DNA of 64,000 nucleotides. Source: a virus (taxonomy: Duplodnaviria; Caudoviricetes). A model generated the notes under the pieces. It made no database searches. It was not told where the DNA came from and worked only from the letters and a program-made list of their open reading frames with translations. Shown here piece by piece: positions 1 to 64,000 of the stretch; within the stretch, counting starts at the first letter, position 1; each line of letters opens with the position of its first letter. The DNA is taken from the IMG/VR virus record IMGVR_UViG_3300027759_000087, positions 901 to 64,900 of that record. One strand, 5' to 3'. Both the position numbers and the translations under genes were made by a program.

Positions 1-1
1 C

Positions 2-229
2 TGCGGCATCGTCGGTTCCGGTATCATCTTCTTCATCCGCTGACTCTTCGTATTCGTTTTCGCCGTCTATGGATTCTTCTTTCTTTTCTTCGTCTTCGCT
101 ATCTAAAAGACTTTCATAAATTTCGCGGCTTTTTGCAACTACGATATTATGGAAAATCTCTTTTGCTGTTTCTTGATCTTCATTGATCAACGCCTCTAGC
201 ATGGCTTCAAATTGGGTACGATCAGTCAT
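2..229 (-). CDS. 5' part of an acidic prohead core/scaffold-like protein (runs off the window edge)
   Basis: Not in the ORF track. ATG at 229-227 with GGAG SD; reads MTDRTQFEAMLEALINEDQETAKEIFHNIVVAKSREIYESLL followed by an E/D-rich tract. It lies downstream of the portal gene, like T4 gp67/gp68-type core genes. Confidence 0.65.
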   Translation of the reverse strand, partial: MTDRTQFEAMLEALINEDQETAKEIFHNIVVAKSREIYESLLDSEDEEKKEESIDGENEYEESADEEDDTGTDDAA

Positions 230-339
230 TGTTTATCTCCTGTGATTGATGGTTACAAGGCTGTATTATATTTACACTTTACTTTAAAAAGTGGTATAAT
301 ATAGCCGCAAAACGACTCGTTTTTAAAAATGCGTGTTAT

Positions 340-579
340 TTATGCCGGCGGCGCCGCTGGGGCCGCGTACATACTATGTATAAAACCTAATTCTCTTTCT
401 TGATCTAGTATATGAGCTTCACTGCTCTTTCTTAATTCGTTAATTTGGCGAAGTGTTAATCGTGTCTTACGAGTATCTTTGCGATGCATTGTGGTAGAGT
501 CGCGGTCAGGCGAATAACGTAAGTCATTTGCTGTCCGTCTTGTATCAGGATCAATATAAAACAATTCGCGAAGTATCAT
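340..579 (-). CDS. hypothetical head-operon protein (79 aa)
   Basis: ORF packed between the portal and core genes, preceded by a CATAAATA late-promoter motif. Confidence 0.75.
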   Translation of the reverse strand: MILRELFYIDPDTRRTANDLRYSPDRDSTTMHRKDTRKTRLTLRQINELRKSSEAHILDQERELGFIHSMYAAPAAPPA

Positions 580-587
580 ACGTGTAT

Positions 588-2312
588 TTATGCAGTTGGT
601 ACTGTTGCAGGGGCCCCGCCAACTGGAGGTGGTGCGGCGCCTTCTGTGCCTGGAGGTAAGTCACCTTCAATGTCTTCCGGAGCACTCATATCGCCTGCGG
701 CTCCGAGGTCGCCTTCGATACCTGCGGCACTTAGACCTGCTGAACGTAATTCTCCGGCGGCATCAGTATAAGTAGGCTCACCTTTTCCGTTCTCTTCAGC
801 CCACATGCGTTCGTTTTCTGCTACTTCTTCGTCATTTAGACCTAAGAAACGCTTAAGAGCAAAGCGTTTTGACATAAACGGAACTGCTTGAATGGTGTTA
901 AATGTGTTAATACGTTCTGCGTCAAGCGCACTTTGACGTGTTGATGCAAAGTTTAAAGGCGGATTAAACTTTAATTCAAACAAGTTTGCATCAAGATTTA
1001 AACCTTTACTGTACATAAACATCTTAAACTCTTCATCAAACATATGTGATACTAGAGCTTGCAAGCGTTCGCAGTACTTGTTAAAACGTAATTCTTGAAT
1101 GTATGCTGTACCAACACGGCCGTCATTATAACTTGCTTGACTATCGTCTGCGCCTGTTGGCAGATAGCTCGATGGTATACGTAAACCGCGGAATAATTTG
1201 TTAGTAAAGTACTTTAAGTCATCAATCTCACCTAGGTTAGTACCGCCTGGTAGTGTTTCAACTTTTGATCCACGACCTTCAGCAGTTTGCGGAAAGAAGT
1301 AGTCTTCGTTGATGCTTAAAGGATTGTAAGCGGAGTCTATGACATTTTGTCCACCACCCGTTTGACTTGGTATGCGGCGTTGGTGAATTTCATTTTTGAC
1401 ACGCTCAACGAATGCCATAGCCATGTGACTTGGCATATTGCCCACGTCAATATGAAATACTCTACGCTCTGGAGCACGTTGTATACGATAAATTAGAATC
1501 GCATCTTCTAGTAGTTCTTTTTGCTTGTAAACTTTAAAGATATTTTCTAATAAACTGTTACCGAATGGGTAGTTGTTGTCTAATCCTTCACTTAAACTTA
1601 AATGAATAACATGTTCTGCATTAATAGCATATTCAGTTTCTGTTGTTCCAAACCTACTACTGCTAGAAGGAATGCTTGATCCCTTTTGAGCACCACCTGC
1701 ACCAAACGGACTTGCGCCACCAATGCCACCACCTTGCCTAGTATTGATGTTAGGAGTTATTTGTGTAGCAACTAAATCCATAAAGTTGGGTGCTAGATCT
1801 TTAACAACATATTGTTCAGGCTTCTTGCCTTCACTTTCGTTAACAATAACCTTAACTAATTTACTTGGATCTACATAAGTCCACTTTTGATTTTCAGGGT
1901 CGCGAATAAAAAATGCATCACCGTACTTGAACGTGTTACGCATAATACGGAAAATACGTGTGTCAAACTTTTGCAGTTTGCACCATTGTTGCATGTATTC
2001 GCCTAGAATTTTAATTTCTGAGTTAGTGGCTTTGTGGCGCCACTGTACTGTAAATGGAGTTTTGCCGTCTTTTAGTTTTTGTGTACAAAATTCAGCAAGA
2101 ATATCTAGTGCCGCGTTAACTTCTGGATCAGCATCCATAGTTTCATATTGCTGATAACGTTCAATTCTATTAGGACTGCCAGAATATACATCGGGGAGAT
2201 AGCTACTATAGTTAGATTTAGCTGGACCTGCTTTAGCTAAAGAGTTTGAACTAGAAAGAGGACTTAAAGAAGTGCCAGTTGGTACTGGTGTAAAGAATTT
2301 TTTCCAGCTCAT
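588..2312 (-). CDS. gp20: portal vertex protein (T4 gp20-like)
   Basis: Motifs LLEDAILIYRIQRAPERRVFHIDVGNMP, EDYFFP-EGRGSKVETLPGG, LFRGLRIPSSYL and ELRFNKYCERLQ are typical of T4-type portals. Confidence 0.95.
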   Translation of the reverse strand: MSWKKFFTPVPTGTSLSPLSSSNSLAKAGPAKSNYSSYLPDVYSGSPNRIERYQQYETMDADPEVNAALDILAEFCTQKLKDGKTPFTVQWRHKATNSEIKILGEYMQQWCKLQKFDTRIFRIMRNTFKYGDAFFIRDPENQKWTYVDPSKLVKVIVNESEGKKPEQYVVKDLAPNFMDLVATQITPNINTRQGGGIGGASPFGAGGAQKGSSIPSSSSRFGTTETEYAINAEHVIHLSLSEGLDNNYPFGNSLLENIFKVYKQKELLEDAILIYRIQRAPERRVFHIDVGNMPSHMAMAFVERVKNEIHQRRIPSQTGGGQNVIDSAYNPLSINEDYFFPQTAEGRGSKVETLPGGTNLGEIDDLKYFTNKLFRGLRIPSSYLPTGADDSQASYNDGRVGTAYIQELRFNKYCERLQALVSHMFDEEFKMFMYSKGLNLDANLFELKFNPPLNFASTRQSALDAERINTFNTIQAVPFMSKRFALKRFLGLNDEEVAENERMWAEENGKGEPTYTDAAGELRSAGLSAAGIEGDLGAAGDMSAPEDIEGDLPPGTEGAAPPPVGGAPATVPTA

Positions 2313-2315
2313 TGT

Positions 2316-4685
2316 TTATCCTATAGTAAATCTATTATCAGCGGCTGATGCTAATTGATTATTTCCGCTCTGTGCAATTTGGTTTCCTTCTTGCAATAGT
2401 CCACCCATTCCTGCCACGCTAGTATTTAACTTTTCTAGTAGCCCTGCAAGCATATCTTGATTCGGTAAACCTGTTGGAACAGCCGCTTCTTGTGTTGCCG
2501 GCGCTGGGCCTGTTTCTGTCTGGGCGGCCTTAGTACCTAATTCCGATGAAAGACCAGCAGTCATACCTTTAAGGCCGCCAAATAAACCGTCTGTGCTTGG
2601 CATTGACATGTTAGACAGCGGTTTAAACATATCTGTCATTCCGGAAGTAAGTGGTTTAAACATGTCCGGGCCAAACTTACCAGCAACTCCTTCTAGAGTT
2701 TTACTAACATCGGGCATCTTAATATCACCCATCATCTTAGTAATATCTGGCATTTTACTAAAATCAGGCATCTTAATATCACCCATCATCTTAGTAATAT
2801 CTGGCATTTTACTAAAATCAGGCATCTTAATATCGCCAGTTTTGTTAATTCCAGTTTCACCAGGCATTCCGTCAATTAATTTACCAACAACTGTATCTAG
2901 TTGATTTTGCATTCCGCCTGCGGCATCTTTTGGAGCTGTTGATTCTTTCTTTTTGCTAGAAGCACCGGACATTTTTGATTGTAGTGCTTCACCAATAGCA
3001 GTCCATTGCTTTTTATTAGAAACTACTTCTTCCCCGTCTAATTGCACCATCTCCCCATTAGGATCAAATTTTTCTAGGGCTTCCATCCAACCTTTAGGTA
3101 CACCTTGTGTTTCTTGTTTTACATTTCCAAGTAAATCATCTAAACCTGGACTACCTCCTAAACGTACACGAGGCGTTGGTTTTTCTACCGGTGTTCTAAC
3201 TTCTGTTGGAGTTGCTTCTTGTCCTGTTTTTGCGGCTTTGGCGCCTGGCATCATTAATACTGCTTTACTAAAGTTGTCTACTGCACCTGAAAATTTCTCA
3301 TAGCCTGCGGCCTGCAGTTTGTTAAAATTATTTCTAGCGGCAATATCAGCAGCCACAATATTTTGAAATGCTTCAGTTCCTGGTGCTTTTGCTCCGTCTG
3401 GTGTTCGACCTGAAGCATTTGCAGCCATTTGGCTTGCTTGAAAGTCTCTAACTGTTTGTACTGAGCCTGCTGTAGTAGGGCCTCGTTGTCCTAATTGCTG
3501 TGCGCCTGTTGATTGCAACTGTAAACGTGACAGTTCTTGTCCTGCAATTCTACGCATTGATTGGCCAACCGCATCATCAGTGTATTTTTGAGACTGTGCT
3601 TGCGCGGCAAATCCGCCTGGACCTTGCTGACGCATGTAAGCATCCATATTATTTTTAGCCAGTTGAAGTCGTTGTTCTCCTTCTTTTCTCTGTTCTTCTG
3701 TTTTAGCGTTTCTTAATGCTAATGCGGCTTCACCTAATGCAGTACCTGCAGGCCCAATAGCACTTAAATTATTGCCGGCTTTTTCAGTCACTACACCCAT
3801 GGCAAATATTTCGTCAATAGAACCTTGAAGTTCACTTCCTAAATCCCCGGTGACATTTTTTAATGCTCTATACGAGTCATTCAGTTCTTTGCCGCCGGAC
3901 AACAATGCCAAATTCACATCCAAGTCTTCTGATCGAACTGCATTTTCTCTCATCAGCTGGTCTGTAGTTTTATTGGTAACGGCAGCATTGTTTAACATTG
4001 CCATTGAAAATTCACCAACACTCTTAATAGCTTCTTTTCTTGATTTCTCATCTTGCAATCCAAGATTTTGACTTCTTATAAGAGCATTAGTAGCTATCTC
4101 ATTGATCTGTTCAGGAACCATTCCCATACTTTCAAACATCTTGCCAGGTTTAGACTCTCTAAAATCTTTCTGGAATGCTAAAAGCTCTTTGGCTGCATCT
4201 ACGTTATTAGATGCTAAACCAGTCATTGATCCCTGTACTTTTGCTAACTGCGTCTGGAAGTGTTGGACATTTCCTCCGCTTTCAGCTAGTTTCTTACCCC
4301 AGTCGGCAGTTTGACCTGCAGATAACATACCAGACCCAATCATCGCCTTTTGCATGTCTACGGTGCCCATGAAACTATTTTTCATGGCATCAAAACCAGA
4401 CTGGACTCCTAGTACATTACCAGTCATCTTGCCTAATCCTGCGCTAACCCCTTCTAGTACTGATCCAACTGCACTACCACCTTTTCCGGCACGTTCAAAT
4501 CCTTTCACTACACTGTCAACAGCCCCGTTAACATCTTTGGCATTTGCTCCGGTTATGCTGGCGCCGCCACTACCCCCCGGACTGCTGCCGCCAGGAGTGT
4601 TCCGTAGAGCGGAGGCAAATGTACTTGCTTGACCAGTAAGCAAATCTTTCATTTGATCGTAGGTAATTGGGTTGGCACCTGACAT
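2316..4685 (-). CDS. tape-measure-like tail protein (789 aa)
   Basis: Long Ala/Gly/Gln/Met-rich helical-looking sequence with internal repeats, adjacent to the gp26/gp51-like chaperone pair. Confidence 0.6.
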   Translation of the reverse strand: MSGANPITYDQMKDLLTGQASTFASALRNTPGGSSPGGSGGASITGANAKDVNGAVDSVVKGFERAGKGGSAVGSVLEGVSAGLGKMTGNVLGVQSGFDAMKNSFMGTVDMQKAMIGSGMLSAGQTADWGKKLAESGGNVQHFQTQLAKVQGSMTGLASNNVDAAKELLAFQKDFRESKPGKMFESMGMVPEQINEIATNALIRSQNLGLQDEKSRKEAIKSVGEFSMAMLNNAAVTNKTTDQLMRENAVRSEDLDVNLALLSGGKELNDSYRALKNVTGDLGSELQGSIDEIFAMGVVTEKAGNNLSAIGPAGTALGEAALALRNAKTEEQRKEGEQRLQLAKNNMDAYMRQQGPGGFAAQAQSQKYTDDAVGQSMRRIAGQELSRLQLQSTGAQQLGQRGPTTAGSVQTVRDFQASQMAANASGRTPDGAKAPGTEAFQNIVAADIAARNNFNKLQAAGYEKFSGAVDNFSKAVLMMPGAKAAKTGQEATPTEVRTPVEKPTPRVRLGGSPGLDDLLGNVKQETQGVPKGWMEALEKFDPNGEMVQLDGEEVVSNKKQWTAIGEALQSKMSGASSKKKESTAPKDAAGGMQNQLDTVVGKLIDGMPGETGINKTGDIKMPDFSKMPDITKMMGDIKMPDFSKMPDITKMMGDIKMPDVSKTLEGVAGKFGPDMFKPLTSGMTDMFKPLSNMSMPSTDGLFGGLKGMTAGLSSELGTKAAQTETGPAPATQEAAVPTGLPNQDMLAGLLEKLNTSVAGMGGLLQEGNQIAQSGNNQLASAADNRFTIG
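2713..2834. repeat. perfect 54-bp tandem repeat (~2.3 copies) encoding KMPDFSKMPDITKMMGDI-type units
   Basis: Unit GGCATCTTAATATCACCCATCATCTTAGTAATATCTGGCATTTTACTAAAATCA starts at 2713 and 2767, with a partial copy at 2821. Confidence 0.95.
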
Positions 4686-4710
4686 AAATTAAATCCTGAA
4701 AAAGTACGTA

Positions 4711-4737
4711 TATAAATAAGCGTATGTTATATTTATC
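4711..4737. promoter_or_regulatory. pair of opposed T4-type late promoters: TATAAATA (+, 4711-4718) and GATAAATA (-, 4730-4737)
   Basis: Exact T4 late consensus on the + strand and a one-mismatch copy on the - strand, in the 63-bp gap between divergent structural genes. Confidence 0.75.
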
Positions 4738-4748
4738 CGGAGTTTAAA

Positions 4749-5576
4749 ATGGCCCAAAATCCACTACAGCAATTCTTTCGTCAACCAAAAATTTATATTA
4801 AGTTTCCTTCTGAGGGTGCTTATACTAAACCAGGTGTACTACAAGGTAATACATCAAATGCACCCGTGTACGGCATGACTGGCATGGACGAAATTTTAAT
4901 TAAAACACCCGATGCGTTAATCAGTGGTGAAAGCACAGTTAAGGTTATAGAAAGCTGTTGCCCTATTGTTAAAAACGCATGGGAAATAAACAATCTTGAT
5001 GTTGAAGTATTGCTAACTGCAATTCGTATTGCAACCTACGGTGATGTTATTACAATTACACATGTATGCAATCATTGTAAAGAAGAAAGCGATTACGAAT
5101 TAGGACTATCTAAACTAATTGAACATTTTGGTGATATCAAATACGACAATCAAGTTGTATTAAAAGATGTAGTAGTTAGATTGCAACCGTTAACGTATCG
5201 TCAAGTTACAGACTACGGGCTTAAGAATTTTCAATTACAACAAAAGTTAAAACAAATTGCGACGGTTGAAGACGATGAAGATCGACAAAAACAAATATCA
5301 GCAATATATGTTGAATTTGCTCTATTGCAAAATGAAATTTATAGTGCTAGTATTGAAGCAGTTGAAGCAAATGGACAAGTAGTTAGCGAAAAAGCATTTA
5401 TTAACGAATGGTTAGTTAATACAGATAAAGTTTCTATCGACAAAGTCCGTGCTAAAGTCGATGAAAACAGAGATCGGTGGAAAAATCCACCGCAGACGGT
5501 TACTTGTCCTGAATGTAGTGGAGAAAACACAATATCTATTGAATTGGACCATTCAGATTTTTTCGCCAACGCCTAA
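4749..5576 (+). CDS. gp26: baseplate hub assembly / tail chaperone protein (T4 gp26-like)
   Basis: N-terminal NPL..FFRQPKIYI.FPS, MTGMDEIL, DVEVLLTAIRIATYG, two CxxC pairs (CNHC, CPEC) and a C-terminal DFF. Confidence 0.75.
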   Translation: MAQNPLQQFFRQPKIYIKFPSEGAYTKPGVLQGNTSNAPVYGMTGMDEILIKTPDALISGESTVKVIESCCPIVKNAWEINNLDVEVLLTAIRIATYGDVITITHVCNHCKEESDYELGLSKLIEHFGDIKYDNQVVLKDVVVRLQPLTYRQVTDYGLKNFQLQQKLKQIATVEDDEDRQKQISAIYVEFALLQNEIYSASIEAVEANGQVVSEKAFINEWLVNTDKVSIDKVRAKVDENRDRWKNPPQTVTCPECSGENTISIELDHSDFFANA

Positions 5577-5797
5577 TTAGGTTATCGGTTGAAGATACGA
5601 TAGAGTACTTGATTAGGCTTGACAAGCAGGTTAAACAATTCAAAGAAGAGCTGTTTAGAGTAAGTTGGTATATGAGGGGTGGTGTATCTGCTGTCGATCT
5701 CATGTACTTGTGGAGTTACGAAGATCGACAGTTGATGTATGCAACTATTGAAAGCAATATAGAGCTTGCTAAATCAACTGGCAAGCCGTTTATCTAA
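5558..5797 (+). CDS. gp51-like small chaperone segment, probably expressed as a -1 frameshift extension of the upstream gene
   Basis: The track ORF 5609-5797 has only a TTG start with no clear SD. The same frame is open back to the slippery heptamer TTTTTTC at 5558-5564. Motif WYMRGGVS...WSYEDR. Confidence 0.65.
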   Translation, partial: FFRQRLIRLSVEDTIEYLIRLDKQVKQFKEELFRVSWYMRGGVSAVDLMYLWSYEDRQLMYATIESNIELAKSTGKPFI

Positions 5798-6787
5798 TTA
5801 CTTTGCCTTCTGTCTTTCTTTTTCCATATCCGCTAGCGTTCTTCCTGCTTGCGGTACGTTAGCAAATCGTGGATCAATTTTAAATTCAGCACGACCAGTA
5901 GGAGAAGTTACAATCTCAGGTCTTGCTGATATTGGTAGTTGTTTGTTAGCAGGCCCTTGACCAGCTGTTGGATTTGTTCCTTGGCTAGTTGAATCTTTAG
6001 CAGTTTGTCCTTGTGTGTCCGCGGCGGAGTCAGCATCTGCTTTTGCTGAATTATCTGGAGTTGCTGGGCTGTTATCTTTGATGCCAAATATTTTCTTAAA
6101 CTTATCTACAACTGCAATACCTGCATCACCTAATGTTTGGTCAATCATACAAGCGCCAATGATTTCTGCAACAGTATTTTTACCAGATTCTGTATTTAAA
6201 TAGGCCATTAATCCAACGGTAGCGGCGCTGTCTAAGTTGCTTAATAGTTTACCTAGGTTAGCAACTGGTGCATATGGTACTAGTCGCATACCTACAGTTA
6301 GTTGTGTCCAACCTGTGGCTAACTTTAGTGTACCAAATAAAACTGTTGAGGCTGCAATCTGCCCAACGAGTGTTGCCATACGCTGTTGACGGTACTGCTG
6401 ATATTTCTCTGGGGTCCACTCGCCTTTTTCAACCATTGCAACAGCATCTTCCATGTCGTCCCAATAGTCATAGGCCATCTTACCTAGTCCTAAACCTTTT
6501 AACACTAATAGCAATCGACCAGTGGCCTTATTAAAGGTAGCAAATCCGTCCTTAGTTACTTTTCCACCTACATCTGCAATCTTTCCTTTAGGAATTTTAC
6601 CACCTTTACTTGCTGTAGCTACGGCATCATCTGCACGACCACTAGCACGTTGAGCTAATTTTAAAATACCTTTACCAACAGGTTCTAGTACTTTACCACC
6701 CGTTCTTCCAATTATATTCATAGCAGCCGGGATAATTCCCCCAAACTCTTTTAATTCACGTTCTGTTAGTAGGTCGTTAATTCTCAT
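5798..6787 (-). CDS. putative head-packaged/ejected protein with hydrophobic segments (329 aa)
   Basis: N-terminus MRINDLLTE resembles T4-type capsid-targeting/prohead-protease leaders; GAGG SD; late promoter GATAAATA at 6807-6814. Confidence 0.5.
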   Translation of the reverse strand: MRINDLLTERELKEFGGIIPAAMNIIGRTGGKVLEPVGKGILKLAQRASGRADDAVATASKGGKIPKGKIADVGGKVTKDGFATFNKATGRLLLVLKGLGLGKMAYDYWDDMEDAVAMVEKGEWTPEKYQQYRQQRMATLVGQIAASTVLFGTLKLATGWTQLTVGMRLVPYAPVANLGKLLSNLDSAATVGLMAYLNTESGKNTVAEIIGACMIDQTLGDAGIAVVDKFKKIFGIKDNSPATPDNSAKADADSAADTQGQTAKDSTSQGTNPTAGQGPANKQLPISARPEIVTSPTGRAEFKIDPRFANVPQAGRTLADMEKERQKAK

Positions 6788-6806
6788 TTGTATTTCCTCA
6801 GTAAGA

Positions 6807-6814
6807 TATTTATC
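6807..6814 (-). promoter_or_regulatory. late promoter GATAAATA
   Basis: About 20 nt upstream of the ATG at 6787. Confidence 0.7.
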
Positions 6815-6824
6815 TACTACTTTA

Positions 6825-7287
6825 AGAAGAACTTGCGTTCTTCTGTTCTTCGCTAACGCTCGAACTTACTGTCTTTCTTTTAATTATATTATTAAACGCG
6901 AAGCGTTAAGATATTATCTAGATTGTTCAGTCACACTTAGCCCTTGCGGGCTAAAATTGAACATTATCTGAGTTGAGCAGTTCACTTAGTGTTTGCACTA
7001 CAAGCATATTGCTAGCTTAGGCGGTCATCCGGTACCTAATCGTGCTGTCTTATATGACGGCGGGCCTCTACACATACACTAACACATGCAGAGCCGTGGG
7101 CTGTTAACCCTCTTTTAGCCTTGGAAATACACACTTACAAATCAAACCGGTTATAATTTAGGCATATCCGATCAACGTCCTGTAAAGGATAGTGATTTGC
7201 TACTCTACGCCAATTAGAGTTCCTTGCCGCCACACATCAGAGCGGATTTAGGGCACTATACTATCGCCGGTGCGGGCTTATTTGGCG
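6825..7287 (-). ncRNA. putative large structured non-coding RNA (~460 nt), family not recognised
   Basis: The largest ORF-free gap in the window. At least 10 stems, two with GCAA tetraloops; many G-U pairs that work only on the - strand; a 6-bp pseudoknot (7282-7287 with loop 7208-7213). Confidence 0.7.
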
Positions 7288-7731
7288 TTATTTTGCCTGG
7301 TTTTCTTGGAGTCGTTTAATATGCGAACCGTGTACACGTACTTGAATATGACCGTTATAATATTCATTTGATTCTAATACTCTACGTGAAAATTGTTCGC
7401 GAGCCTCTATGTAACTACATTCTGCCTTGGATTTGCAGTAAAACAGTATTTCTCTTGTGAAGTTTTCTTTGCCTAGTGCGTCTATGTCTGTTTGAAGATT
7501 AGGACTGCTACCATAGTATTCCTGCCAGTCGCTGTCAATTTTACTTCTAATCTTCTTTTTTTTCTTAGTGCCGTTTTTAAGTTTTACAGTTTTATATGAG
7601 GTTTTAGAGAATTTAGCAAGTTTTTTGCCTATGTACATGCGCCCGTTAGTTATATTGGTGATGATATACACGAATCCTATACAGTCTTCGGGTAAAATTT
7701 CTACGGTTTGGGATTGATATAACCACGTCAT
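7288..7731 (-). CDS. small stand-alone GIY-YIG nuclease-family protein (147 aa)
   Basis: GFVYIITN..NGRMYIGKK, YYGSS, GKENFTREIL, conserved E (YIEAREQ) and YYN motifs, plus a Lys-rich insertion KTVKLKNGTKKKKKIRSK. Confidence 0.85.
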   Translation of the reverse strand: MTWLYQSQTVEILPEDCIGFVYIITNITNGRMYIGKKLAKFSKTSYKTVKLKNGTKKKKKIRSKIDSDWQEYYGSSPNLQTDIDALGKENFTREILFYCKSKAECSYIEAREQFSRRVLESNEYYNGHIQVRVHGSHIKRLQENQAK

Positions 7732-7736
7732 GCAAG

Positions 7737-8000
7737 TTAGTTATCACTATCAGTTCCCTCCCGAGCTTCCTTTTGAGCCTTACGTTTTGCCTTTTGTTTT
7801 TCCCAGTCTACGTCTTTCCACTTGCGCCACTCTTGCACATGTATACGTCGAGCAGAGCATATCCTACGAATTTCACTCATCCAGAACCGAACGTCCATCC
7901 CTGCACGTTTGGTACCTTCTGCTAGCCAACGTTGATTTGCCTTAAAGTATTCCTTAAAAGCATCCATTAGTTGTGAGTGTAATTCCTCGTCCTGGTGCAT
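7737..8000 (-). CDS. small basic protein resembling the Hc1 histone-H1-like family
   Basis: The pattern EGTKRAG..VR...SEIRR....RR..VQE recalls the Hc1-type G.K.AG.RAR helix pair; basic C-terminus. Confidence 0.5.
   Translation of the reverse strand: MHQDEELHSQLMDAFKEYFKANQRWLAEGTKRAGMDVRFWMSEIRRICSARRIHVQEWRKWKDVDWEKQKAKRKAQKEAREGTDSDN
7738..7745 (-). promoter_or_regulatory. possible variant late promoter GATAACTA just upstream of the GIY-YIG gene
   Basis: One mismatch to GATAAATA; lies 6 nt before the ATG, which would give a nearly leaderless transcript. Confidence 0.4.
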
Positions 8001-8500
8001 TATCCTACCTTATAGTACGCAACGCCATCTGTTGCATGTATTTTAATTGATTCTCTATGTCTAGGGAGCTCACTCATTCCTATGTTCAGTGGTAACATTA
8101 GATCAGTTTTATCTAATGAAAAATAAACTTTCTTACAGCCAAACGCCTGTGTTGATTCATGTACTACACGATGATGCGGATGACCGTATTCACCTTCTTC
8201 ATTGTGTGTTAATATTAAATCGTAGCCTATTGTTGCTCTACGCAGAGCCCTGATAGCATCAAACTTATCCCATGTGAGCAAACTATCCGTACCTAAATCC
8301 CTGCCGTGATCTTTGAATCCTAAAAACTCAGTATTAACACCACGCTGCCGCCAGTACCTAGCAATTTCACGACCACGCTTGTGCCAGCGCCAACAGGTTA
8401 GATACACAATGTTCCATTCGTATTCTGGATGTGCATCCATAAACGCACTGGCAAATATAACACAATCATCCGGATGAGCTACTAAGGCAATTGCTTTCAC
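8000..8500 (-). CDS. PIG-L/LmbE-family N-deacetylase
   Basis: AHPDD metal motif near the N-terminus and THN..GEYGHPHH downstream. Confidence 0.85.
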   Translation of the reverse strand: MKAIALVAHPDDCVIFASAFMDAHPEYEWNIVYLTCWRWHKRGREIARYWRQRGVNTEFLGFKDHGRDLGTDSLLTWDKFDAIRALRRATIGYDLILTHNEEGEYGHPHHRVVHESTQAFGCKKVYFSLDKTDLMLPLNIGMSELPRHRESIKIHATDGVAYYKVG

Positions 8501-10275
8501 TCTGTGACCTCAAGATCAGTAGCGTATGATGTAAAGCCATTTTCTTTAATAACTCTAAGTACATTGTTAACACGACCAATTAGCTCGTCTTTGTGGCTGA
8601 TTAAGAAAATATTTTTCTTACGTTCACGTCCCATCTTTTTAAGTACACTGAGCGCACTTTCAACACCGCTGGCATCTAATCCGTTATCAATAAGCTCGTC
8701 AACAAATAACAAGTTAATGCTTTGATATAGGCTTTCCCATACATCGCGGAATGCCCATGATAATCCAAGAATAAGTCTATTTCGTTCCCCTCGACTTAGA
8801 TTATCAAAATCTAAATCTTGTCCTAGTTGGGTAATTTCAACAGTGAGATCGTTTTGGAATACAACAGTATGCGGTAGTCCCATGCGATCAAGATAATAGG
8901 TTAACCTATTATTAAGGTATGCTAGGTTTTGATCTATGATCTTCTTACGAATAAACGAGTCTTTTGAAGTTAGTAGCTTCAATAGAAACTCTTGGTGGTC
9001 TTTTAAGCTAGAAAGTTCATTAACACGATCCCATGTAATTTCTTGCATGGCGGTGTCTGTTAATTCATCGATCTGCTCTTGATACGGATCTGTTTCACCT
9101 GCTTTAATAGTCAGATTTGTTTCTAATGTTTTAAGATTATTTTGATGTTTAAGTGCTTGTTCAATAGTGTCATAATATGTTTCGGGCCGTCCACTAAGCT
9201 CACCGATAGCAATAATTTCTGTTGTAATTTTAGCTAGGTCAGCAACAACTTTATTGTGGTACTGTTGTGATTCTGCAAGATGCTTAGTAGCTTCGGCAGT
9301 CATTTCTTCATGTTTATGATCGTGAAGTTCTTGTTCACAAGCGTGACATTTTTTGTCCTGCAATTTAGCAAGCTCGCTAGAGTACTTTTTTACGCTTCGC
9401 TCCGCTTGTGCTGTCGCGCTATCTAACGTAGCTCTCTCCTTATTCAGGCTCTTTAGCTTGGCTGTCTTTTCATCAAACTCTTTAAGTTTAGCATGTTTAG
9501 CAAGCTCTGTATCAATGTCTACATTTTCTAATTCAATAATAGCACGACCAATTTTTTCAAGATCTTGATCGTGTTGATGGTTCCATGCATTTTGTCTTGT
9601 TAACAATGCATCAATACTTTGTTGTATTTTTTCATTAGCTTTTTTTGACGCTTCGATATTTGCACTTTCTTGTATAATACTATCTTTAGTTTGTCGGATT
9701 AGTTCTTTAAGTGTTTCTGCTTTCTCACTGAGCAAGGTAATACCTAACAACTGTTCAATGATAGCACGTTGGTCCGCAGCCTTCATAGACAAAAACGGCT
9801 CAGTATAAGTGTTAAGTGCAACCACGTGCTTGAACATGTCGTGACTCATACCTAGCAAGTCATCTAAGTCCTTTTGTGTCTCACGCATATCGCCCTGAGC
9901 ATCGTCGGTTTCTTCTGTTTCTTGTTCCTGATCGTTTACATAAAACTTCATAAGAGTAGGCTTGCGCCCACGCTCAACACGATAGACAACGCCGTCTTTT
10001 TCAAAAGCTAGTGTAACCAACATATTTTTATTATTAATTTTGTTGATTAAATTATCTTTCTTAATATTAGTAAGTGCATTACCAAACAGGGCAAAACTTA
10101 ATGCATTTACAATGGTTGTTTTTCCCGTGCCATTTCTACTTCCGCTATCATCTCCGCCTTGGTCTAAGTTTTCCCCTAGCACAAGTGTTAAGTTCTCTTT
10201 TGTAAAATCTACAGCTTGGGTTTGATTACCCACGCTCATAAAATTCTTAACAGTTAAATTTTTAATTTTAATCAT
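8497..10275 (-). CDS. gp46: recombination ATPase, Rad50/SbcC-like (T4 gp46)
   Basis: Walker A NGTGKTT, zinc-hook CHAC, signature LSRGE, Walker B LFVDE, ISH. Confidence 0.95.
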   Translation of the reverse strand: MIKIKNLTVKNFMSVGNQTQAVDFTKENLTLVLGENLDQGGDDSGSRNGTGKTTIVNALSFALFGNALTNIKKDNLINKINNKNMLVTLAFEKDGVVYRVERGRKPTLMKFYVNDQEQETEETDDAQGDMRETQKDLDDLLGMSHDMFKHVVALNTYTEPFLSMKAADQRAIIEQLLGITLLSEKAETLKELIRQTKDSIIQESANIEASKKANEKIQQSIDALLTRQNAWNHQHDQDLEKIGRAIIELENVDIDTELAKHAKLKEFDEKTAKLKSLNKERATLDSATAQAERSVKKYSSELAKLQDKKCHACEQELHDHKHEEMTAEATKHLAESQQYHNKVVADLAKITTEIIAIGELSGRPETYYDTIEQALKHQNNLKTLETNLTIKAGETDPYQEQIDELTDTAMQEITWDRVNELSSLKDHQEFLLKLLTSKDSFIRKKIIDQNLAYLNNRLTYYLDRMGLPHTVVFQNDLTVEITQLGQDLDFDNLSRGERNRLILGLSWAFRDVWESLYQSINLLFVDELIDNGLDASGVESALSVLKKMGRERKKNIFLISHKDELIGRVNNVLRVIKENGFTSYATDLEVTE

Positions 10276-11300
10276 AGGCTATTGTAAATTGCTAAAAGCG
10301 TATTCTTATCAAACTGGTCAGAGTCAATATTAATAAGCTGACTAGACACAATTTGATCTACTGATTCAAATGCTTGAATATCAATACTTGTATTGATTTC
10401 TGCATCTTTCTTTTCAGCAATCAATGTAAGTTCACGTATTTCATAATCTGAAATAAATTTTTCTTTAATAAAACTAGCTTCTTCATACGTGATATCAATA
10501 TCTAGTGTAACACGTAAATGTTGTTTAGGTTTAATAATTGTACCGGCTTCGTCAATAAGCTGGCTTAGTTTAACTGTACGGAATGTAGGCTGTGCAGGCC
10601 AGCTATGATATTCTGGTTCACCACCCCATTCCATAGTCATCATACCGCGGTCATCATCCCATGCATCTGCATAATTGTGCGGAAACGCATTACCAATATA
10701 AATCATGTTACGTTGTTGTTGGCGTTTATGAAAATGTCCGCTAAATCCTAGCTCATAACCTTTAAAACTATCTAGTTGGATCTCTCCGTGATCTGGCATT
10801 TGTACCATTGCGTTCATAAAAAAGCTAGGCAATTCAAAGTGCCCAAATATATACTTGCCACCTTTCTTGCCTATTGATCGCCATTCGTCCCCAACGAGCC
10901 AAGGACATAGAGTAACGTCACCAATAGTAGTGGGCTCGTGTACCACAGTGACGCCAGGAATATACTTTCCGAATTCAACGCTGTGGATGTCCCGCTTATC
11001 TTTGTAGTAAAGATCATGATTACCAGGAAAGAAATAAAACTTATCGAAAGCCTGTCCCAGTTTTTCAAGGGCTCTAAGGCTATAGTCCATAGTAGTAATA
11101 TTAAGACTGTTGCGATTGTGATGCCAGTCGCCCATAAAAATTCCAACATCGCATCCTTCCTCCTTGGCTTTTGCAATATACCAATCTACAAAATCTTCAC
11201 AGTCTTGATTATGCACACTACTGTTAGATTTTAGTCCAAAATGAATGTCTGTAAAACAAGCAACTTTTTTAAACAGTTGGTGTGTCGGTGGTTGGTTCAT
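10272..11300 (-). CDS. gp47: recombination nuclease, Mre11/SbcD-like (T4 gp47)
   Basis: TDIHFG, GDWHH, GNHD and SGHFH phosphoesterase motifs. Start moved to ATG 11300, which has a GAGG SD. Confidence 0.93.
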   Translation of the reverse strand: MNQPPTHQLFKKVACFTDIHFGLKSNSSVHNQDCEDFVDWYIAKAKEEGCDVGIFMGDWHHNRNSLNITTMDYSLRALEKLGQAFDKFYFFPGNHDLYYKDKRDIHSVEFGKYIPGVTVVHEPTTIGDVTLCPWLVGDEWRSIGKKGGKYIFGHFELPSFFMNAMVQMPDHGEIQLDSFKGYELGFSGHFHKRQQQRNMIYIGNAFPHNYADAWDDDRGMMTMEWGGEPEYHSWPAQPTFRTVKLSQLIDEAGTIIKPKQHLRVTLDIDITYEEASFIKEKFISDYEIRELTLIAEKKDAEINTSIDIQAFESVDQIVSSQLINIDSDQFDKNTLLAIYNSL

Positions 11301-12126
11301 TAGTGGTGTCCTCGTTATGACGTTTAAGTGCGGCCGCATGTTCTCCAGCGCCGGTACGTGAGTAAGATGGATTCATTCCATTCATTTCTAAGATATCATC
11401 ACGGATGTTTTGATTGCGTTTCTCAATGTTAATAACACGAACAAAACTATTAGTAACTGCCGCGGTAAAATAAGCAAACGGATTGTCAGACTTTGATTCA
11501 TCAAACTGTAATCCCACTTGTGTCAACTGTAAAATAGCTTGTCCACGCATTTCATCGTTATAGGTGTAACCTCGAACGTTGCCTCTAGTAGCATAGCGTT
11601 CACAAAGTTTAATCATCATGCGGGCTAGTGTGGGCGTAATTTGTCCAGCATCTTTGTCAAAATGACCTTTGTCCAAACTACCTTTCCAGTGACTTTTTCC
11701 AACACAAACCAGCTCGTCTTCATCGTTAAATTTCCAATGTTGAAATGGTGGAAAGTTAACTTTGTCACGATGGTCTGCTAAACTCTTTGGATTTTTCTTA
11801 CGTGTGTTGTTAAGCGGAATATGGTCAAACGTCATGACCCTAAACACTAAATCTAGCTTCTGGATCTTTTTATAATCAACTTCGCAGTCGGCCTGTTTGA
11901 CTTTTTCACCAGCCCGTTTGCGAGTTTGATATTCTAAATCGCCTATTCTTTTGGCTTGATTACGCTTGGCCTCTGCAACTGTGCGTATGTTTACTTTGTC
12001 TAAACTTGGTATAATCAAGTCGTATTGGTGATACTTTGGATCGGTAAAACTACAATAACTGCTTTTGGATCTATGTATTTCTAAAAGCATATCTTTGTTG
12101 TTTAAGTAATTGATTTTTGCTGTCAT
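11269..12126 (-). CDS. gp55: late-transcription sigma factor (T4 gp55-like), 285 aa
   Basis: NYLNNKD, RGYTYNDEM and FDESKSDNPFAYFT motifs. Start moved to ATG 12126 (GAGG SD, downstream of a sigma70 promoter). Confidence 0.9.
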   Translation of the reverse strand: MTAKINYLNNKDMLLEIHRSKSSYCSFTDPKYHQYDLIIPSLDKVNIRTVAEAKRNQAKRIGDLEYQTRKRAGEKVKQADCEVDYKKIQKLDLVFRVMTFDHIPLNNTRKKNPKSLADHRDKVNFPPFQHWKFNDEDELVCVGKSHWKGSLDKGHFDKDAGQITPTLARMMIKLCERYATRGNVRGYTYNDEMRGQAILQLTQVGLQFDESKSDNPFAYFTAAVTNSFVRVINIEKRNQNIRDDILEMNGMNPSYSRTGAGEHAAALKRHNEDTTNEPTTDTPTV

Positions 12127-12147
12127 TAAAGAGTCCTCGTAAAGTAA

Positions 12148-12176
12148 ATTATAAACTACGCACAGATTAAAGTCAA
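12148..12176 (-). promoter_or_regulatory. sigma70-type promoter TTGACT-17-TATAAT driving gp55/gp47/gp46
   Basis: -35 at 12176-12171, -10 at 12153-12148, 17-bp spacer. Confidence 0.85.
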
Positions 12177-12183
12177 ATAAATA
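12176..12183 (+). promoter_or_regulatory. late promoter AATAAATA for the baseplate operon
   Basis: About 23 nt upstream of ATG 12207, followed by an AGGAG SD-like sequence. Confidence 0.7.
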
Positions 12184-12206
12184 GAGTATCAGGAGAACCA
12201 AATATT

Positions 12207-13172
12207 ATGGGTCTATTCAATTCAGTACAAGGCTTAAACCAAGTCGTAGGCGGTGCGCAAACAGCATTTGGAGCTATCGAAGTAGCAACCAGTTTACCAA
12301 GCCAACTTGAAGGGCTTAATGCGTTTGGTAGCATTGACAATATACGCACTATTGGCTTGCCTACAGCAGGCGAAGCAGTTGGCGACATATATAGTGCGGT
12401 AGCAAGTTTTGGTGGTGGCGATGCCCCTAGCAATGATTGGCGTGTTCGATTAAGTTTGCCCAAATGGCCTAGCTTTAGAACAAGTCCGGTGTTATCTCCG
12501 TTAAAAGATGCGGGAGGTTTAATTTTTCCGTATACTCCAGTTATAACAATAAATCAGCAAACCACTTATACACCAATGGCACCAACCCATAACAACTATG
12601 CTTTCAACGCTTTTAAAAGTAGTGATCCGGGTACTATACAAATTGCGGCTCCTATGTATGTAGAAGATGCTGATCAAGCATTGTATTGGATCGCAATGCT
12701 ACATTATTTAAGAAGTGTTTCCAAAATGTTCAGCGGAAATGATCCAAAAGCTGGCAATCCTCCGCCTGTTGTTAATTTAAATGGCTATGGAAATTTTGTA
12801 TTTAAAAATGTACCGGTTGTTGTAACTGGGTTTAACATTACATTAGATAAGGATTGTGATTATATTGGATGCAATGTTGTAGGTAGTGCAATGGGAGCAG
12901 TATCAGGACTAGCCGATACACTTGGTGGACTTGCAGATAATTTTGGCTTAGAAGATATTAGTAGTGTATCAGGTACGCTGGGACAAATTGCAGGATTACT
13001 AGGCACGTTTGGCATTGGTGGCAGTACAAGCGGCGGAGTAACTCACGTCCCAACAAAAAGTACATTTACAGTAACCGTTAAACCAACATACAGCAGAACT
13101 AATGTTCGTAAATTTAGTCTAGATCAATTTGTAACCGGCGGCTACATGTCTGGTTCAACAGGATACATTTAA
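12207..13172 (+). CDS. baseplate tail-tube cap/initiator-like protein (gp48/gp54-type)
   Basis: GLIFPYTP.I, GNPPPVV.LNGYG..VFKNVPVVV and terminal VPT motifs typical of tube-initiator proteins; first gene of the baseplate operon. Confidence 0.6.
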   Translation: MGLFNSVQGLNQVVGGAQTAFGAIEVATSLPSQLEGLNAFGSIDNIRTIGLPTAGEAVGDIYSAVASFGGGDAPSNDWRVRLSLPKWPSFRTSPVLSPLKDAGGLIFPYTPVITINQQTTYTPMAPTHNNYAFNAFKSSDPGTIQIAAPMYVEDADQALYWIAMLHYLRSVSKMFSGNDPKAGNPPPVVNLNGYGNFVFKNVPVVVTGFNITLDKDCDYIGCNVVGSAMGAVSGLADTLGGLADNFGLEDISSVSGTLGQIAGLLGTFGIGGSTSGGVTHVPTKSTFTVTVKPTYSRTNVRKFSLDQFVTGGYMSGSTGYI

Positions 13173-13173
13173 T

Positions 13174-13473
13174 ATGGCTCAATACAAAGACACAAGTCCG
13201 TGGTCTATAACTCCAATAACACGCAACTATCTTGATATTTTAAGCATTAGAACTGTTAGTGCAGAGTCGGATGATTTTTTATATACAATTCAGCCGCAAT
13301 ATAATTTGCGCCCAGATTTGTTAGCGTTTGACTTATATGGTGATCCTGCACTATGGTGGGTGTTTACTCAACGTAATATGGATATTATACAAGATCCAAT
13401 TTTTGATTTCACAGCAGGCACTAAAATTTATATTCCAAAAAATAGTAGTCTTACAGAAATGTTAGGAATTTAA
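13174..13473 (+). CDS. baseplate wedge LysM-like protein (T4 gp53 / P2 gpX type)
   Basis: RPDLLAFDLYGDPALWWVF..RN...G.KIYIP. Confidence 0.85.
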   Translation: MAQYKDTSPWSITPITRNYLDILSIRTVSAESDDFLYTIQPQYNLRPDLLAFDLYGDPALWWVFTQRNMDIIQDPIFDFTAGTKIYIPKNSSLTEMLGI

Positions 13474-13474
13474 T

Positions 13475-15724
13475 ATGGCAAATACCGATATTAAAGAAAC
13501 AAGTACGCCAGCCAGCGCCACTTCACAATCATCTAGTAATCCTATTGCAACTGCAAGTTCTGTAATAGGTTTAGGCGCCGGAGCGGCCTCGTTGTTAGGG
13601 TTTAGTGCTGATACTAAATTCAAAGCACCAATGGGAAATCCCTTGCACAAATATGCAAGTTATACTCAAGTTTTTACTTTGGCAATATTAACACCTGATT
13701 TAATAGCTAACCCTGAAAAATATATTCTTAAAAAAACACCATTGCCTATTATTTTAAGAACTGCTGGTGGTAACCCAACAAATAGAATTAAAACACCGTT
13801 TGGTAAATTTGATTTTTATATTAATGATTTAGAAATCAAAAGTGTTTACGGATTCACTCAAGGTTTAGGAAATACCAATGCTACCCTATTTGATTTTACA
13901 GTATCAGAACCTTTCAGTGCAGGTATGTTTCCTATATCATTAAACGTTGCCGCCCAAAGCATTGTAGCAGACGGCAAATACACTTACAATAGTTTCACGG
14001 ACGCTACTTTTTTATTAAAAATTGAATTTATGGGAGTAGATCAAAACGGTAACATGATAAAAATACCAAACACTGATAAATTTTTACCTATAAAATTTAG
14101 ACGGGTAGATATGAGTGTTACTGAAGCTGGCGCAACCTACAAATGCTCAGCGCATGCCGCAGGCGATACTCCTGCAATGAGATCAAATTCAAAAATTTTA
14201 ACAGACATCACTGTTAAAGGAAGTAATGTTCAAGAAATATTACAACGTGGTCCAGAGAGTCTTCAAGCAATTATTAACAGTAGGCTAAGAGAAACTGCTA
14301 AAGCTTCGGATGTAAAAGGTAAAACTCCTACTGTAGCCGATGAAGTACTGATATTGTTTCCACCTGCCAACGACAAGGATGTGAAAACATCCGTGGCTGG
14401 AGAAAACGAAAACGACACAAAAAACTCAGCCGCGGCACCGCCAAAAAATGATAATAAATCAACAGTTGTTGCTAACTCTGAATTATTTGCAAAATTAAAT
14501 GTGGCTCGCGGCGATGTAAAATTAAACGGCGAAACACTAATACAACAACAAGTTAACTCAATTGGCATAGCCAGTATGGGGTATAGTGCGGCCGCCAAGC
14601 AAGCTAAAACTGCGGCCGCAACTACAGCAAATGCAATTCCAGAAAAAGGTGAAAACGCAGGTAAAGTAGTTAAAGCTGAAGTCGCAAAGAAAAATGCAAC
14701 AGTTACTGAATATACACTCCCGCAAGATACTACAATACAAAATGCTATCAATCAGATTATCATATCTAGTAACTACGGAGTTGATGAACTTAAACGCGAA
14801 CCTGACAAAACAACCGGAATGAAAAATTGGTGGAGAATTGAAACTGAATACTACGAGTTATCTAAATCAGCTAATGAAACAACCGGTCAGTGCCCAAAGT
14901 TATTTGTTTATAGAGTTGTACCGTATCTGTACCATCATACTGCTATGCCGGTAACTGGCTCAGCAAGTACATCATACAGTGGATTATTAAAACAATGCAT
15001 TAAAGTTTACAATTATATTTTTACAGGTAAGAATCAAGATATTTTAAAATTTAATTTAGACTTTGACTCTAAATTTATGGTGGCTATTACTAGTGATATG
15101 GGAACTATTGACGGGAAAGCAAAAGATACAAGAGGTGCTCCGGTCGTTAATAGCGGCGGTGGAGGCGGCCCAGCAAAGCCAACCGGTAAAGGCGGATTTA
15201 ATTTTAGTTCAACTTATACAGCAACTCGTACTAGATATGATAGACAAGGTCGTGGCGGCGACGAAACTCCTGAAATTAGATCTGTACGTATGATGTACGA
15301 TGCACTTACCTATGGATCGGATTTACAAAATCTTGAAATGGAAATAGTAGGAGATCCTTACTATCTAACAAGCAACGGTGTAGGAAACTATAGAGCCGCT
15401 CCTGATAAAAATTTAATGAATATTCTTTCGGACGGCAGTATAAATTATCAAAATGGAGAAGTTGATATTGCTGTTATTTTTAAGACACCGTTGGATATTA
15501 ATTCGGCCACTGGATTATATACTATGACTGGAAAAGCTGTTGGAGAATTCAGCGGGCTATACAAATTAAAAACAGTAACACACCGATTTAAAGACGGCCA
15601 GTTTACACAAACTATTTCAGGATCTCGGAGATCGTTTACTAAAGATGACACGTCTAACATAACTCGTGATTTGACTCCAAAACCAGACAGTGGCGGCGAC
15701 CGCGGAACAAGAGGAGGCGCATAA
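13475..15724 (+). CDS. baseplate hub protein (gp27 / Mu gp44-like)
   Basis: Lies between the gp53-like and gp5-like genes; C-terminal EIVGDP and FSGLYK...VTH.F..GQFTQ hub motif. Confidence 0.65.
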   Translation: MANTDIKETSTPASATSQSSSNPIATASSVIGLGAGAASLLGFSADTKFKAPMGNPLHKYASYTQVFTLAILTPDLIANPEKYILKKTPLPIILRTAGGNPTNRIKTPFGKFDFYINDLEIKSVYGFTQGLGNTNATLFDFTVSEPFSAGMFPISLNVAAQSIVADGKYTYNSFTDATFLLKIEFMGVDQNGNMIKIPNTDKFLPIKFRRVDMSVTEAGATYKCSAHAAGDTPAMRSNSKILTDITVKGSNVQEILQRGPESLQAIINSRLRETAKASDVKGKTPTVADEVLILFPPANDKDVKTSVAGENENDTKNSAAAPPKNDNKSTVVANSELFAKLNVARGDVKLNGETLIQQQVNSIGIASMGYSAAAKQAKTAAATTANAIPEKGENAGKVVKAEVAKKNATVTEYTLPQDTTIQNAINQIIISSNYGVDELKREPDKTTGMKNWWRIETEYYELSKSANETTGQCPKLFVYRVVPYLYHHTAMPVTGSASTSYSGLLKQCIKVYNYIFTGKNQDILKFNLDFDSKFMVAITSDMGTIDGKAKDTRGAPVVNSGGGGGPAKPTGKGGFNFSSTYTATRTRYDRQGRGGDETPEIRSVRMMYDALTYGSDLQNLEMEIVGDPYYLTSNGVGNYRAAPDKNLMNILSDGSINYQNGEVDIAVIFKTPLDINSATGLYTMTGKAVGEFSGLYKLKTVTHRFKDGQFTQTISGSRRSFTKDDTSNITRDLTPKPDSGGDRGTRGGA

Positions 15725-17184
15725 TGTCATATCAAGATATGAGTAATCAACGGCCTGTTGCTAATATTGATACTAGCCAAAAAAATCCCGGTCCTTTTTT
15801 AGCAAGAGTAATTGACAATCGTGATCCTGACCAAGAAGGAGCAATTCGTGTTCAGATTATCCACGAAGGTTCAACTGGATCTAGAGCAACGGGAGAATTG
15901 ATAACAGCTTATTATATGAGCCACTATTGGAGTGGAACGCCTCAACAATTTAACGGCCCAGCTGACACATTTCAAGATACGCAAAAAACTTGGGGCATGT
16001 GGATACCGACACCTGAAGTAGGGTCAATAGTTATAGTAATTTGTATAGAAGGCAACAGCGGAAATGCCTATTGGTTAGGCGGAGTAATTCATTCTCAGGT
16101 TGACAAATACAAAAATTTTGCAGTGCCCGACAGTGCGGCCACAACATATAATACTGAAGCCGAAGGAAAACGTTTACCAGTAGCAGAATTCAATGCTCTT
16201 ACTCAAGAAAAAGGTCCTTTAGAAACTACACTTAAAAAACCAGTTAATCCTATTAGAGATGTTTTTAACACACAGGGATTATTAGAAGATGATGTTAGAG
16301 GTATTACATCAAGCAGTGCTCGAAGAGAATCTCCTAGCAAAGTATTTGGCTTCAACACACCTGGTCCAATTGATTATAAAAGCCCTAAGAAAGATGTAGG
16401 TACTCCAAATAATGCATCATTAGCATTTGTACATAAATTAGGCGGAAGCACGTTTGTCATGGATGACGGTGACGATGAATTTTTTAGAAAAACTCCAGCC
16501 AGTGATGGACCTCCGGAATATGCAGAAGGACTTCCTACAGGTGCCCAGCAAATTCCGCATAACGATTTAATACGTATCAGAACACGTACAGGCCATCAAA
16601 TTCTGTTACACAACAGCGAAGATTTAATCTATATTGGTAATGCCAGAGGCACAACTTGGATTGAATTAACTAGCAACGGTAAGATTGACATATTTGCAGA
16701 AGATAGTATTAGCATACACACAAAAAATGATTTAAACATTCGTGCCGATAACGACATTAATCTAGAAGCAGGTAGAAATGTAAATTTAAAAGCTAATGGC
16801 AAGACTCATTTAGAATCTAAACTTGATTTAGAAATACTATCGTTGGGCGCAACTACACTATCGTCAACTAAAGCAATAGGTATGATATCAGCAGATAATC
16901 TTATTATAAATGCTAAAATGATTCATATGAATAGTCCAGGGCAAATAGTGATACCGCCTATACCATTAAAAACACACATGAATCTTACAGAAAAAGAAGG
17001 CACAACAATTGAATCTATTTTATTGCGTGTGCCCACACACGAACCATGGCCGTTACACGAGAATTTAAATCCTACTGATTTTATGCCTGCAAAAACTGAT
17101 ATTAAAACCGGATCAGCCGCGTCAGCCCCAAAATACTGGAAGTTATATTCTGCACCAAGAGACACCTTTAAACCAGGAAATTAA
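15724..17184 (+). CDS. gp5: baseplate central spike (gp5/VgrG-type OB fold plus short beta-helix), no lysozyme domain seen
   Basis: ARVIDNRDPD..G.IRV, P.VGS.V.V...G, IRIRTRTGHQIL, WIELTSNGKIDI, C-terminal VPTHEPW. Confidence 0.8.
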   Translation: MSYQDMSNQRPVANIDTSQKNPGPFLARVIDNRDPDQEGAIRVQIIHEGSTGSRATGELITAYYMSHYWSGTPQQFNGPADTFQDTQKTWGMWIPTPEVGSIVIVICIEGNSGNAYWLGGVIHSQVDKYKNFAVPDSAATTYNTEAEGKRLPVAEFNALTQEKGPLETTLKKPVNPIRDVFNTQGLLEDDVRGITSSSARRESPSKVFGFNTPGPIDYKSPKKDVGTPNNASLAFVHKLGGSTFVMDDGDDEFFRKTPASDGPPEYAEGLPTGAQQIPHNDLIRIRTRTGHQILLHNSEDLIYIGNARGTTWIELTSNGKIDIFAEDSISIHTKNDLNIRADNDINLEAGRNVNLKANGKTHLESKLDLEILSLGATTLSSTKAIGMISADNLIINAKMIHMNSPGQIVIPPIPLKTHMNLTEKEGTTIESILLRVPTHEPWPLHENLNPTDFMPAKTDIKTGSAASAPKYWKLYSAPRDTFKPGN

Positions 17185-17186
17185 TT

Positions 17187-17624
17187 ATGGCATCAACATT
17201 ATACGATAAAATTACATTACCAGCTGTGCCTGTAACGGTTACTCCAATACCGCAAGCGTACAAAGGGTTTAGCACAGTTAACCAGGCATCGCAAGGATAT
17301 GCGCTATACGATTTAGAATTAATCAAACAAGATTTGCTTAATCAATTTCACACCCGCAAAGGTGAGCGTTTAATGAATCCTGCTTTTGGAACAGTCATCT
17401 GGGACAATTTATTTGAACCAATGACAGAAGACCTTAAACAGACTATCGTAGCCAACGTTAATGAAATTATTAATTATGATCCTCGTTTGGTTGCACAAAA
17501 TGTAATAGTGACCACATACGAAAGCGGAATTCAGATCGAGTGTATCTTAAAATACCTGCCCTACAACATCCAACAGAGTATGCAATTACGCTTTGACCAG
17601 ACAAACGGACTAATGTCTACATAA
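17187..17624 (+). CDS. gp25: baseplate wedge / sheath initiator (gp25-like)
   Basis: TRKGERLMNPAFG and YDPRL motifs. Confidence 0.9.
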   Translation: MASTLYDKITLPAVPVTVTPIPQAYKGFSTVNQASQGYALYDLELIKQDLLNQFHTRKGERLMNPAFGTVIWDNLFEPMTEDLKQTIVANVNEIINYDPRLVAQNVIVTTYESGIQIECILKYLPYNIQQSMQLRFDQTNGLMST

Positions 17625-17645
17625 TATACGTACATATTAAAAATC

Positions 17646-17653
17646 AATAAATA
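17646..17653 (+). promoter_or_regulatory. late promoter AATAAATA
   Basis: Intergenic, about 18 nt before the gp6-like ATG. Confidence 0.65.
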
Positions 17654-17671
17654 TTGATAATAGGATAAAAC

Positions 17672-20600
17672 ATGAGCGCAACAGATAGACAAAATAGACT
17701 GCTAGTGGCCAAAGACTGGACTAAGGTATACCAGTCTTTCCGTAATGCAGATTTCCAAAGCTACGACTTTGAAAATATTCGTAGAAGCATGATTGACTAT
17801 CTACGCCAGAATTTTCCAGAAGATTTTAACGATTACATTGAATCCAGCGAATACCTTGCCCTAATTGACCTTATTGCTTACCTGGCCCAAAGCATAGCTT
17901 TCCGTGTTGACTTAAATGCCCGTGAAAACTTCTTAGAGCTAGCAGATAGACGTGATAGCGTATTGCGTCTAGCACGTATGCTTAGTTACAATGCTAAACG
18001 TAACCAAGCTAGTAAAGGTGTTTTAAAATTTACTTCTGTGCAAACTACACAGAACGTATTAGATTCTAATGGTAGAAACTTGTCTAATCAAATTGTTGGT
18101 TGGAACGATAGTTCAAATAACAACTGGTACGATCAATTTATTTCTGTTTTGAACGCGGCCTTTCCTGCCAATCAGCAATTTGGAAACCCATCCGATAGCG
18201 CAACTATCTACAATGTTCCAACAGAACAATACAAATTTAATAGTTCTAACACCGCAGTTCCTGTTTATGGATTTACAAAAACAGTCAACGGTTCCAGAAT
18301 GGAGTTTGAAGTTACTAGTACAACATTTAGCGGTCAGGACTATATCTACGAAGAAACGCCAAAACTTGGCAATCCAATGGCTTGCATTTATAAAAATGAC
18401 GGTCAAGGATCTGCAAGTAATAACACAGGATTTTTCTTTTATTTTACTCAAGGTACGTTGAATAACGGAGCTTTTACAATTTCGCAACCTACTGCAAGTG
18501 AATCGATTGATTTAGACTCTACTAATATTAATGATACAGATGTTTGGTTATATAAAATTGATCAACAAGGAATTGAATCAGAACTATGGACTCCAGTACC
18601 TAATTTAACAGGCAACAACATTATCTATAATAGTCTTAATAAGTCTATTAAAAACATTTATAAAGTAATTACTCGTGCAGGCGATAGAATCAGCTTATCA
18701 TTTAGTGACGGCACATTTGGAACTACCCCACTTGGTACATTTAGTGTTTACTATCGAACTAGTAACGGGTTGTCCTACACCATTAATCCTCAGGATGTAA
18801 GAGGAGTATCTCTTACAATTCCATATATTTCTTCGCTTGGCCAAGCAGAAGAATTAACCATTACACTGGGATTACAATCTAGTGTTGATAATAGTTCGGC
18901 AACAGAAAGCAACGATACTGTTAAAGATAATGCTCCTGCAACATACTATACACAAAATAGAATGATTACTGCGGAAGATTATAATATTAGTCCGCTATCA
19001 GTAAGTCAAGAGATTGCAAAAATTAAAGCAGTTAATCGCAGTGCTAGCGGTATAAGTCGTTATCTTGATTTAATTGATCCAACAGGAAAATATAGTAAAA
19101 CAAACTTATTTGCAGACGACGGAGTATTGTATCAAGAAATTTATACCGTAAACACAACGTTTACGTATGCTAGTAGAACTGATATTCAAGGAATAATTAT
19201 TAATAAAATCTTTGATATTTTAGCTGAGCCTGACTTACGAAATTTTTATTACTCAAAATTTACAAACATTAGTACAACATTGTTAGATATTTCTTGGTAT
19301 AACGTTACTAATGATTTGTCATTTTCTAGCGGCTACCTTGGATCAACAATAGATAAAAAACCATATTTGCTATCAGCATATACAAATACTGCATTAAGAT
19401 ATGTATCAGTAGGATCATTAGTTAAATTTGAAGCACCGCTAGATGCTGACGGCAGTGAACAAGTATTTGATAGAAGTAACGGCAATGCATTAATTAAAAA
19501 AACAGCAATTGCAAAATCTAATACTAGTGATTATATTTGGGCTGAAATTGTAACATTAGCAGGTGACGGCACAGCGGCCGGCACTGGAGTATTATCAGAC
19601 GGGTCAGGAACAGTATCACTAAACGATACAATTCCAACTGGTGCAATTGCAACACGAGTTGTTCCTGTGTGGAAAACAATCATTGGAAGCACTGTAATTA
19701 CTACAATGACTGACCTTATTGCTAATAATACTCCGTTTGGTTTAAGATACGATATCAATACTCAGTCTTGGCAACTTATATTCCAATCTAATTTAGATTC
19801 ATCAGGCCCGTTTAGCTTAGGTAAACAGGGCGATATAAGTAACTTGCAATTAGATGCAAGTTGGTTACTATTGTTTGTTACTGATACAATAACATATACT
19901 GTGTCCACGCGAAAATTACGTTACATTTTTGAAAGTGCGGCCCAACTTAGATTTTACTTTGATAACGATGAGCGTGTTTACGACAACGTTTCAGGCACAT
20001 TATTGACTGATAGTATTAATGTATTAAGTGTCAATACACAACCAGGCCTTGCTATTCCGTTTACATTCGACCAAAAATTTAAAATTACCAATCAGTTTAT
20101 TGGATTAGACGGATATGTTGATACTAAAAAAATTGTACTGACATTCAGCGATAAAGATAATACTGGAATAGTTCAAGACCCAGACACGTTTAATAATATT
20201 GTGGTACCCGCTACAACTTTTAGTTTATCAGCAAATTATATTGTTCTAGAAAAATATACAGTAGAAGCCGGCCAAGACGATTATCGATATGTTACTAATA
20301 ATGATAGTAAAATGATTGTATTGCAAACACAACCTACAAATTTTGCTCAATATAATAACGGACAATATTTTTATTTTATAGATGTGGATACGGTTGCAGT
20401 ATACAATTCAGCTACTTCAGAATTAACTCCAAGCCTAGACTATAAAGTATTTTTAGGCAGAGATAATCTTAAATTTCAATATACACACAATGCTAGTGAT
20501 ACACACCGCATAGACCCCGGCATCAGTAATATTATGGATGTTTATGTTCTTACTAATAGCTATGACTTATTATTTAGACAATGGTTGAACGATGTTATCA

Positions 20601-21154
20601 CATACAAGCCATTGCCTCCAAGCAGTGATGAACTAAACAATACATTTGCTCCAAAATTAAATTTAATTAAAACTATCAGTGATGAAATCATCTATCATCC
20701 TGTAAAGTATAAAGTTTTATTTGGTGCTAAAGCTGAAAAGAATTTACAAGCACAATTTAAAGTAGTTGTTAATAAAACAGTAGTAGTGTCTGATAACGAT
20801 ATAAAAACACAAATTTTATCTGCAATTAATAATTTCTTTGCGTTAGGTAATTGGGACTTTGGAGATACTTTTTATTTTACAGAGATGGCAAGTTATGTCA
20901 CATCTCAAGTAAGTCCCGCAATTGTTAACTTTGTTATAGTTCCAACCGCCAGCTCATTATCATTTGGTGGATTGTTTGAAATTACAGCGGGCCCTGATGA
21001 AATTTTTATTAGCGGAGCAACCATCATCAATATTGATATAGTAACATCTATGACTTCTTCAACTATTAATAGTTTAGGAACTATCACTTTAACATCAAAT
21101 GCTATTGCAGTGCAAGCATTAACAAGCTCAGCTTACGGATCATCTAATGTCTGA
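17672..21154 (+). CDS. gp6: baseplate wedge protein (gp6-like)
   Basis: DFENIR..MIDYL, LIDLIAY, RENFL..A.RRDSVLRLARMLSY, FSDGTFG, TQNRMITAEDY. Confidence 0.88.
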   Translation: MSATDRQNRLLVAKDWTKVYQSFRNADFQSYDFENIRRSMIDYLRQNFPEDFNDYIESSEYLALIDLIAYLAQSIAFRVDLNARENFLELADRRDSVLRLARMLSYNAKRNQASKGVLKFTSVQTTQNVLDSNGRNLSNQIVGWNDSSNNNWYDQFISVLNAAFPANQQFGNPSDSATIYNVPTEQYKFNSSNTAVPVYGFTKTVNGSRMEFEVTSTTFSGQDYIYEETPKLGNPMACIYKNDGQGSASNNTGFFFYFTQGTLNNGAFTISQPTASESIDLDSTNINDTDVWLYKIDQQGIESELWTPVPNLTGNNIIYNSLNKSIKNIYKVITRAGDRISLSFSDGTFGTTPLGTFSVYYRTSNGLSYTINPQDVRGVSLTIPYISSLGQAEELTITLGLQSSVDNSSATESNDTVKDNAPATYYTQNRMITAEDYNISPLSVSQEIAKIKAVNRSASGISRYLDLIDPTGKYSKTNLFADDGVLYQEIYTVNTTFTYASRTDIQGIIINKIFDILAEPDLRNFYYSKFTNISTTLLDISWYNVTNDLSFSSGYLGSTIDKKPYLLSAYTNTALRYVSVGSLVKFEAPLDADGSEQVFDRSNGNALIKKTAIAKSNTSDYIWAEIVTLAGDGTAAGTGVLSDGSGTVSLNDTIPTGAIATRVVPVWKTIIGSTVITTMTDLIANNTPFGLRYDINTQSWQLIFQSNLDSSGPFSLGKQGDISNLQLDASWLLLFVTDTITYTVSTRKLRYIFESAAQLRFYFDNDERVYDNVSGTLLTDSINVLSVNTQPGLAIPFTFDQKFKITNQFIGLDGYVDTKKIVLTFSDKDNTGIVQDPDTFNNIVVPATTFSLSANYIVLEKYTVEAGQDDYRYVTNNDSKMIVLQTQPTNFAQYNNGQYFYFIDVDTVAVYNSATSELTPSLDYKVFLGRDNLKFQYTHNASDTHRIDPGISNIMDVYVLTNSYDLLFRQWLNDVITYKPLPPSSDELNNTFAPKLNLIKTISDEIIYHPVKYKVLFGAKAEKNLQAQFKVVVNKTVVVSDNDIKTQILSAINNFFALGNWDFGDTFYFTEMASYVTSQVSPAIVNFVIVPTASSLSFGGLFEITAGPDEIFISGATIINIDIVTSMTSSTINSLGTITLTSNAIAVQALTSSAYGSSNV

Positions 21155-24100
21155 TAATAAAAACCCAACAGGTTCAAATAATTACTCAATGGTAGATTTG
21201 CTACCAAATTACTATCGCACCGATGCTAATAATAAATTTATCCAAGCAACTGTCGATCAGCTGTCACAAAAAGGCACTGCTAAAAAAATTACTGGCTATA
21301 TTGGCCGTCAAAATGCAAAATCGGCTAATGGGTCTGATGTGTATATTACATCCCCAACTAGTATTCGTCAAACTTATCAGTTAGAGCCGTCTGTAGTTAT
21401 TAACGACAGCACAGGAAATACTACCTTCTTTAAAGATTATCAGGATTATATTAATCAATTAAAAGTATTTGGAAGTAATGTTGCTAATCACGAAAATATT
21501 AATCGCCAGGAATTTTATTCTTGGGATCCCCACATTGAATGGGATAAATTTGTCAACTTTCAAAACTATTACTGGCTTCCTTACGGCCCAGATTTAATTA
21601 CTATTACCGGTCAGAAATTAAATGTTACTAGTACATATACTGTATCTATATCGCAATCTGCTACGTTGCAGAAAGAATATTTGTTTACTCCAAACGGCTT
21701 AGATCGTAATCCTTCTTTAACACTATATCGCGGCCAAACTTATTATTTTGAAATTGATAGTCCTGGGGAACCGTTTAGTATTAAAACTGCTCGTACTCCA
21801 GGCACCTCAGACAGATATACTGATGGAAATTATGTAGATAAGTTTGCAGTTGAATCAGGAATACTTAAATTTACAGTTCCAATTGCTGGCCCAGATAATT
21901 TATATTACATAAGTGAACGCAATGCTGACTTAGGCGGCCTAATTAAATTTTTAGATATTACTGAAAATAGTTATATTAATGTTGAAACAGAGTTGTTAGG
22001 CAAAAAAACATATTCACTTTCTGACGGCACGCCTTTAAGTAACGGAATGAAAGTTGCGTTTAGCGGTAACGTAATTCCTGCACAATATAGTAAGGGAGAA
22101 TATTATGTAGAAGGCGTTGGCACTGCAATTGCATTAGTACCAACTACAGTTCTTGAAATTGTCAGTACATATACTCAAGATAAAGCAGTTAATTTTGATT
22201 CAACACTGTTTGATCAATACCCGTTTGCGGCCGCAACTTCATTTGCTGGAATACCAGATTATATTACTATTAATAAAACTAGCAAGGATCAAAATCCGTG
22301 GAGTAGGTACAATCGTTGGTTTCATACGGATGTTATTACTGCCAGTGCTAAATTTAATAATAAACTAGCAGACTTTGATCAAGCTAGTCGAGCAGTCCGT
22401 CCAATTATTGAATTTGAAGCAAATTTAAAATTATTTAATTTTGGTACAGTTGCAATTGCCGACGTTGATTTAGTCGATGATTACACTACGGATGTGTTTA
22501 GTATCATTGAAGGTTCAGCTGGATATAGCGTTGACGGTATCCAATTAACACAAGGTATGCGTATTGCGTTTATAGCAGATCCAGATATCACTGTAAAGAA
22601 TAAAATTTTTAAAGTTTCTTTTATCAACATTGCAAATTCAGGCATTGGTGTTCCGCAAATACGATTAATATTAGATGAAACACCTACTACTAATTCAAAT
22701 ATGTTAGTAAGACAAGGTGTTAAGTATCAGGGTTATAGTTTTTGGTTCAACGGCTCAAGTTGGATATACGGGCAACAAAAAACAATTGTTAATCAAGCAC
22801 CGTTGTTTGATTTGTTTGACAAGTCGGGGTTAAGTTTTGCTGATTATAGCGGCTCAACGTTTAAAGGTACACAACTGTTTTCTTACAAAGTTGGAAATAC
22901 AATTGCCGATACTGTTTTAGGATTTAGTTTAAGTTATCAAAATATTAATAATATTGGAGATATACTATTTTCTTTTAATTTATTAACTGATTTGTTTAAT
23001 TACAAAGAAAACGAAATTTTAACTACAAAACTTGTTAACACAGGGTTCTTATCTAAGTTAACTTTTGTTAATTCTAGTGTATATGTTAATGGATGGCAAA
23101 CTAGTCTTGTAACCCGTTACCAACCAGCTATTAGAATTTATAAAAATTCTGGACTAACCAACAATTTTGCATTGGATATCTATGATAATAAAACAGATTT
23201 ATTAGATTTAGAAATCCGATTATATGTCAACGGCCGCCGACTTAATAAAGCAGAATGGAAATTATTAGATGCAGTAAATTATAAAAAAATTATATTATCT
23301 AAAGATATTTCTAAAACTGATGTATTGACAATTAAAGCGTTTGCTAAACAGCCAATTAATAATAACGGCTATTATGAAATTCCAATTAATCTACAAAATA
23401 ATCCGTTAAACAACGATATAGGTAACTTTACCTTAGGCGAAGTAACTGACCATGTAAATTCTATTATTGATAATATTCAAGACAGGTATGTAGAAACATC
23501 ACCGGGTGTAAACAATTTAAGCGATTTAGGAAATATTACTCCTTACGGTACAAAATTTGTACAGCATAGCGGCCCTGCAAGTTTAGCACTTTATCATATT
23601 ACAAGTGAACAGAATAATGTTATTCGAGCTTTAGAAAAATCTCGAGACGATTACGGCAAATTTAAACGTAGTTTTTTACTTGCGGCTAAAAATCTAAAAA
23701 CTGATACTGATGTTGTTAGCCAGGTTAATACAATACTTAAAACTTTATCTGCAAATAAAACACAAAAATCGTCGTATTATTTTAGCGATATGGTACCGTT
23801 CACAGGAAAAAAAGTGACGGAATATCTAGTTGTCGATACTAGTAATAAACTATATCCGTTATCAACAACGTTTGATAATACCATTATTTCAAACAAAGCA
23901 GTAAGTGTATACTTTAATGGAACTCAATTATTATACGGCATTAATTATTTTTTTACAGCAGACGGTTATGTAGAACTTAACAATACGGTATCAGTAGTCA
24001 ACGGTGACAAAGTTGTAATCTTTGAATACGACAGTACGGATGGTTGTTTTATTCCTCCAACTCCTACTAAATTAGGCTTGTGGCCAAAATTTACTCCAAA

Positions 24101-27100
24101 GATATATGTGGATAATAGCTATCTAACACCCCAAACTATGATACAAGGGCACGATGGAAGTCAGGTATTGGCATACGGTGACTATCGAGATGCTATTATT
24201 TTAGAATTAGAAAAAAGAATTTATAATAACATACAAACCAAATACGATCCTACAATATTTGATATCTATAATATTATTCCGGGTTACCACAGAACAAGTA
24301 ATTTTACATTAGATGAATTTAATAAATCTTTAGCCTCTGGATTTTATAAATGGGCTGGAATTACTGGAAGAGATTTTTCTAAACAAGTTGGGTTTAACAA
24401 AGCTAATACATTTACATTCAATTATAAAGGAAACACAGCCCCAGACGGAAGAAGCCTACCAGGCTATTGGAGAGGAGTTTATCGTTGGATGTATGACACC
24501 GATAAACCACATTTATTTCCGTGGGAAATGTTAGGTTTCAGTGAAGAACCAACTTGGTGGCAAGCAAAGTATGGCCCAGCACCTTATACTAGTAACAACC
24601 TTGTAATGTGGAAAGATTTAGCCGCAGGCGCAGTTAGCCAACCAGGCATGCCAGTTGTGTATCGACCACAATTTGTTAGACCAACATTATTAAATCATGT
24701 GCCGGTTGACGAAAGTGGAAATTTAATAAGCCCAGCACTTGCCAGATTGTCAAACGGAGTATTTAATGCCGATATTCAAAGTCATTATGTATTTGGAGAT
24801 GTTGCACCTGTTGAATCAGCATGGCGTAGAAGCAGTTACTTTCCTTTTAGTACACTGATAGCTTCTATGATTTTACAACCTGCACAAACTTTAGCAACAG
24901 GTTTAGATATATCTCGTACTGTAAGAAATTTATGTGGACAGTTGGTATACAAAGATACTAATTTAAGAATACGACCGCAAGATATTGCTTTGCCTAGTAT
25001 CTATTCTAGCACCTCTAGAGTTTATACTTCGGGTATTATCAATTATTTGATAGAATCTTTAATCTCAAACAATTATAACTATTACCAAGACTATCAATAT
25101 AATTTAACTAATCTAAATATAAATCTATCTTATAGAATTAGTGGGTTTTCAAGTAAAGAAAACTTTAATTTAATCCTTGATAGTAAAAATCCTGCGGCCA
25201 GTGGCAATGTTTTTGTGCCGCCTGAGAATTATAAACTTGTATACAACAGTTCAAGCCCTATTGGTAAATTATCCTATAGCGGCATTATTGTTTCCAAAGT
25301 TGATACTGGTTACGAAATCAAAGGCTATAGTTCTTCGGAATCATTTTTTAATTACTATTCTTATAGACAAGAACTTGGCCCACAAATTAATGTAGGCGGA
25401 ATCAGTTCAAGTTTTGTAACGTGGACTGCTGGCAAAACGTATGTGCTAGGACAAATTGTTTTATATAGTGGCAAATATTATCGAACACTATATGCTGTTA
25501 CACAAGATACGTTTAATATTAATGCATTTGCAATATTACCGTCACTGCCAATAGCAGGCGGAGTAACTGCAATTTTTAGACAAGCATGGGATACAACTAC
25601 AACTAATGTACTGCCTTATGGTTCTGTATTAGCAGACGTACAACAAGTAGTTGATTTTATATTAGGTTACGGCGCATATTTAAAAAATCAAGGTTTTGTA
25701 TTTGATGATTTTAATAATGCCTTATCTCAAGTTAGTAACTGGGAAACAACAGCTAAAGAATTTATGTTCTGGACCACACAAAAATGGTCTGCCGGACAAA
25801 ATCAATGGGAACAATGGATTCCTAATATTGCAATTGCCTATGGAGACATTGTAAAATATCAAGGAGAATTCTACAAAGCTATACAGAATGTTCCAGCACA
25901 ACAAGTATTCCTTGAAGAGTTTTATTTCAAGTTGGATGGATTAAGCACTGTAGGAAGTCCAGTTATTAGTTTAAGTCCTGCCGCTAATAAATTGACATTT
26001 GTTTCGCCATTGTCAGTCGCAGAAGATATTAATAATCCTTTTAATGATTATGAAATATTTCAAGTAGATGGTACTAGCTTATTACCAATGGATATTAATT
26101 CGTCTAGACAAGGAAACCTTGTGACGTTTTCTCCGGCTAATAACGGCACCATCTATAATGCTAGTTTTTATCTAGTGCAAAAAGAACAAGTTTTAATTTT
26201 AGATAATGCAACGGTGTTTAATGATATTATCTACCATCCAGAAAGCGGATACAGACAAGAGCGTATTAAAGTTTCTGGATTTGTAAGTAGCCAGTGGTTT
26301 GGTGGATTTGAAGTTCCTGGATTTATCTTTGATAGAGCAGATATTGCTCCGTGGAAATCGTGGACTGATTATTCAGCAGGCGATATAGTATACTATCAAG
26401 GTTATTACTATAGTGCCAATGCTTTCTTAGCAGGATTTTCAGAGTTTGATCCTAACAACTGGTCTCAAATTAAGAAACCAGTCCCAACACTATTGCCTAA
26501 TTGGTCATACAAAGCTGGACAATTTGAAGATTTTTACAATTTAACAGAAGATAATTTTGATGTTGGACAACAAAAAATTGCCCAACATTTAGTAGGTTAT
26601 CAAAAACGTCAATATTTAAACAATATTATTCAAGATGATATTAGTGAGTTTCAATTTTATCAAGGAATGATTCGAGAAAAGGGTACACAAAACAGTCTTA
26701 ATAAACTGTTTGATGTATTAAGTGCTGATAACAAAGAAAGCATAACATTCTTTGAAGAATGGGGCATTCGTGTAGGTCAGTACGGCGCAAGTCAGGCATA
26801 CGAAGCAATTGAATTTTTAGTAACGCAACCAGATATAACTAAAAATTCACAAGGGTTCTACTTAACGTTATTACCAGAACGTTCTACAAATTTTAATTTA
26901 AATATTCCTGCTAACAAGGTGTATCTAAAACCGCAAGGGTATGATGCCAATCCGTTCCCAGTTAATAACAAGCAGAAATTTTTCTTAAGATCTAGCGGAC
27001 ATGTACAAGCTAGTACTGATACAGTACAAATTAAATCAATATCTGATTTATCAACACAAGATATTACAAAATTTAAAGATGGTACATATATCTGGGTAGC

Positions 27101-30100
27101 ATTTGAAAAAACAAGTTGGAACATTTACAGATTTACATCTGTAAAATTAATGCCAGTTGATGCAGTTTATAACAATGATAAAACAATTACAATAAAAACG
27201 TCTAATTTTGTAGATCCTAGTATAGTTGGATATTATATTGGAATTCAGCAAGTATCGTTTGCAGGATTTTATAAAGTAGTTGCGGCTGAATTAACAACAC
27301 TAACAATTGATGCATCTAATTTTTCGTCAAACAGCGACTGGCCAACCGCAGATAACATTAAATCTAATTTACAAATTTTTAACCTATATCCGGTAAGAAC
27401 TAATTCAATTAACAATGCAAATAATATTATTAAGGCTTATACAGAATTAGGAGACAAAATTTGGGTCGACGATGACGGCACAGGTAAATGGGCAACCTTA
27501 AAACTAACCTCTGTATTTGCCCAATCAGAAATTAGAAAACCTTACACAGCTCCAGATACTGCCCATGGCCGTATAGTAACATTAAGTGCTAGCGGATTAA
27601 TTGCGGCAGTAGCAACACAATCGGGCGAAGTAATTATCTACGAAAAGCAAGGTAACCGATGGATATTTAGACAAATAATTAATCGTCCGTTTATGTCGCA
27701 ATATGAGTTTGGAGTAGATCCAAACCCAGCTATCACATTTGCCGAAACAATGGCAATGAGTTCAGACGGACAGTTTTTAGCAGTTGGCAGTCCCCAAGCA
27801 GGCAAACTGGCCACACGAGTATTACCTAATGGAAACATTGTCTGTGATAAATCTAGTTTAAACGCATCTACTACACTTACGGGCGCAGTTAGTTTATACC
27901 AAAAAGATGAATTTAATGAATTTATATTACTGTTTACTATTGCTAGTGGTGACAATATATCGGGACAACAATTTGGATCATCGTTAACATTTGGAACAAA
28001 TACGTTGTTTGTTGGTTCAAAAGGCAATACTAATTACGGAACACAAGCAACAGTCTTTGAATTAAGATATATTGTTGGAATTGATAGTAATACAACTACA
28101 ACTAATACAAACGCTGACGGCGAAACAGCCAATGCTATTGTAACAGTAACTTACGATGCTGGTAATGCGTTTTCAACTAGTAATAGTTCGGCAGATGTAT
28201 CATTTGATGGCGGCTCAGCTCTTACAATTGAAAGTACAGCCGACAGATGGGTAATTGTACGCCCAGGTATAAGTATAACCAACGGATCTAGCATTGGCTT
28301 TGGATTATCTTTATCCGTATCAGCAGATAATTCTGTACTGGCAATTGGCGCACCTCTCGGAGGCTCTGTATACATTTATAGATTAAACACTAACAATGTT
28401 TATAGATTATCGCAAACAATTAACGGTCCGACCCAAATAGTAACTGACGCAACTACTGTTGACGGAGTTGTATCATTTAACGCATTAACTTTAAGTGGCG
28501 GATATGGATTTAAAACAGCCGTTAACGAATTTACAAATACACTACTGACAAATTTAAATACTGCCGGCGGCACTGGAACTGGATTAATTGTAGATGGAAC
28601 GTTAGATTCAAACGGAGTAATTCAAAAAGTTAATATTAGAGAACCAGGAAAAAATTATCAAGTTGGTGATACTATCACAATAGTAAATCCTATTGGAAAC
28701 GGTTCTGTATTAAGTTTAGCATGGTCAACAAAAACATACAACGAAGGAATTCAATATAAGACCGGCGATACTGTGACATTAGGCGGTGTTAACTACGTTG
28801 CTATAGCCAATACACCAACTATTGTTGGATCGTTAACATTAATACCAAAAAATCCAGCAACAGAGGCATCATTTTGGTCTGTAATTTCTTTTGCTAATGC
28901 ACTAGTTGGAACTGACATCAGTGTAAGTACAACAACAGGTTCTGGATCAGGATTAAAAATTAAATTAGCAACTGCAACAACATCAGGAGCAGTAGCAGGT
29001 AATATTGTAATTCCAGTTACTACAACTGATAACTTTGCACCAGGGCAATCCGTATTTTCAGCAACCTCACCAACAGCATTTGCGGCCGGCACATACATTA
29101 CACAAATTAATAATGCATCATTTGTATCAACATTATCCGATAATGTTTTAACTGTCACTAGTATTACTGCTGGTAATAATAATGTTGTTGCAAAAATATT
29201 TGGATCTATAATTGGTACTACTCTTACCGCTGAAGAAATTGCCGGCGGCAGAATATTACCGGGAATGGTATTAACAGGAACAGGAGTTCCAGAAAATATT
29301 TTTATTATCAGCGGATCTGGCAATACATGGACTATTAATAATCCTGCTTCTGTTTCTAAAGTACAAATTACAGCAACATTGTACGAAACAATTACTCCAG
29401 GAATGCAACTAATAAATCCTGCGCTTGATACTCCTGCAACGTTTACAGGAGCAATCTCTACCAAAGGAACAGCAACTTTAACTGGCGCAGTTACTACTGT
29501 GATTGGTGGAGTATCATCTTTATATAATGCTACAATTAGCGGTACTACACTAAAATTTGATACTGTTACCGGCGGTGACCCTGTTGTTCCAGGAATGACA
29601 TTGACAGGGACAGGTGTTACTGCTGGAACAAAATTATTATATGGAAGCGGAACAACTTGGATAGTTAATACTAGTCAAACTGTTGCATCTCCGGTTACCA
29701 TCACAGCCACATTAACTACAGCATCAATTGACGGTTACAACTTAACATTTTCAAAATTTACCGGCGCATCTTTGCAACCCGGTGCAATATTAACCGGCGG
29801 CAGTGTGGTTGCCGGTACAAAAATAGTAGGCGGCTCTGGAACTTCGTGGACTGTTGATATTAATCAAACAGCAACTTGTACTACTGCTACCCTTCCTTAC
29901 GGATCGATTAATGGAAATACATTAACATTTACTGCTAAAACAGGCGCAGATATTGAAATTGGAATGGCAGTATCTGGGTTAACAACTGTGCCAGGCACAT
30001 TTATAACAGGCGGTTCAGGCACTACTTGGACTGTTAATATTAATCAATCAACTATTTGTAGCCAAGTTACATTGCAAGCGTTCTTAATTGATGCACAAAT

Positions 30101-33100
30101 TATCAACACCACACTAACTTTTACAAGTAGTACTGGAGCAGATTTAATAGCAGGAATGGTGTTAACTGGCACTAATGTGATATCAGGAACTTATGTTATT
30201 AGTGGCGCAGAGTCTGAGTGGATAGTAAGCACTTCACACGGCTCTAGCGTTGTTCCAACAACAATAACAGCAACACCAGTGTATCTTACTGTTAGCGGAA
30301 CAATTACTGGATCGGTGTTACTAGGCCAACAACTAGGCGGATCAGGAGTAGCTAGCGGCACAACTATAGTTGCCTCAGGTACAGGCATTGGCAAAGCTGG
30401 AACTTACTTGGTTACACCAATACAAACTATTGGAGCTAATCCGTTTACCAGTCGTTACATTTATACAAGACCTACAATCATTCCAGGTATTACATTATCC
30501 GGAGCAACTATATCTGGTACAACATTAACATTTTCTAATAATACTGGTGGCGCCATACATGCTGGAATGTTAGTAACAGGAAGCAATGTGTTGCCAGGAA
30601 CTGCTATTGTGTCTGGATCTTCAACTAGCTGGGTAGTGAGTATAAGTCAAACTGTTTCTGCTACTACTTTATTAGTTACTGGTACAGGAACTGGCGGCAC
30701 TGGCACATACATTATAGATCAAGTATTGCCTGTTGGTATAAATGTAACAAGAGGGATTAGTCTAGTTCTTAATACTGGTTTAGCAAATACATTGTCCGGC
30801 GCTGGAGAAGTTACAAGCCTAACAATTTCTAATTACGGTACAGGATATGCTATAAACGATCTAGTACAATTTAACATATCTGGTGCTTCTAATTTAATTA
30901 GAACGCAAATTGCAGAAATTACTAGCAACGCTACAATTACTGTCGCTTCGATAAGCGATGGCAGTATTACTAAAGATGCTTCACAATTTGCTTCTAGTAT
31001 AAAACTTAACACTACCGGAGAATACTTGGCAATTGGATCCCCACTATATTCTGGAATGACTGGGTTTGACGGCCAAGTATTAGTTTACAGTAATAACACA
31101 AGTACTCAGAATACTTACAGCCTTTTCCAAGAAATTACAAATCCACATTCTGCTTCTGGAGATTTATTTGGCAAAGCAGTTGACTTTTCAACTGACGACA
31201 AAACTTTACTAGTTTACAGTCCCGGAGCCGACTCATTTATATTAACTACATTCGATGCAGATAATTTACAAACTAGTTTTGATGCTAATTCTTTACAATT
31301 TAAAGAATTGACTTTAAATTCAGGCAAAATTGATGTATATACTCGTTATCTAACTAATTGGATTCTTGGAGAATCATTGTACAATGCAAATACAACTACA
31401 GACGGCTTTGGACAAAGTTTTGCAATTGCCAACGATACTATACTAGTAGGCGCTCCCCATGAATTTGATGTGTTAAATGATGAGCAAAATAGTATTCCTA
31501 TCAAACAACTTAACTCTGGTAAAGTGTATTCGTATGAGCGCAATGCTAATAGTTTAAACTGGAATCCTATACACGAGCAAGCAGATTTAATTGACTTAAC
31601 TAAAATTAAACAAGTATTCTTGTATAACAAATCTACTAGCAAACTTATAAAATATCTAGATGTAATAGATCCTAATTTTGGAAAAATTGCAGGATCTGCC
31701 GAACAAGAAATTAGCTATAAAACATTTTATGATCCTGCAATTTACACTGTAGGAAATAGTGCAGTTAATACTGATGCTGGTTCCGCATGGACAACATCAA
31801 ATGTGAGTAAATTGTGGTGGGATTTGCGAACTGCAAAATTTGTAGATAGTCATGCAACAGATATTGTTTACCGAAATAGTACACTAAACATGCTAGCTAC
31901 TGGCGCTAGCATTGACATTTACGAATGGGTTGAAACTAAATTGACTCCAACAGAGTGGAAATCACAAGCAGACACTTCAACCGGATTAACTAAAGGCATC
32001 AGCGGCCAACCGTTGTACACAGATGCATATAGCATTAAACAGCATTATAATACTTTTACAAAAGTATACGAAAACACTTATTATTTCTGGGTCAAAAATA
32101 AAGTACTAGTGCCTGAAGTAGAAAACAGATCAACATCTGCGTATTCAGTATCTAGATTAATTGGAAATCCTAGAGGAGAGAATTATTCTTATGCAAGTAT
32201 AACCGGAAAAAATTCTTTTAATCTAGTAAACTGTCAAAATTTGTTAGCAGGCGACGATGTTGTATTGGGTATTGAATATTGGGTAGTGGATAATACAACG
32301 CAAAATACACATGCACAGTGGAAATTAATTGATAATAATCCTAGTACTAATTTACCATCCGCTATTGAAAATAAATGGTTTGATAGTTTGTGCGGAAAGG
32401 ACCAAGCCGATAGACCAGTTCCAGATTTAGGATTACCTGCTAAATTACGATTTGGTATTGAAAGTCGTCCTCGACAAAGTATGTTTGTTAATAATTATGA
32501 AGCTTTAAAACAATTTGTAGAGCGTACTAATAGAATATTAATTAACAATCAAATTGTTGAACAAAAAAATATATCATTACTTGATAGTTACGATGTTGCT
32601 CCGTATGCATTTACTGGAGAATATGATACCATTGTTGATACAGACGCCGAGCTAAGAGTTATTGCAGTTTCTACAGCTAAGCCGGCATTTGTTTCTCCTA
32701 TAATTACTAATGGTTCAATTACTGGAATTACAATTATCTCTGCAGGTTCAGGCTACATTAATACTCCTGCAATATCTGTATTTGGAAAAGGATCTGGAGC
32801 AAAACTAAAAGCAATTATTGATATTGCAGGACGAATTGTTGGCGTAACTATTTTAGACAGCGGCAAAGGATATACTTCAACAACAACATTAACAGTAAGA
32901 CCGTTCTCCGCGCTAGTTAAATCAGACTCTGTAGCCCATGGCAAATGGAGCATCTACGCATATACGATTAATAATATTACTAATATTAAATCGTGGACAA
33001 GAATACGTACTCAATCTTACGATGTACGTACTTATTGGAACTATGTAGATTGGTATGCTACAGGCTTTAATCAATTTACTGTAGTTGATAATGCAATAGA

Positions 33101-36100
33101 TACATTTGCAGAAATAGGAACAATTACCCCAGTAGTTGGGCAAACTTTAAAGATTCGAGTTGCTGGATCTAAAGGTTGGCAATTGCTATTCTGCTATTCA
33201 TCTACAGTAACGTTAGACTGGACTCAACAATATAATGTTGTCGGTATTGAAAACGGAACTATACAGTTAAGTCAAACACTTTATAATTTTAGCAATAATA
33301 ATATTGGCTTTGATAGTTCAACATTTGACGGAATTGGATACGATAATACCGCCAGTAAAGAATTACGAATTATTCTTAATTGTTTAAAATCTGAAATTTT
33401 AACAGACACCTTAAAACAAGATTATCTAGATTTATTTTTTGCTAGTATTAGGTATGCACATTCTGAACAGACATACATTGATTGGGCATTTAAAACTAGT
33501 TTTGTAAAAGCTCAACATAATGTTGGCAGTCTAAAACAAACAGTTACATACACAAATGATAATCTTTCTAACTTTGAAGATTATATTAAAGAAGTTGTCC
33601 CTTACAGAACAACAGTACGAGAATATGTAAGTAACTATATATCTACTGATAGCAGTTCGTCTGTAATTACAGATTTTGATTTGCCAGCAATTTTTAATAA
33701 TTCTGGCAACACTGTTATTAAAACAGAAGTACAACAAGGTAAAGTAGTTTCAAATAATGAACTAATACAATCTTATCCATGGAAACATTGGTTAGAAAAT
33801 TTAGGATTTCAGTTAACTTCTATAGTTATTACATCATCAGGTTTGGGATATGTGTCAGAACCTAAAGTAAAAATTATTAGCGATAGTGGCACCGGAGCAG
33901 TGGCCCGTGCCTATGTTGCTAATGGTAAAGTAACTAGAGTTGATTTATTAAATTCTGGAAGCGGTTACCTTACTGCACCTACTATCGTTATTGACGGCGG
34001 CTCAAGTGCCACAGGAACAACAGCTAAAGCAATTGCTATTATTGGCAAATCTTTAGTTAGGTCTAGTCTTATTAAGATGAAATTTGATAGAATTAATAGC
34101 AAATATTATATAATTCAATTAAATGAAGAACAGACATTTCCAGGCGGCCCAAATAATTATCAACTAAGATGGGCTCCAGATATTAAAATTAATGCTAGTA
34201 CTGTAAAAGTAAACGGCATTACAGTCTTGCGCGACACTTATGTATTATCAGTAGTTAAATCAACTAGCAAAGGTTATACAACATATTCAGGCTTGCTTAA
34301 ATTTGCATCGGGCCTAGCCCCCGCAGTTGGCACAGTAGTTACTATTAACTACTTAAAAGATATTGATTTATTAAACGCAACGGATCGTATCCAATATTTT
34401 TATGATCCAGTAAGCGGACAATTAGGCAAAGATTTAAATCAGTTAATGACTGGAGTTGACTATGGCGGCGTCATAGTAACTGGCACAGATTATAATACTG
34501 CAAGCGGCTGGCAAAGTGTTGGCTTCATGCAAGATTTGTGGGATTCATACGAAAATACATACAACGATTATATTGTAAGCATTAACGCTACTTCTGCCGC
34601 ACTGCGCACTTTTGAATTACCGTACATGCCAGCAGTATTTGAAAATATTAATATATATTATCAATCTACAGTTAAGAATGTGTATACATCAAACGGTTCT
34701 AGCTTAATATACACATTTGATTTAAATTATAATTATATTAATTCAATTAACGTGACTATTGATAAAGCTGTAGCGGGCATTTCTAAAACTGTTACAGATA
34801 CTTCAACAGAAACAACTAGTGTTATTCAAACACTTAATGGTTTCAATACATTAACAGTTGCGAGTGTTGCTAATCTTTCAGTAGGTAAATCAATTAAATT
34901 TTTATCTGGAACAGCAAACACTGGACTTATTGCAAATCAAACATATTATGTAAAAACAATTATTCCTGTTTCAAATTCATTTACAGTGTCGGATAGTCTT
35001 GGCGGCCCAGTAGTTACAGTTAATAATATGCCTACTGCCGCAAATCCAGTGTTGAATATGGTAATGCAATATGGCACATCTACAAACTACTTAACATCTA
35101 CTACTTCTGGCCTGTATGCTGGAATGGCATTCCAATTTAGCGGTAATGCGTTGTTAGGCGGAGTGATTACCAATAAAACATATTACGTTAGTCAAATAGT
35201 TGATGCTACTCATTTTACTATAAGCGCAACTTCTGGCGGCCCTGTATTAGCATTGACATCTGCAATAGGCACAATGACATTGCGACAAGTAGCGGCTTCA
35301 CCTGAATCTACGCTGTTATTAACCAACATACTAGGATTAAAAGTTGGCGATGTAGCAACAACAACAGTTGATGGTGCAATTGCAGACGGTACTCGTATTG
35401 TTAAAATTAATTCTAACTCTGTATTATTATCTAATATATTGTACGGAGACATACTAGCCAATACACCTATTACTTTTGTTAGAACATTAACTGCGCCTGT
35501 TAATTTTAGATATATTACTAATAATTCATTGCAGTTGGCAGAAGCACCGGTTGCAGGAAGTATACTTACAATTTCTGGTGCAGAGGCTCCTGTTAGAATT
35601 GATGATCCAAATTTTAATAAGCAATGGATTATTACGGCTACTGAAGCAACAACAAATATTATAACAACTGTAACTCCTATTACATTTGAAATTGGTGATT
35701 CGATTTCATTTACTGGAACAACTATTGGCAACATTAATCCTAATACTCCCTATTATGTACAGGATATAATAGACAATAGACATTTTAAAATAACTGCAAC
35801 TACAGGAGTGCCTGGCCCAAATCCAAACGGAGTAGAGTTTAAATTAAAATCAGCAACAGGTTCTTTTGTGGCAAAAAGCACAGGCAACGCTACCGCAGTT
35901 ATGTCTACTTATATTGCAGACGGTTTACAACCTATTATTACAATTCCAAATACGTATCCTTTAACAGTTGGTGATTTAATAATTTTCCGTAAGAGCACAA
36001 GCGACGGATCGGTAGCAGTTAATTCAAACGATTTAGATACTGTGCTAGATGGCGGCACTTTAGTTTATAATACCGCTACTGGAATAGCGCCAGATGATAT

Positions 36101-39008
36101 TATTGTAGACGGCGACGGATTTGTAACCGTAACAACAGGTAGTGGTCCTGAAGAACTAGTACAAGGACAAGTGGTAGATTCAGTAGCAATTAAAGTGTTT
36201 GACAGACCAAGCGATGGATCTGCAACATTAAAAGTATTGAGTTATATTGCAGATGGTACAAATAAGAAATTTGATTTAGAACAATTTCCAAATAGTTCAA
36301 GTGCTGTGTATGTTAAAGTAAATTCTAATATTTTAACAACCGGAACAGATTATACTTTAGATTATTCAAATAAAAAAATAGTATTAAAACTAGCGCCGCC
36401 TGCCGGCAGTACAGTTACCTTACATAGTTTTGGATTTAATGGTACAAACATCTTAGACGTTGATTATTTTATAACAGACGGAAAGACTAAAGAATTTATT
36501 ACAAAAGCACCTTATTTAGATACACCATTTACATATATAGTGTACCTAGATGGAGTTGCAATACAACCAACTTTGTTCAAAACAGACTTGTCATATGATA
36601 GTCCAAACAGAATTGGTTTTAGATTTAGTATTGCCCCAACTAAATTACAAGTATTGAATTATTTGATTATCTCCGGAACCCAACAAACATTCTCAATTTT
36701 TAAGAATGAAAAAATAGCAACTAACGGTAGTTCAACTTATACATTAACAAACACTATTGGATCTAGTTTACCTTTAGAAAGTAGTATCCTTGTTCGTGCT
36801 AATCAGAATTTGTTAAACGGGCCTAACAATAATTACTTTACAATTTCAAGTAATCAGTATAATTATTCACTTGATATATTGTCAACTCAGCCATACAGTA
36901 TTAACACAGACGATCTTACTGTGTATGCTGATGGAAATTTATTAAACATTTCTACAGATTACACTGTTGACACATCTGGTGTTACTATATCAATTAATAA
37001 GAAAGTTTACAGTACTTACAAAGGTAAAAAGTTAATAATCAATGTTAAATCAGCACAGGACTATTATATTGTAGGTAACACAATATCATTTAATCAAGCA
37101 TACACTAATGCAGATTATGTGGAAGTTGTATCAGCTTACAAACATGATATTTTGCAAATACAAAGATCTCGAGTTAAAGCAACTAATAACTTGCAATTTT
37201 CTTCAGCATCGGCAAATTATTATAGATACGTTTCTGTACTTGGCGGTAAAATTGAATTGTCCTCAACTATATCAACCGAAGCGCAGTTGTGGGTTACAAA
37301 AAATAAAACATTATTGATTAACGGAGTTGATTATAAAATTAATCCAGACTTAGCAAGTATTAGTTTAGATGCTCCAGTAATCGTGGGCGATGAATTTGAA
37401 TGCATTATATTTGCGGGCAGTCCAGTTAAACAAGGACTAAGCTATATGCAGTTTAAAGATATTTTGAATAGAACTGTTTATAAGAGATTAAACTTATACA
37501 AACAAAATACTCTAGCACAAGATTTATATTATTACGACAGTGTCATATATGTTAAAGATGCAGGTAATTTTGACAAACCAAATCCGGCACTTAACAAGCC
37601 TGGCATTGTTGAAATTAACGGTGAGCGTATTGAATACTTTACAATTAAAAACAATACTACACTTGGACAGTTACGCCGCGGAACATTGGGTACTGGTATT
37701 CCTACAGTACATGGTGCCGGCTCACGTGTACAAGATATTGGGCCGGGAGAAACTATTCCGTATAACGATACATTTAAAACAGAAAATACAATTGTAGACG
37801 AAGTTAATGTTAATAAAATTATTCCTTTAAGTTTTACCCCAACTAAGAATGATGCATGGACCGCAAGCCCATCAGAATTTGGGTTATTTGATAATGCAAT
37901 AATTCAAAAGTATATTAGTAAAACTGGCGCCGGCCCTTACTTGATTGAATTTGCAGTTCCGCAACAACAGTATGCTCCAGCAGTTGGTAAATCGATATTG
38001 ATAACAAATAATAGCAATACTAAGTATAACGGTTATTATAAAGTATCTAGTTCAGATATTTCTAATACTGTAACAGTATATCCAACAATAATTAGTTCAA
38101 TCTCTACTATTGGTACTTCAATTAGTGTAACTTTTACAATCCCATTGCAAGATGTTGCACCGTTAACTCAACGTTATTATATTATCAACGGAGCTATGCC
38201 AGTAGAATATAATAATGCATGGATTTGTAGTGCAAGTTCTACTACAAGTATAACTCTAACTATTACAAATAATTACGGAGTCTTTAAAACTCTACCAACA
38301 TCTATAGTTTCAGCCCATACAATTACCATGGCATATCCTACAGATCCTGGAATATATGGAACAAAGCAGATAACTACTATATCTGCTCCAAGATACGGCC
38401 AAGCAAATGAAATGGAAGTGTTTGTCGGTGGGTATGACGATTCAACAATTTGGACTGCAAATACAATATTTGTTGCAGAACAAATTATAACAGTTAATAG
38501 CTATGTATATAAAATTAAAACTACTCATAGAAGTGGGGCAACATTTAATAGTCCTGTAACTACGTTGGATGAAACTAATGCGATAATTGCATCTAATGTA
38601 CTAGCAACTAGTGTACGAACATTATTTGTTGGTAATATAAGATTAAAGAAAAAACCTTACAGTGTGCATACTATAGAAAATGCTCCTAATAGCCCAGAAG
38701 GTGATATAACATTTGGTGCAGACTTTGCAGTAGACGGAATTAATTCTGAATTAATATTAAGAAATAAACTTAGTCCTGGTACAGTAGTAACAGTTACTAG
38801 AAAACTTGGACAATCGTGGACTGAAACTGGAGTTTCATTACAAGATAGTCAAACTAAAATTGCTAAGTTTATTACAGCAGTACCGGGAGTGTGGTTGTCA
38901 AGTAATAAGACTACAAGTACACAAACTACGACAGCTACAACAACAACATTTGACAATGTTTCTGGAACATTCGACGATGATAACAATACATTCGATCAAG
39001 GAATCTAA
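21147..39008 (+). CDS. giant modular baseplate/adsorption protein (5953 aa, gp7-like position)
   Basis: Uninterrupted 17.9-kb ORF after gp6. Contains FG-GAP-like propeller blades (LAVGSP, LAIGAP, ILVGAP), W..G..Y..GD.V carbohydrate-binding-like modules, G.GY...P.V repeats and many Thr/Gly-rich beta modules. Confidence 0.75.
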   Translation: MSDNKNPTGSNNYSMVDLLPNYYRTDANNKFIQATVDQLSQKGTAKKITGYIGRQNAKSANGSDVYITSPTSIRQTYQLEPSVVINDSTGNTTFFKDYQDYINQLKVFGSNVANHENINRQEFYSWDPHIEWDKFVNFQNYYWLPYGPDLITITGQKLNVTSTYTVSISQSATLQKEYLFTPNGLDRNPSLTLYRGQTYYFEIDSPGEPFSIKTARTPGTSDRYTDGNYVDKFAVESGILKFTVPIAGPDNLYYISERNADLGGLIKFLDITENSYINVETELLGKKTYSLSDGTPLSNGMKVAFSGNVIPAQYSKGEYYVEGVGTAIALVPTTVLEIVSTYTQDKAVNFDSTLFDQYPFAAATSFAGIPDYITINKTSKDQNPWSRYNRWFHTDVITASAKFNNKLADFDQASRAVRPIIEFEANLKLFNFGTVAIADVDLVDDYTTDVFSIIEGSAGYSVDGIQLTQGMRIAFIADPDITVKNKIFKVSFINIANSGIGVPQIRLILDETPTTNSNMLVRQGVKYQGYSFWFNGSSWIYGQQKTIVNQAPLFDLFDKSGLSFADYSGSTFKGTQLFSYKVGNTIADTVLGFSLSYQNINNIGDILFSFNLLTDLFNYKENEILTTKLVNTGFLSKLTFVNSSVYVNGWQTSLVTRYQPAIRIYKNSGLTNNFALDIYDNKTDLLDLEIRLYVNGRRLNKAEWKLLDAVNYKKIILSKDISKTDVLTIKAFAKQPINNNGYYEIPINLQNNPLNNDIGNFTLGEVTDHVNSIIDNIQDRYVETSPGVNNLSDLGNITPYGTKFVQHSGPASLALYHITSEQNNVIRALEKSRDDYGKFKRSFLLAAKNLKTDTDVVSQVNTILKTLSANKTQKSSYYFSDMVPFTGKKVTEYLVVDTSNKLYPLSTTFDNTIISNKAVSVYFNGTQLLYGINYFFTADGYVELNNTVSVVNGDKVVIFEYDSTDGCFIPPTPTKLGLWPKFTPKIYVDNSYLTPQTMIQGHDGSQVLAYGDYRDAIILELEKRIYNNIQTKYDPTIFDIYNIIPGYHRTSNFTLDEFNKSLASGFYKWAGITGRDFSKQVGFNKANTFTFNYKGNTAPDGRSLPGYWRGVYRWMYDTDKPHLFPWEMLGFSEEPTWWQAKYGPAPYTSNNLVMWKDLAAGAVSQPGMPVVYRPQFVRPTLLNHVPVDESGNLISPALARLSNGVFNADIQSHYVFGDVAPVESAWRRSSYFPFSTLIASMILQPAQTLATGLDISRTVRNLCGQLVYKDTNLRIRPQDIALPSIYSSTSRVYTSGIINYLIESLISNNYNYYQDYQYNLTNLNINLSYRISGFSSKENFNLILDSKNPAASGNVFVPPENYKLVYNSSSPIGKLSYSGIIVSKVDTGYEIKGYSSSESFFNYYSYRQELGPQINVGGISSSFVTWTAGKTYVLGQIVLYSGKYYRTLYAVTQDTFNINAFAILPSLPIAGGVTAIFRQAWDTTTTNVLPYGSVLADVQQVVDFILGYGAYLKNQGFVFDDFNNALSQVSNWETTAKEFMFWTTQKWSAGQNQWEQWIPNIAIAYGDIVKYQGEFYKAIQNVPAQQVFLEEFYFKLDGLSTVGSPVISLSPAANKLTFVSPLSVAEDINNPFNDYEIFQVDGTSLLPMDINSSRQGNLVTFSPANNGTIYNASFYLVQKEQVLILDNATVFNDIIYHPESGYRQERIKVSGFVSSQWFGGFEVPGFIFDRADIAPWKSWTDYSAGDIVYYQGYYYSANAFLAGFSEFDPNNWSQIKKPVPTLLPNWSYKAGQFEDFYNLTEDNFDVGQQKIAQHLVGYQKRQYLNNIIQDDISEFQFYQGMIREKGTQNSLNKLFDVLSADNKESITFFEEWGIRVGQYGASQAYEAIEFLVTQPDITKNSQGFYLTLLPERSTNFNLNIPANKVYLKPQGYDANPFPVNNKQKFFLRSSGHVQASTDTVQIKSISDLSTQDITKFKDGTYIWVAFEKTSWNIYRFTSVKLMPVDAVYNNDKTITIKTSNFVDPSIVGYYIGIQQVSFAGFYKVVAAELTTLTIDASNFSSNSDWPTADNIKSNLQIFNLYPVRTNSINNANNIIKAYTELGDKIWVDDDGTGKWATLKLTSVFAQSEIRKPYTAPDTAHGRIVTLSASGLIAAVATQSGEVIIYEKQGNRWIFRQIINRPFMSQYEFGVDPNPAITFAETMAMSSDGQFLAVGSPQAGKLATRVLPNGNIVCDKSSLNASTTLTGAVSLYQKDEFNEFILLFTIASGDNISGQQFGSSLTFGTNTLFVGSKGNTNYGTQATVFELRYIVGIDSNTTTTNTNADGETANAIVTVTYDAGNAFSTSNSSADVSFDGGSALTIESTADRWVIVRPGISITNGSSIGFGLSLSVSADNSVLAIGAPLGGSVYIYRLNTNNVYRLSQTINGPTQIVTDATTVDGVVSFNALTLSGGYGFKTAVNEFTNTLLTNLNTAGGTGTGLIVDGTLDSNGVIQKVNIREPGKNYQVGDTITIVNPIGNGSVLSLAWSTKTYNEGIQYKTGDTVTLGGVNYVAIANTPTIVGSLTLIPKNPATEASFWSVISFANALVGTDISVSTTTGSGSGLKIKLATATTSGAVAGNIVIPVTTTDNFAPGQSVFSATSPTAFAAGTYITQINNASFVSTLSDNVLTVTSITAGNNNVVAKIFGSIIGTTLTAEEIAGGRILPGMVLTGTGVPENIFIISGSGNTWTINNPASVSKVQITATLYETITPGMQLINPALDTPATFTGAISTKGTATLTGAVTTVIGGVSSLYNATISGTTLKFDTVTGGDPVVPGMTLTGTGVTAGTKLLYGSGTTWIVNTSQTVASPVTITATLTTASIDGYNLTFSKFTGASLQPGAILTGGSVVAGTKIVGGSGTSWTVDINQTATCTTATLPYGSINGNTLTFTAKTGADIEIGMAVSGLTTVPGTFITGGSGTTWTVNINQSTICSQVTLQAFLIDAQIINTTLTFTSSTGADLIAGMVLTGTNVISGTYVISGAESEWIVSTSHGSSVVPTTITATPVYLTVSGTITGSVLLGQQLGGSGVASGTTIVASGTGIGKAGTYLVTPIQTIGANPFTSRYIYTRPTIIPGITLSGATISGTTLTFSNNTGGAIHAGMLVTGSNVLPGTAIVSGSSTSWVVSISQTVSATTLLVTGTGTGGTGTYIIDQVLPVGINVTRGISLVLNTGLANTLSGAGEVTSLTISNYGTGYAINDLVQFNISGASNLIRTQIAEITSNATITVASISDGSITKDASQFASSIKLNTTGEYLAIGSPLYSGMTGFDGQVLVYSNNTSTQNTYSLFQEITNPHSASGDLFGKAVDFSTDDKTLLVYSPGADSFILTTFDADNLQTSFDANSLQFKELTLNSGKIDVYTRYLTNWILGESLYNANTTTDGFGQSFAIANDTILVGAPHEFDVLNDEQNSIPIKQLNSGKVYSYERNANSLNWNPIHEQADLIDLTKIKQVFLYNKSTSKLIKYLDVIDPNFGKIAGSAEQEISYKTFYDPAIYTVGNSAVNTDAGSAWTTSNVSKLWWDLRTAKFVDSHATDIVYRNSTLNMLATGASIDIYEWVETKLTPTEWKSQADTSTGLTKGISGQPLYTDAYSIKQHYNTFTKVYENTYYFWVKNKVLVPEVENRSTSAYSVSRLIGNPRGENYSYASITGKNSFNLVNCQNLLAGDDVVLGIEYWVVDNTTQNTHAQWKLIDNNPSTNLPSAIENKWFDSLCGKDQADRPVPDLGLPAKLRFGIESRPRQSMFVNNYEALKQFVERTNRILINNQIVEQKNISLLDSYDVAPYAFTGEYDTIVDTDAELRVIAVSTAKPAFVSPIITNGSITGITIISAGSGYINTPAISVFGKGSGAKLKAIIDIAGRIVGVTILDSGKGYTSTTTLTVRPFSALVKSDSVAHGKWSIYAYTINNITNIKSWTRIRTQSYDVRTYWNYVDWYATGFNQFTVVDNAIDTFAEIGTITPVVGQTLKIRVAGSKGWQLLFCYSSTVTLDWTQQYNVVGIENGTIQLSQTLYNFSNNNIGFDSSTFDGIGYDNTASKELRIILNCLKSEILTDTLKQDYLDLFFASIRYAHSEQTYIDWAFKTSFVKAQHNVGSLKQTVTYTNDNLSNFEDYIKEVVPYRTTVREYVSNYISTDSSSSVITDFDLPAIFNNSGNTVIKTEVQQGKVVSNNELIQSYPWKHWLENLGFQLTSIVITSSGLGYVSEPKVKIISDSGTGAVARAYVANGKVTRVDLLNSGSGYLTAPTIVIDGGSSATGTTAKAIAIIGKSLVRSSLIKMKFDRINSKYYIIQLNEEQTFPGGPNNYQLRWAPDIKINASTVKVNGITVLRDTYVLSVVKSTSKGYTTYSGLLKFASGLAPAVGTVVTINYLKDIDLLNATDRIQYFYDPVSGQLGKDLNQLMTGVDYGGVIVTGTDYNTASGWQSVGFMQDLWDSYENTYNDYIVSINATSAALRTFELPYMPAVFENINIYYQSTVKNVYTSNGSSLIYTFDLNYNYINSINVTIDKAVAGISKTVTDTSTETTSVIQTLNGFNTLTVASVANLSVGKSIKFLSGTANTGLIANQTYYVKTIIPVSNSFTVSDSLGGPVVTVNNMPTAANPVLNMVMQYGTSTNYLTSTTSGLYAGMAFQFSGNALLGGVITNKTYYVSQIVDATHFTISATSGGPVLALTSAIGTMTLRQVAASPESTLLLTNILGLKVGDVATTTVDGAIADGTRIVKINSNSVLLSNILYGDILANTPITFVRTLTAPVNFRYITNNSLQLAEAPVAGSILTISGAEAPVRIDDPNFNKQWIITATEATTNIITTVTPITFEIGDSISFTGTTIGNINPNTPYYVQDIIDNRHFKITATTGVPGPNPNGVEFKLKSATGSFVAKSTGNATAVMSTYIADGLQPIITIPNTYPLTVGDLIIFRKSTSDGSVAVNSNDLDTVLDGGTLVYNTATGIAPDDIIVDGDGFVTVTTGSGPEELVQGQVVDSVAIKVFDRPSDGSATLKVLSYIADGTNKKFDLEQFPNSSSAVYVKVNSNILTTGTDYTLDYSNKKIVLKLAPPAGSTVTLHSFGFNGTNILDVDYFITDGKTKEFITKAPYLDTPFTYIVYLDGVAIQPTLFKTDLSYDSPNRIGFRFSIAPTKLQVLNYLIISGTQQTFSIFKNEKIATNGSSTYTLTNTIGSSLPLESSILVRANQNLLNGPNNNYFTISSNQYNYSLDILSTQPYSINTDDLTVYADGNLLNISTDYTVDTSGVTISINKKVYSTYKGKKLIINVKSAQDYYIVGNTISFNQAYTNADYVEVVSAYKHDILQIQRSRVKATNNLQFSSASANYYRYVSVLGGKIELSSTISTEAQLWVTKNKTLLINGVDYKINPDLASISLDAPVIVGDEFECIIFAGSPVKQGLSYMQFKDILNRTVYKRLNLYKQNTLAQDLYYYDSVIYVKDAGNFDKPNPALNKPGIVEINGERIEYFTIKNNTTLGQLRRGTLGTGIPTVHGAGSRVQDIGPGETIPYNDTFKTENTIVDEVNVNKIIPLSFTPTKNDAWTASPSEFGLFDNAIIQKYISKTGAGPYLIEFAVPQQQYAPAVGKSILITNNSNTKYNGYYKVSSSDISNTVTVYPTIISSISTIGTSISVTFTIPLQDVAPLTQRYYIINGAMPVEYNNAWICSASSTTSITLTITNNYGVFKTLPTSIVSAHTITMAYPTDPGIYGTKQITTISAPRYGQANEMEVFVGGYDDSTIWTANTIFVAEQIITVNSYVYKIKTTHRSGATFNSPVTTLDETNAIIASNVLATSVRTLFVGNIRLKKKPYSVHTIENAPNSPEGDITFGADFAVDGINSELILRNKLSPGTVVTVTRKLGQSWTETGVSLQDSQTKIAKFITAVPGVWLSSNKTTSTQTTTATTTTFDNVSGTFDDDNNTFDQGI

Positions 39009-39011
39009 AAA

Positions 39012-41429
39012 ATGGCACAACAAATTATTAACATCGGGTCAACGGTTAATGACGGCACCGGCGATACACTACGTACTGGCGCCCAAAAAATAAATGCAAA
39101 CTTTGCAGAATTATATTTGACAACGCTTCCGTCACAAACAGGCAACAGCGGAAAGTTCTTAACAACAGATGGCACTGGCACACAGTGGCAGTTAATTACA
39201 GACACGATAACTGCGGCCGCTAGTCAACTAACAGGAACAACCTTAGCAGACAGCGTAATCAACAGTAAATTAACTAGTGTTGGTACTTTAACAACTTTAA
39301 CTGTTACTAATCCAATAGTTGGAAGTATTACTGGAAATGCCGCTACTGTAACAAGCGGTCTTTATTCTACCACAGTGTATCAAGATCCTGCATGGATAGG
39401 AAGTCTAGCTGGATCAAAAATTAACGGAGATATTTTAGGTAATTCTGGCACAGTTACTAACGGTGTTTACACAAATCAAATTTATCCTAATCCAATATGG
39501 ATATCATCGTTGTCCGCTGACAAAGTATTACCAACACCGGTAGGACAAAGCGGAAAGTTTTTAACAACTAACGGCGCGGCAGGCGGGTTTTCTTGGGGAA
39601 CAATTACAAATTTACCAGGCGGAGCCCCAAACAAAATTTTATATCAGTCTGCAATTGGTGTTACTAGTTTTGTTACAGCACCGACAAGCTCTGGCACATT
39701 TTTAAAATGGAACGGAACTGGCTTTGAATGGACTGCGGCAGGCTCAGGCATAGGAACTGTTACACGAGTAGTTGCCGAAGGTTCAGTTCAAGGTCTTACA
39801 TTGACAGGTGGTGTTGCTCAAGATGCATCAACTGGAACAATTACCTTGGGCGGTTCAATAACATTGAACAGTTCAAACATTACAACTGCATTAGGATTTA
39901 ATCCAGTTCAGCTTGGATCATTCAGTGTTGTTACAAATAGTCCAAGTGGAACTGGTACACTAGCGTTTAATACATCCAACGGTGTGTTTACATTTACTCC
40001 ACCTGCGCCTCCAGTAGGTACAGTTAGTAGTGTAAGTTTTACAGCGGCCAATGGATTCACTGGCTCTGTAGCAACAGCAACAAGTACTCCAGCAATATCA
40101 GTTGGTACTAGCATTACAGGATTGCTAAAAGGTAACGGTACAAGTATATCGGCGGCTGTGGCAGGTACTGATTATTTCTTACCATTTAGTAGCCAATCTG
40201 CTAATACAGTATATGCGGCACCTAACGCGGCGTCCGGAACTCCAAATTTCCGTGCCTTAGTAGCTGGCGATATTCCACTATTAAATCAAAATACTACAGG
40301 TTCGGCGGCTAGACTAGCAGTTGCAAGAAATATCAACGGAAATCCGTTTGATGGATCTGCAGATATTTCAGTAACTGTACCAGCATCATCGGGCATTACA
40401 GGACTTGCTGGAGGTATAGCTAGTTTCTTAACATCTGCTACAAGCGCAAGTTTATCAACAGCATTAACTGACGAAACTGGAAGTGGAGTTGTTGTGTTTA
40501 ATAATACTCCAGCTATTACTAGCCCGGACATTACTACTAGTATTACCACACCAACTACTGGAACATTTAATCTAATTAATGCTAATGCTACATCAGTTAA
40601 CTTTGCTGGCGCGGCAACTGCTATTGCAATTGGAGCAAGTTCAAGTACATTAACATTTAATGGCACTACATTAACTGCGGCCAATCTTGCAACTATCACA
40701 ATGAATGGCGCCAATCCAACCATACAAAGTACAGCTACTGGTACATTAACATTGTTTAACTCTGGAGTTACAACTATAAATTTAGGAGGCGCGGCCACCA
40801 CTGTATCAGAATATGGCCCAGTTACAGCTTATAGTTTAGGTAATACTGCAACTGCCGCTCAGAATGTAAACATGTTTACAGCCAGCACGGGCGCAAGTAC
40901 GTATAATTTTGCCACAGGTGCCACAGGTGCAGTAACAAAAGCAATTAATATTGGTACGAATGGTGGTGCAAGTTCCACAACTAATATTGCTATTGGTAGC
41001 ACATTGGGTACAAGTACAGTGACAATTAATGGCACCGCAACTATTACCTCAAATGTATCAGCTGGCGGAAATATTACGGTTACCGGCACTTCTTCTGTAA
41101 TTGGTTATGCTACTGGTTCAGGCGGCACAGTAACACAGGGTACTAACAGAAGTACAGGTGTTTCAATTGATAAAGCTTCTGGTGCCATTACATTATTCAG
41201 CACTACAACTAGTGCAGGACAAGTTACTTCTTTTACTGTAACAAACAACAGAGTAGCGGCCACAGATACTGTAATTTTAGCCCAAAAAACAGGAACAGGC
41301 GTGTATTTCTTAGGAGTTACAAATATCACAACTAACTCTTTTGTAATCAGCGTGTTTACACCAGCCGCTGTGGGTTCTGCTGAAGCACCAATAATTAACT
41401 TTACAGTGATTAAAGGCGTAACTGCTTAA
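39012..41429 (+). CDS. tail fibre with a T4 gp9/gp10-type N-terminal anchor
   Basis: QIINIGSTVNDGTGDTLRTGAQKINANFAELY N-terminus; GKFLTTDG fibre repeats. Confidence 0.8.
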   Translation: MAQQIINIGSTVNDGTGDTLRTGAQKINANFAELYLTTLPSQTGNSGKFLTTDGTGTQWQLITDTITAAASQLTGTTLADSVINSKLTSVGTLTTLTVTNPIVGSITGNAATVTSGLYSTTVYQDPAWIGSLAGSKINGDILGNSGTVTNGVYTNQIYPNPIWISSLSADKVLPTPVGQSGKFLTTNGAAGGFSWGTITNLPGGAPNKILYQSAIGVTSFVTAPTSSGTFLKWNGTGFEWTAAGSGIGTVTRVVAEGSVQGLTLTGGVAQDASTGTITLGGSITLNSSNITTALGFNPVQLGSFSVVTNSPSGTGTLAFNTSNGVFTFTPPAPPVGTVSSVSFTAANGFTGSVATATSTPAISVGTSITGLLKGNGTSISAAVAGTDYFLPFSSQSANTVYAAPNAASGTPNFRALVAGDIPLLNQNTTGSAARLAVARNINGNPFDGSADISVTVPASSGITGLAGGIASFLTSATSASLSTALTDETGSGVVVFNNTPAITSPDITTSITTPTTGTFNLINANATSVNFAGAATAIAIGASSSTLTFNGTTLTAANLATITMNGANPTIQSTATGTLTLFNSGVTTINLGGAATTVSEYGPVTAYSLGNTATAAQNVNMFTASTGASTYNFATGATGAVTKAINIGTNGGASSTTNIAIGSTLGTSTVTINGTATITSNVSAGGNITVTGTSSVIGYATGSGGTVTQGTNRSTGVSIDKASGAITLFSTTTSAGQVTSFTVTNNRVAATDTVILAQKTGTGVYFLGVTNITTNSFVISVFTPAAVGSAEAPIINFTVIKGVTA

Positions 41430-41453
41430 TAAAAATAGCATATTATGGTATAA

Positions 41454-41461
41454 GATAAATA
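41454..41461 (+). promoter_or_regulatory. late promoter GATAAATA
   Basis: Intergenic, 20 nt before ATG 41482. Confidence 0.7.
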
Positions 41462-41481
41462 TTGAATAAAGAGAGATTACT

Positions 41482-42093
41482 ATGCAAGGTAAAGATTTAA
41501 CCGGAATTCACATAGAAGGGCACATTAAGATCTTCAACCCAGAGTCGGGAGAAGTATTCATTAATAAGCGCAACGCTATTCACTATGAAAATATGAGTAT
41601 TGCGCTAGCTCAAACTATGGCTAATAGTTCAAAAGGCGGCACAGTTTATCAAATGGCATTTGGCAATGGCGGAACAGCCATAGATCCAACAGGAATTATT
41701 ACTTACCTAACCCCAAACAGTTCAGGAAGTAACGCTAGTTTATACAATCAAACTTTTGCAAAAGTAGTTGACGGGCAAAGTAGTAATAATACTGACCCTA
41801 CTAGAAATTATCTTGAAACTCGTCACGTAACTGGAACAAATTATACAGATTTATTTGTAACTTGTTTATTAGATTACGGCGAGCCTTCGGCACAGCAAGC
41901 ATTTGACAATGCAACCAACACAAATGATTCATTTGTATTTGATGAACTTGGACTAGTAAGTTATAACCCTAGTGGTACGGGCTTGTTATTGACACATGTT
42001 ATTTTTAACCCTGTACAAAAGTCATTGAATCGTTTGATCCAAATAGATTATACAGTACGTATCCAGAGCTTAACTGGTTTGGCAGGAGCATAA
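41482..42093 (+). CDS. virion structural protein (baseplate/fibre attachment type)
   Basis: MAFGNGG, FDELGL and THVIF.PVQKSLNR.IQIDYTVRI; inside the tail operon. Confidence 0.6.
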   Translation: MQGKDLTGIHIEGHIKIFNPESGEVFINKRNAIHYENMSIALAQTMANSSKGGTVYQMAFGNGGTAIDPTGIITYLTPNSSGSNASLYNQTFAKVVDGQSSNNTDPTRNYLETRHVTGTNYTDLFVTCLLDYGEPSAQQAFDNATNTNDSFVFDELGLVSYNPSGTGLLLTHVIFNPVQKSLNRLIQIDYTVRIQSLTGLAGA

Positions 42094-42096
42094 TAT

Positions 42097-44211
42097 ATGT
42101 CATATCAAGTTACATTTACAGAATCAAATAATCCGTTAAAGCCACCAATTACTGTTGAAGATTCAACAGTAAATACTCAAACTAGTATTACTTTTATTGG
42201 TAAAAATTATTCAGGTTATGGTCCGTTACTTGCAAAAAACTTTTTGCATTTATTAGAAAACTTTTCCGGACCGTCAAAACCGTCTAACCCAGTACAAGGA
42301 CAACTATGGTTTGATAATAATTCAGATGTAAGTCAACTTAAAGTTAACATTGACGGCACTGCCAATGGCTGGGTAAGTGCTGGCGGTATCAAAAAATCTC
42401 CAAGTGCTCCAGTAATCAGTTCCAGTATCCAGGGCGACTTATGGGTTGATACAGTTAATCAACAGTTAAGTTTATTCACTGGTAGTAACTGGTTACTAGT
42501 TGGCCCAACATTCAGTCAAGGTTCGCAAACTGGCCCAAAATTAGAACAGATAGTTGATATTTTAAATATCACACATACTGTTCAAAGTATATATGTAGAA
42601 AATAATCGTGTAATGATTATTAGTAATACTACGTTTACACCAAAATCAAAACAAAGCGGTTACGATAAAATTAATAAAGGTTTAAATCTTTATTCTCTGT
42701 CCACCGGCAACGAACTATTTAAATTTAGTGGCATTGCAACCCAAGCAGATAGTTTATCAGACCCGTTTAGTGGCGTATCAATCCCAACTGCATCATTTTT
42801 ACGTTCAGATCAACCAAGTACATCTAACTATAGTTTAAACATCAGAAATAGTGGAGGTATTACAGTTGGTAGCGATACTGGAGCAATTACACTATTCACA
42901 GAAAACGCAACCAATGCGGCAACGTTTTATGCAAAAAGTGGAAATAGTATTGATTTTAGATTAAATGTAAATGGCGCGGCTAAAACAGTTTTACATTTAG
43001 ATCCTAACGCTTTTGTAGGTATTAATAAAACTAATCCAACAGTAGCATTAGATGTAAATGGTAATATTGCCGCAAATAAAATTTCATTGACTAATACCGA
43101 TTCGGATAGTGTTACACTTGCTGGCGGAATAATTGTTAATGGCGATTCACAACTAACAAAATTACAAGTAAACAATAGATTACTTGTTGGCGGCGACATT
43201 CAACCGTTGTCTAACAATACTTACACAATTGGCTCAGATCCTACAATAACCGGCGGCGCACAATTTTCAAGTATATATGCGGCTAATTTTTACGGAAATT
43301 TTAACGGTACATTTAGTGCAGGAACATTAATTAACGGTAGTATTAACGGTAGTGCAACTAAATTAACAAGCCCAACTGTTTTTAATATCACAGGCGATGT
43401 TGTAAATTCATTAACAGATAATACAGCCTTTGACGGTACAAATCAAACAATAACATTTAATACAGTATTATCTAGCTTGGCAATTACTAGACAACCAGAA
43501 ATAACAATTGCACCTGATCTAGCATCCGTGTTACTTTATAGTCCAGCAACATCGGGCACTCCTGGTTTAAGGAAAATTTCAGTTGAGAATTTAACAAAGA
43601 GTTTTCCTACAGTGCCAATTGGCGCAATTTTTCCTTTTGCCGGCATGACAAATAAAATTCCAAACGGATATTTATTATGTGATGGCGCCGAAGTTAGACA
43701 GTCAATATACAGTACATTATTTGCAACACTTGGGTATAGTTATAAAGCATCAACCCAATTAGAAGGCGCAGGAACATTCTGTTTACCGGATTTACGAGGT
43801 AGAATGCCAATTGGTCGTGATAACATGAATAACGGTATTCAAGTTGCTAATCCGGCCGGAACTCCTATTTCCACTATTAGTGCTACAGCAGGCCGAGTAA
43901 CAAATGCATTTGCCCAGAACGTAGGTGGATCTGCAGGATCAGAAACTGTTATATTAGAAACTACTAATCTTCCTGAGCACACCCATACATTAAAAGGTAA
44001 TGCTGGTGGTTCATATTTTGCTGTAAGAAATATTGCTGGCCCACCAGACGATACAGATGCTATTTCAGGACCAGGCGGTCAAGCGGCCGCTCAAGCACAA
44101 TACTTGCAAACAAGTGGCGGTGTTGATTCTTTAACACACGGCGAGAAAGTTAATGTTATGAATCCTTACCTAGCAATTAATTATATTATATTCACTGGAG
44201 TTTACGCATAA
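42097..44211 (+). CDS. tail fibre with tail-collar domain
   Basis: VPIGAIFPFAG..IPNGYLLCDG...F.LPDLRGRMPIG collar; NLPEHTH; MNPYLAINYII. Confidence 0.85.
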   Translation: MSYQVTFTESNNPLKPPITVEDSTVNTQTSITFIGKNYSGYGPLLAKNFLHLLENFSGPSKPSNPVQGQLWFDNNSDVSQLKVNIDGTANGWVSAGGIKKSPSAPVISSSIQGDLWVDTVNQQLSLFTGSNWLLVGPTFSQGSQTGPKLEQIVDILNITHTVQSIYVENNRVMIISNTTFTPKSKQSGYDKINKGLNLYSLSTGNELFKFSGIATQADSLSDPFSGVSIPTASFLRSDQPSTSNYSLNIRNSGGITVGSDTGAITLFTENATNAATFYAKSGNSIDFRLNVNGAAKTVLHLDPNAFVGINKTNPTVALDVNGNIAANKISLTNTDSDSVTLAGGIIVNGDSQLTKLQVNNRLLVGGDIQPLSNNTYTIGSDPTITGGAQFSSIYAANFYGNFNGTFSAGTLINGSINGSATKLTSPTVFNITGDVVNSLTDNTAFDGTNQTITFNTVLSSLAITRQPEITIAPDLASVLLYSPATSGTPGLRKISVENLTKSFPTVPIGAIFPFAGMTNKIPNGYLLCDGAEVRQSIYSTLFATLGYSYKASTQLEGAGTFCLPDLRGRMPIGRDNMNNGIQVANPAGTPISTISATAGRVTNAFAQNVGGSAGSETVILETTNLPEHTHTLKGNAGGSYFAVRNIAGPPDDTDAISGPGGQAAAQAQYLQTSGGVDSLTHGEKVNVMNPYLAINYIIFTGVYA

Positions 44212-45320
44212 TGAGTTATACTATATTAAAAAGCAACGGCGATACACTAACTCAGATTGTCGACGGCCTAGTTGATAATAGTACAGATCTTACCCTAATT
44301 GGCAAAAATGCGGCTAGCTATGGTACATATCTTAATGAGAATTTTGTATACCTTTTAGAAAATTTTGCAAATTCAACCTCGCCAACAAACCCAATTGTTG
44401 GCCAGTTATGGTACGATACTAGTACAGGAAGATTGCAAGTATATGATGGTAACTTGTTTAGGGTATCTGGCGGCGCCATAGTTTCAGCTGATATTCCTGC
44501 ACAATTAGCTACTGGTGATTTATGGATTGATAGTAAAAATCAACAAATTTATTTTAACGACGGCATTGCAAATGTATTAGCCGGCCCTGTATACACTCAA
44601 ACTCAAGGCTTATCAGGTTTCCAAACAGGTACTTTAGCTGATATCTTCAGCATAGATCATACAGTATTGTATTTGTATTTGAAAAAAACAATTATTGGAA
44701 TTTTTAGTCTTGAAGCATTTACCCCGTTAGTTGCACCTCCAGGATTTACAACAATTGGAATTGGTTTTACTGCTAGTACTATCACTGGATTAACGTTTAA
44801 TGTACAATCTAAATCTGCATCTAGTTTAATTGCGGCAGACGGCACAAGCAAAACTGCTGAAAACTTTCTTAATACTGGCGATCAAGTATTAAAGAAAATG
44901 ACCACAACTAATCAATTAATTATTGCAAATGCAATTCCTTTACTTTTGGGTCCAGCACAAAACAGTGAAGTTTTAGTTGATGCAACAAAATTCAATTTGT
45001 CTGCAAAAACAAAAAGTCAAAATTTTGGAATTTATGTAAATCCAGACGGAACACCTACCGGAGCAATTTTTGTAAACAGTACTGCTCAACAAGTAGGAAT
45101 ATTCACAACAACGCCATCTGCAACATTGGATGTCAATGGAAATGCAAAAATTCGAGGAAATTTAACCTTAACTGGAACCTCCATAATTATTAATACTTCA
45201 GTAGTTCCAGCCAGCGCATCTGCTGAAGGACTTCCAGGGCAAATTGTGTGGGGGCCAAGCTATGTTTATGTTTGTATAGCTTTGAACACTTGGAAACGTG
45301 CGGCACTTACAACATGGTAA
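44211..45320 (+). CDS. short tail-fibre paralogue
   Basis: Shares the LIGKN..YG...NENF..LLENF...P.NP..GQLW.D N-terminal domain with both neighbours. Confidence 0.75.
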   Translation: MSYTILKSNGDTLTQIVDGLVDNSTDLTLIGKNAASYGTYLNENFVYLLENFANSTSPTNPIVGQLWYDTSTGRLQVYDGNLFRVSGGAIVSADIPAQLATGDLWIDSKNQQIYFNDGIANVLAGPVYTQTQGLSGFQTGTLADIFSIDHTVLYLYLKKTIIGIFSLEAFTPLVAPPGFTTIGIGFTASTITGLTFNVQSKSASSLIAADGTSKTAENFLNTGDQVLKKMTTTNQLIIANAIPLLLGPAQNSEVLVDATKFNLSAKTKSQNFGIYVNPDGTPTGAIFVNSTAQQVGIFTTTPSATLDVNGNAKIRGNLTLTGTSIIINTSVVPASASAEGLPGQIVWGPSYVYVCIALNTWKRAALTTW

Positions 45321-45334
45321 CAGTAGTAGATAAC

Positions 45335-45342
45335 GATAAATA
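45335..45342 (+). promoter_or_regulatory. late promoter GATAAATA
   Basis: Intergenic, 20 nt before ATG 45363. Confidence 0.7.
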
Positions 45343-45362
45343 TTAGGAACGAGGAATAACTG

Positions 45363-46835
45363 ATGTCATACACCATTAATCGATATAACGGCACTCAAGT
45401 AGGAGTAGTAGCCGACGGAACCATAGATAGTACCCTATCGCTAAAGCTAATTGGCAAAAATTATGCCGGCTACGGTGAGGTACAAAATGAAAATTTAGTT
45501 CACTTATTAGAGAATTTTAGCGGTTCAACAAGCCCAAATAATCCAATTTCTGGACAGATTTGGTTCGATAGTGCAAATAGCAAGATGAAATTTTACGATG
45601 GCAGTAAATTTCGCGTTGCCAGCGGTGCTGAAGCTAGCGCCACTGCACCAGTAGGATTAACACCTGGCGATTTTTGGTACGATACATCTAACAAGCAAAT
45701 TTATGTATGGAATGGTACAACCTTTACACTGGTTGGGCCTCAAAGTGTTGCCGGCGCAGGCACAACACAAATGCAAAGTATTAGTGTTATTGACGATGTT
45801 GGAGCAAATCATTCGGTTATCCAAGCAGTGACCAACGGACAAGTAATGTATATTATTAGTGCCGATCAATTTACACTTAACAGCGGTTTAAACCCAATCA
45901 CTGGATTTACAAAAATTGGTAAAGGAATTACACTAGTTAACAGTACTACTGGCAGTGTACTTGGAATAACCAGCACAGGCGACCAAAAATACTGGGGAAC
46001 AGCAAGTAACGCAGATTATTTAGGTGGTTATGCGGCATCGGAGTATCTAAGAGCTAGCACAACTAGTTTTGCAGACCCAATACATTTTAGTAATCAAGGT
46101 TATACAGTTGGTAATAATAGAGATTTGGTAGTTAATATTACCGGAAGTACTCCAGTTATTGCTAACGTGTTAAGCAATACAATTACATTCCAAACAACAG
46201 TATCAGGAACTACGAAAACTCCAATGTCATTAGTTGGAACTGACATAGTTCCAGGAGATACTAACATATCAAATATTGGTTCTCCAACAAAAATTTATAA
46301 TACAATTTATGCAGGATCATTTAATGGTATTGCAAGTCAATCTAATCAAATTTTAGAAACAGTTAGCGGTTTATATCGTTCAGGTAACACCGGCGCGGCC
46401 GCAAGTACAGTAGCAGTTCGTGATGCTAGTGCAGACTTATATGCTAACGTATTCCAAGGTATTGCTAGTTCAGCAGACTACGCTGACTTGGCAGAAAAAT
46501 ACCTAGCAGATGCAGAGTATCTTGTTGGAACAGTAGTATCAGTTGGCGGCGAAAAAGAAGTAACTGCTTGTACAGTGGGCGATAGAGCAATTGGTATTGT
46601 TAGTGCAAATCCAGCTTATATGATGAATAGCGGCTTAGAAGGCGGAACTTATATTGCATTGAAAGGTCGTGTGCCATGTAAAGTAATTGGCCAAGTTAAG
46701 AAAGGTCAACGCTTGGTTGCTGGTTTGAACGGAGCGGCACAAGCCGCATACGGCGCTAATTCTGATGTGTTTGCAATTGCTTTAGAAACTAGTGAAGATG
46801 CAGGCGAAAAAACTATCGAAGCATTGGTACTATAA
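45363..46835 (+). CDS. tail-fibre paralogue with a C-terminal intramolecular-chaperone/autocleavage-like domain
   Basis: Same N-terminal domain; C-terminal ADLAEKY...GIVS.NPAY.MN...IALKGRVPCKV.G...KG..LV. Confidence 0.75.
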   Translation: MSYTINRYNGTQVGVVADGTIDSTLSLKLIGKNYAGYGEVQNENLVHLLENFSGSTSPNNPISGQIWFDSANSKMKFYDGSKFRVASGAEASATAPVGLTPGDFWYDTSNKQIYVWNGTTFTLVGPQSVAGAGTTQMQSISVIDDVGANHSVIQAVTNGQVMYIISADQFTLNSGLNPITGFTKIGKGITLVNSTTGSVLGITSTGDQKYWGTASNADYLGGYAASEYLRASTTSFADPIHFSNQGYTVGNNRDLVVNITGSTPVIANVLSNTITFQTTVSGTTKTPMSLVGTDIVPGDTNISNIGSPTKIYNTIYAGSFNGIASQSNQILETVSGLYRSGNTGAAASTVAVRDASADLYANVFQGIASSADYADLAEKYLADAEYLVGTVVSVGGEKEVTACTVGDRAIGIVSANPAYMMNSGLEGGTYIALKGRVPCKVIGQVKKGQRLVAGLNGAAQAAYGANSDVFAIALETSEDAGEKTIEALVL

Positions 46836-46844
46836 GGAATTATC

Positions 46845-48260
46845 ATGCCAGGATTAGGAACAAAAATATTAGCATCGGATTTTAACACTATTCAAGCACT
46901 AGCACAAACAGTGTTAGGAGTTGGTTCGGGACAATACGGTTATGGACAAGTAGTAACAAGTACTCAGGTTCGCCGTGGCGACCCGTTTAGACTAACAGAT
47001 TGGATCAATCTAAGAAGCGATTTGTTAAAAATTGGTGCTCATCAGACTGGCGATGCTAATGAAGGAGCCGAGTTAATTATTCCTGGCAATTTAGATCCAC
47101 GAAATATTAATTCCTTTAATACTAAAACAGGTACTGGCCCGTACTTGATAACTTTTGGATTTACTGCAACACCTGGTAATATTTTACCATCGGTTGGTGC
47201 TCCTTACAAAATACAAGGATGCGCAAACGCAAATTATAATGGCGTTTATGAATCAACCTCAAGTACTGCAAGTACAATTACATTAAAATATAACAATGAC
47301 CCTGGCCAGTATAGCAGTGCTAAACCTGTTAAAATTAGCAGTGTGTTAACAGATGCAATCCGATCACAGTATTTAGGTTATGCTCAAGTTAAATATGCCA
47401 AAGCACATAATCAAACAGTCAGTATAACTGGAACTACTAATTCTAGTACTACAATGAGTAGTGCAAATGCGGCTATAATAATGTTAGGAGGAACTGTATC
47501 TGGGCCAGGTATAAATGCTAATACTACGGTTACAGCAGTTAGTCCAGGCGTAAGTATAACATTAAGCAATTCTGCTTATACAACAGTTTCTGGCGGAACA
47601 TTTGTAGTAGCATTAATTACCGGTGTTAAAACAGTAGCCGCAAATCAATTAAGTCCGAACGAACCAATTACTAGTGTAGTAAGAACAACTCAGTGGAACG
47701 GAAATATTCAAACAGTAGCCACAATTAATTTTCCAACTGTTGACTCGGCCCGCGCATTTTTTAATAGCGGAAGCCAATTTGAAATTACTCCAACGTTAAC
47801 CGGATCTTTTGGGTCAATAGGCGAGCAATTAACCAAAGATCAAACATGGCAAACAATGTTTACCCAAGTTGGAACAATTTGCTTTAGAGCTAACGACTGT
47901 ATACAAACTCCAAACGATTATAATACAAATCAAAGCCAACACTATCCAATTGGATTTTTTGGTTTAACTACCAGTGATAGATTGGTATTTGTAAAAAATG
48001 CGCCTGGCGGTTCATACGCTAGTAACGCTTTAAATGTATTTGCTCGATTAGATGCAACAGGAACAGTGTTAATAATTACTATTAGATTCCAAGATAATGC
48101 ATCATTTACAAATACTACGGTATATAATCCAGGATATGGCCCGTATGGTATAGACGAAAACGTCGACGGTATATTATCAGTCAATTTGACAGCAACTAGG
48201 GCTAGCGGAACCAATGTATCCGTAATTATTCCTCCTGCCAATTTAACACCAATTGCCTAA
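46845..48260 (+). CDS. virion structural/fibre-associated protein
   Basis: GYGQ.V.S...W..LRSD.....HQ.G and ARAFFNSG motifs shared with the next gene. Confidence 0.65.
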   Translation: MPGLGTKILASDFNTIQALAQTVLGVGSGQYGYGQVVTSTQVRRGDPFRLTDWINLRSDLLKIGAHQTGDANEGAELIIPGNLDPRNINSFNTKTGTGPYLITFGFTATPGNILPSVGAPYKIQGCANANYNGVYESTSSTASTITLKYNNDPGQYSSAKPVKISSVLTDAIRSQYLGYAQVKYAKAHNQTVSITGTTNSSTTMSSANAAIIMLGGTVSGPGINANTTVTAVSPGVSITLSNSAYTTVSGGTFVVALITGVKTVAANQLSPNEPITSVVRTTQWNGNIQTVATINFPTVDSARAFFNSGSQFEITPTLTGSFGSIGEQLTKDQTWQTMFTQVGTICFRANDCIQTPNDYNTNQSQHYPIGFFGLTTSDRLVFVKNAPGGSYASNALNVFARLDATGTVLIITIRFQDNASFTNTTVYNPGYGPYGIDENVDGILSVNLTATRASGTNVSVIIPPANLTPIA

Positions 48261-48313
48261 AAATTCTATCACTGGTTAGTAAAGTGATAATTATATAAAA
48301 GATAGGAATAAAC

Positions 48314-50665
48314 GTGGCAAGCACAACGACAACAGCTAGTTCAGTAACATCCGGCGGAGTATTAACAGTTGCTTCGGTGTCTGGAATTACCACCAGACAA
48401 ACTGTACAATTAACAGGTACGACCTTTGGCGGACTTTTTGTAGCCCCAACTACCTATTATGTAATAGCTGTTGGTTCAAGCACTATTACTTTAAGTCTAA
48501 CTCCCTACGGTACAGCAATAGCTATTGCTGGCGGCAGTGGATCGTTAACAGTTAAAACTGGCCCAGCAGTTGGGCCAGGAGTAGATAATATTGTAAGTGC
48601 AGATGTCACCGGAGACTACAATACTATACAAGCTAAATTAGCCAAAGTATTAGGCCCTCCTACCGATAGTACACCTCGTTACGGATATAATCAATCAGTT
48701 ACTAGCAGTCAAGTAGCTGTTGGTAATAGAGTATATCTTAGCCATTGGACAACCTTGCGCTCAGATATGATTAGGGCACGTGGCCACCAATCTGGATCTG
48801 CATCAGAATCAAATAATATAAGTTTGCCAACTAGTCTAAGTTTAGTTTCAGAAGCTACACGTTCAGAATATCTTACCTATGCAAACTTAATTGACACGTA
48901 TCGAGATACGCTTGGCGACAATCAGTATGGCATAGAAACCATAATGACAGCCCAACGGATAGATGATTGGAATGGAAATATTGTCAGTACATTAAATGTA
49001 AATTTTGGAGATAATGCTACTATGCGGGCATTTTTTAATGCTGGCGGAGTTTTCAAATTTAATGTTAATATGACTGGAACTTTTAATACATTTAGTACAG
49101 TAAAAGACGGTACATGGGTAGAAATGTTTAGTCAAATGGGTACAATTACGTTTGACCGTGCTGGCACAAGATTAGATCAAGGAAGTACAGGAACAACTAC
49201 TAATATTGGATTTTTTAATTTAACTAATTCCTATCAAACTATTTTTACTAAATCTGCTCCTTCAGGAAATTACGCCAATAATAACTTTACAATTGTTGCG
49301 CTGGCAAATAGTGGTGTATTAACAATATCATTACAATACAATGATGGGTCCACAGGCGCAGGCGGATCTTATATTCAAGGCGGACAAACTGCTGGCCCTG
49401 GAAGCCAAGCTCAAACAATTCAAGGAGGCTTTACTCCTGGCGGTGTGGGTGACGAATACATTGACGGAATTATAACTCAAACTGCGGTAATTTGGCGTCC
49501 TAGCGGCAGTTATGTTAGTATAACGGCTCCAACAGTTACTTTAACAGGTGATTTTGTAAATGCCGGATCAGCAGTGTATGGTTTAAGTGCTAACAAATAT
49601 GCTGTAGATGAAGGCGCCGCGGTAACAGTTAAATTGCAAACACGAAATGTTGCCAACGGCACAGCCGTAACATACTACGTTGGCGGTTCAAAAAATTATA
49701 CAGTGAATGGCATTACCAACTCGCGTATTAGTTCAGGCGCTACAGATGGATTTTTTACAGTTAATAATAACGAAGCAACAGTTAGTTTTGTAATAGATAA
49801 CAATTTATATACTGATGGTTTAACGTCTATTACAGTGAATCTTTATAACGGACTAGCAAGTACTACAATTTTTATCAATGATACTTCTACTACTCCAATT
49901 AATAATCGATTTTATGATTTAATTGGTAATAACTCGTGGGTTGCACCGGCCGGGGTTAGAACTGCAAGTATATTAATAGTTGGCGGTGGTGGCGGTGGTG
50001 GCAATTTTGGCGGTGGTGGCGGTGGTGGTGGCCAAGCTAGAATTCTTACTACTAACATTGCACCTACAAATACATATCCGCTTTCAATAGGCGGTGGTGG
50101 TCCAAACAGTCAAAACGGCACAGCAAGTTATTTTAACGGCAATGCGGCACAAGGTGGAAGCCCGGGTGGTGCAGGAAGTTCAACAGGTCATGGCGGAACT
50201 CACTCAGGAGGCACTGGCGGAGCATCGGGCACTGGTCGAACTGGTGGAAGTGGTGCCGGTAGTACGGGCACAACTATGACACTGGGTGGTGGTGGTGGCG
50301 GTGGCTCAGTAGGTAACGGTTCCAACGGTTCAACAACCACTGGCGGCCGCGGTGGCGGCGGATTGGCATTTACATATTATGGGATTAATACCATCTATGT
50401 AGCAGGTGGCGGAGGTGGTGGTGGTACAGTAGGTTCAGACCCAACTGCATATCTATCTCCTGGATATTTTGGTGCTGGTGTGGGTGGCGGAATGGACACA
50501 CAAGGAAAAACTGCTCCTGGTTATGCAGGTGGCGGTGGCGGTGGCGGTGTAAGTTTAAGCCCAAATGCCCAAGTAGCCAATACTGCCGCGCAATCATCTG
50601 CATACTTAATCGGGCAAAATGGCGGCGCAGGCGGTCAAGGTTTTGTCTGGATATTCTGGCCATAA
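48314..50665 (+). CDS. virion fibre protein with a glycine-rich C-terminal domain
   Basis: Paralogous core (GYNQ, RAFFNAGG) followed by W.APAGV...LIVGGGGGGG and Gly-rich repeats ending GGQGFVWIFWP. Confidence 0.7.
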   Translation: MASTTTTASSVTSGGVLTVASVSGITTRQTVQLTGTTFGGLFVAPTTYYVIAVGSSTITLSLTPYGTAIAIAGGSGSLTVKTGPAVGPGVDNIVSADVTGDYNTIQAKLAKVLGPPTDSTPRYGYNQSVTSSQVAVGNRVYLSHWTTLRSDMIRARGHQSGSASESNNISLPTSLSLVSEATRSEYLTYANLIDTYRDTLGDNQYGIETIMTAQRIDDWNGNIVSTLNVNFGDNATMRAFFNAGGVFKFNVNMTGTFNTFSTVKDGTWVEMFSQMGTITFDRAGTRLDQGSTGTTTNIGFFNLTNSYQTIFTKSAPSGNYANNNFTIVALANSGVLTISLQYNDGSTGAGGSYIQGGQTAGPGSQAQTIQGGFTPGGVGDEYIDGIITQTAVIWRPSGSYVSITAPTVTLTGDFVNAGSAVYGLSANKYAVDEGAAVTVKLQTRNVANGTAVTYYVGGSKNYTVNGITNSRISSGATDGFFTVNNNEATVSFVIDNNLYTDGLTSITVNLYNGLASTTIFINDTSTTPINNRFYDLIGNNSWVAPAGVRTASILIVGGGGGGGNFGGGGGGGGQARILTTNIAPTNTYPLSIGGGGPNSQNGTASYFNGNAAQGGSPGGAGSSTGHGGTHSGGTGGASGTGRTGGSGAGSTGTTMTLGGGGGGGSVGNGSNGSTTTGGRGGGGLAFTYYGINTIYVAGGGGGGGTVGSDPTAYLSPGYFGAGVGGGMDTQGKTAPGYAGGGGGGGVSLSPNAQVANTAAQSSAYLIGQNGGAGGQGFVWIFWP

Positions 50666-50682
50666 AATAAAATTCTAAAGTA

Positions 50683-50711
50683 TTGACAAGATAACTACTA
50701 GAGTGTACACT
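50683..50711 (+). promoter_or_regulatory. sigma70-type promoter TTGACA-17-TACACT with extended TG
   Basis: -35 at 50683-50688, -10 at 50706-50711; GAGG SD before ATG 50732. Confidence 0.75.
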
Positions 50712-50731
50712 AAACACTCTCAGAGGTTATT

Positions 50732-51082
50732 ATGGACGAAAGAATTGAAAAAGCATTTGAAGTGGCAAATTACATGGCCACTCTTTCAAATCAAAGACGT
50801 GTTATTCTTGAAGAATACAATCAAAAACTAGTATACTATATTAGCGGAGCCACATTTCAAGTAGACTACAATCTAATTAACTTTGCTAAAAATTTAATAG
50901 ATCTTGGACATACTGAAGATGTTGCATTTGTTGATGCAAATAATCAGCCTGTGGTTATCAAAGATGTTCAAGATTTTCTTGACAATTTGTTATCTGTATA
51001 TTTTGAAGCAGTTAATGAATACCAAACAAAATTTGCAGATATCAAGAAAAAACGCAATGTAAAAGATCTAGTTGAACTATGA
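50732..51082 (+). CDS. hypothetical protein (116 aa)
   Basis: ORF with SD; overlaps the next gene by ATGA. Confidence 0.8.
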   Translation: MDERIEKAFEVANYMATLSNQRRVILEEYNQKLVYYISGATFQVDYNLINFAKNLIDLGHTEDVAFVDANNQPVVIKDVQDFLDNLLSVYFEAVNEYQTKFADIKKKRNVKDLVEL

Positions 51083-51927
51083 CAACAGGCGCTTTAATTT
51101 TTGCACAAAATACTGTTGGTGTTGATTATGTAAAATTAGCATTGTTTGCGGCTAAACAGATAAAAAAACATTTAAACATTCCTGTGAGTCTGGCTACTGA
51201 TAGTAGTGCATGGTTAAAATTTTATCCTGAACATACTGACATCTTTGATCAAATAATTCCTATAGTTGGCAATACTACCCAACAAAAAAAATTCTATGAC
51301 GGTACGTTAGCATATAAACTAACAGAATGGAAAAATTTAACTCGCAACCAAGCATATGATATTACTCCGTATGACCGTACACTAGTAATTGACAGCGACT
51401 ATATTATTAATAGTAACACGTTAGAAAAAGCATTAAAAAACGATTATAGTTTTCAAATATTTCGTAAAAGTTTTGATTTAGCCAGTTGGCGCGATGTTAG
51501 TCCGTTCAATCGCATTAATCAATACAGTGTACCTTTTTATTGGGGTACAGTTTTTATTTTTGAAAAGACAGCAAGTACTAGAAGTTTATTTGATTTAATT
51601 GAGTACATTAAACTTAATTGGGAATATTTTAGAATCATTTACAAAATTGACAGTAATACATTTCGCAACGATTTTGCTTTTAGCATTGCTATACATATTA
51701 TGAATGGCATGACAGAAGGCGATTTTGCACATGAATTACCAGGGCTAATGACCTATATATTAGATAGAGATATTATGGTTGATATGAAAGAAAACAAGAT
51801 GAAATTTCTTGTGGAAAAAGCACATTACCCAGGCGAGTATACTTTAGTAAGCACTAATGCAACAGACGTACACGTTATGAATAAACAAAGTTTAACACGA
51901 TATATCGACGGAGGTTACGGTGTCTAA
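51079..51927 (+). CDS. GT-A fold glycosyltransferase-like protein
   Basis: TPYDRTLVIDSDY (DxD), FRNDFAFSIA, HVMNK. Confidence 0.65.
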   Translation: MTTGALIFAQNTVGVDYVKLALFAAKQIKKHLNIPVSLATDSSAWLKFYPEHTDIFDQIIPIVGNTTQQKKFYDGTLAYKLTEWKNLTRNQAYDITPYDRTLVIDSDYIINSNTLEKALKNDYSFQIFRKSFDLASWRDVSPFNRINQYSVPFYWGTVFIFEKTASTRSLFDLIEYIKLNWEYFRIIYKIDSNTFRNDFAFSIAIHIMNGMTEGDFAHELPGLMTYILDRDIMVDMKENKMKFLVEKAHYPGEYTLVSTNATDVHVMNKQSLTRYIDGGYGV

Positions 51928-52753
51928 AGGTTATATAGTACTAGCACAAAATACCGCAGATGTTGATTATGTTAAACAAGCATACGCACTAGCATTAAGT
52001 ATTCAAGCTACACAATCAGAAACTGCAATTAGCATTATTACTAATGATAATGTACCAGAAGAATACCAAGATGTATTTGACCAAATTATTCCAATTCCAT
52101 GGACTGATGATAATGCGCCTAGTCGGTATGTAGCAGAACATAGATGGAAAATTTATCACGTAACTCCTTATGATGAAACTATTGTGTTAGATACAGACAT
52201 GATATTTTTGCAAGACATTAACAGTTGGTGGTGGTATTGTCAGGATCACGATTTACTATTTTGTACAAATGCACTTAATTATAAAGGCGATACAATTCAA
52301 AATAGTGTGTATAGAAAAACATTTATAGAAAACGATTTGCCTAGTCCGTATTTTGCATTACACTATTTTAAGAAATCAGAACGTGCAGAATACTTTTATA
52401 AAACATTAGAATTTGTAATTAATAATTGGGCGTGGTGTTATGGAAAACTGGCCAGCGAACATTATCAAAATTGGTTAAGCATGGACTTATCAGCCGCAAT
52501 TGCGCTGGAGTTATGCGGATATAGTAATTCGGCAGATGTGTGTAGTCCTTTAAAATTTGTACATATGAAATCAGGTGTACAAGGTTGGCACCCAGTACCT
52601 GCAAATTGGCGCCAAACTATTCCTTATTCTTTTACTAAAGAAGGAACTTTAACAGTTGGCAATATACGACAAAATTATCTATTTCACTATGTAGAAAAAG
52701 ATTTTATTGATTTAGATATAATAAACAAATTAAAAAGATTAGCAAATGGATGA
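51920..52753 (+). CDS. GT-A fold glycosyltransferase-like protein (paralogue of the previous gene)
   Basis: TPYDETIVLDTDM (DxD), FVHMK, FHYVEK. Confidence 0.65.
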   Translation: MSKGYIVLAQNTADVDYVKQAYALALSIQATQSETAISIITNDNVPEEYQDVFDQIIPIPWTDDNAPSRYVAEHRWKIYHVTPYDETIVLDTDMIFLQDINSWWWYCQDHDLLFCTNALNYKGDTIQNSVYRKTFIENDLPSPYFALHYFKKSERAEYFYKTLEFVINNWAWCYGKLASEHYQNWLSMDLSAAIALELCGYSNSADVCSPLKFVHMKSGVQGWHPVPANWRQTIPYSFTKEGTLTVGNIRQNYLFHYVEKDFIDLDIINKLKRLANG

Positions 52754-53351
52754 AGACGAATTCTTAACACCTGAACAGTTGGACGAAATTTTAAACACAA
52801 AATATGTGTTTGACTACTATGTGTATTTTGAAAAAGATACAGGACATATTATAGCATTATCAAATGAAAAACTAGTTTACGAAAACTTTATACAGATAGA
52901 TTTTAAAGAAATAGAACAATTCTTTAATAACAAAGAAAATTTTATTAATTTTAAAATTACTTTTGATCAAGATGGATCTGTGAAATTTGTAAACAGAAAT
53001 CAAAGTGAATTAAATTTTAAAAGTAACATAGTTGAAACAATACGGTTGAATGAAAACGACAATATTCTTACAGTAGAATGGTCTCCAAAAGGTTGGAAAT
53101 TTATTATGAATGATAGATTTTTACAGCACCCTCGAGCAAAAAGTTTAAATGCAAAATTATTTTTTTATATAACAACAGATAATAATATAAATTTTTTAAT
53201 ACGACAAATTGAAGTTCAGTTAAAAACATTAATTGGTAACGGCCACATAATTGTTCCATTTACTAGTGAAAAAGAAAAAACTATTGAAAATATATCTATG
53301 TTCACACTACCATTTTTTGAAAGTTACGGGATGAGAATTAAACATGATTAA
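52746..53351 (+). CDS. hypothetical protein (201 aa)
   Basis: ORF overlapping both neighbours in the glycosyltransferase cluster. Confidence 0.75.
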   Translation: MDEDEFLTPEQLDEILNTKYVFDYYVYFEKDTGHIIALSNEKLVYENFIQIDFKEIEQFFNNKENFINFKITFDQDGSVKFVNRNQSELNFKSNIVETIRLNENDNILTVEWSPKGWKFIMNDRFLQHPRAKSLNAKLFFYITTDNNINFLIRQIEVQLKTLIGNGHIIVPFTSEKEKTIENISMFTLPFFESYGMRIKHD

Positions 53352-54237
53352 AGTAATAGACCAAGACATTATTTTCCTCAGCTATGATGAACCAAACGCT
53401 GAAAAAAACTACGCTGACTTGCTGACAAAAGCACCTTGGGCAAAACGTGTACACGGAGTTAAAGGCAGTGACGCGGCACATAAAGCCTGCGCGGCTCTAA
53501 GCGAAACAGAATACTTTATTACTGTAGATGCTGATAACATTGTAGATCCAAAATTCCTTGAAGTTGAGGTAGATATAGACGCATTAGGATTAACACCTGA
53601 TCATGTGTTTAGCTGGTGCGGTCGAGTTCATGTTAACGGATTAGAATACGGCAACGGTGGACTAAAAATGTGGACACGTAAATTTGTTAACAATATGCGT
53701 ACACATGAAAACAGCGATCCTACAGATGTTAAAGGCTTAGTTGAATTTTGTTTTGATGACAAATATTATCAATTCAATGACAACTATAGCGAGAGTTTTA
53801 CTAATGCTACTCCTTTTCAAGCATGGCGAGCAGGCTTCCGTGAAGGTGTAAAGATGAGCTTAGACCAAGGAGCAAAAGTAAAAGATTTGCGTGGTATTTG
53901 GTGGCAAAATTATCAACGTTTATTAATTTGGTGTAATGTAGGTGCTGATGTAAAACACGGAGAATGGAGTATGTACGGTGCTAGAGAAGGTGCGTACAAA
54001 ACTAATTGCACAGATTGGGATTATGCTAATGTACGTGATTTTGATTGGCTTACAACTGAATGGGAAACCAAATACAGTAAAATTACTGATGAAATGTTGC
54101 CTTACGAAATAATGGGGTTGGGTGAAACACTTAAACATGAATGTAAATTGGAAGTGGGTGAAATGGATGCTACTGCCAGTGCGTTCTTCAAACGTGTGTA
54201 TGTTAATACTCCTAGAATTATAAAGAACCGTCAATAA
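53344..54237 (+). CDS. GT-A/GT2-like nucleotide-sugar-binding protein
   Basis: IIFLSYDE, AH...A, FITVDAD (DxD), NGLEYGNGGLK, WRAGFRE. Confidence 0.6.
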   Translation: MIKVIDQDIIFLSYDEPNAEKNYADLLTKAPWAKRVHGVKGSDAAHKACAALSETEYFITVDADNIVDPKFLEVEVDIDALGLTPDHVFSWCGRVHVNGLEYGNGGLKMWTRKFVNNMRTHENSDPTDVKGLVEFCFDDKYYQFNDNYSESFTNATPFQAWRAGFREGVKMSLDQGAKVKDLRGIWWQNYQRLLIWCNVGADVKHGEWSMYGAREGAYKTNCTDWDYANVRDFDWLTTEWETKYSKITDEMLPYEIMGLGETLKHECKLEVGEMDATASAFFKRVYVNTPRIIKNRQ

Positions 54238-54938
54238 TGTACGATATTGTCTTTATCAGCTATAACGAGCTTAACGCAGAAGAAAACTACAATAGACTGT
54301 CATCTAGGTTTTCACCACCCATTTTGAAGAGAATAACCGGGGTTGCAGGCATACACAACGCACATATTGCGGCCTCAAAAAAGGCTATGACTAAAATGTT
54401 TTGGGTAGTGGACGGAGACGCACAAGTGCTAGATACCTTTAATTTTGACTATCAAGTACCTAACAATGAATTGGATTATGTACACGTTTGGCGCAGTCAA
54501 AACCTAGTTAACGGGCTTGTATATGGCAATGGCGGAGTTAAACTATTACCACGAAAACTAACAATGAATATGGATACTAGTCGCATAGATATGACAACTA
54601 GCATTAGCACGTTGTTTAAGCCTATGCCTGAAATAGCCAACATTACAGCATTTAACACAGATCCATTTAGTACCTGGCGCAGTGCCTTTAGGGAATGTAC
54701 TAAGCTAGCCAGCAGTAGTATTGAACGACAAAACGATGTTGAGACACAACAAAGACTAGATACTTGGTGTACGCTTAACGATGGTGTACCTTATGGGTTT
54801 TATGCCTATTCAGGCGCACTCGCCGGCCGAGAGTACGGAGAAAAAAATGCCTCCAATAAGGAGGCACTATCTAAGATAAATGACTTTACTTGGCTAGAAG
54901 CTCTGTGGCTAGCGGAAAAATCTCAGCTATCACTTTAG
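54237..54938 (+). CDS. GT-A/GT2-like protein (paralogue of the previous gene)
   Basis: IVFISYNE, FWVVDGD, NGLVYGNGGVK, WRSAFRE. Confidence 0.6.
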   Translation: MYDIVFISYNELNAEENYNRLSSRFSPPILKRITGVAGIHNAHIAASKKAMTKMFWVVDGDAQVLDTFNFDYQVPNNELDYVHVWRSQNLVNGLVYGNGGVKLLPRKLTMNMDTSRIDMTTSISTLFKPMPEIANITAFNTDPFSTWRSAFRECTKLASSSIERQNDVETQQRLDTWCTLNDGVPYGFYAYSGALAGREYGEKNASNKEALSKINDFTWLEALWLAEKSQLSL

Positions 54939-55569
54939 CGCAAGCAATGGCAACTTCTTGGTGCTCTTTCTGTGTGCCATTAGCACTACGCAATTCAATG
55001 AAATGAATCCAACTACGTAGTGTACCATTCATATATAAACGACTTTCTATCATACCTTCAGGTAATACTGCACGAGCTTGTTCTTTAGCAATCCCGGCAT
55101 TAATAGCCCAAGTGTATGCTTCAATAGCGGCTAGTTTAACACGAGTCTGTGCGTTTGCCCAGTCCATTGCTAATTTACGTGATGTAGGATTATCTAGTAC
55201 AACTTCTATTGAGTTTTGTCTATTTTTGGGATCTTGTAACCGTGCTTCTCTAAGTACAAATGACAAGTCTTTAGTAGGATCAGCATATCGTTGACTGAAC
55301 TCTTGGAAACTGAAACTTCTGTGTCGCAAGATTTGCCGGGCAATATCTCTTGTTGTGGTAATTTCAATACAGGCACTGACCATTTCAAGTGGGCTCCAGT
55401 GTTGGTGTTTGACCAAGTACTTGATGAGTTTTTCTGATGTGTCTGTGTTGAGTTGATTGGAGGGATTGCTAACACGGGCGCAATACGCAATGAGTTCCTG
55501 TGCGTCTTGTAAGCCCATGCCTGCAAATTCTTCTGTGGGTTGACTGTAACTAAGTAATCGAACATTCAT
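54886..55569 (-). CDS. thyX: flavin-dependent thymidylate synthase
   Basis: ThyX motif RHRSFSFQEFSQRY; HWSPLE; EQARAVLP; TQKEH. Confidence 0.97.
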   Translation of the reverse strand: MNVRLLSYSQPTEEFAGMGLQDAQELIAYCARVSNPSNQLNTDTSEKLIKYLVKHQHWSPLEMVSACIEITTTRDIARQILRHRSFSFQEFSQRYADPTKDLSFVLREARLQDPKNRQNSIEVVLDNPTSRKLAMDWANAQTRVKLAAIEAYTWAINAGIAKEQARAVLPEGMIESRLYMNGTLRSWIHFIELRSANGTQKEHQEVAIACAKVIAEIFPLATELLAK

Positions 55570-55572
55570 GTA

Positions 55573-55893
55573 TTATAACTTCTTCTTTTTAAAAAATTGT
55601 TGTGTGCCTTTTTCAATATCTTTTTTAACACGGATTGTATCCAGTTTAAAATCGACATTATCTATGTTGTCTTCGTAGTTCTTTACCAACTCACTCAGTT
55701 GAGTTTCAAAGACAGTCCAACCTTCCTTACGGGCTTCGGCAGATATTTTTACTTCCCAAGTCTTGCCATCTTTGAAATTAATTAATACCGAATTAAGATA
55801 TTTTATGGGTAATACATTTAATTGTATTTCAGAAAATATTTCAGGCCAATGATCAATTACATCCTTGGGAAGGTTTTTCCCAGGTCTTGTCAC
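55573..55893 (-). CDS. hypothetical protein (106 aa)
   Basis: Tightly packed ORF in the - strand operon. Confidence 0.75.
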   Translation of the reverse strand: MTRPGKNLPKDVIDHWPEIFSEIQLNVLPIKYLNSVLINFKDGKTWEVKISAEARKEGWTVFETQLSELVKNYEDNIDNVDFKLDTIRVKKDIEKGTQQFFKKKKL

Positions 55894-56525
55894 TTAGCTT
55901 TCTTAGTCGGCGCTAATTCTTCAGCTTTACGGCGCATTTCGGCGGCTTGTTTAGCCAATCGATCTGCCTCGCTACGAAAACGTTTTGCTTGTGCTTCTGG
56001 GCTTTGATCAACAGTTTCTTCCATAGCGGCTGAACTAGAAGTTGTTTTACCAACATCAGCAGTTTCTTTAGCCATGTCGCTAACTGAACCAACTTCTTGT
56101 ACTTCGACCTTTTGCGATGGCTTAGGATCAGCCGCAACTCCAGATTTAAGTGCTAACGCATCGACAGCAACACCTTGTTGTTCAGCAATGATTTGATTTA
56201 ATTCACTTAGCTGGATACTAGTAGTTGAGTTTGGAAGCATTTCAATATTGTCAGTAGACACTTTGATCAAACGTCCTTGTGTATGCAAAGCGGCCAACAT
56301 AACACTTCCGTCCGGGAAATTACTACGAGCCATTACTTCACCAAATTCATTAGAACTTTGTCCACCTGAACTTTCAACTAAATTAATAATTGCATCGTGA
56401 TAGCTATCCGGTAAATTTTCGGTTGGCGCAATTAAGCAGTTGTAAGCATCGCCAGGTAGTGTACGAAACACTACAATACATTTTTTGCCGTTTGTTTTGA
56501 TACGGCCCACATGTTTCATTTCCAT
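55890..56525 (-). CDS. hypothetical protein with C-terminal coiled coil
   Basis: Start moved to ATG 56525 (AAGGA SD), which removes the overlap with the upstream gene. Confidence 0.75.
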   Translation of the reverse strand: MEMKHVGRIKTNGKKCIVVFRTLPGDAYNCLIAPTENLPDSYHDAIINLVESSGGQSSNEFGEVMARSNFPDGSVMLAALHTQGRLIKVSTDNIEMLPNSTTSIQLSELNQIIAEQQGVAVDALALKSGVAADPKPSQKVEVQEVGSVSDMAKETADVGKTTSSSAAMEETVDQSPEAQAKRFRSEADRLAKQAAEMRRKAEELAPTKKAK

Positions 56526-56529
56526 GATT

Positions 56530-56787
56530 TTATCCTTGTGTTGTTCCAGCACCAGCCGCTTTTTGGGCTTCCGCCTGTTTAGCTACTTGATCCAGAAAAA
56601 CTGTTAGTTTGTTATAAGTTTGGCCAACCATCATCATTTCTGCTGGCTTAAAAGCACCACGTGTACTAGCCACATCGATAATAGCTTTCATAGCACTCAA
56701 ATCCTGAATGTTTAAATCAGTACTTGGTGTTTGAGCTTCGGTAGCTTCAGTTACGGGTTCTTGTGTTTGTTCTACTTTATCAGTCAT
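56530..56787 (-). CDS. hypothetical protein (85 aa)
   Basis: AAGGAG SD; motif IIDVASTRGAFKPAEM..VG..YNKL. Confidence 0.8.
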   Translation of the reverse strand: MTDKVEQTQEPVTEATEAQTPSTDLNIQDLSAMKAIIDVASTRGAFKPAEMMMVGQTYNKLTVFLDQVAKQAEAQKAAGAGTTQG

Positions 56788-56834
56788 AATATCTCCTTAT
56801 TGAAAAAGCACAATATAATTTATCTATATAGAAT

Positions 56835-57107
56835 TCAAGTATAGGCAATCTTGAAAAAACTAAGTTCTTTCTCAACTTCAAATCCAATTCGTGTAATATA
56901 GACAATTGTATTAGTATGATCTAATGTTAGATCCTGTCCTATGTAATACCTCCCATTAAGATTCTGTCGAATCCATGAGTCTACTTCTTTAGTTAAATTT
57001 GGTGCAAATTTATCTAATACAGTATATTTAAAATGAGGGCAGGCAAATTCTACCCTCCGTAGACCAAAATAGTTTAGAGGGTTTGGTTTGCCTGCTTTTA
57101 ACGACAT
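56835..57107 (-). CDS. hypothetical protein (90 aa)
   Basis: TAATG coupling to the upstream vWA gene. Confidence 0.75.
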   Translation of the reverse strand: MSLKAGKPNPLNYFGLRRVEFACPHFKYTVLDKFAPNLTKEVDSWIRQNLNGRYYIGQDLTLDHTNTIVYITRIGFEVEKELSFFKIAYT

Positions 57108-58285
57108 TAATCTTTAAACTCGTAGTATGCGTGTTCGCCCCAAGGAGGAACAATTTTGTCATTACCGTGAATAATGAATACTGTATCGCAGTAGTTTTCA
57201 TCGCCCCATGAGCCGTATGGATAACCGTCTGTGAACATGATAAACTTTTTAGGTTGAATATCATTTTCTTTCATGTATTCCCAATTAGCCATAAACTCAG
57301 TACCGCCACCGCCCATTGGTTCGTATTCGTCAAACTCGTCCACGTTATAACTATTGTAATCTGCTTCGTTATAAACACGAGTATCAAAGCACCATACTTT
57401 GATTGTAAAGTCCTGATACTCTTGCATGATACCTTTAATTTCTGTTAAGAAATCTTTGGCTTGTTCGTCACCAATTGAACCAGACATATCAATGCCTACG
57501 CAAATATCAATTGTTTCTTTAAAGTTAGTACCTGGAAGGATAGCACCCATGTGCCAACCTTTACGGTTAGGACGCATAAAACTAAAGTCATCTTTAATGA
57601 CACTTTGAATTTGCTGACGAATAATCTCACGCCAATTCATTTTAGGCTCTGTAAGTTCTTTAATCATGCGTTGAACGTTAGCAGGAGTATTGCCCGCACC
57701 CGCGGCTTGCGCGGCCTGCATAGTTGCTTCGCGCATTTCATCACGAATCTTTTTCAATTCTTCTTTGCTGTAGCTAGGGCGATTGCCGTTAGAATCGCTT
57801 TCACCCCAATCAATATGATCGTCTAGCAACTGACCTAATGCGTCCAGTTCTTGTTCGTCCATTTCGTCAAAGATTTTATCGTAAACTTCTTCTGCACCCA
57901 TGCCGTAATATTTGGCATCGTGGAAGATTTTGATGCCTTCAATATTGTGTTCGCCAATACGGTCACGTACCAATTGTCCGTTTACACAATAATCAGCCGC
58001 GATGTTAAAAATCTTTGGATTACGTCCTTCACGGCGACCCATATGATCAAATACATTGTGTAGGATTTCGTGTGCAATAACAAATTCAATTTGTTTAATT
58101 GAAAGAGGCTCAAAGAATTTACGATTAAAGTAAATTGCTCGACCGTCTGTAGCCGCAGTATTACACCATTCTTCAGCTTCTTTAATTTGCAAACGGGTTG
58201 CTAAATTACCAAAGAATGGATGGCGAAGTAGTAGACCCACACGGGCTACAATAATTTTATCGATAATTGGATCTGTATGTGACAT
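57107..58285 (-). CDS. metallopeptidase-like plus vWA domain protein (DUF2201-type), partner of the AAA ATPase
   Basis: TAATDG, HEILH (HExxH), NIAADY..N, MIDAS DMSGS, GGGT, FTDGY. Start moved to ATG 58285 (AAGGAG SD). Confidence 0.88.
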   Translation of the reverse strand: MSHTDPIIDKIIVARVGLLLRHPFFGNLATRLQIKEAEEWCNTAATDGRAIYFNRKFFEPLSIKQIEFVIAHEILHNVFDHMGRREGRNPKIFNIAADYCVNGQLVRDRIGEHNIEGIKIFHDAKYYGMGAEEVYDKIFDEMDEQELDALGQLLDDHIDWGESDSNGNRPSYSKEELKKIRDEMREATMQAAQAAGAGNTPANVQRMIKELTEPKMNWREIIRQQIQSVIKDDFSFMRPNRKGWHMGAILPGTNFKETIDICVGIDMSGSIGDEQAKDFLTEIKGIMQEYQDFTIKVWCFDTRVYNEADYNSYNVDEFDEYEPMGGGGTEFMANWEYMKENDIQPKKFIMFTDGYPYGSWGDENYCDTVFIIHGNDKIVPPWGEHAYYEFKD

Positions 58286-58310
58286 GAATGCTCCTTTACT
58301 GTATGTATAT

Positions 58311-58339
58311 ATTATAACACCTCCCAAAGGAGGTGTCAA
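58311..58339 (-). promoter_or_regulatory. perfect sigma70 promoter TTGACA-17-TATAAT with a palindromic spacer
   Basis: -35 at 58339-58334, -10 at 58316-58311; inverted repeat ACACCTCC-CAAA-GGAGGTGT at 58317-58336. Confidence 0.88.
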
Positions 58340-58355
58340 ATACTATTAAACCGTA

Positions 58356-59456
58356 TTATTTACGATCTTCTTTGTCAGTAGCCTGTGCAATATACTTGCC
58401 GTATTTTGCGTGGAATGCATCAAAACATTTGATTTCGTCCGGATCCAATGGCAATTTGTAAGTGCTCAATGCCAATTTAGTTCCCATAATAACCAATTCT
58501 GTTTCAAAATTGTCCATCATAAACTGGAAGAAATAGTTAGTTTGATCATTCCAATTCTTGGCATTCTTTTCGCAAGCATCTTTCAATTCGTAGCACAAAG
58601 ATACAGTCAAAGAATACATGGCACTAATTTCCTTAGTTTTCAGTTCTTTAACTTTGCCACTCAAAATGTCTGTAGGGTTAGGCATTTTGCTTGCATGTTT
58701 ACGGTGTGCCATAAACTTAAGAGCAAGACCTTCACCAACCGAACCGCTAACCAAATCAGTCAACGTATCTGCATCGCAGTCGTCGTCATGCAACAGTTCG
58801 CTAACAAACGACCAGCTACGTGGAGTAGCAAAAGAGCGTGAACTAGACTTTGGATCAAAGTCATACAAGTCTTTCTTACTGAAAGTCAAAAAGCCTACAA
58901 CTTCTTGATGAATCTTATTGTCAACAGCCCAGTCAAAATAGTCGTCCCAGTCAACTGTCATTTCTAAGTGAACAAAACGGTTAGCCAACGGAGCAGGCAT
59001 ACGGAATGTAACACCTTTGTCAGTTTCACGGTTACCAGCCGCTACCATTACAACATTGTCTGGCAAACTGTAAGTACCAACACGGCGATTCAAAATCAGC
59101 TGATAAGCCGCGGCCTGTACACTAGGTGCCGCACTGTTCATTTCGTCCATGAACAGGATAATTGTTTTATGTTTCTTAGCAAGTTCTGCATCTGGCAATT
59201 CGCTAGGAGGTGCCCAAACCATTTTGCTAGTGTTAGAATCAAAGTAAGGAATACCTTTAATGTCAGTAGGTTCCCAAAGACTCAAACGAACGTCGATTAC
59301 ATGAGCATCGAGTTCAGTACCAAGTTGTTTAATAATATCGGATTTACCAATTCCGGGAGGACCCCACAGGAAGATTGGACGTTTGTTTTTGAACGCTTTA
59401 CGCAGGGATTTTTTTGCGCCTTTTGGTCCAACTGTGCGGCTGTTAACTTCTGCCAT
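58356..59456 (-). CDS. MoxR/AAA_5-type AAA+ ATPase
   Basis: Walker A GPPGIGKS, Walker B LFMDE, AAGNR, LANRF, TPRSW. Confidence 0.92.
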   Translation of the reverse strand: MAEVNSRTVGPKGAKKSLRKAFKNKRPIFLWGPPGIGKSDIIKQLGTELDAHVIDVRLSLWEPTDIKGIPYFDSNTSKMVWAPPSELPDAELAKKHKTIILFMDEMNSAAPSVQAAAYQLILNRRVGTYSLPDNVVMVAAGNRETDKGVTFRMPAPLANRFVHLEMTVDWDDYFDWAVDNKIHQEVVGFLTFSKKDLYDFDPKSSSRSFATPRSWSFVSELLHDDDCDADTLTDLVSGSVGEGLALKFMAHRKHASKMPNPTDILSGKVKELKTKEISAMYSLTVSLCYELKDACEKNAKNWNDQTNYFFQFMMDNFETELVIMGTKLALSTYKLPLDPDEIKCFDAFHAKYGKYIAQATDKEDRK

Positions 59457-59516
59457 TTTGCATTTCCTTTAAGTTACGGGTTTAAATTGCTAGGTAATCT
59501 TTTACGCTATGTAAGT

Positions 59517-59545
59517 ATTATAGCACCGCAATGGAACTTAGTCAA
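59517..59545 (-). promoter_or_regulatory. sigma70 promoter TTGACT-17-TATAAT with extended TG
   Basis: -35 at 59545-59540, -10 at 59522-59517, upstream of the AAA gene. Confidence 0.85.
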
Positions 59546-59940
59546 GCAGAATCTTCAGTACTTTGCCTATTTTTCATGGCCTTAATCAGCCCAAATTTAC
59601 GAATGTCATCTGAAAACATATAAAGCTCAAAACTTTTCTTTTCAGAAAATACAGTAATACTTTGATTGGTAAGGTAGTATGGGCAGTCAATGTATCTGTC
59701 CATAAAAATGATTGTTTGGGGACTTAAATCGATTGGTTCGGTAAACGGAATTTCATAACTTGCCAAATCCAATTCAGCAGTTAAAAATTCGTAGCCATCT
59801 TCGGTAAGCCTGAGCCCGCCGCTAAGTTTAGTTCTGTTGTTTATAAACCACTTTCTTTGAAATATCTTGACATTAGTATCATCGCTACTTTTGTCCCAAT
59901 ATTTTAAAAAGATTTTAGTGTATGTTTCTTTTGATATCAT
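59542..59940 (-). CDS. hypothetical protein (132 aa)
   Basis: Packed ORF with GGLRLT..G and CPYY motifs. Confidence 0.78.
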   Translation of the reverse strand: MISKETYTKIFLKYWDKSSDDTNVKIFQRKWFINNRTKLSGGLRLTEDGYEFLTAELDLASYEIPFTEPIDLSPQTIIFMDRYIDCPYYLTNQSITVFSEKKSFELYMFSDDIRKFGLIKAMKNRQSTEDSA

Positions 59941-60221
59941 TTAACTACAGTACCGGTGGTAAGTTTGTAAACGTCAAACTCCTTGGTGCCAAAAGTTAAA
60001 TTTAATTTTTTTGCTAGATTGATTGCATGACCAGGGTTGCTAAAACTTGTCTTTTTATACTTAGGGCCTGGATAACTTGTAACACTACTAAAAGACTTGA
60101 GATTGAACGGCTCGCCTTTGTAGAATACTGCCCAAATGGCTTCAGACTCCAAAACCTGTTCGGCTTTGTAAGTCTTTTTGTTTATGTATTCTAGTAATAC
60201 TTTTGGTTTTGGTCGACTCAT
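59937..60221 (-). CDS. hypothetical basic protein (94 aa)
   Basis: MSRPKPKVLLE...GPKYKKTSFSNPGHA.NLAKKLN; preceded by GATAAATA at 60248-60255. Confidence 0.8.
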   Translation of the reverse strand: MSRPKPKVLLEYINKKTYKAEQVLESEAIWAVFYKGEPFNLKSFSSVTSYPGPKYKKTSFSNPGHAINLAKKLNLTFGTKEFDVYKLTTGTVVK

Positions 60222-60254
60222 AATATACGTCTCGATATGTACGTATATATTTAT

Positions 60255-60503
60255 CTATTTTTGCTCTCCAAAGCCACCACCGTCGAGTTGTATATTAACT
60301 ACTTCATTAGCACTAGATTGTTTTAATGCATGAAACAAGCTCTCATAATCCTGTGTTAATTTAGCCAACACTTCCGTAAGAGTTATATTAAGCAATCTAG
60401 CCTGTTGAATAGTCATTTTAAGTTCTTTTTGTTGACTAAGTTCTGCGGCCTTCAACAGTTGTGCAAACTGCATTAAAGATGCAGTATTAACTGGATTTTG
60501 CAT
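60255..60503 (-). CDS. hypothetical protein (82 aa)
   Basis: Packed ORF ending V.IQLDGGGF. Confidence 0.75.
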   Translation of the reverse strand: MQNPVNTASLMQFAQLLKAAELSQQKELKMTIQQARLLNITLTEVLAKLTQDYESLFHALKQSSANEVVNIQLDGGGFGEQK

Positions 60504-60972
60504 TTGCTAGTACCGCCTTCATTTCAAATTCACTAGTAAACGGTCCTTTATTAGGATAACGTTCAATAGTAATTAGTTTAGGACAAAAACTTCGAACCCA
60601 ACCTTTTTCAAATTTAATTGTATAGTATCCTGCACAATATAAGCTCTTACTTGCATTGCTTTTAGTAAACAATGGTAACTTACGTTTTACATCGTACATA
60701 CTGTTATAAGGTTTGCACATTGCCGGGAAACCATGTACTTCATATGTTTCAGGCTCTGCAGAAGTTACTTTAACTTTGGTATTCTTTAAAAAGAATTCTT
60801 TACCAAATTGTTTTTGTAAATCTTCTTTTTTGTTAAACATTACTTCACCGTTAGTGCTCGATAACACAAACCGATTATTTTCTTTTTTGTGTAGTGTAGC
60901 AATTTTAGTGCCGTCTCGTTCTACTATCCAAAATTTGCCATCTACGATGGGCTTTGCGTGTATCTCTGTCAT
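60487..60972 (-). CDS. hypothetical protein (161 aa)
   Basis: GAGG SD; packed ORF. Confidence 0.8.
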   Translation of the reverse strand: MTEIHAKPIVDGKFWIVERDGTKIATLHKKENNRFVLSSTNGEVMFNKKEDLQKQFGKEFFLKNTKVKVTSAEPETYEVHGFPAMCKPYNSMYDVKRKLPLFTKSNASKSLYCAGYYTIKFEKGWVRSFCPKLITIERYPNKGPFTSEFEMKAVLANAKSS

Positions 60973-61039
60973 AGTTATTACCTCACAATTATCTGTCTTA
61001 TTAGGACATGTTTTTTATAAGCACATTCTTCAATGTACA

Positions 61040-61753
61040 TTATTCTTCCTTTGATGCTATTTCGTTAGCAAGCTGTTCGTAAATCTCATTATCCATAAAA
61101 GGATAAAATGCAAATCCTTCTTTTAATTCAGGAGTAATTGCATGATCTAACCATATGTCAAATGCAATGCTTACTCGAGGTGTTTTCCCTCGATACACAT
61201 CAGTATAGTGTGGCAAGCACGATGGAAATATTGTTACTCCGCCTTTTATATTATCAAACCCATTAAAATCTCTTGCTTCAAATGGTGGAGAATACATTGT
61301 CTTAGTATGATAGTTATCTAAATGCATATTACCACTTAGGTACGCACTAGACTCGGAACCATGCGAATGTTTAGTAATAGCTTTATTATCTTTAATAACA
61401 TTAAACCAACAAACTACACTAGAAGCTCTTATTGCGCTAAGATCCTGAATAACAAATTCTAAATATGATTTACGTAAGAATTTTAATAGATCTTTTAGTT
61501 CTGGTAACTCTGTATGAAAATCAAATAAATTATATTGCCCGGATCGACTAGTAACACTTTCGTAACCTAATCCAGTTCCGTGATCGTTATTTGAAGGATA
61601 ATCATTTAAAATTTGTTCTTCCTTAATCAACAACCACTCGCGAATTTTATCTACTTTTTCTGTGTCGTTCCAATGATCATGGCCTACTGGGAAATTCCAA
61701 GTTGGCGCATACTCGCTTAACGGAAATCCACTTTTTAATCTTTGAATTTTCAT
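61040..61753 (-). CDS. putative 2OG-Fe(II) oxygenase (TIGR02466-like)
   Basis: CWFN...HSH...YLSG..H and G...IFPS.LPH...RVSIAFD. Confidence 0.75.
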   Translation of the reverse strand: MKIQRLKSGFPLSEYAPTWNFPVGHDHWNDTEKVDKIREWLLIKEEQILNDYPSNNDHGTGLGYESVTSRSGQYNLFDFHTELPELKDLLKFLRKSYLEFVIQDLSAIRASSVVCWFNVIKDNKAITKHSHGSESSAYLSGNMHLDNYHTKTMYSPPFEARDFNGFDNIKGGVTIFPSCLPHYTDVYRGKTPRVSIAFDIWLDHAITPELKEGFAFYPFMDNEIYEQLANEIASKEE

Positions 61754-62397
61754 ATACTTTCCTTAAATTGTTTTAGCTCTTGTAATCTATTAGGATCACC
61801 AAACGTTCCATCAAACCATGTGTTAAAAGACAGTACACATCGGACATTAGGGTTAAGTCCTTGCCCGTCAACTGAATGATATGTTTGCGATGGAAATAAA
61901 ATCAAACGTCCAGTTTTGACTGATAACTCGTTCCAATCAGCAGTCCATGGCTGATCGGTACAACTAGGGTCAGTTTCCCAGTCAATAAACGGTGTTGAAT
62001 GCCCGCCAGATTTAGAATGAAAACGTATTCCTTGAGATCCTTCAGGCGCCATAACATAGTAAGCACCGCTAATTATACTGTTTGGGTGTGCATGAATAAA
62101 CAGTTGTTGCACTACATTTTTATGCATTAGACACCAACTTTGTGTTATTTTTAATTTACTAGATGTAGCCATGACATTTTTAGTATAATTATCAATGCGG
62201 CTTTGAATCCAGTTTCTTAATGTAGGTGCGTGGGTTTCTAAAATATAATTATTTTTAGTAGTATTAAACTGCCCTGTATTATAGGATGCATTGTAAGCAG
62301 TAGCCAACAATTGATCATGATCCTCAACAGGAATATCAATATTATCTACAACCTCAACAGCGGTTGGAAATAGTAAATGTAATTTACTATTACTCAT
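61750..62397 (-). CDS. putative 2OG-Fe(II) oxygenase (TIGR02466-like)
   Basis: LFPT, ITQSW, HAHPNSIISGAYY, GRLILFPS..YHSV, R.VLSFN. Confidence 0.85.
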   Translation of the reverse strand: MSNSKLHLLFPTAVEVVDNIDIPVEDHDQLLATAYNASYNTGQFNTTKNNYILETHAPTLRNWIQSRIDNYTKNVMATSSKLKITQSWCLMHKNVVQQLFIHAHPNSIISGAYYVMAPEGSQGIRFHSKSGGHSTPFIDWETDPSCTDQPWTADWNELSVKTGRLILFPSQTYHSVDGQGLNPNVRCVLSFNTWFDGTFGDPNRLQELKQFKESI

Positions 62398-62894
62398 TAC
62401 TCGGGCTTTGGAAATTCTTCACTAAACGGCCAACTTGTACTAGGGTTAGGCTTGGCTCTTAGTTTAACATTTTCTTCAATTATTGTGCCATCTTCTTCAC
62501 ACAAGCTAACTTGATACGGAGCATCAATGAGTAAGTAATCATCTTCAACTTGCCAATCGTGTTCACCATCAAACAACCAGCCAGCACCGCCTTCATGATA
62601 AGCAGTTTCAAATGCTTCTTTTTGCTCGTCGGTAAAGTCATCGCTATATTCAAAATAGCAAGCAACTCCATCTTCAAGTTCCGATCCCCACCCAAAGTCT
62701 GTCTTTGCGTATGCTTGTGTTGCGCCTTCGTAGGGAAGATTTATATCCATGTCTGCTTCAACAAACCCTTGTCCCCAGCGATAGTGGTCTTCGATATTGA
62801 CCCAACTAGTAGAACCGTCAGCATTGTCTCGAAACAGTTCTATACACCAGCAGATGCTTTTCTTATGTAAAGGTTTGATTAAGTATACAGACAT
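62397..62894 (-). CDS. hypothetical acidic protein (165 aa)
   Basis: AAGGAG-like SD; packed ORF. Confidence 0.78.
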   Translation of the reverse strand: MSVYLIKPLHKKSICWCIELFRDNADGSTSWVNIEDHYRWGQGFVEADMDINLPYEGATQAYAKTDFGWGSELEDGVACYFEYSDDFTDEQKEAFETAYHEGGAGWLFDGEHDWQVEDDYLLIDAPYQVSLCEEDGTIIEENVKLRAKPNPSTSWPFSEEFPKPE

Positions 62895-62903
62895 TATTCT
62901 TCC

Positions 62904-63095
62904 TTATTGATCTAAAGGTAAGTTATTCCATTCTTTAACTAGAGCAAGTACTTCTTCTTCTGTGTTGCACAGAGTCTTTGTATTTGACCAATCTTCTTTT
63001 TTATTGCGACCACCAATTTCTACCATCCAACCGTTGTCGTAACGATTGATAGTGATTTGTTCATTTACTTTTGCTAATTTAGATAGTTGTGACAT
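62904..63095 (-). CDS. hypothetical protein (63 aa)
   Basis: AAGGAG SD inside the 3' end of the RNase H gene. Confidence 0.75.
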   Translation of the reverse strand: MSQLSKLAKVNEQITINRYDNGWMVEIGGRNKKEDWSNTKTLCNTEEEVLALVKEWNNLPLDQ

Positions 63096-63999
63096 TTAGT
63101 TCTCCTTGATATCTAGCTTGGAACGGTTCAGCATACGATTGTATGTTGTCTGCAATCTTTTTCATGTCCCATGCATTGCAGAATTTTAACATACGAATAC
63201 CAACCTGATCTACAGTCTTTGGTACTGCGTTTGTTTCAATTGTTTCTTGAATACATTGTTTAATGTCAGCAGGTTGTGCTGTTAAGTCGCACAAGTGTAC
63301 ATTACGCAAATAATCTTCTAGAACTCTGTGTTCTTGTCCATTGTGGTCGACCCAACGTTGCAACATGAGATTGTTCCAAGAATACCCTTTAGAGTTGCGA
63401 TCTTGAAACGCCTCCATGAGACCAACTTTATTCTTTGACCCTTTTGTTCGTACACCTGGATAAGCTGAAAATACATTGTCTGATGTGTCGCCTCGCATAC
63501 ATTTTTCGAATAGCATCCATTCAGGGTCTTGTGCAGGCTTAGGCTCGCCTGTCTTTTTGTCTTTAACGGGTTTACCTTTAGCATCAAACGTTCCTTCGTG
63601 TGTAATATGTAAATCACCCACACCGTTATATTGACTAACAGTGGGACTTACTAGTTGTGCAAAATCGCCGTCTGTTGAAATAATAACGTGTTTTGCATCT
63701 GGATGTGCTTGTGTCCAACCAGCAATTAAATCGTCTGCTTCTAATCGAGGATGCTGTAAGATTGTAGCATTAGTCTTTTCTGTTACAAACTTTTTAAACT
63801 CGTCAAATGCTTCCCAGAACAGTTTATCTTCTTCTTGTTCTCGTTCAGTAAGTGCGGCACGGGCTTCGGATCGATTGGCTTTGTACGGCTTGTAAAAATC
63901 TTTGCGCCAGCTTCTACCTTCGAGACAGAATACTACGTGAGTACCGCCAAAATCGTTCCATGCTTTTTTGATACTGTTAAGTGTAATGTGAAAAGCCAT
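63079..63999 (-). CDS. rnh: 5'-3' exonuclease / RNase H (T4 rnh-like), 5' end beyond the window
   Basis: SWRKDFY..YKANR, LEADDLIA, ISTDGDF.QL, GDTSDNV. Confidence 0.92.
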   Translation of the reverse strand: MAFHITLNSIKKAWNDFGGTHVVFCLEGRSWRKDFYKPYKANRSEARAALTEREQEEDKLFWEAFDEFKKFVTEKTNATILQHPRLEADDLIAGWTQAHPDAKHVIISTDGDFAQLVSPTVSQYNGVGDLHITHEGTFDAKGKPVKDKKTGEPKPAQDPEWMLFEKCMRGDTSDNVFSAYPGVRTKGSKNKVGLMEAFQDRNSKGYSWNNLMLQRWVDHNGQEHRVLEDYLRNVHLCDLTAQPADIKQCIQETIETNAVPKTVDQVGIRMLKFCNAWDMKKIADNIQSYAEPFQARYQGELNVTTI

Positions 64000-64000
64000 G

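What the first reader, a model, noticed from the sequence alone, without database searches (positions are those of the whole stretch)
6825..7287. Unrecognised ~460-nt pseudoknotted RNA-like element starting at the GIY-YIG stop codon
Seen: this is the largest ORF-free gap in a tightly packed genome. On the - strand it forms many stems. ACUCUA/UAGAGU (7202-7220) has a loop UUGGCG complementary to CGCCAA, the first six nt after the stop codon (7282-7287), giving a pseudoknot. Long-range GCAAAUCA/UGAUUUGU (7193-7200 with 7137-7144) encloses UCCU/AGGA and GAUCGG/CCGGUU. Other stems: GGGUU/AGCCC (7098-7110); an 11-12 bp G-U-rich stem (7066-7093); UUAGG..CCUAA (7017-7039); UAGUG-CAAA-CACUA (6987-7000); UGUUCA/UGAACA enclosing UUAGCCC-GCAA-GGGCUAA (6924-6963); AGAAGAAC-GCAA-GUUCUUCU (6825-6844). 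The G-U pairs and GNRA loops work only on the - strand, the same strand as the nuclease gene. I see no tRNA, tmRNA, RNase P or group I core. Inference: a large structured phage ncRNA (ribozyme, scaffold or guide) that may be undescribed.
Basis: partly seen in the sequence, partly recalled or inferred. Interest (0 to 1): 0.9.

Follow-up and report, generated by a model that had tools for sequence, protein, structure and literature searches.

The report
Full-length Polynucleobacter-1 phage RNA
The gene-free 470 bases behind a small nuclease gene of this uncultured lake phage encode a real, multiply knotted non-coding RNA whose first third is a catalogued orphan motif, whose rest is uncatalogued and shows one 7-letter word twice, and whose job is still unknown.

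Summary
Window 7287-6825 (- strand) is a conserved, structured, non-coding RNA of about 465 nt. It is not wholly unrecognised: 7278-7135 is a full-length match to Rfam RF01718, Polynucleobacter-1 (68.9 bits, cut-off 37), an orphan motif from 2010. The other ~310 nt match no Rfam family. They are conserved in relatives and fold into a covariation-supported core with two more pseudoknots (90.7% of cells paired, 71.8% in shuffles, 0 of 500 as high). One of its hairpins is wrong and one holds only in a subset. Two 7-nt words (6969-6963 and 6919-6913) are identical in 101 of 102 distinct relatives although four positions vary. The RNA follows a SegE-like, catalytic-domain-only GIY-YIG gene at a fixed place in T4-like freshwater phage contigs. 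A full-length homologue lies in Polynucleobacter chromosomes without that nuclease. No nuclease residue tracks the words. My best reading is an autonomous trans-acting RNA that shows one word twice to an unknown reader; the nuclease is a neighbour. This scan has already described the same RNA on many other genomes, and I agree with those notes.

The parts
7288..7731 (-). GIY-YIG nuclease gene, 147 aa, catalytic domain only. It is the fixed upstream neighbour of the RNA.
   Evidence: Pfam PF19835 SegE_GIY-YIG, E 1.4e-32, residues 3-129 on profile 1-123 of 123. Among 111 distinct relatives the mean pairwise identity is 0.74, and the GIY, YIG, Arg, Glu and Asn motif residues are invariant or nearly so.
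7282..7287 (-). 5' strand of pseudoknot 1 (CGCCAA), directly after the UAA stop. It pairs with loop bases 7213-7208.
   Evidence: at least 5 contiguous bp in 43 of 45 diverse relatives, as 29 distinct duplexes. It lies outside the Rfam match, which starts at 7278.
7135..7278 (-). 5' domain, which is the Rfam RF01718 Polynucleobacter-1 motif. Helices: 7273-7269/7257-7253; 7245-7242/7230-7227; hairpin 7220-7215/7207-7202; long-range 7200-7193/7144-7137 enclosing 7188-7187/7180-7179 and 7173-7168/7150-7145.
   Evidence: 68.9 bits against a cut-off of 37, model positions 1-141 of 141. RNAalifold finds compensatory pairs.
7121..7134 (-). Variable A/U-rich linker between the two domains.
   Evidence: Low conservation.
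6986..7120 (-). Knotted core of the 3' domain. It holds the conserved AAGGCUAAAAGAGGG; hairpin 7110-7108/7100-7098; stem 7095-7089/7070-7063 continued by 7088-7083/7076-7071; pseudoknot 2, 7082-7077 with 6991-6986; 7058-7055 with 7027-7024, knotted with 7038-7035/7021-7018; and 7045-7042 with 6998-6995.
   Evidence: on 98 distinct rows: 33 pairs, 90.7% of cells paired against 71.8% in shuffles (0 of 500 as high) and 31-49% when slid; 598 cells changed on both sides against 181. An unbiased scan gave the same helices.
6962..6973 (-). Word unit 1, ACUC-AGAUAAU-G. The 7-nt word is 6969-6963.
6938..6953 (-). Hairpin UAGCCC-GCAA-GGGCUA between the two word units.
   Evidence: (45-53 of 53 per pair).
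6911..6923 (-). Word unit 2, AUCU-AGAUAAU-A. The 7-nt word is 6919-6913, identical to unit 1.
   Evidence: Identical words in 101 of 102 distinct full elements and in 18 of 18 loci that lack the 5' domain.
6895..6907 (-). Small hairpin with a CUUCG loop.
   Evidence: stem of at least 4 bp in 64 of 91 relatives, 57 distinct stems.
6866..6894 (-). A/U-rich linker of variable length.
   Evidence: Indels and low conservation.
6845..6865 (-). Hairpin GUUC-GA-GC-GUUA-GC-GAA-GAAC.
   Evidence: outer stem of at least 4 bp in 72 of 94 relatives, many distinct stems. This hairpin is shared with the bacterial homologues.
6825..6844 (-). Terminal hairpin AGAAGAAC-GCAA-GUUCUUCU, the likely 3' end of the RNA.
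   Evidence: 7-8 bp in 101 of 102 relatives, 30 distinct stems. The simple scan did not call it an intrinsic terminator.
6807..6814 (-). GATAAATA, a late-promoter-like word of the next gene. It is not part of the RNA and marks the RNA's outer limit.
   Evidence: Partly conserved in relatives just after the terminal hairpin. The reading as a T4-type late promoter rests on a recalled consensus.

Best explanation
Window 7287-6825 (- strand) encodes the full-length form, about 465 nt, of the RNA whose first 141 positions Rfam lists as Polynucleobacter-1.

Shown: it has two domains. The 5' domain is the Rfam motif, closed by a pseudoknot to the six bases after the nuclease stop codon. The uncatalogued 3' domain has a doubly knotted core, two copies of one 7-nt word with a hairpin between them, and three terminal hairpins.

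Inferred: it is made as the tail of the early gp46-to-GIY-YIG transcription unit and ends at the last hairpin, just before the next gene's own late-promoter-like word. It then acts in trans as a stable folded RNA. Its rigid core displays the same single-stranded word twice to one reader that binds as two copies, either a dimeric protein or a duplicated or symmetric nucleic acid.
For: Identity:
- RF01718 scores 68.9 bits against a cut-off of 37 over the whole model.

The RNA is real:
- The whole gap is conserved at the DNA level in 32-51 of 80 related loci, while the downstream gene matches in 0 of 80.
- Core helices and two pseudoknots are 90.7% paired, against 71.8% in shuffles (0 of 500 as high) and 31-49% when slid.
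- Pseudoknot 1 is seen in 43 of 45 diverse relatives.
- The terminal hairpins covary.
- GNRA-type and CUUCG loops and G-U pairs fit only the - strand.

The RNA is autonomous and separable:
- RF01718 is over its cut-off in 18 of 151 genomes of the Polynucleobacter genus sample. Eight such loci I looked at have no GIY-YIG match. Two that I read through are full-length homologues, with the same 5' pseudoknot, a diverged core and the same 3' hairpins.
- There the RNA sits beside a divergent DUF6641 gene (4 of 4 tested) and upstream of a 188-198-aa tyrosine recombinase (3 of 3 tested).
- In phages, genes are inserted between the nuclease and the RNA in 9 loci with a gap of 600 nt or more.
- Eight loci carry the 3' core without RF01718.

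The word is shown twice:
- The words are identical in 101 of 102 distinct elements, with four variable positions and seven haplotypes, and in 18 of 18 further loci.
- The bacterial homologues keep the rule with a different word.
- No other RNA column tracks the words.

- None of 74 variable GIY-YIG columns tracks word position 1 or position 5 (best normalised MI 0.22 and 0.27). In phylogenetically independent pairs the protein mostly does not change.

Expression hint:
- Contigs from four freshwater metatranscriptome runs cover the nuclease gene and the RNA of relatives. One contig spans 6959-8003.
Against: - No transcript ends, strand or abundance are known. The RNA-library data are contigs and could hold DNA.
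- The nuclease and the RNA are neighbours in nearly every phage locus with enough sequence. Of 161 sequences, 150 have a 3'-domain hit; 10 of the 11 misses are cut 295 nt or less after the nuclease gene, and only L074 truly lacks the RNA. A functional tie is therefore not excluded.
- Gene order is conserved in all these contigs, so the association may also be simple inheritance.
- The test for co-change with the nuclease has low power: 10 and 6 supported independent pairs.
- The terminal hairpin is not followed by a U tract, so the 3' end is a guess.
- The count of word changes on the tree (at least 33) could be inflated by recombination of a small block.
Confidence: 0.5

Rival explanations
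1. The RNA is the partner of the neighbouring minimal GIY-YIG nuclease. The protein has no DNA-binding domain, and the RNA supplies targeting or scaffolding; for example, the two identical words would read the two half-sites of a symmetric target.
For: - The nuclease ends 18 residues after its catalytic domain.
- The RNA starts at its stop codon.
- The two are adjacent (less than 260 nt apart) in 123 of 150 sequences with a 3'-domain hit.
- In bacteria the same RNA sits next to a short tyrosine recombinase that matches only the catalytic part of Xer-type profiles.
Against: - The bacterial homologues have no GIY-YIG.
- Genes are inserted between nuclease and RNA in 9 loci.
- The words show only about seven to nine haplotypes, so they are not freely programmable.
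- No nuclease column tracks the words.
- The word is not enriched elsewhere in the 64-kb window: 14 matches against 8.5 expected, using a pattern that fitted unit 1 only.
- Conserved synteny alone could explain the adjacency.
Confidence: 0.07
2. It is a cis-acting untranslated region. Either it is a 3' UTR that controls stability or translation termination of the nuclease and gp46 operon message, or it is a leader for the downstream gene, as the 2010 catalogue marked the motif as possibly cis-regulatory.
For: - Pseudoknot 1 abuts the stop codon, so a terminating ribosome would open it.
- The table in Weinberg 2010 marks the motif 'y' under cis-regulatory (passage seen).
- The RNA lies upstream of a gene on the same strand.
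Against: - About 465 nt with three pseudoknots and invariant loops is far more than known UTR elements need.
- The downstream gene is unrelated across relatives: 4 of 80 by tblastn and 0 of 80 by blastn. It also has its own promoter-like word after the terminal hairpin.
- The RNA keeps its form where the upstream gene differs, as in bacteria.
Confidence: 0.12
3. It is a ribozyme, for example self-cleaving or self-processing, of a class not yet described.
For: It has a multi-pseudoknotted core with many invariant unpaired bases, and its size is in the range of large ribozymes.
Against: No Rfam ribozyme family matches, even at E up to 10. It interrupts no gene, so it is not an intron. No conserved cleavage-site signature was found, and no joint in the RNA contigs is supported by more than one contig.
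Confidence: 0.08
4. The conservation acts on DNA rather than RNA: an origin, iterons or recombination sites, with the two identical words as protein-binding repeats on duplex DNA.
For: Direct repeats that stay identical are typical of DNA-binding sites. A tyrosine recombinase lies beside the bacterial copies.
Against: Hundreds of compensatory changes keep RNA helices, including G-U pairs that are mismatches on the other strand. Tetraloop-type hairpins and pseudoknots have no DNA rationale. This does not exclude an extra DNA role for the two words alone.
Confidence: 0.03

Closest known systems
Polynucleobacter-1 RNA motif (Rfam RF01718; Weinberg et al. 2010, Genome Biol 11:R31, PMC2864571; I saw the table passages only)
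   Same: Window 7278-7135 matches the whole 141-position model well above the cut-off. The habitat is the same: fresh water, and Burkholderiales for the bacterial copies.
   Different: The catalogued motif is only the first third. The 5' pseudoknot strand (7287-7282) and about 310 nt of knotted 3' domain with the duplicated word are not in the model. The main carriers found here are T4-like phage contigs. The motif's function was and is unknown.
Large ornate bacterial and phage RNAs GOLLD, ROOL and OLE (Nature 2025, PMC12286853; I saw the search listing and the start of the abstract only)
   Same: It is a long, highly structured, pseudoknotted RNA of unknown function, found in phages and mobile islands and first noticed by comparative genomics.
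   Different: There is no sequence or structure match to those Rfam families. Homo-oligomer formation, reported for those RNAs, is untested here. The only hint is that AUCUAGAU in unit 2 is self-complementary.
HEARO / IscB and TnpB omega RNAs (recalled, no call): orphan structured RNAs next to a nuclease gene that turned out to be guides
   Same: It is a structured RNA directly beside a small nuclease gene and was first catalogued as an orphan motif.
   Different: The nuclease here is GIY-YIG, not HNH or RuvC. There is no variable guide end, the RNA also occurs without the nuclease, and no co-change with the protein was seen.
T4 Seg-type free-standing GIY-YIG endonucleases, such as SegB inside the tRNA gene cluster (recalled, no call)
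   Same: A GIY-YIG gene of the SegE Pfam family lies beside an RNA gene in a T4-like genome, so the nuclease might favour inheritance of its neighbourhood.
   Different: This protein lacks the C-terminal DNA-binding part that Seg proteins have (recalled), and it sits at one conserved place in every relative I fetched.

Membership tests
Rfam RF01718 Polynucleobacter-1 | Covariance-model score at or above the curated gathering score (37 bits) | tested here: met
   68.9 bits, E 1.6e-12
Rfam RF01718 Polynucleobacter-1 | Match over the whole model with its consensus helices | tested here: met
   Model positions 1-141 of 141. The helices are seen in the printed alignment, with a few non-standard pairs marked. 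Compensatory changes occur in relatives.
Rfam RF01718 Polynucleobacter-1 | Occurrence in fresh water and in Burkholderiales (as in the 2010 table) | tested here: met
   DNA runs that hold the stretch are labelled freshwater or lake metagenomes. 18 of 151 genomes of the Polynucleobacter genus sample are over the cut-off.
Group I intron | Match to the Rfam group I model, and interruption of a conserved gene | tested here: not met
   No such match at E up to 10 in 6600-7500. The flanking genes are separate ORFs, and the downstream one is not conserved.
tRNA / tmRNA / RNase P RNA | Detection by ARAGORN or the Rfam models | tested here: not met
   0 genes. The only RNase P line is 8.8 bits against a cut-off of 97.
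Guide RNA of an RNA-guided nuclease (OMEGA-like) | Obligate pairing of the RNA gene with its nuclease gene | tested here: not met
   Full-length homologues in Polynucleobacter chromosomes have no GIY-YIG. Genes are inserted between the two in 9 phage loci.
Guide RNA of an RNA-guided nuclease (OMEGA-like) | A variable segment that matches target sequences | tested here: inconclusive
   The words have few haplotypes. No enrichment of the word in the window (pattern fitted unit 1 only). Targets outside the window were not searched.
Seg-type homing endonuclease cassette | GIY-YIG catalytic domain | tested here: met
   PF19835, E 1.4e-32; motif residues conserved
Seg-type homing endonuclease cassette | C-terminal DNA-binding domain | tested here: not met
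   The domain covers residues 3-129 of 147, and no second Pfam family matches.
Seg-type homing endonuclease cassette | Sporadic presence among close relatives (empty sites) | not tested
   All loci were fetched through the nuclease or through the RNA, so relatives that lack both could not appear.
Intrinsic terminator (for hairpin 6844-6825) | G+C-rich stem followed by a U tract | tested here: not met
   Not among the terminator-like sites of the simple scan. The tail is UUAAAG.

The most novel reading that the evidence does not exclude
The RNA is a specificity module for domain-minimal DNA enzymes. Its two identical exposed words would read the two half-sites of a symmetric DNA target for whichever catalytic-only enzyme is encoded beside it: the GIY-YIG nuclease in phages, the short tyrosine recombinase in Polynucleobacter islands. 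That would be a new kind of RNA-directed DNA cutting or joining.
Probability: 0.04. Interest if true: 0.95.

Novelty: new variant of a known kind. Interest (0 to 1): 0.62.

Why it matters
Long, intricately folded bacterial and phage RNAs are few, and each class solved so far has taught something new. This work has three results.

- **A catalogued orphan motif is only a third of the RNA.** The 141-nt motif is the first third of a roughly 465-nt RNA with three pseudoknots. The RNA is common in large T4-like lake phages and is also present in islands of an abundant freshwater bacterium.
- **Two words must stay identical.** Two 7-nt words stay identical while they change. Base pairing within the RNA does not explain this. 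It points to a reader that can be sought by pull-down or genetics.
- **The nuclease-guide idea becomes testable and currently looks unlikely.**

For annotation, the Rfam model could be extended, and several MAGs carry these phage contigs by mis-binning.

Tried and rejected
- **Phage record search.** blastn of the gap against 50,697 phage records gave no match.
- **Downstream protein.** The search for related loci with the 329-aa downstream protein found no relative.
- **Nuclease structure relatives.** PDB sequence search with the nuclease gave nothing below E 0.1, so no tie to a solved enzyme.
- **Pseudoknot 1, first two tests.** Duplex energies and RNAfold-defined loops were muddied by stem bases and by related non-cognate pairs. 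I replaced them with a column-anchored test.
- **Hairpin around word unit 1.** By eye it is present in many lineages of alignment A4. My crude automated test did not beat shuffles (4.0 against 3.98), so I do not claim it.
- **Promoter and terminator scan.** It gave counts near chance. One sigma-70-like site lies inside the nuclease ORF (7538-7510), and I give it no weight.
- **Metatranscriptome contigs.** Parts without cover, single-contig joints and depth differences are not used as evidence. Small word shares of RNA runs are not used for habitat.
- **Word pattern in the window.** The pattern fitted unit 1 only, so unit 2 is not listed. It showed no clear enrichment.
It said that 12 of 68 nuclease loci lack the RNA. 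nhmmer finds the 3' part of the RNA in 11 of those 12.
- **Literature.** Only Weinberg 2010 names the motif in substance. Two other papers only hold the accession (listing seen). A search for GIY-YIG with structured RNA and two further searches showed no description of the long form.
- **Supplements.** PMC10690425 predicts 29-151-nt structured RNAs from IMG/VR (passages seen).

Full report
**What is there.** The window is an IMG/VR virus record of 64.9 kb, and CheckV estimates it at 18% of a genome. It carries T4-type genes: a gp20-like portal, a baseplate hub and a gp46-like SbcC nuclease subunit. On the - strand a 147-aa ORF (7731-7288) matches the Pfam family SegE_GIY-YIG over the whole profile and has no further domain. 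The next ORF on that strand starts at 6787. The 500 nt between them is the largest gap between neighbouring ORFs of 90 aa or more.

**Known part.** Rfam finds one family in the whole window at curated thresholds. It is RF01718, Polynucleobacter-1, at 7278-7135 on the - strand, with 68.9 bits against a cut-off of 37 and all 141 model positions matched. A permissive scan of 6600-7500 adds only chance-level lines with E of 6.8 or more. ARAGORN finds no tRNA or tmRNA. The motif comes from Weinberg et al. 2010 (PMC2864571). Its table lists the motif as a likely RNA, possibly cis-regulatory, from Burkholderiales and fresh water or estuary (passages seen).

**The rest is conserved and folded.**
- A search with the nuclease protein found at least 595 viral stretches that encode relatives, and I kept 80 loci.
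- By blastn the whole gap down to about 6826 is conserved in 32-51 of the 80 loci. The downstream gene is conserved in none.
- RF01718 is over its cut-off in 40 of the 50 contigs I searched, once per contig and just after the nuclease gene.
- On 98 distinct sequences, my structure for 7110-6986 has 33 pairs in 7 helices, two of them pseudoknots.
  - 90.7% of cells are paired, against 71.8% in column shuffles (0 of 500 as high) and 31-49% when the partners are slid.
  - 598 cells changed on both sides, against 181 in shuffles.
- An unbiased scan of all column pairs on 107 sequences gave the same helices.
- The three 3' hairpins covary.
- The single sequence alone folds only slightly better than shuffles (z -1.88), so the case rests on the relatives.

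Most hold; details are under the observation check.
- The pseudoknot between the loop at 7213-7208 and the six bases after the stop codon is supported in 43 of 45 diverse relatives, through 29 different duplexes. It lies outside the Rfam match.
- The proposed hairpin at 7000-6987 is wrong. Its bases form pseudoknot 2 with the loop at 7082-7077 and a 4-bp helix with 7045-7042.
- The outer stem UGUUCA/UGAACA is lineage-specific.

**An unexplained rule.** Two units share a 7-nt word: ACUC-AGAUAAU-G (6973-6962) and AUCU-AGAUAAU-A (6923-6912).
- In 101 of 102 distinct full elements the two words are identical, although four positions vary (A/G 53:49, G/A 95:7, A/G 73:29, U/A 94:8). This gives seven haplotypes.
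- In 18 of 18 further loci without a 5'-domain hit the words are again identical and add two more haplotypes.
- Two Polynucleobacter chromosome homologues keep the rule with another word and differ from each other at one letter, changed in both copies.
- On a maximum-likelihood tree built with the words masked, the haplotype changes at least 33 times. Recombination of a small block could inflate this count.
- No other column of the RNA follows the words. The best is U7057C with word position 2 (normalised MI 0.67) in one small group. Internal base pairing therefore does not explain the identity.

**Context and the nuclease.**
- Gene order is fixed: gp46, small ORFs, nuclease, RNA, a variable gene of roughly 300 aa, then the baseplate hub on the other strand. 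By tblastn gp46 is found in 71 of 80 loci, the hub in 51, and the downstream protein in 4.
- The nuclease is well conserved (mean pairwise identity 0.74 among 111 distinct proteins) and its catalytic motifs are intact.
- Of 161 sequences, 150 have a 3'-domain hit. Ten of the 11 misses end 295 nt or less after the nuclease gene, and one (L074) truly lacks the RNA.
- The parts are separable. Nine loci have 600 nt or more between nuclease and RNA. Eight loci carry the 3' core without RF01718.
- In prokaryote genomes the 3'-core pattern hit only six MAG contigs. Five carry the phage nuclease gene, with gp46 too where the stored stretch reaches it, and the sixth starts inside the RNA. I read these as mis-binned phage DNA.

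**Bacterial copies.**
- RF01718 itself is over its cut-off in 18 of 151 genomes of the Polynucleobacter genus sample, including single-contig chromosomes.
- Eight such loci that I looked at have no GIY-YIG match.
- There the RNA lies beside a divergent DUF6641 gene (4 of 4 tested) and upstream of a 188-198-aa tyrosine recombinase (3 of 3 tested).
- Reading two of them through shows full-length homologues.

In phylogenetically independent pairs that differ in the word, the protein columns mostly do not differ. Power is low, with 10 and 6 supported pairs.

**Expression.** Contigs of four freshwater metatranscriptome runs from four studies cover the nuclease gene and the RNA of relatives at 80-99% likeness. 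One 1,960-nt contig spans 6959-8003. Contigs give no strand and no ends, and DNA carry-over is possible, so this is only a hint.

**Reading.**
- Shown: a real RNA of about 465 nt with three pseudoknots; membership of its 5' third in RF01718; a conserved place behind the nuclease gene in phages; presence without that gene in bacteria; and the identity rule of the two words.
- Inferred: it is transcribed with the early operon, ends at the last hairpin, and works in trans by showing one word twice to a two-copy reader.
- The rivals (guide or partner of the nuclease, cis-acting UTR, ribozyme, DNA site) are ranked in the Rival explanations section.

**Earlier notes of this scan** describe the same RNA on many other genomes and reach the same reading. 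I read them after my own analysis, and they did not change my scores.

Noticed in passing
L253-L256 (regions of G165, G078 and G176); also L244-L252: In Polynucleobacter chromosomes the RNA sits in a recurring three-part module: a divergent DUF6641 / phrog_31551 gene (145-161 aa), the ~480-nt RNA, then a 188-198-aa tyrosine recombinase that matches only the catalytic part of Xer-type profiles. One chromosome has two copies 18 kb apart.
   Followed up: partly
L232-L243, L249: Phage contigs carrying gp46, the GIY-YIG gene and this RNA are binned into MAGs labelled Flavobacteriales, Bacteroidetes, Polynucleobacter and Bifidobacterium. This is probably mis-binning. The Polynucleobacter case, together with the shared RNA, is a weak hint at the host.
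   Followed up: partly
L128, L130, L144, L154, L159, L176, L184, L189 and L016-type loci: There are variant architectures. Some loci have the 3' core with both words but no RF01718 domain. In others only the last ~100 nt of the RNA is detectable, about 380-650 nt after the nuclease gene. I did not study what fills the space.
   Followed up: partly
window 7057 with 6968 and 6918: The rare G-to-A change at word position 2 (7 of 101 sequences) co-occurs with U7057C (6 of those 7), which breaks a U-A pair of the 7058-7055 helix. The sequences may be one small clade, so this may be shared descent.
   Followed up: no
window 21147-39008 (+): A single ORF of 5,953 aa lies among the tail and baseplate genes.
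   Followed up: no
window 7288-7731 (-): The best PHROG for the nuclease, phrog_447 (E 9.5e-37), is annotated 'NAD synthetase'. This looks like a carried-over misannotation, because Pfam and four other PHROGs say GIY-YIG or homing endonuclease.
   Followed up: no
window 8000-8500 (-): A PIG-L family (GlcNAc-PI de-N-acetylase-like) gene lies between gp46 and the nuclease gene.
   Followed up: no
window 2316-4685 (-): The 789-aa protein next to the portal gene has a tandem peptide repeat (GDIKMPDFSKMPDITKMM, about 2.5 copies) and no Pfam or PHROG match.
   Followed up: no
alignment A3, 5' tails of many relatives: Many relatives have a conserved (U)AGGC(U/A)C word 10-15 nt upstream of the pseudoknot strand. 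It often holds the nuclease stop codon and could pair with the 3' side of the pseudoknot hairpin as an alternative structure.
   Followed up: no
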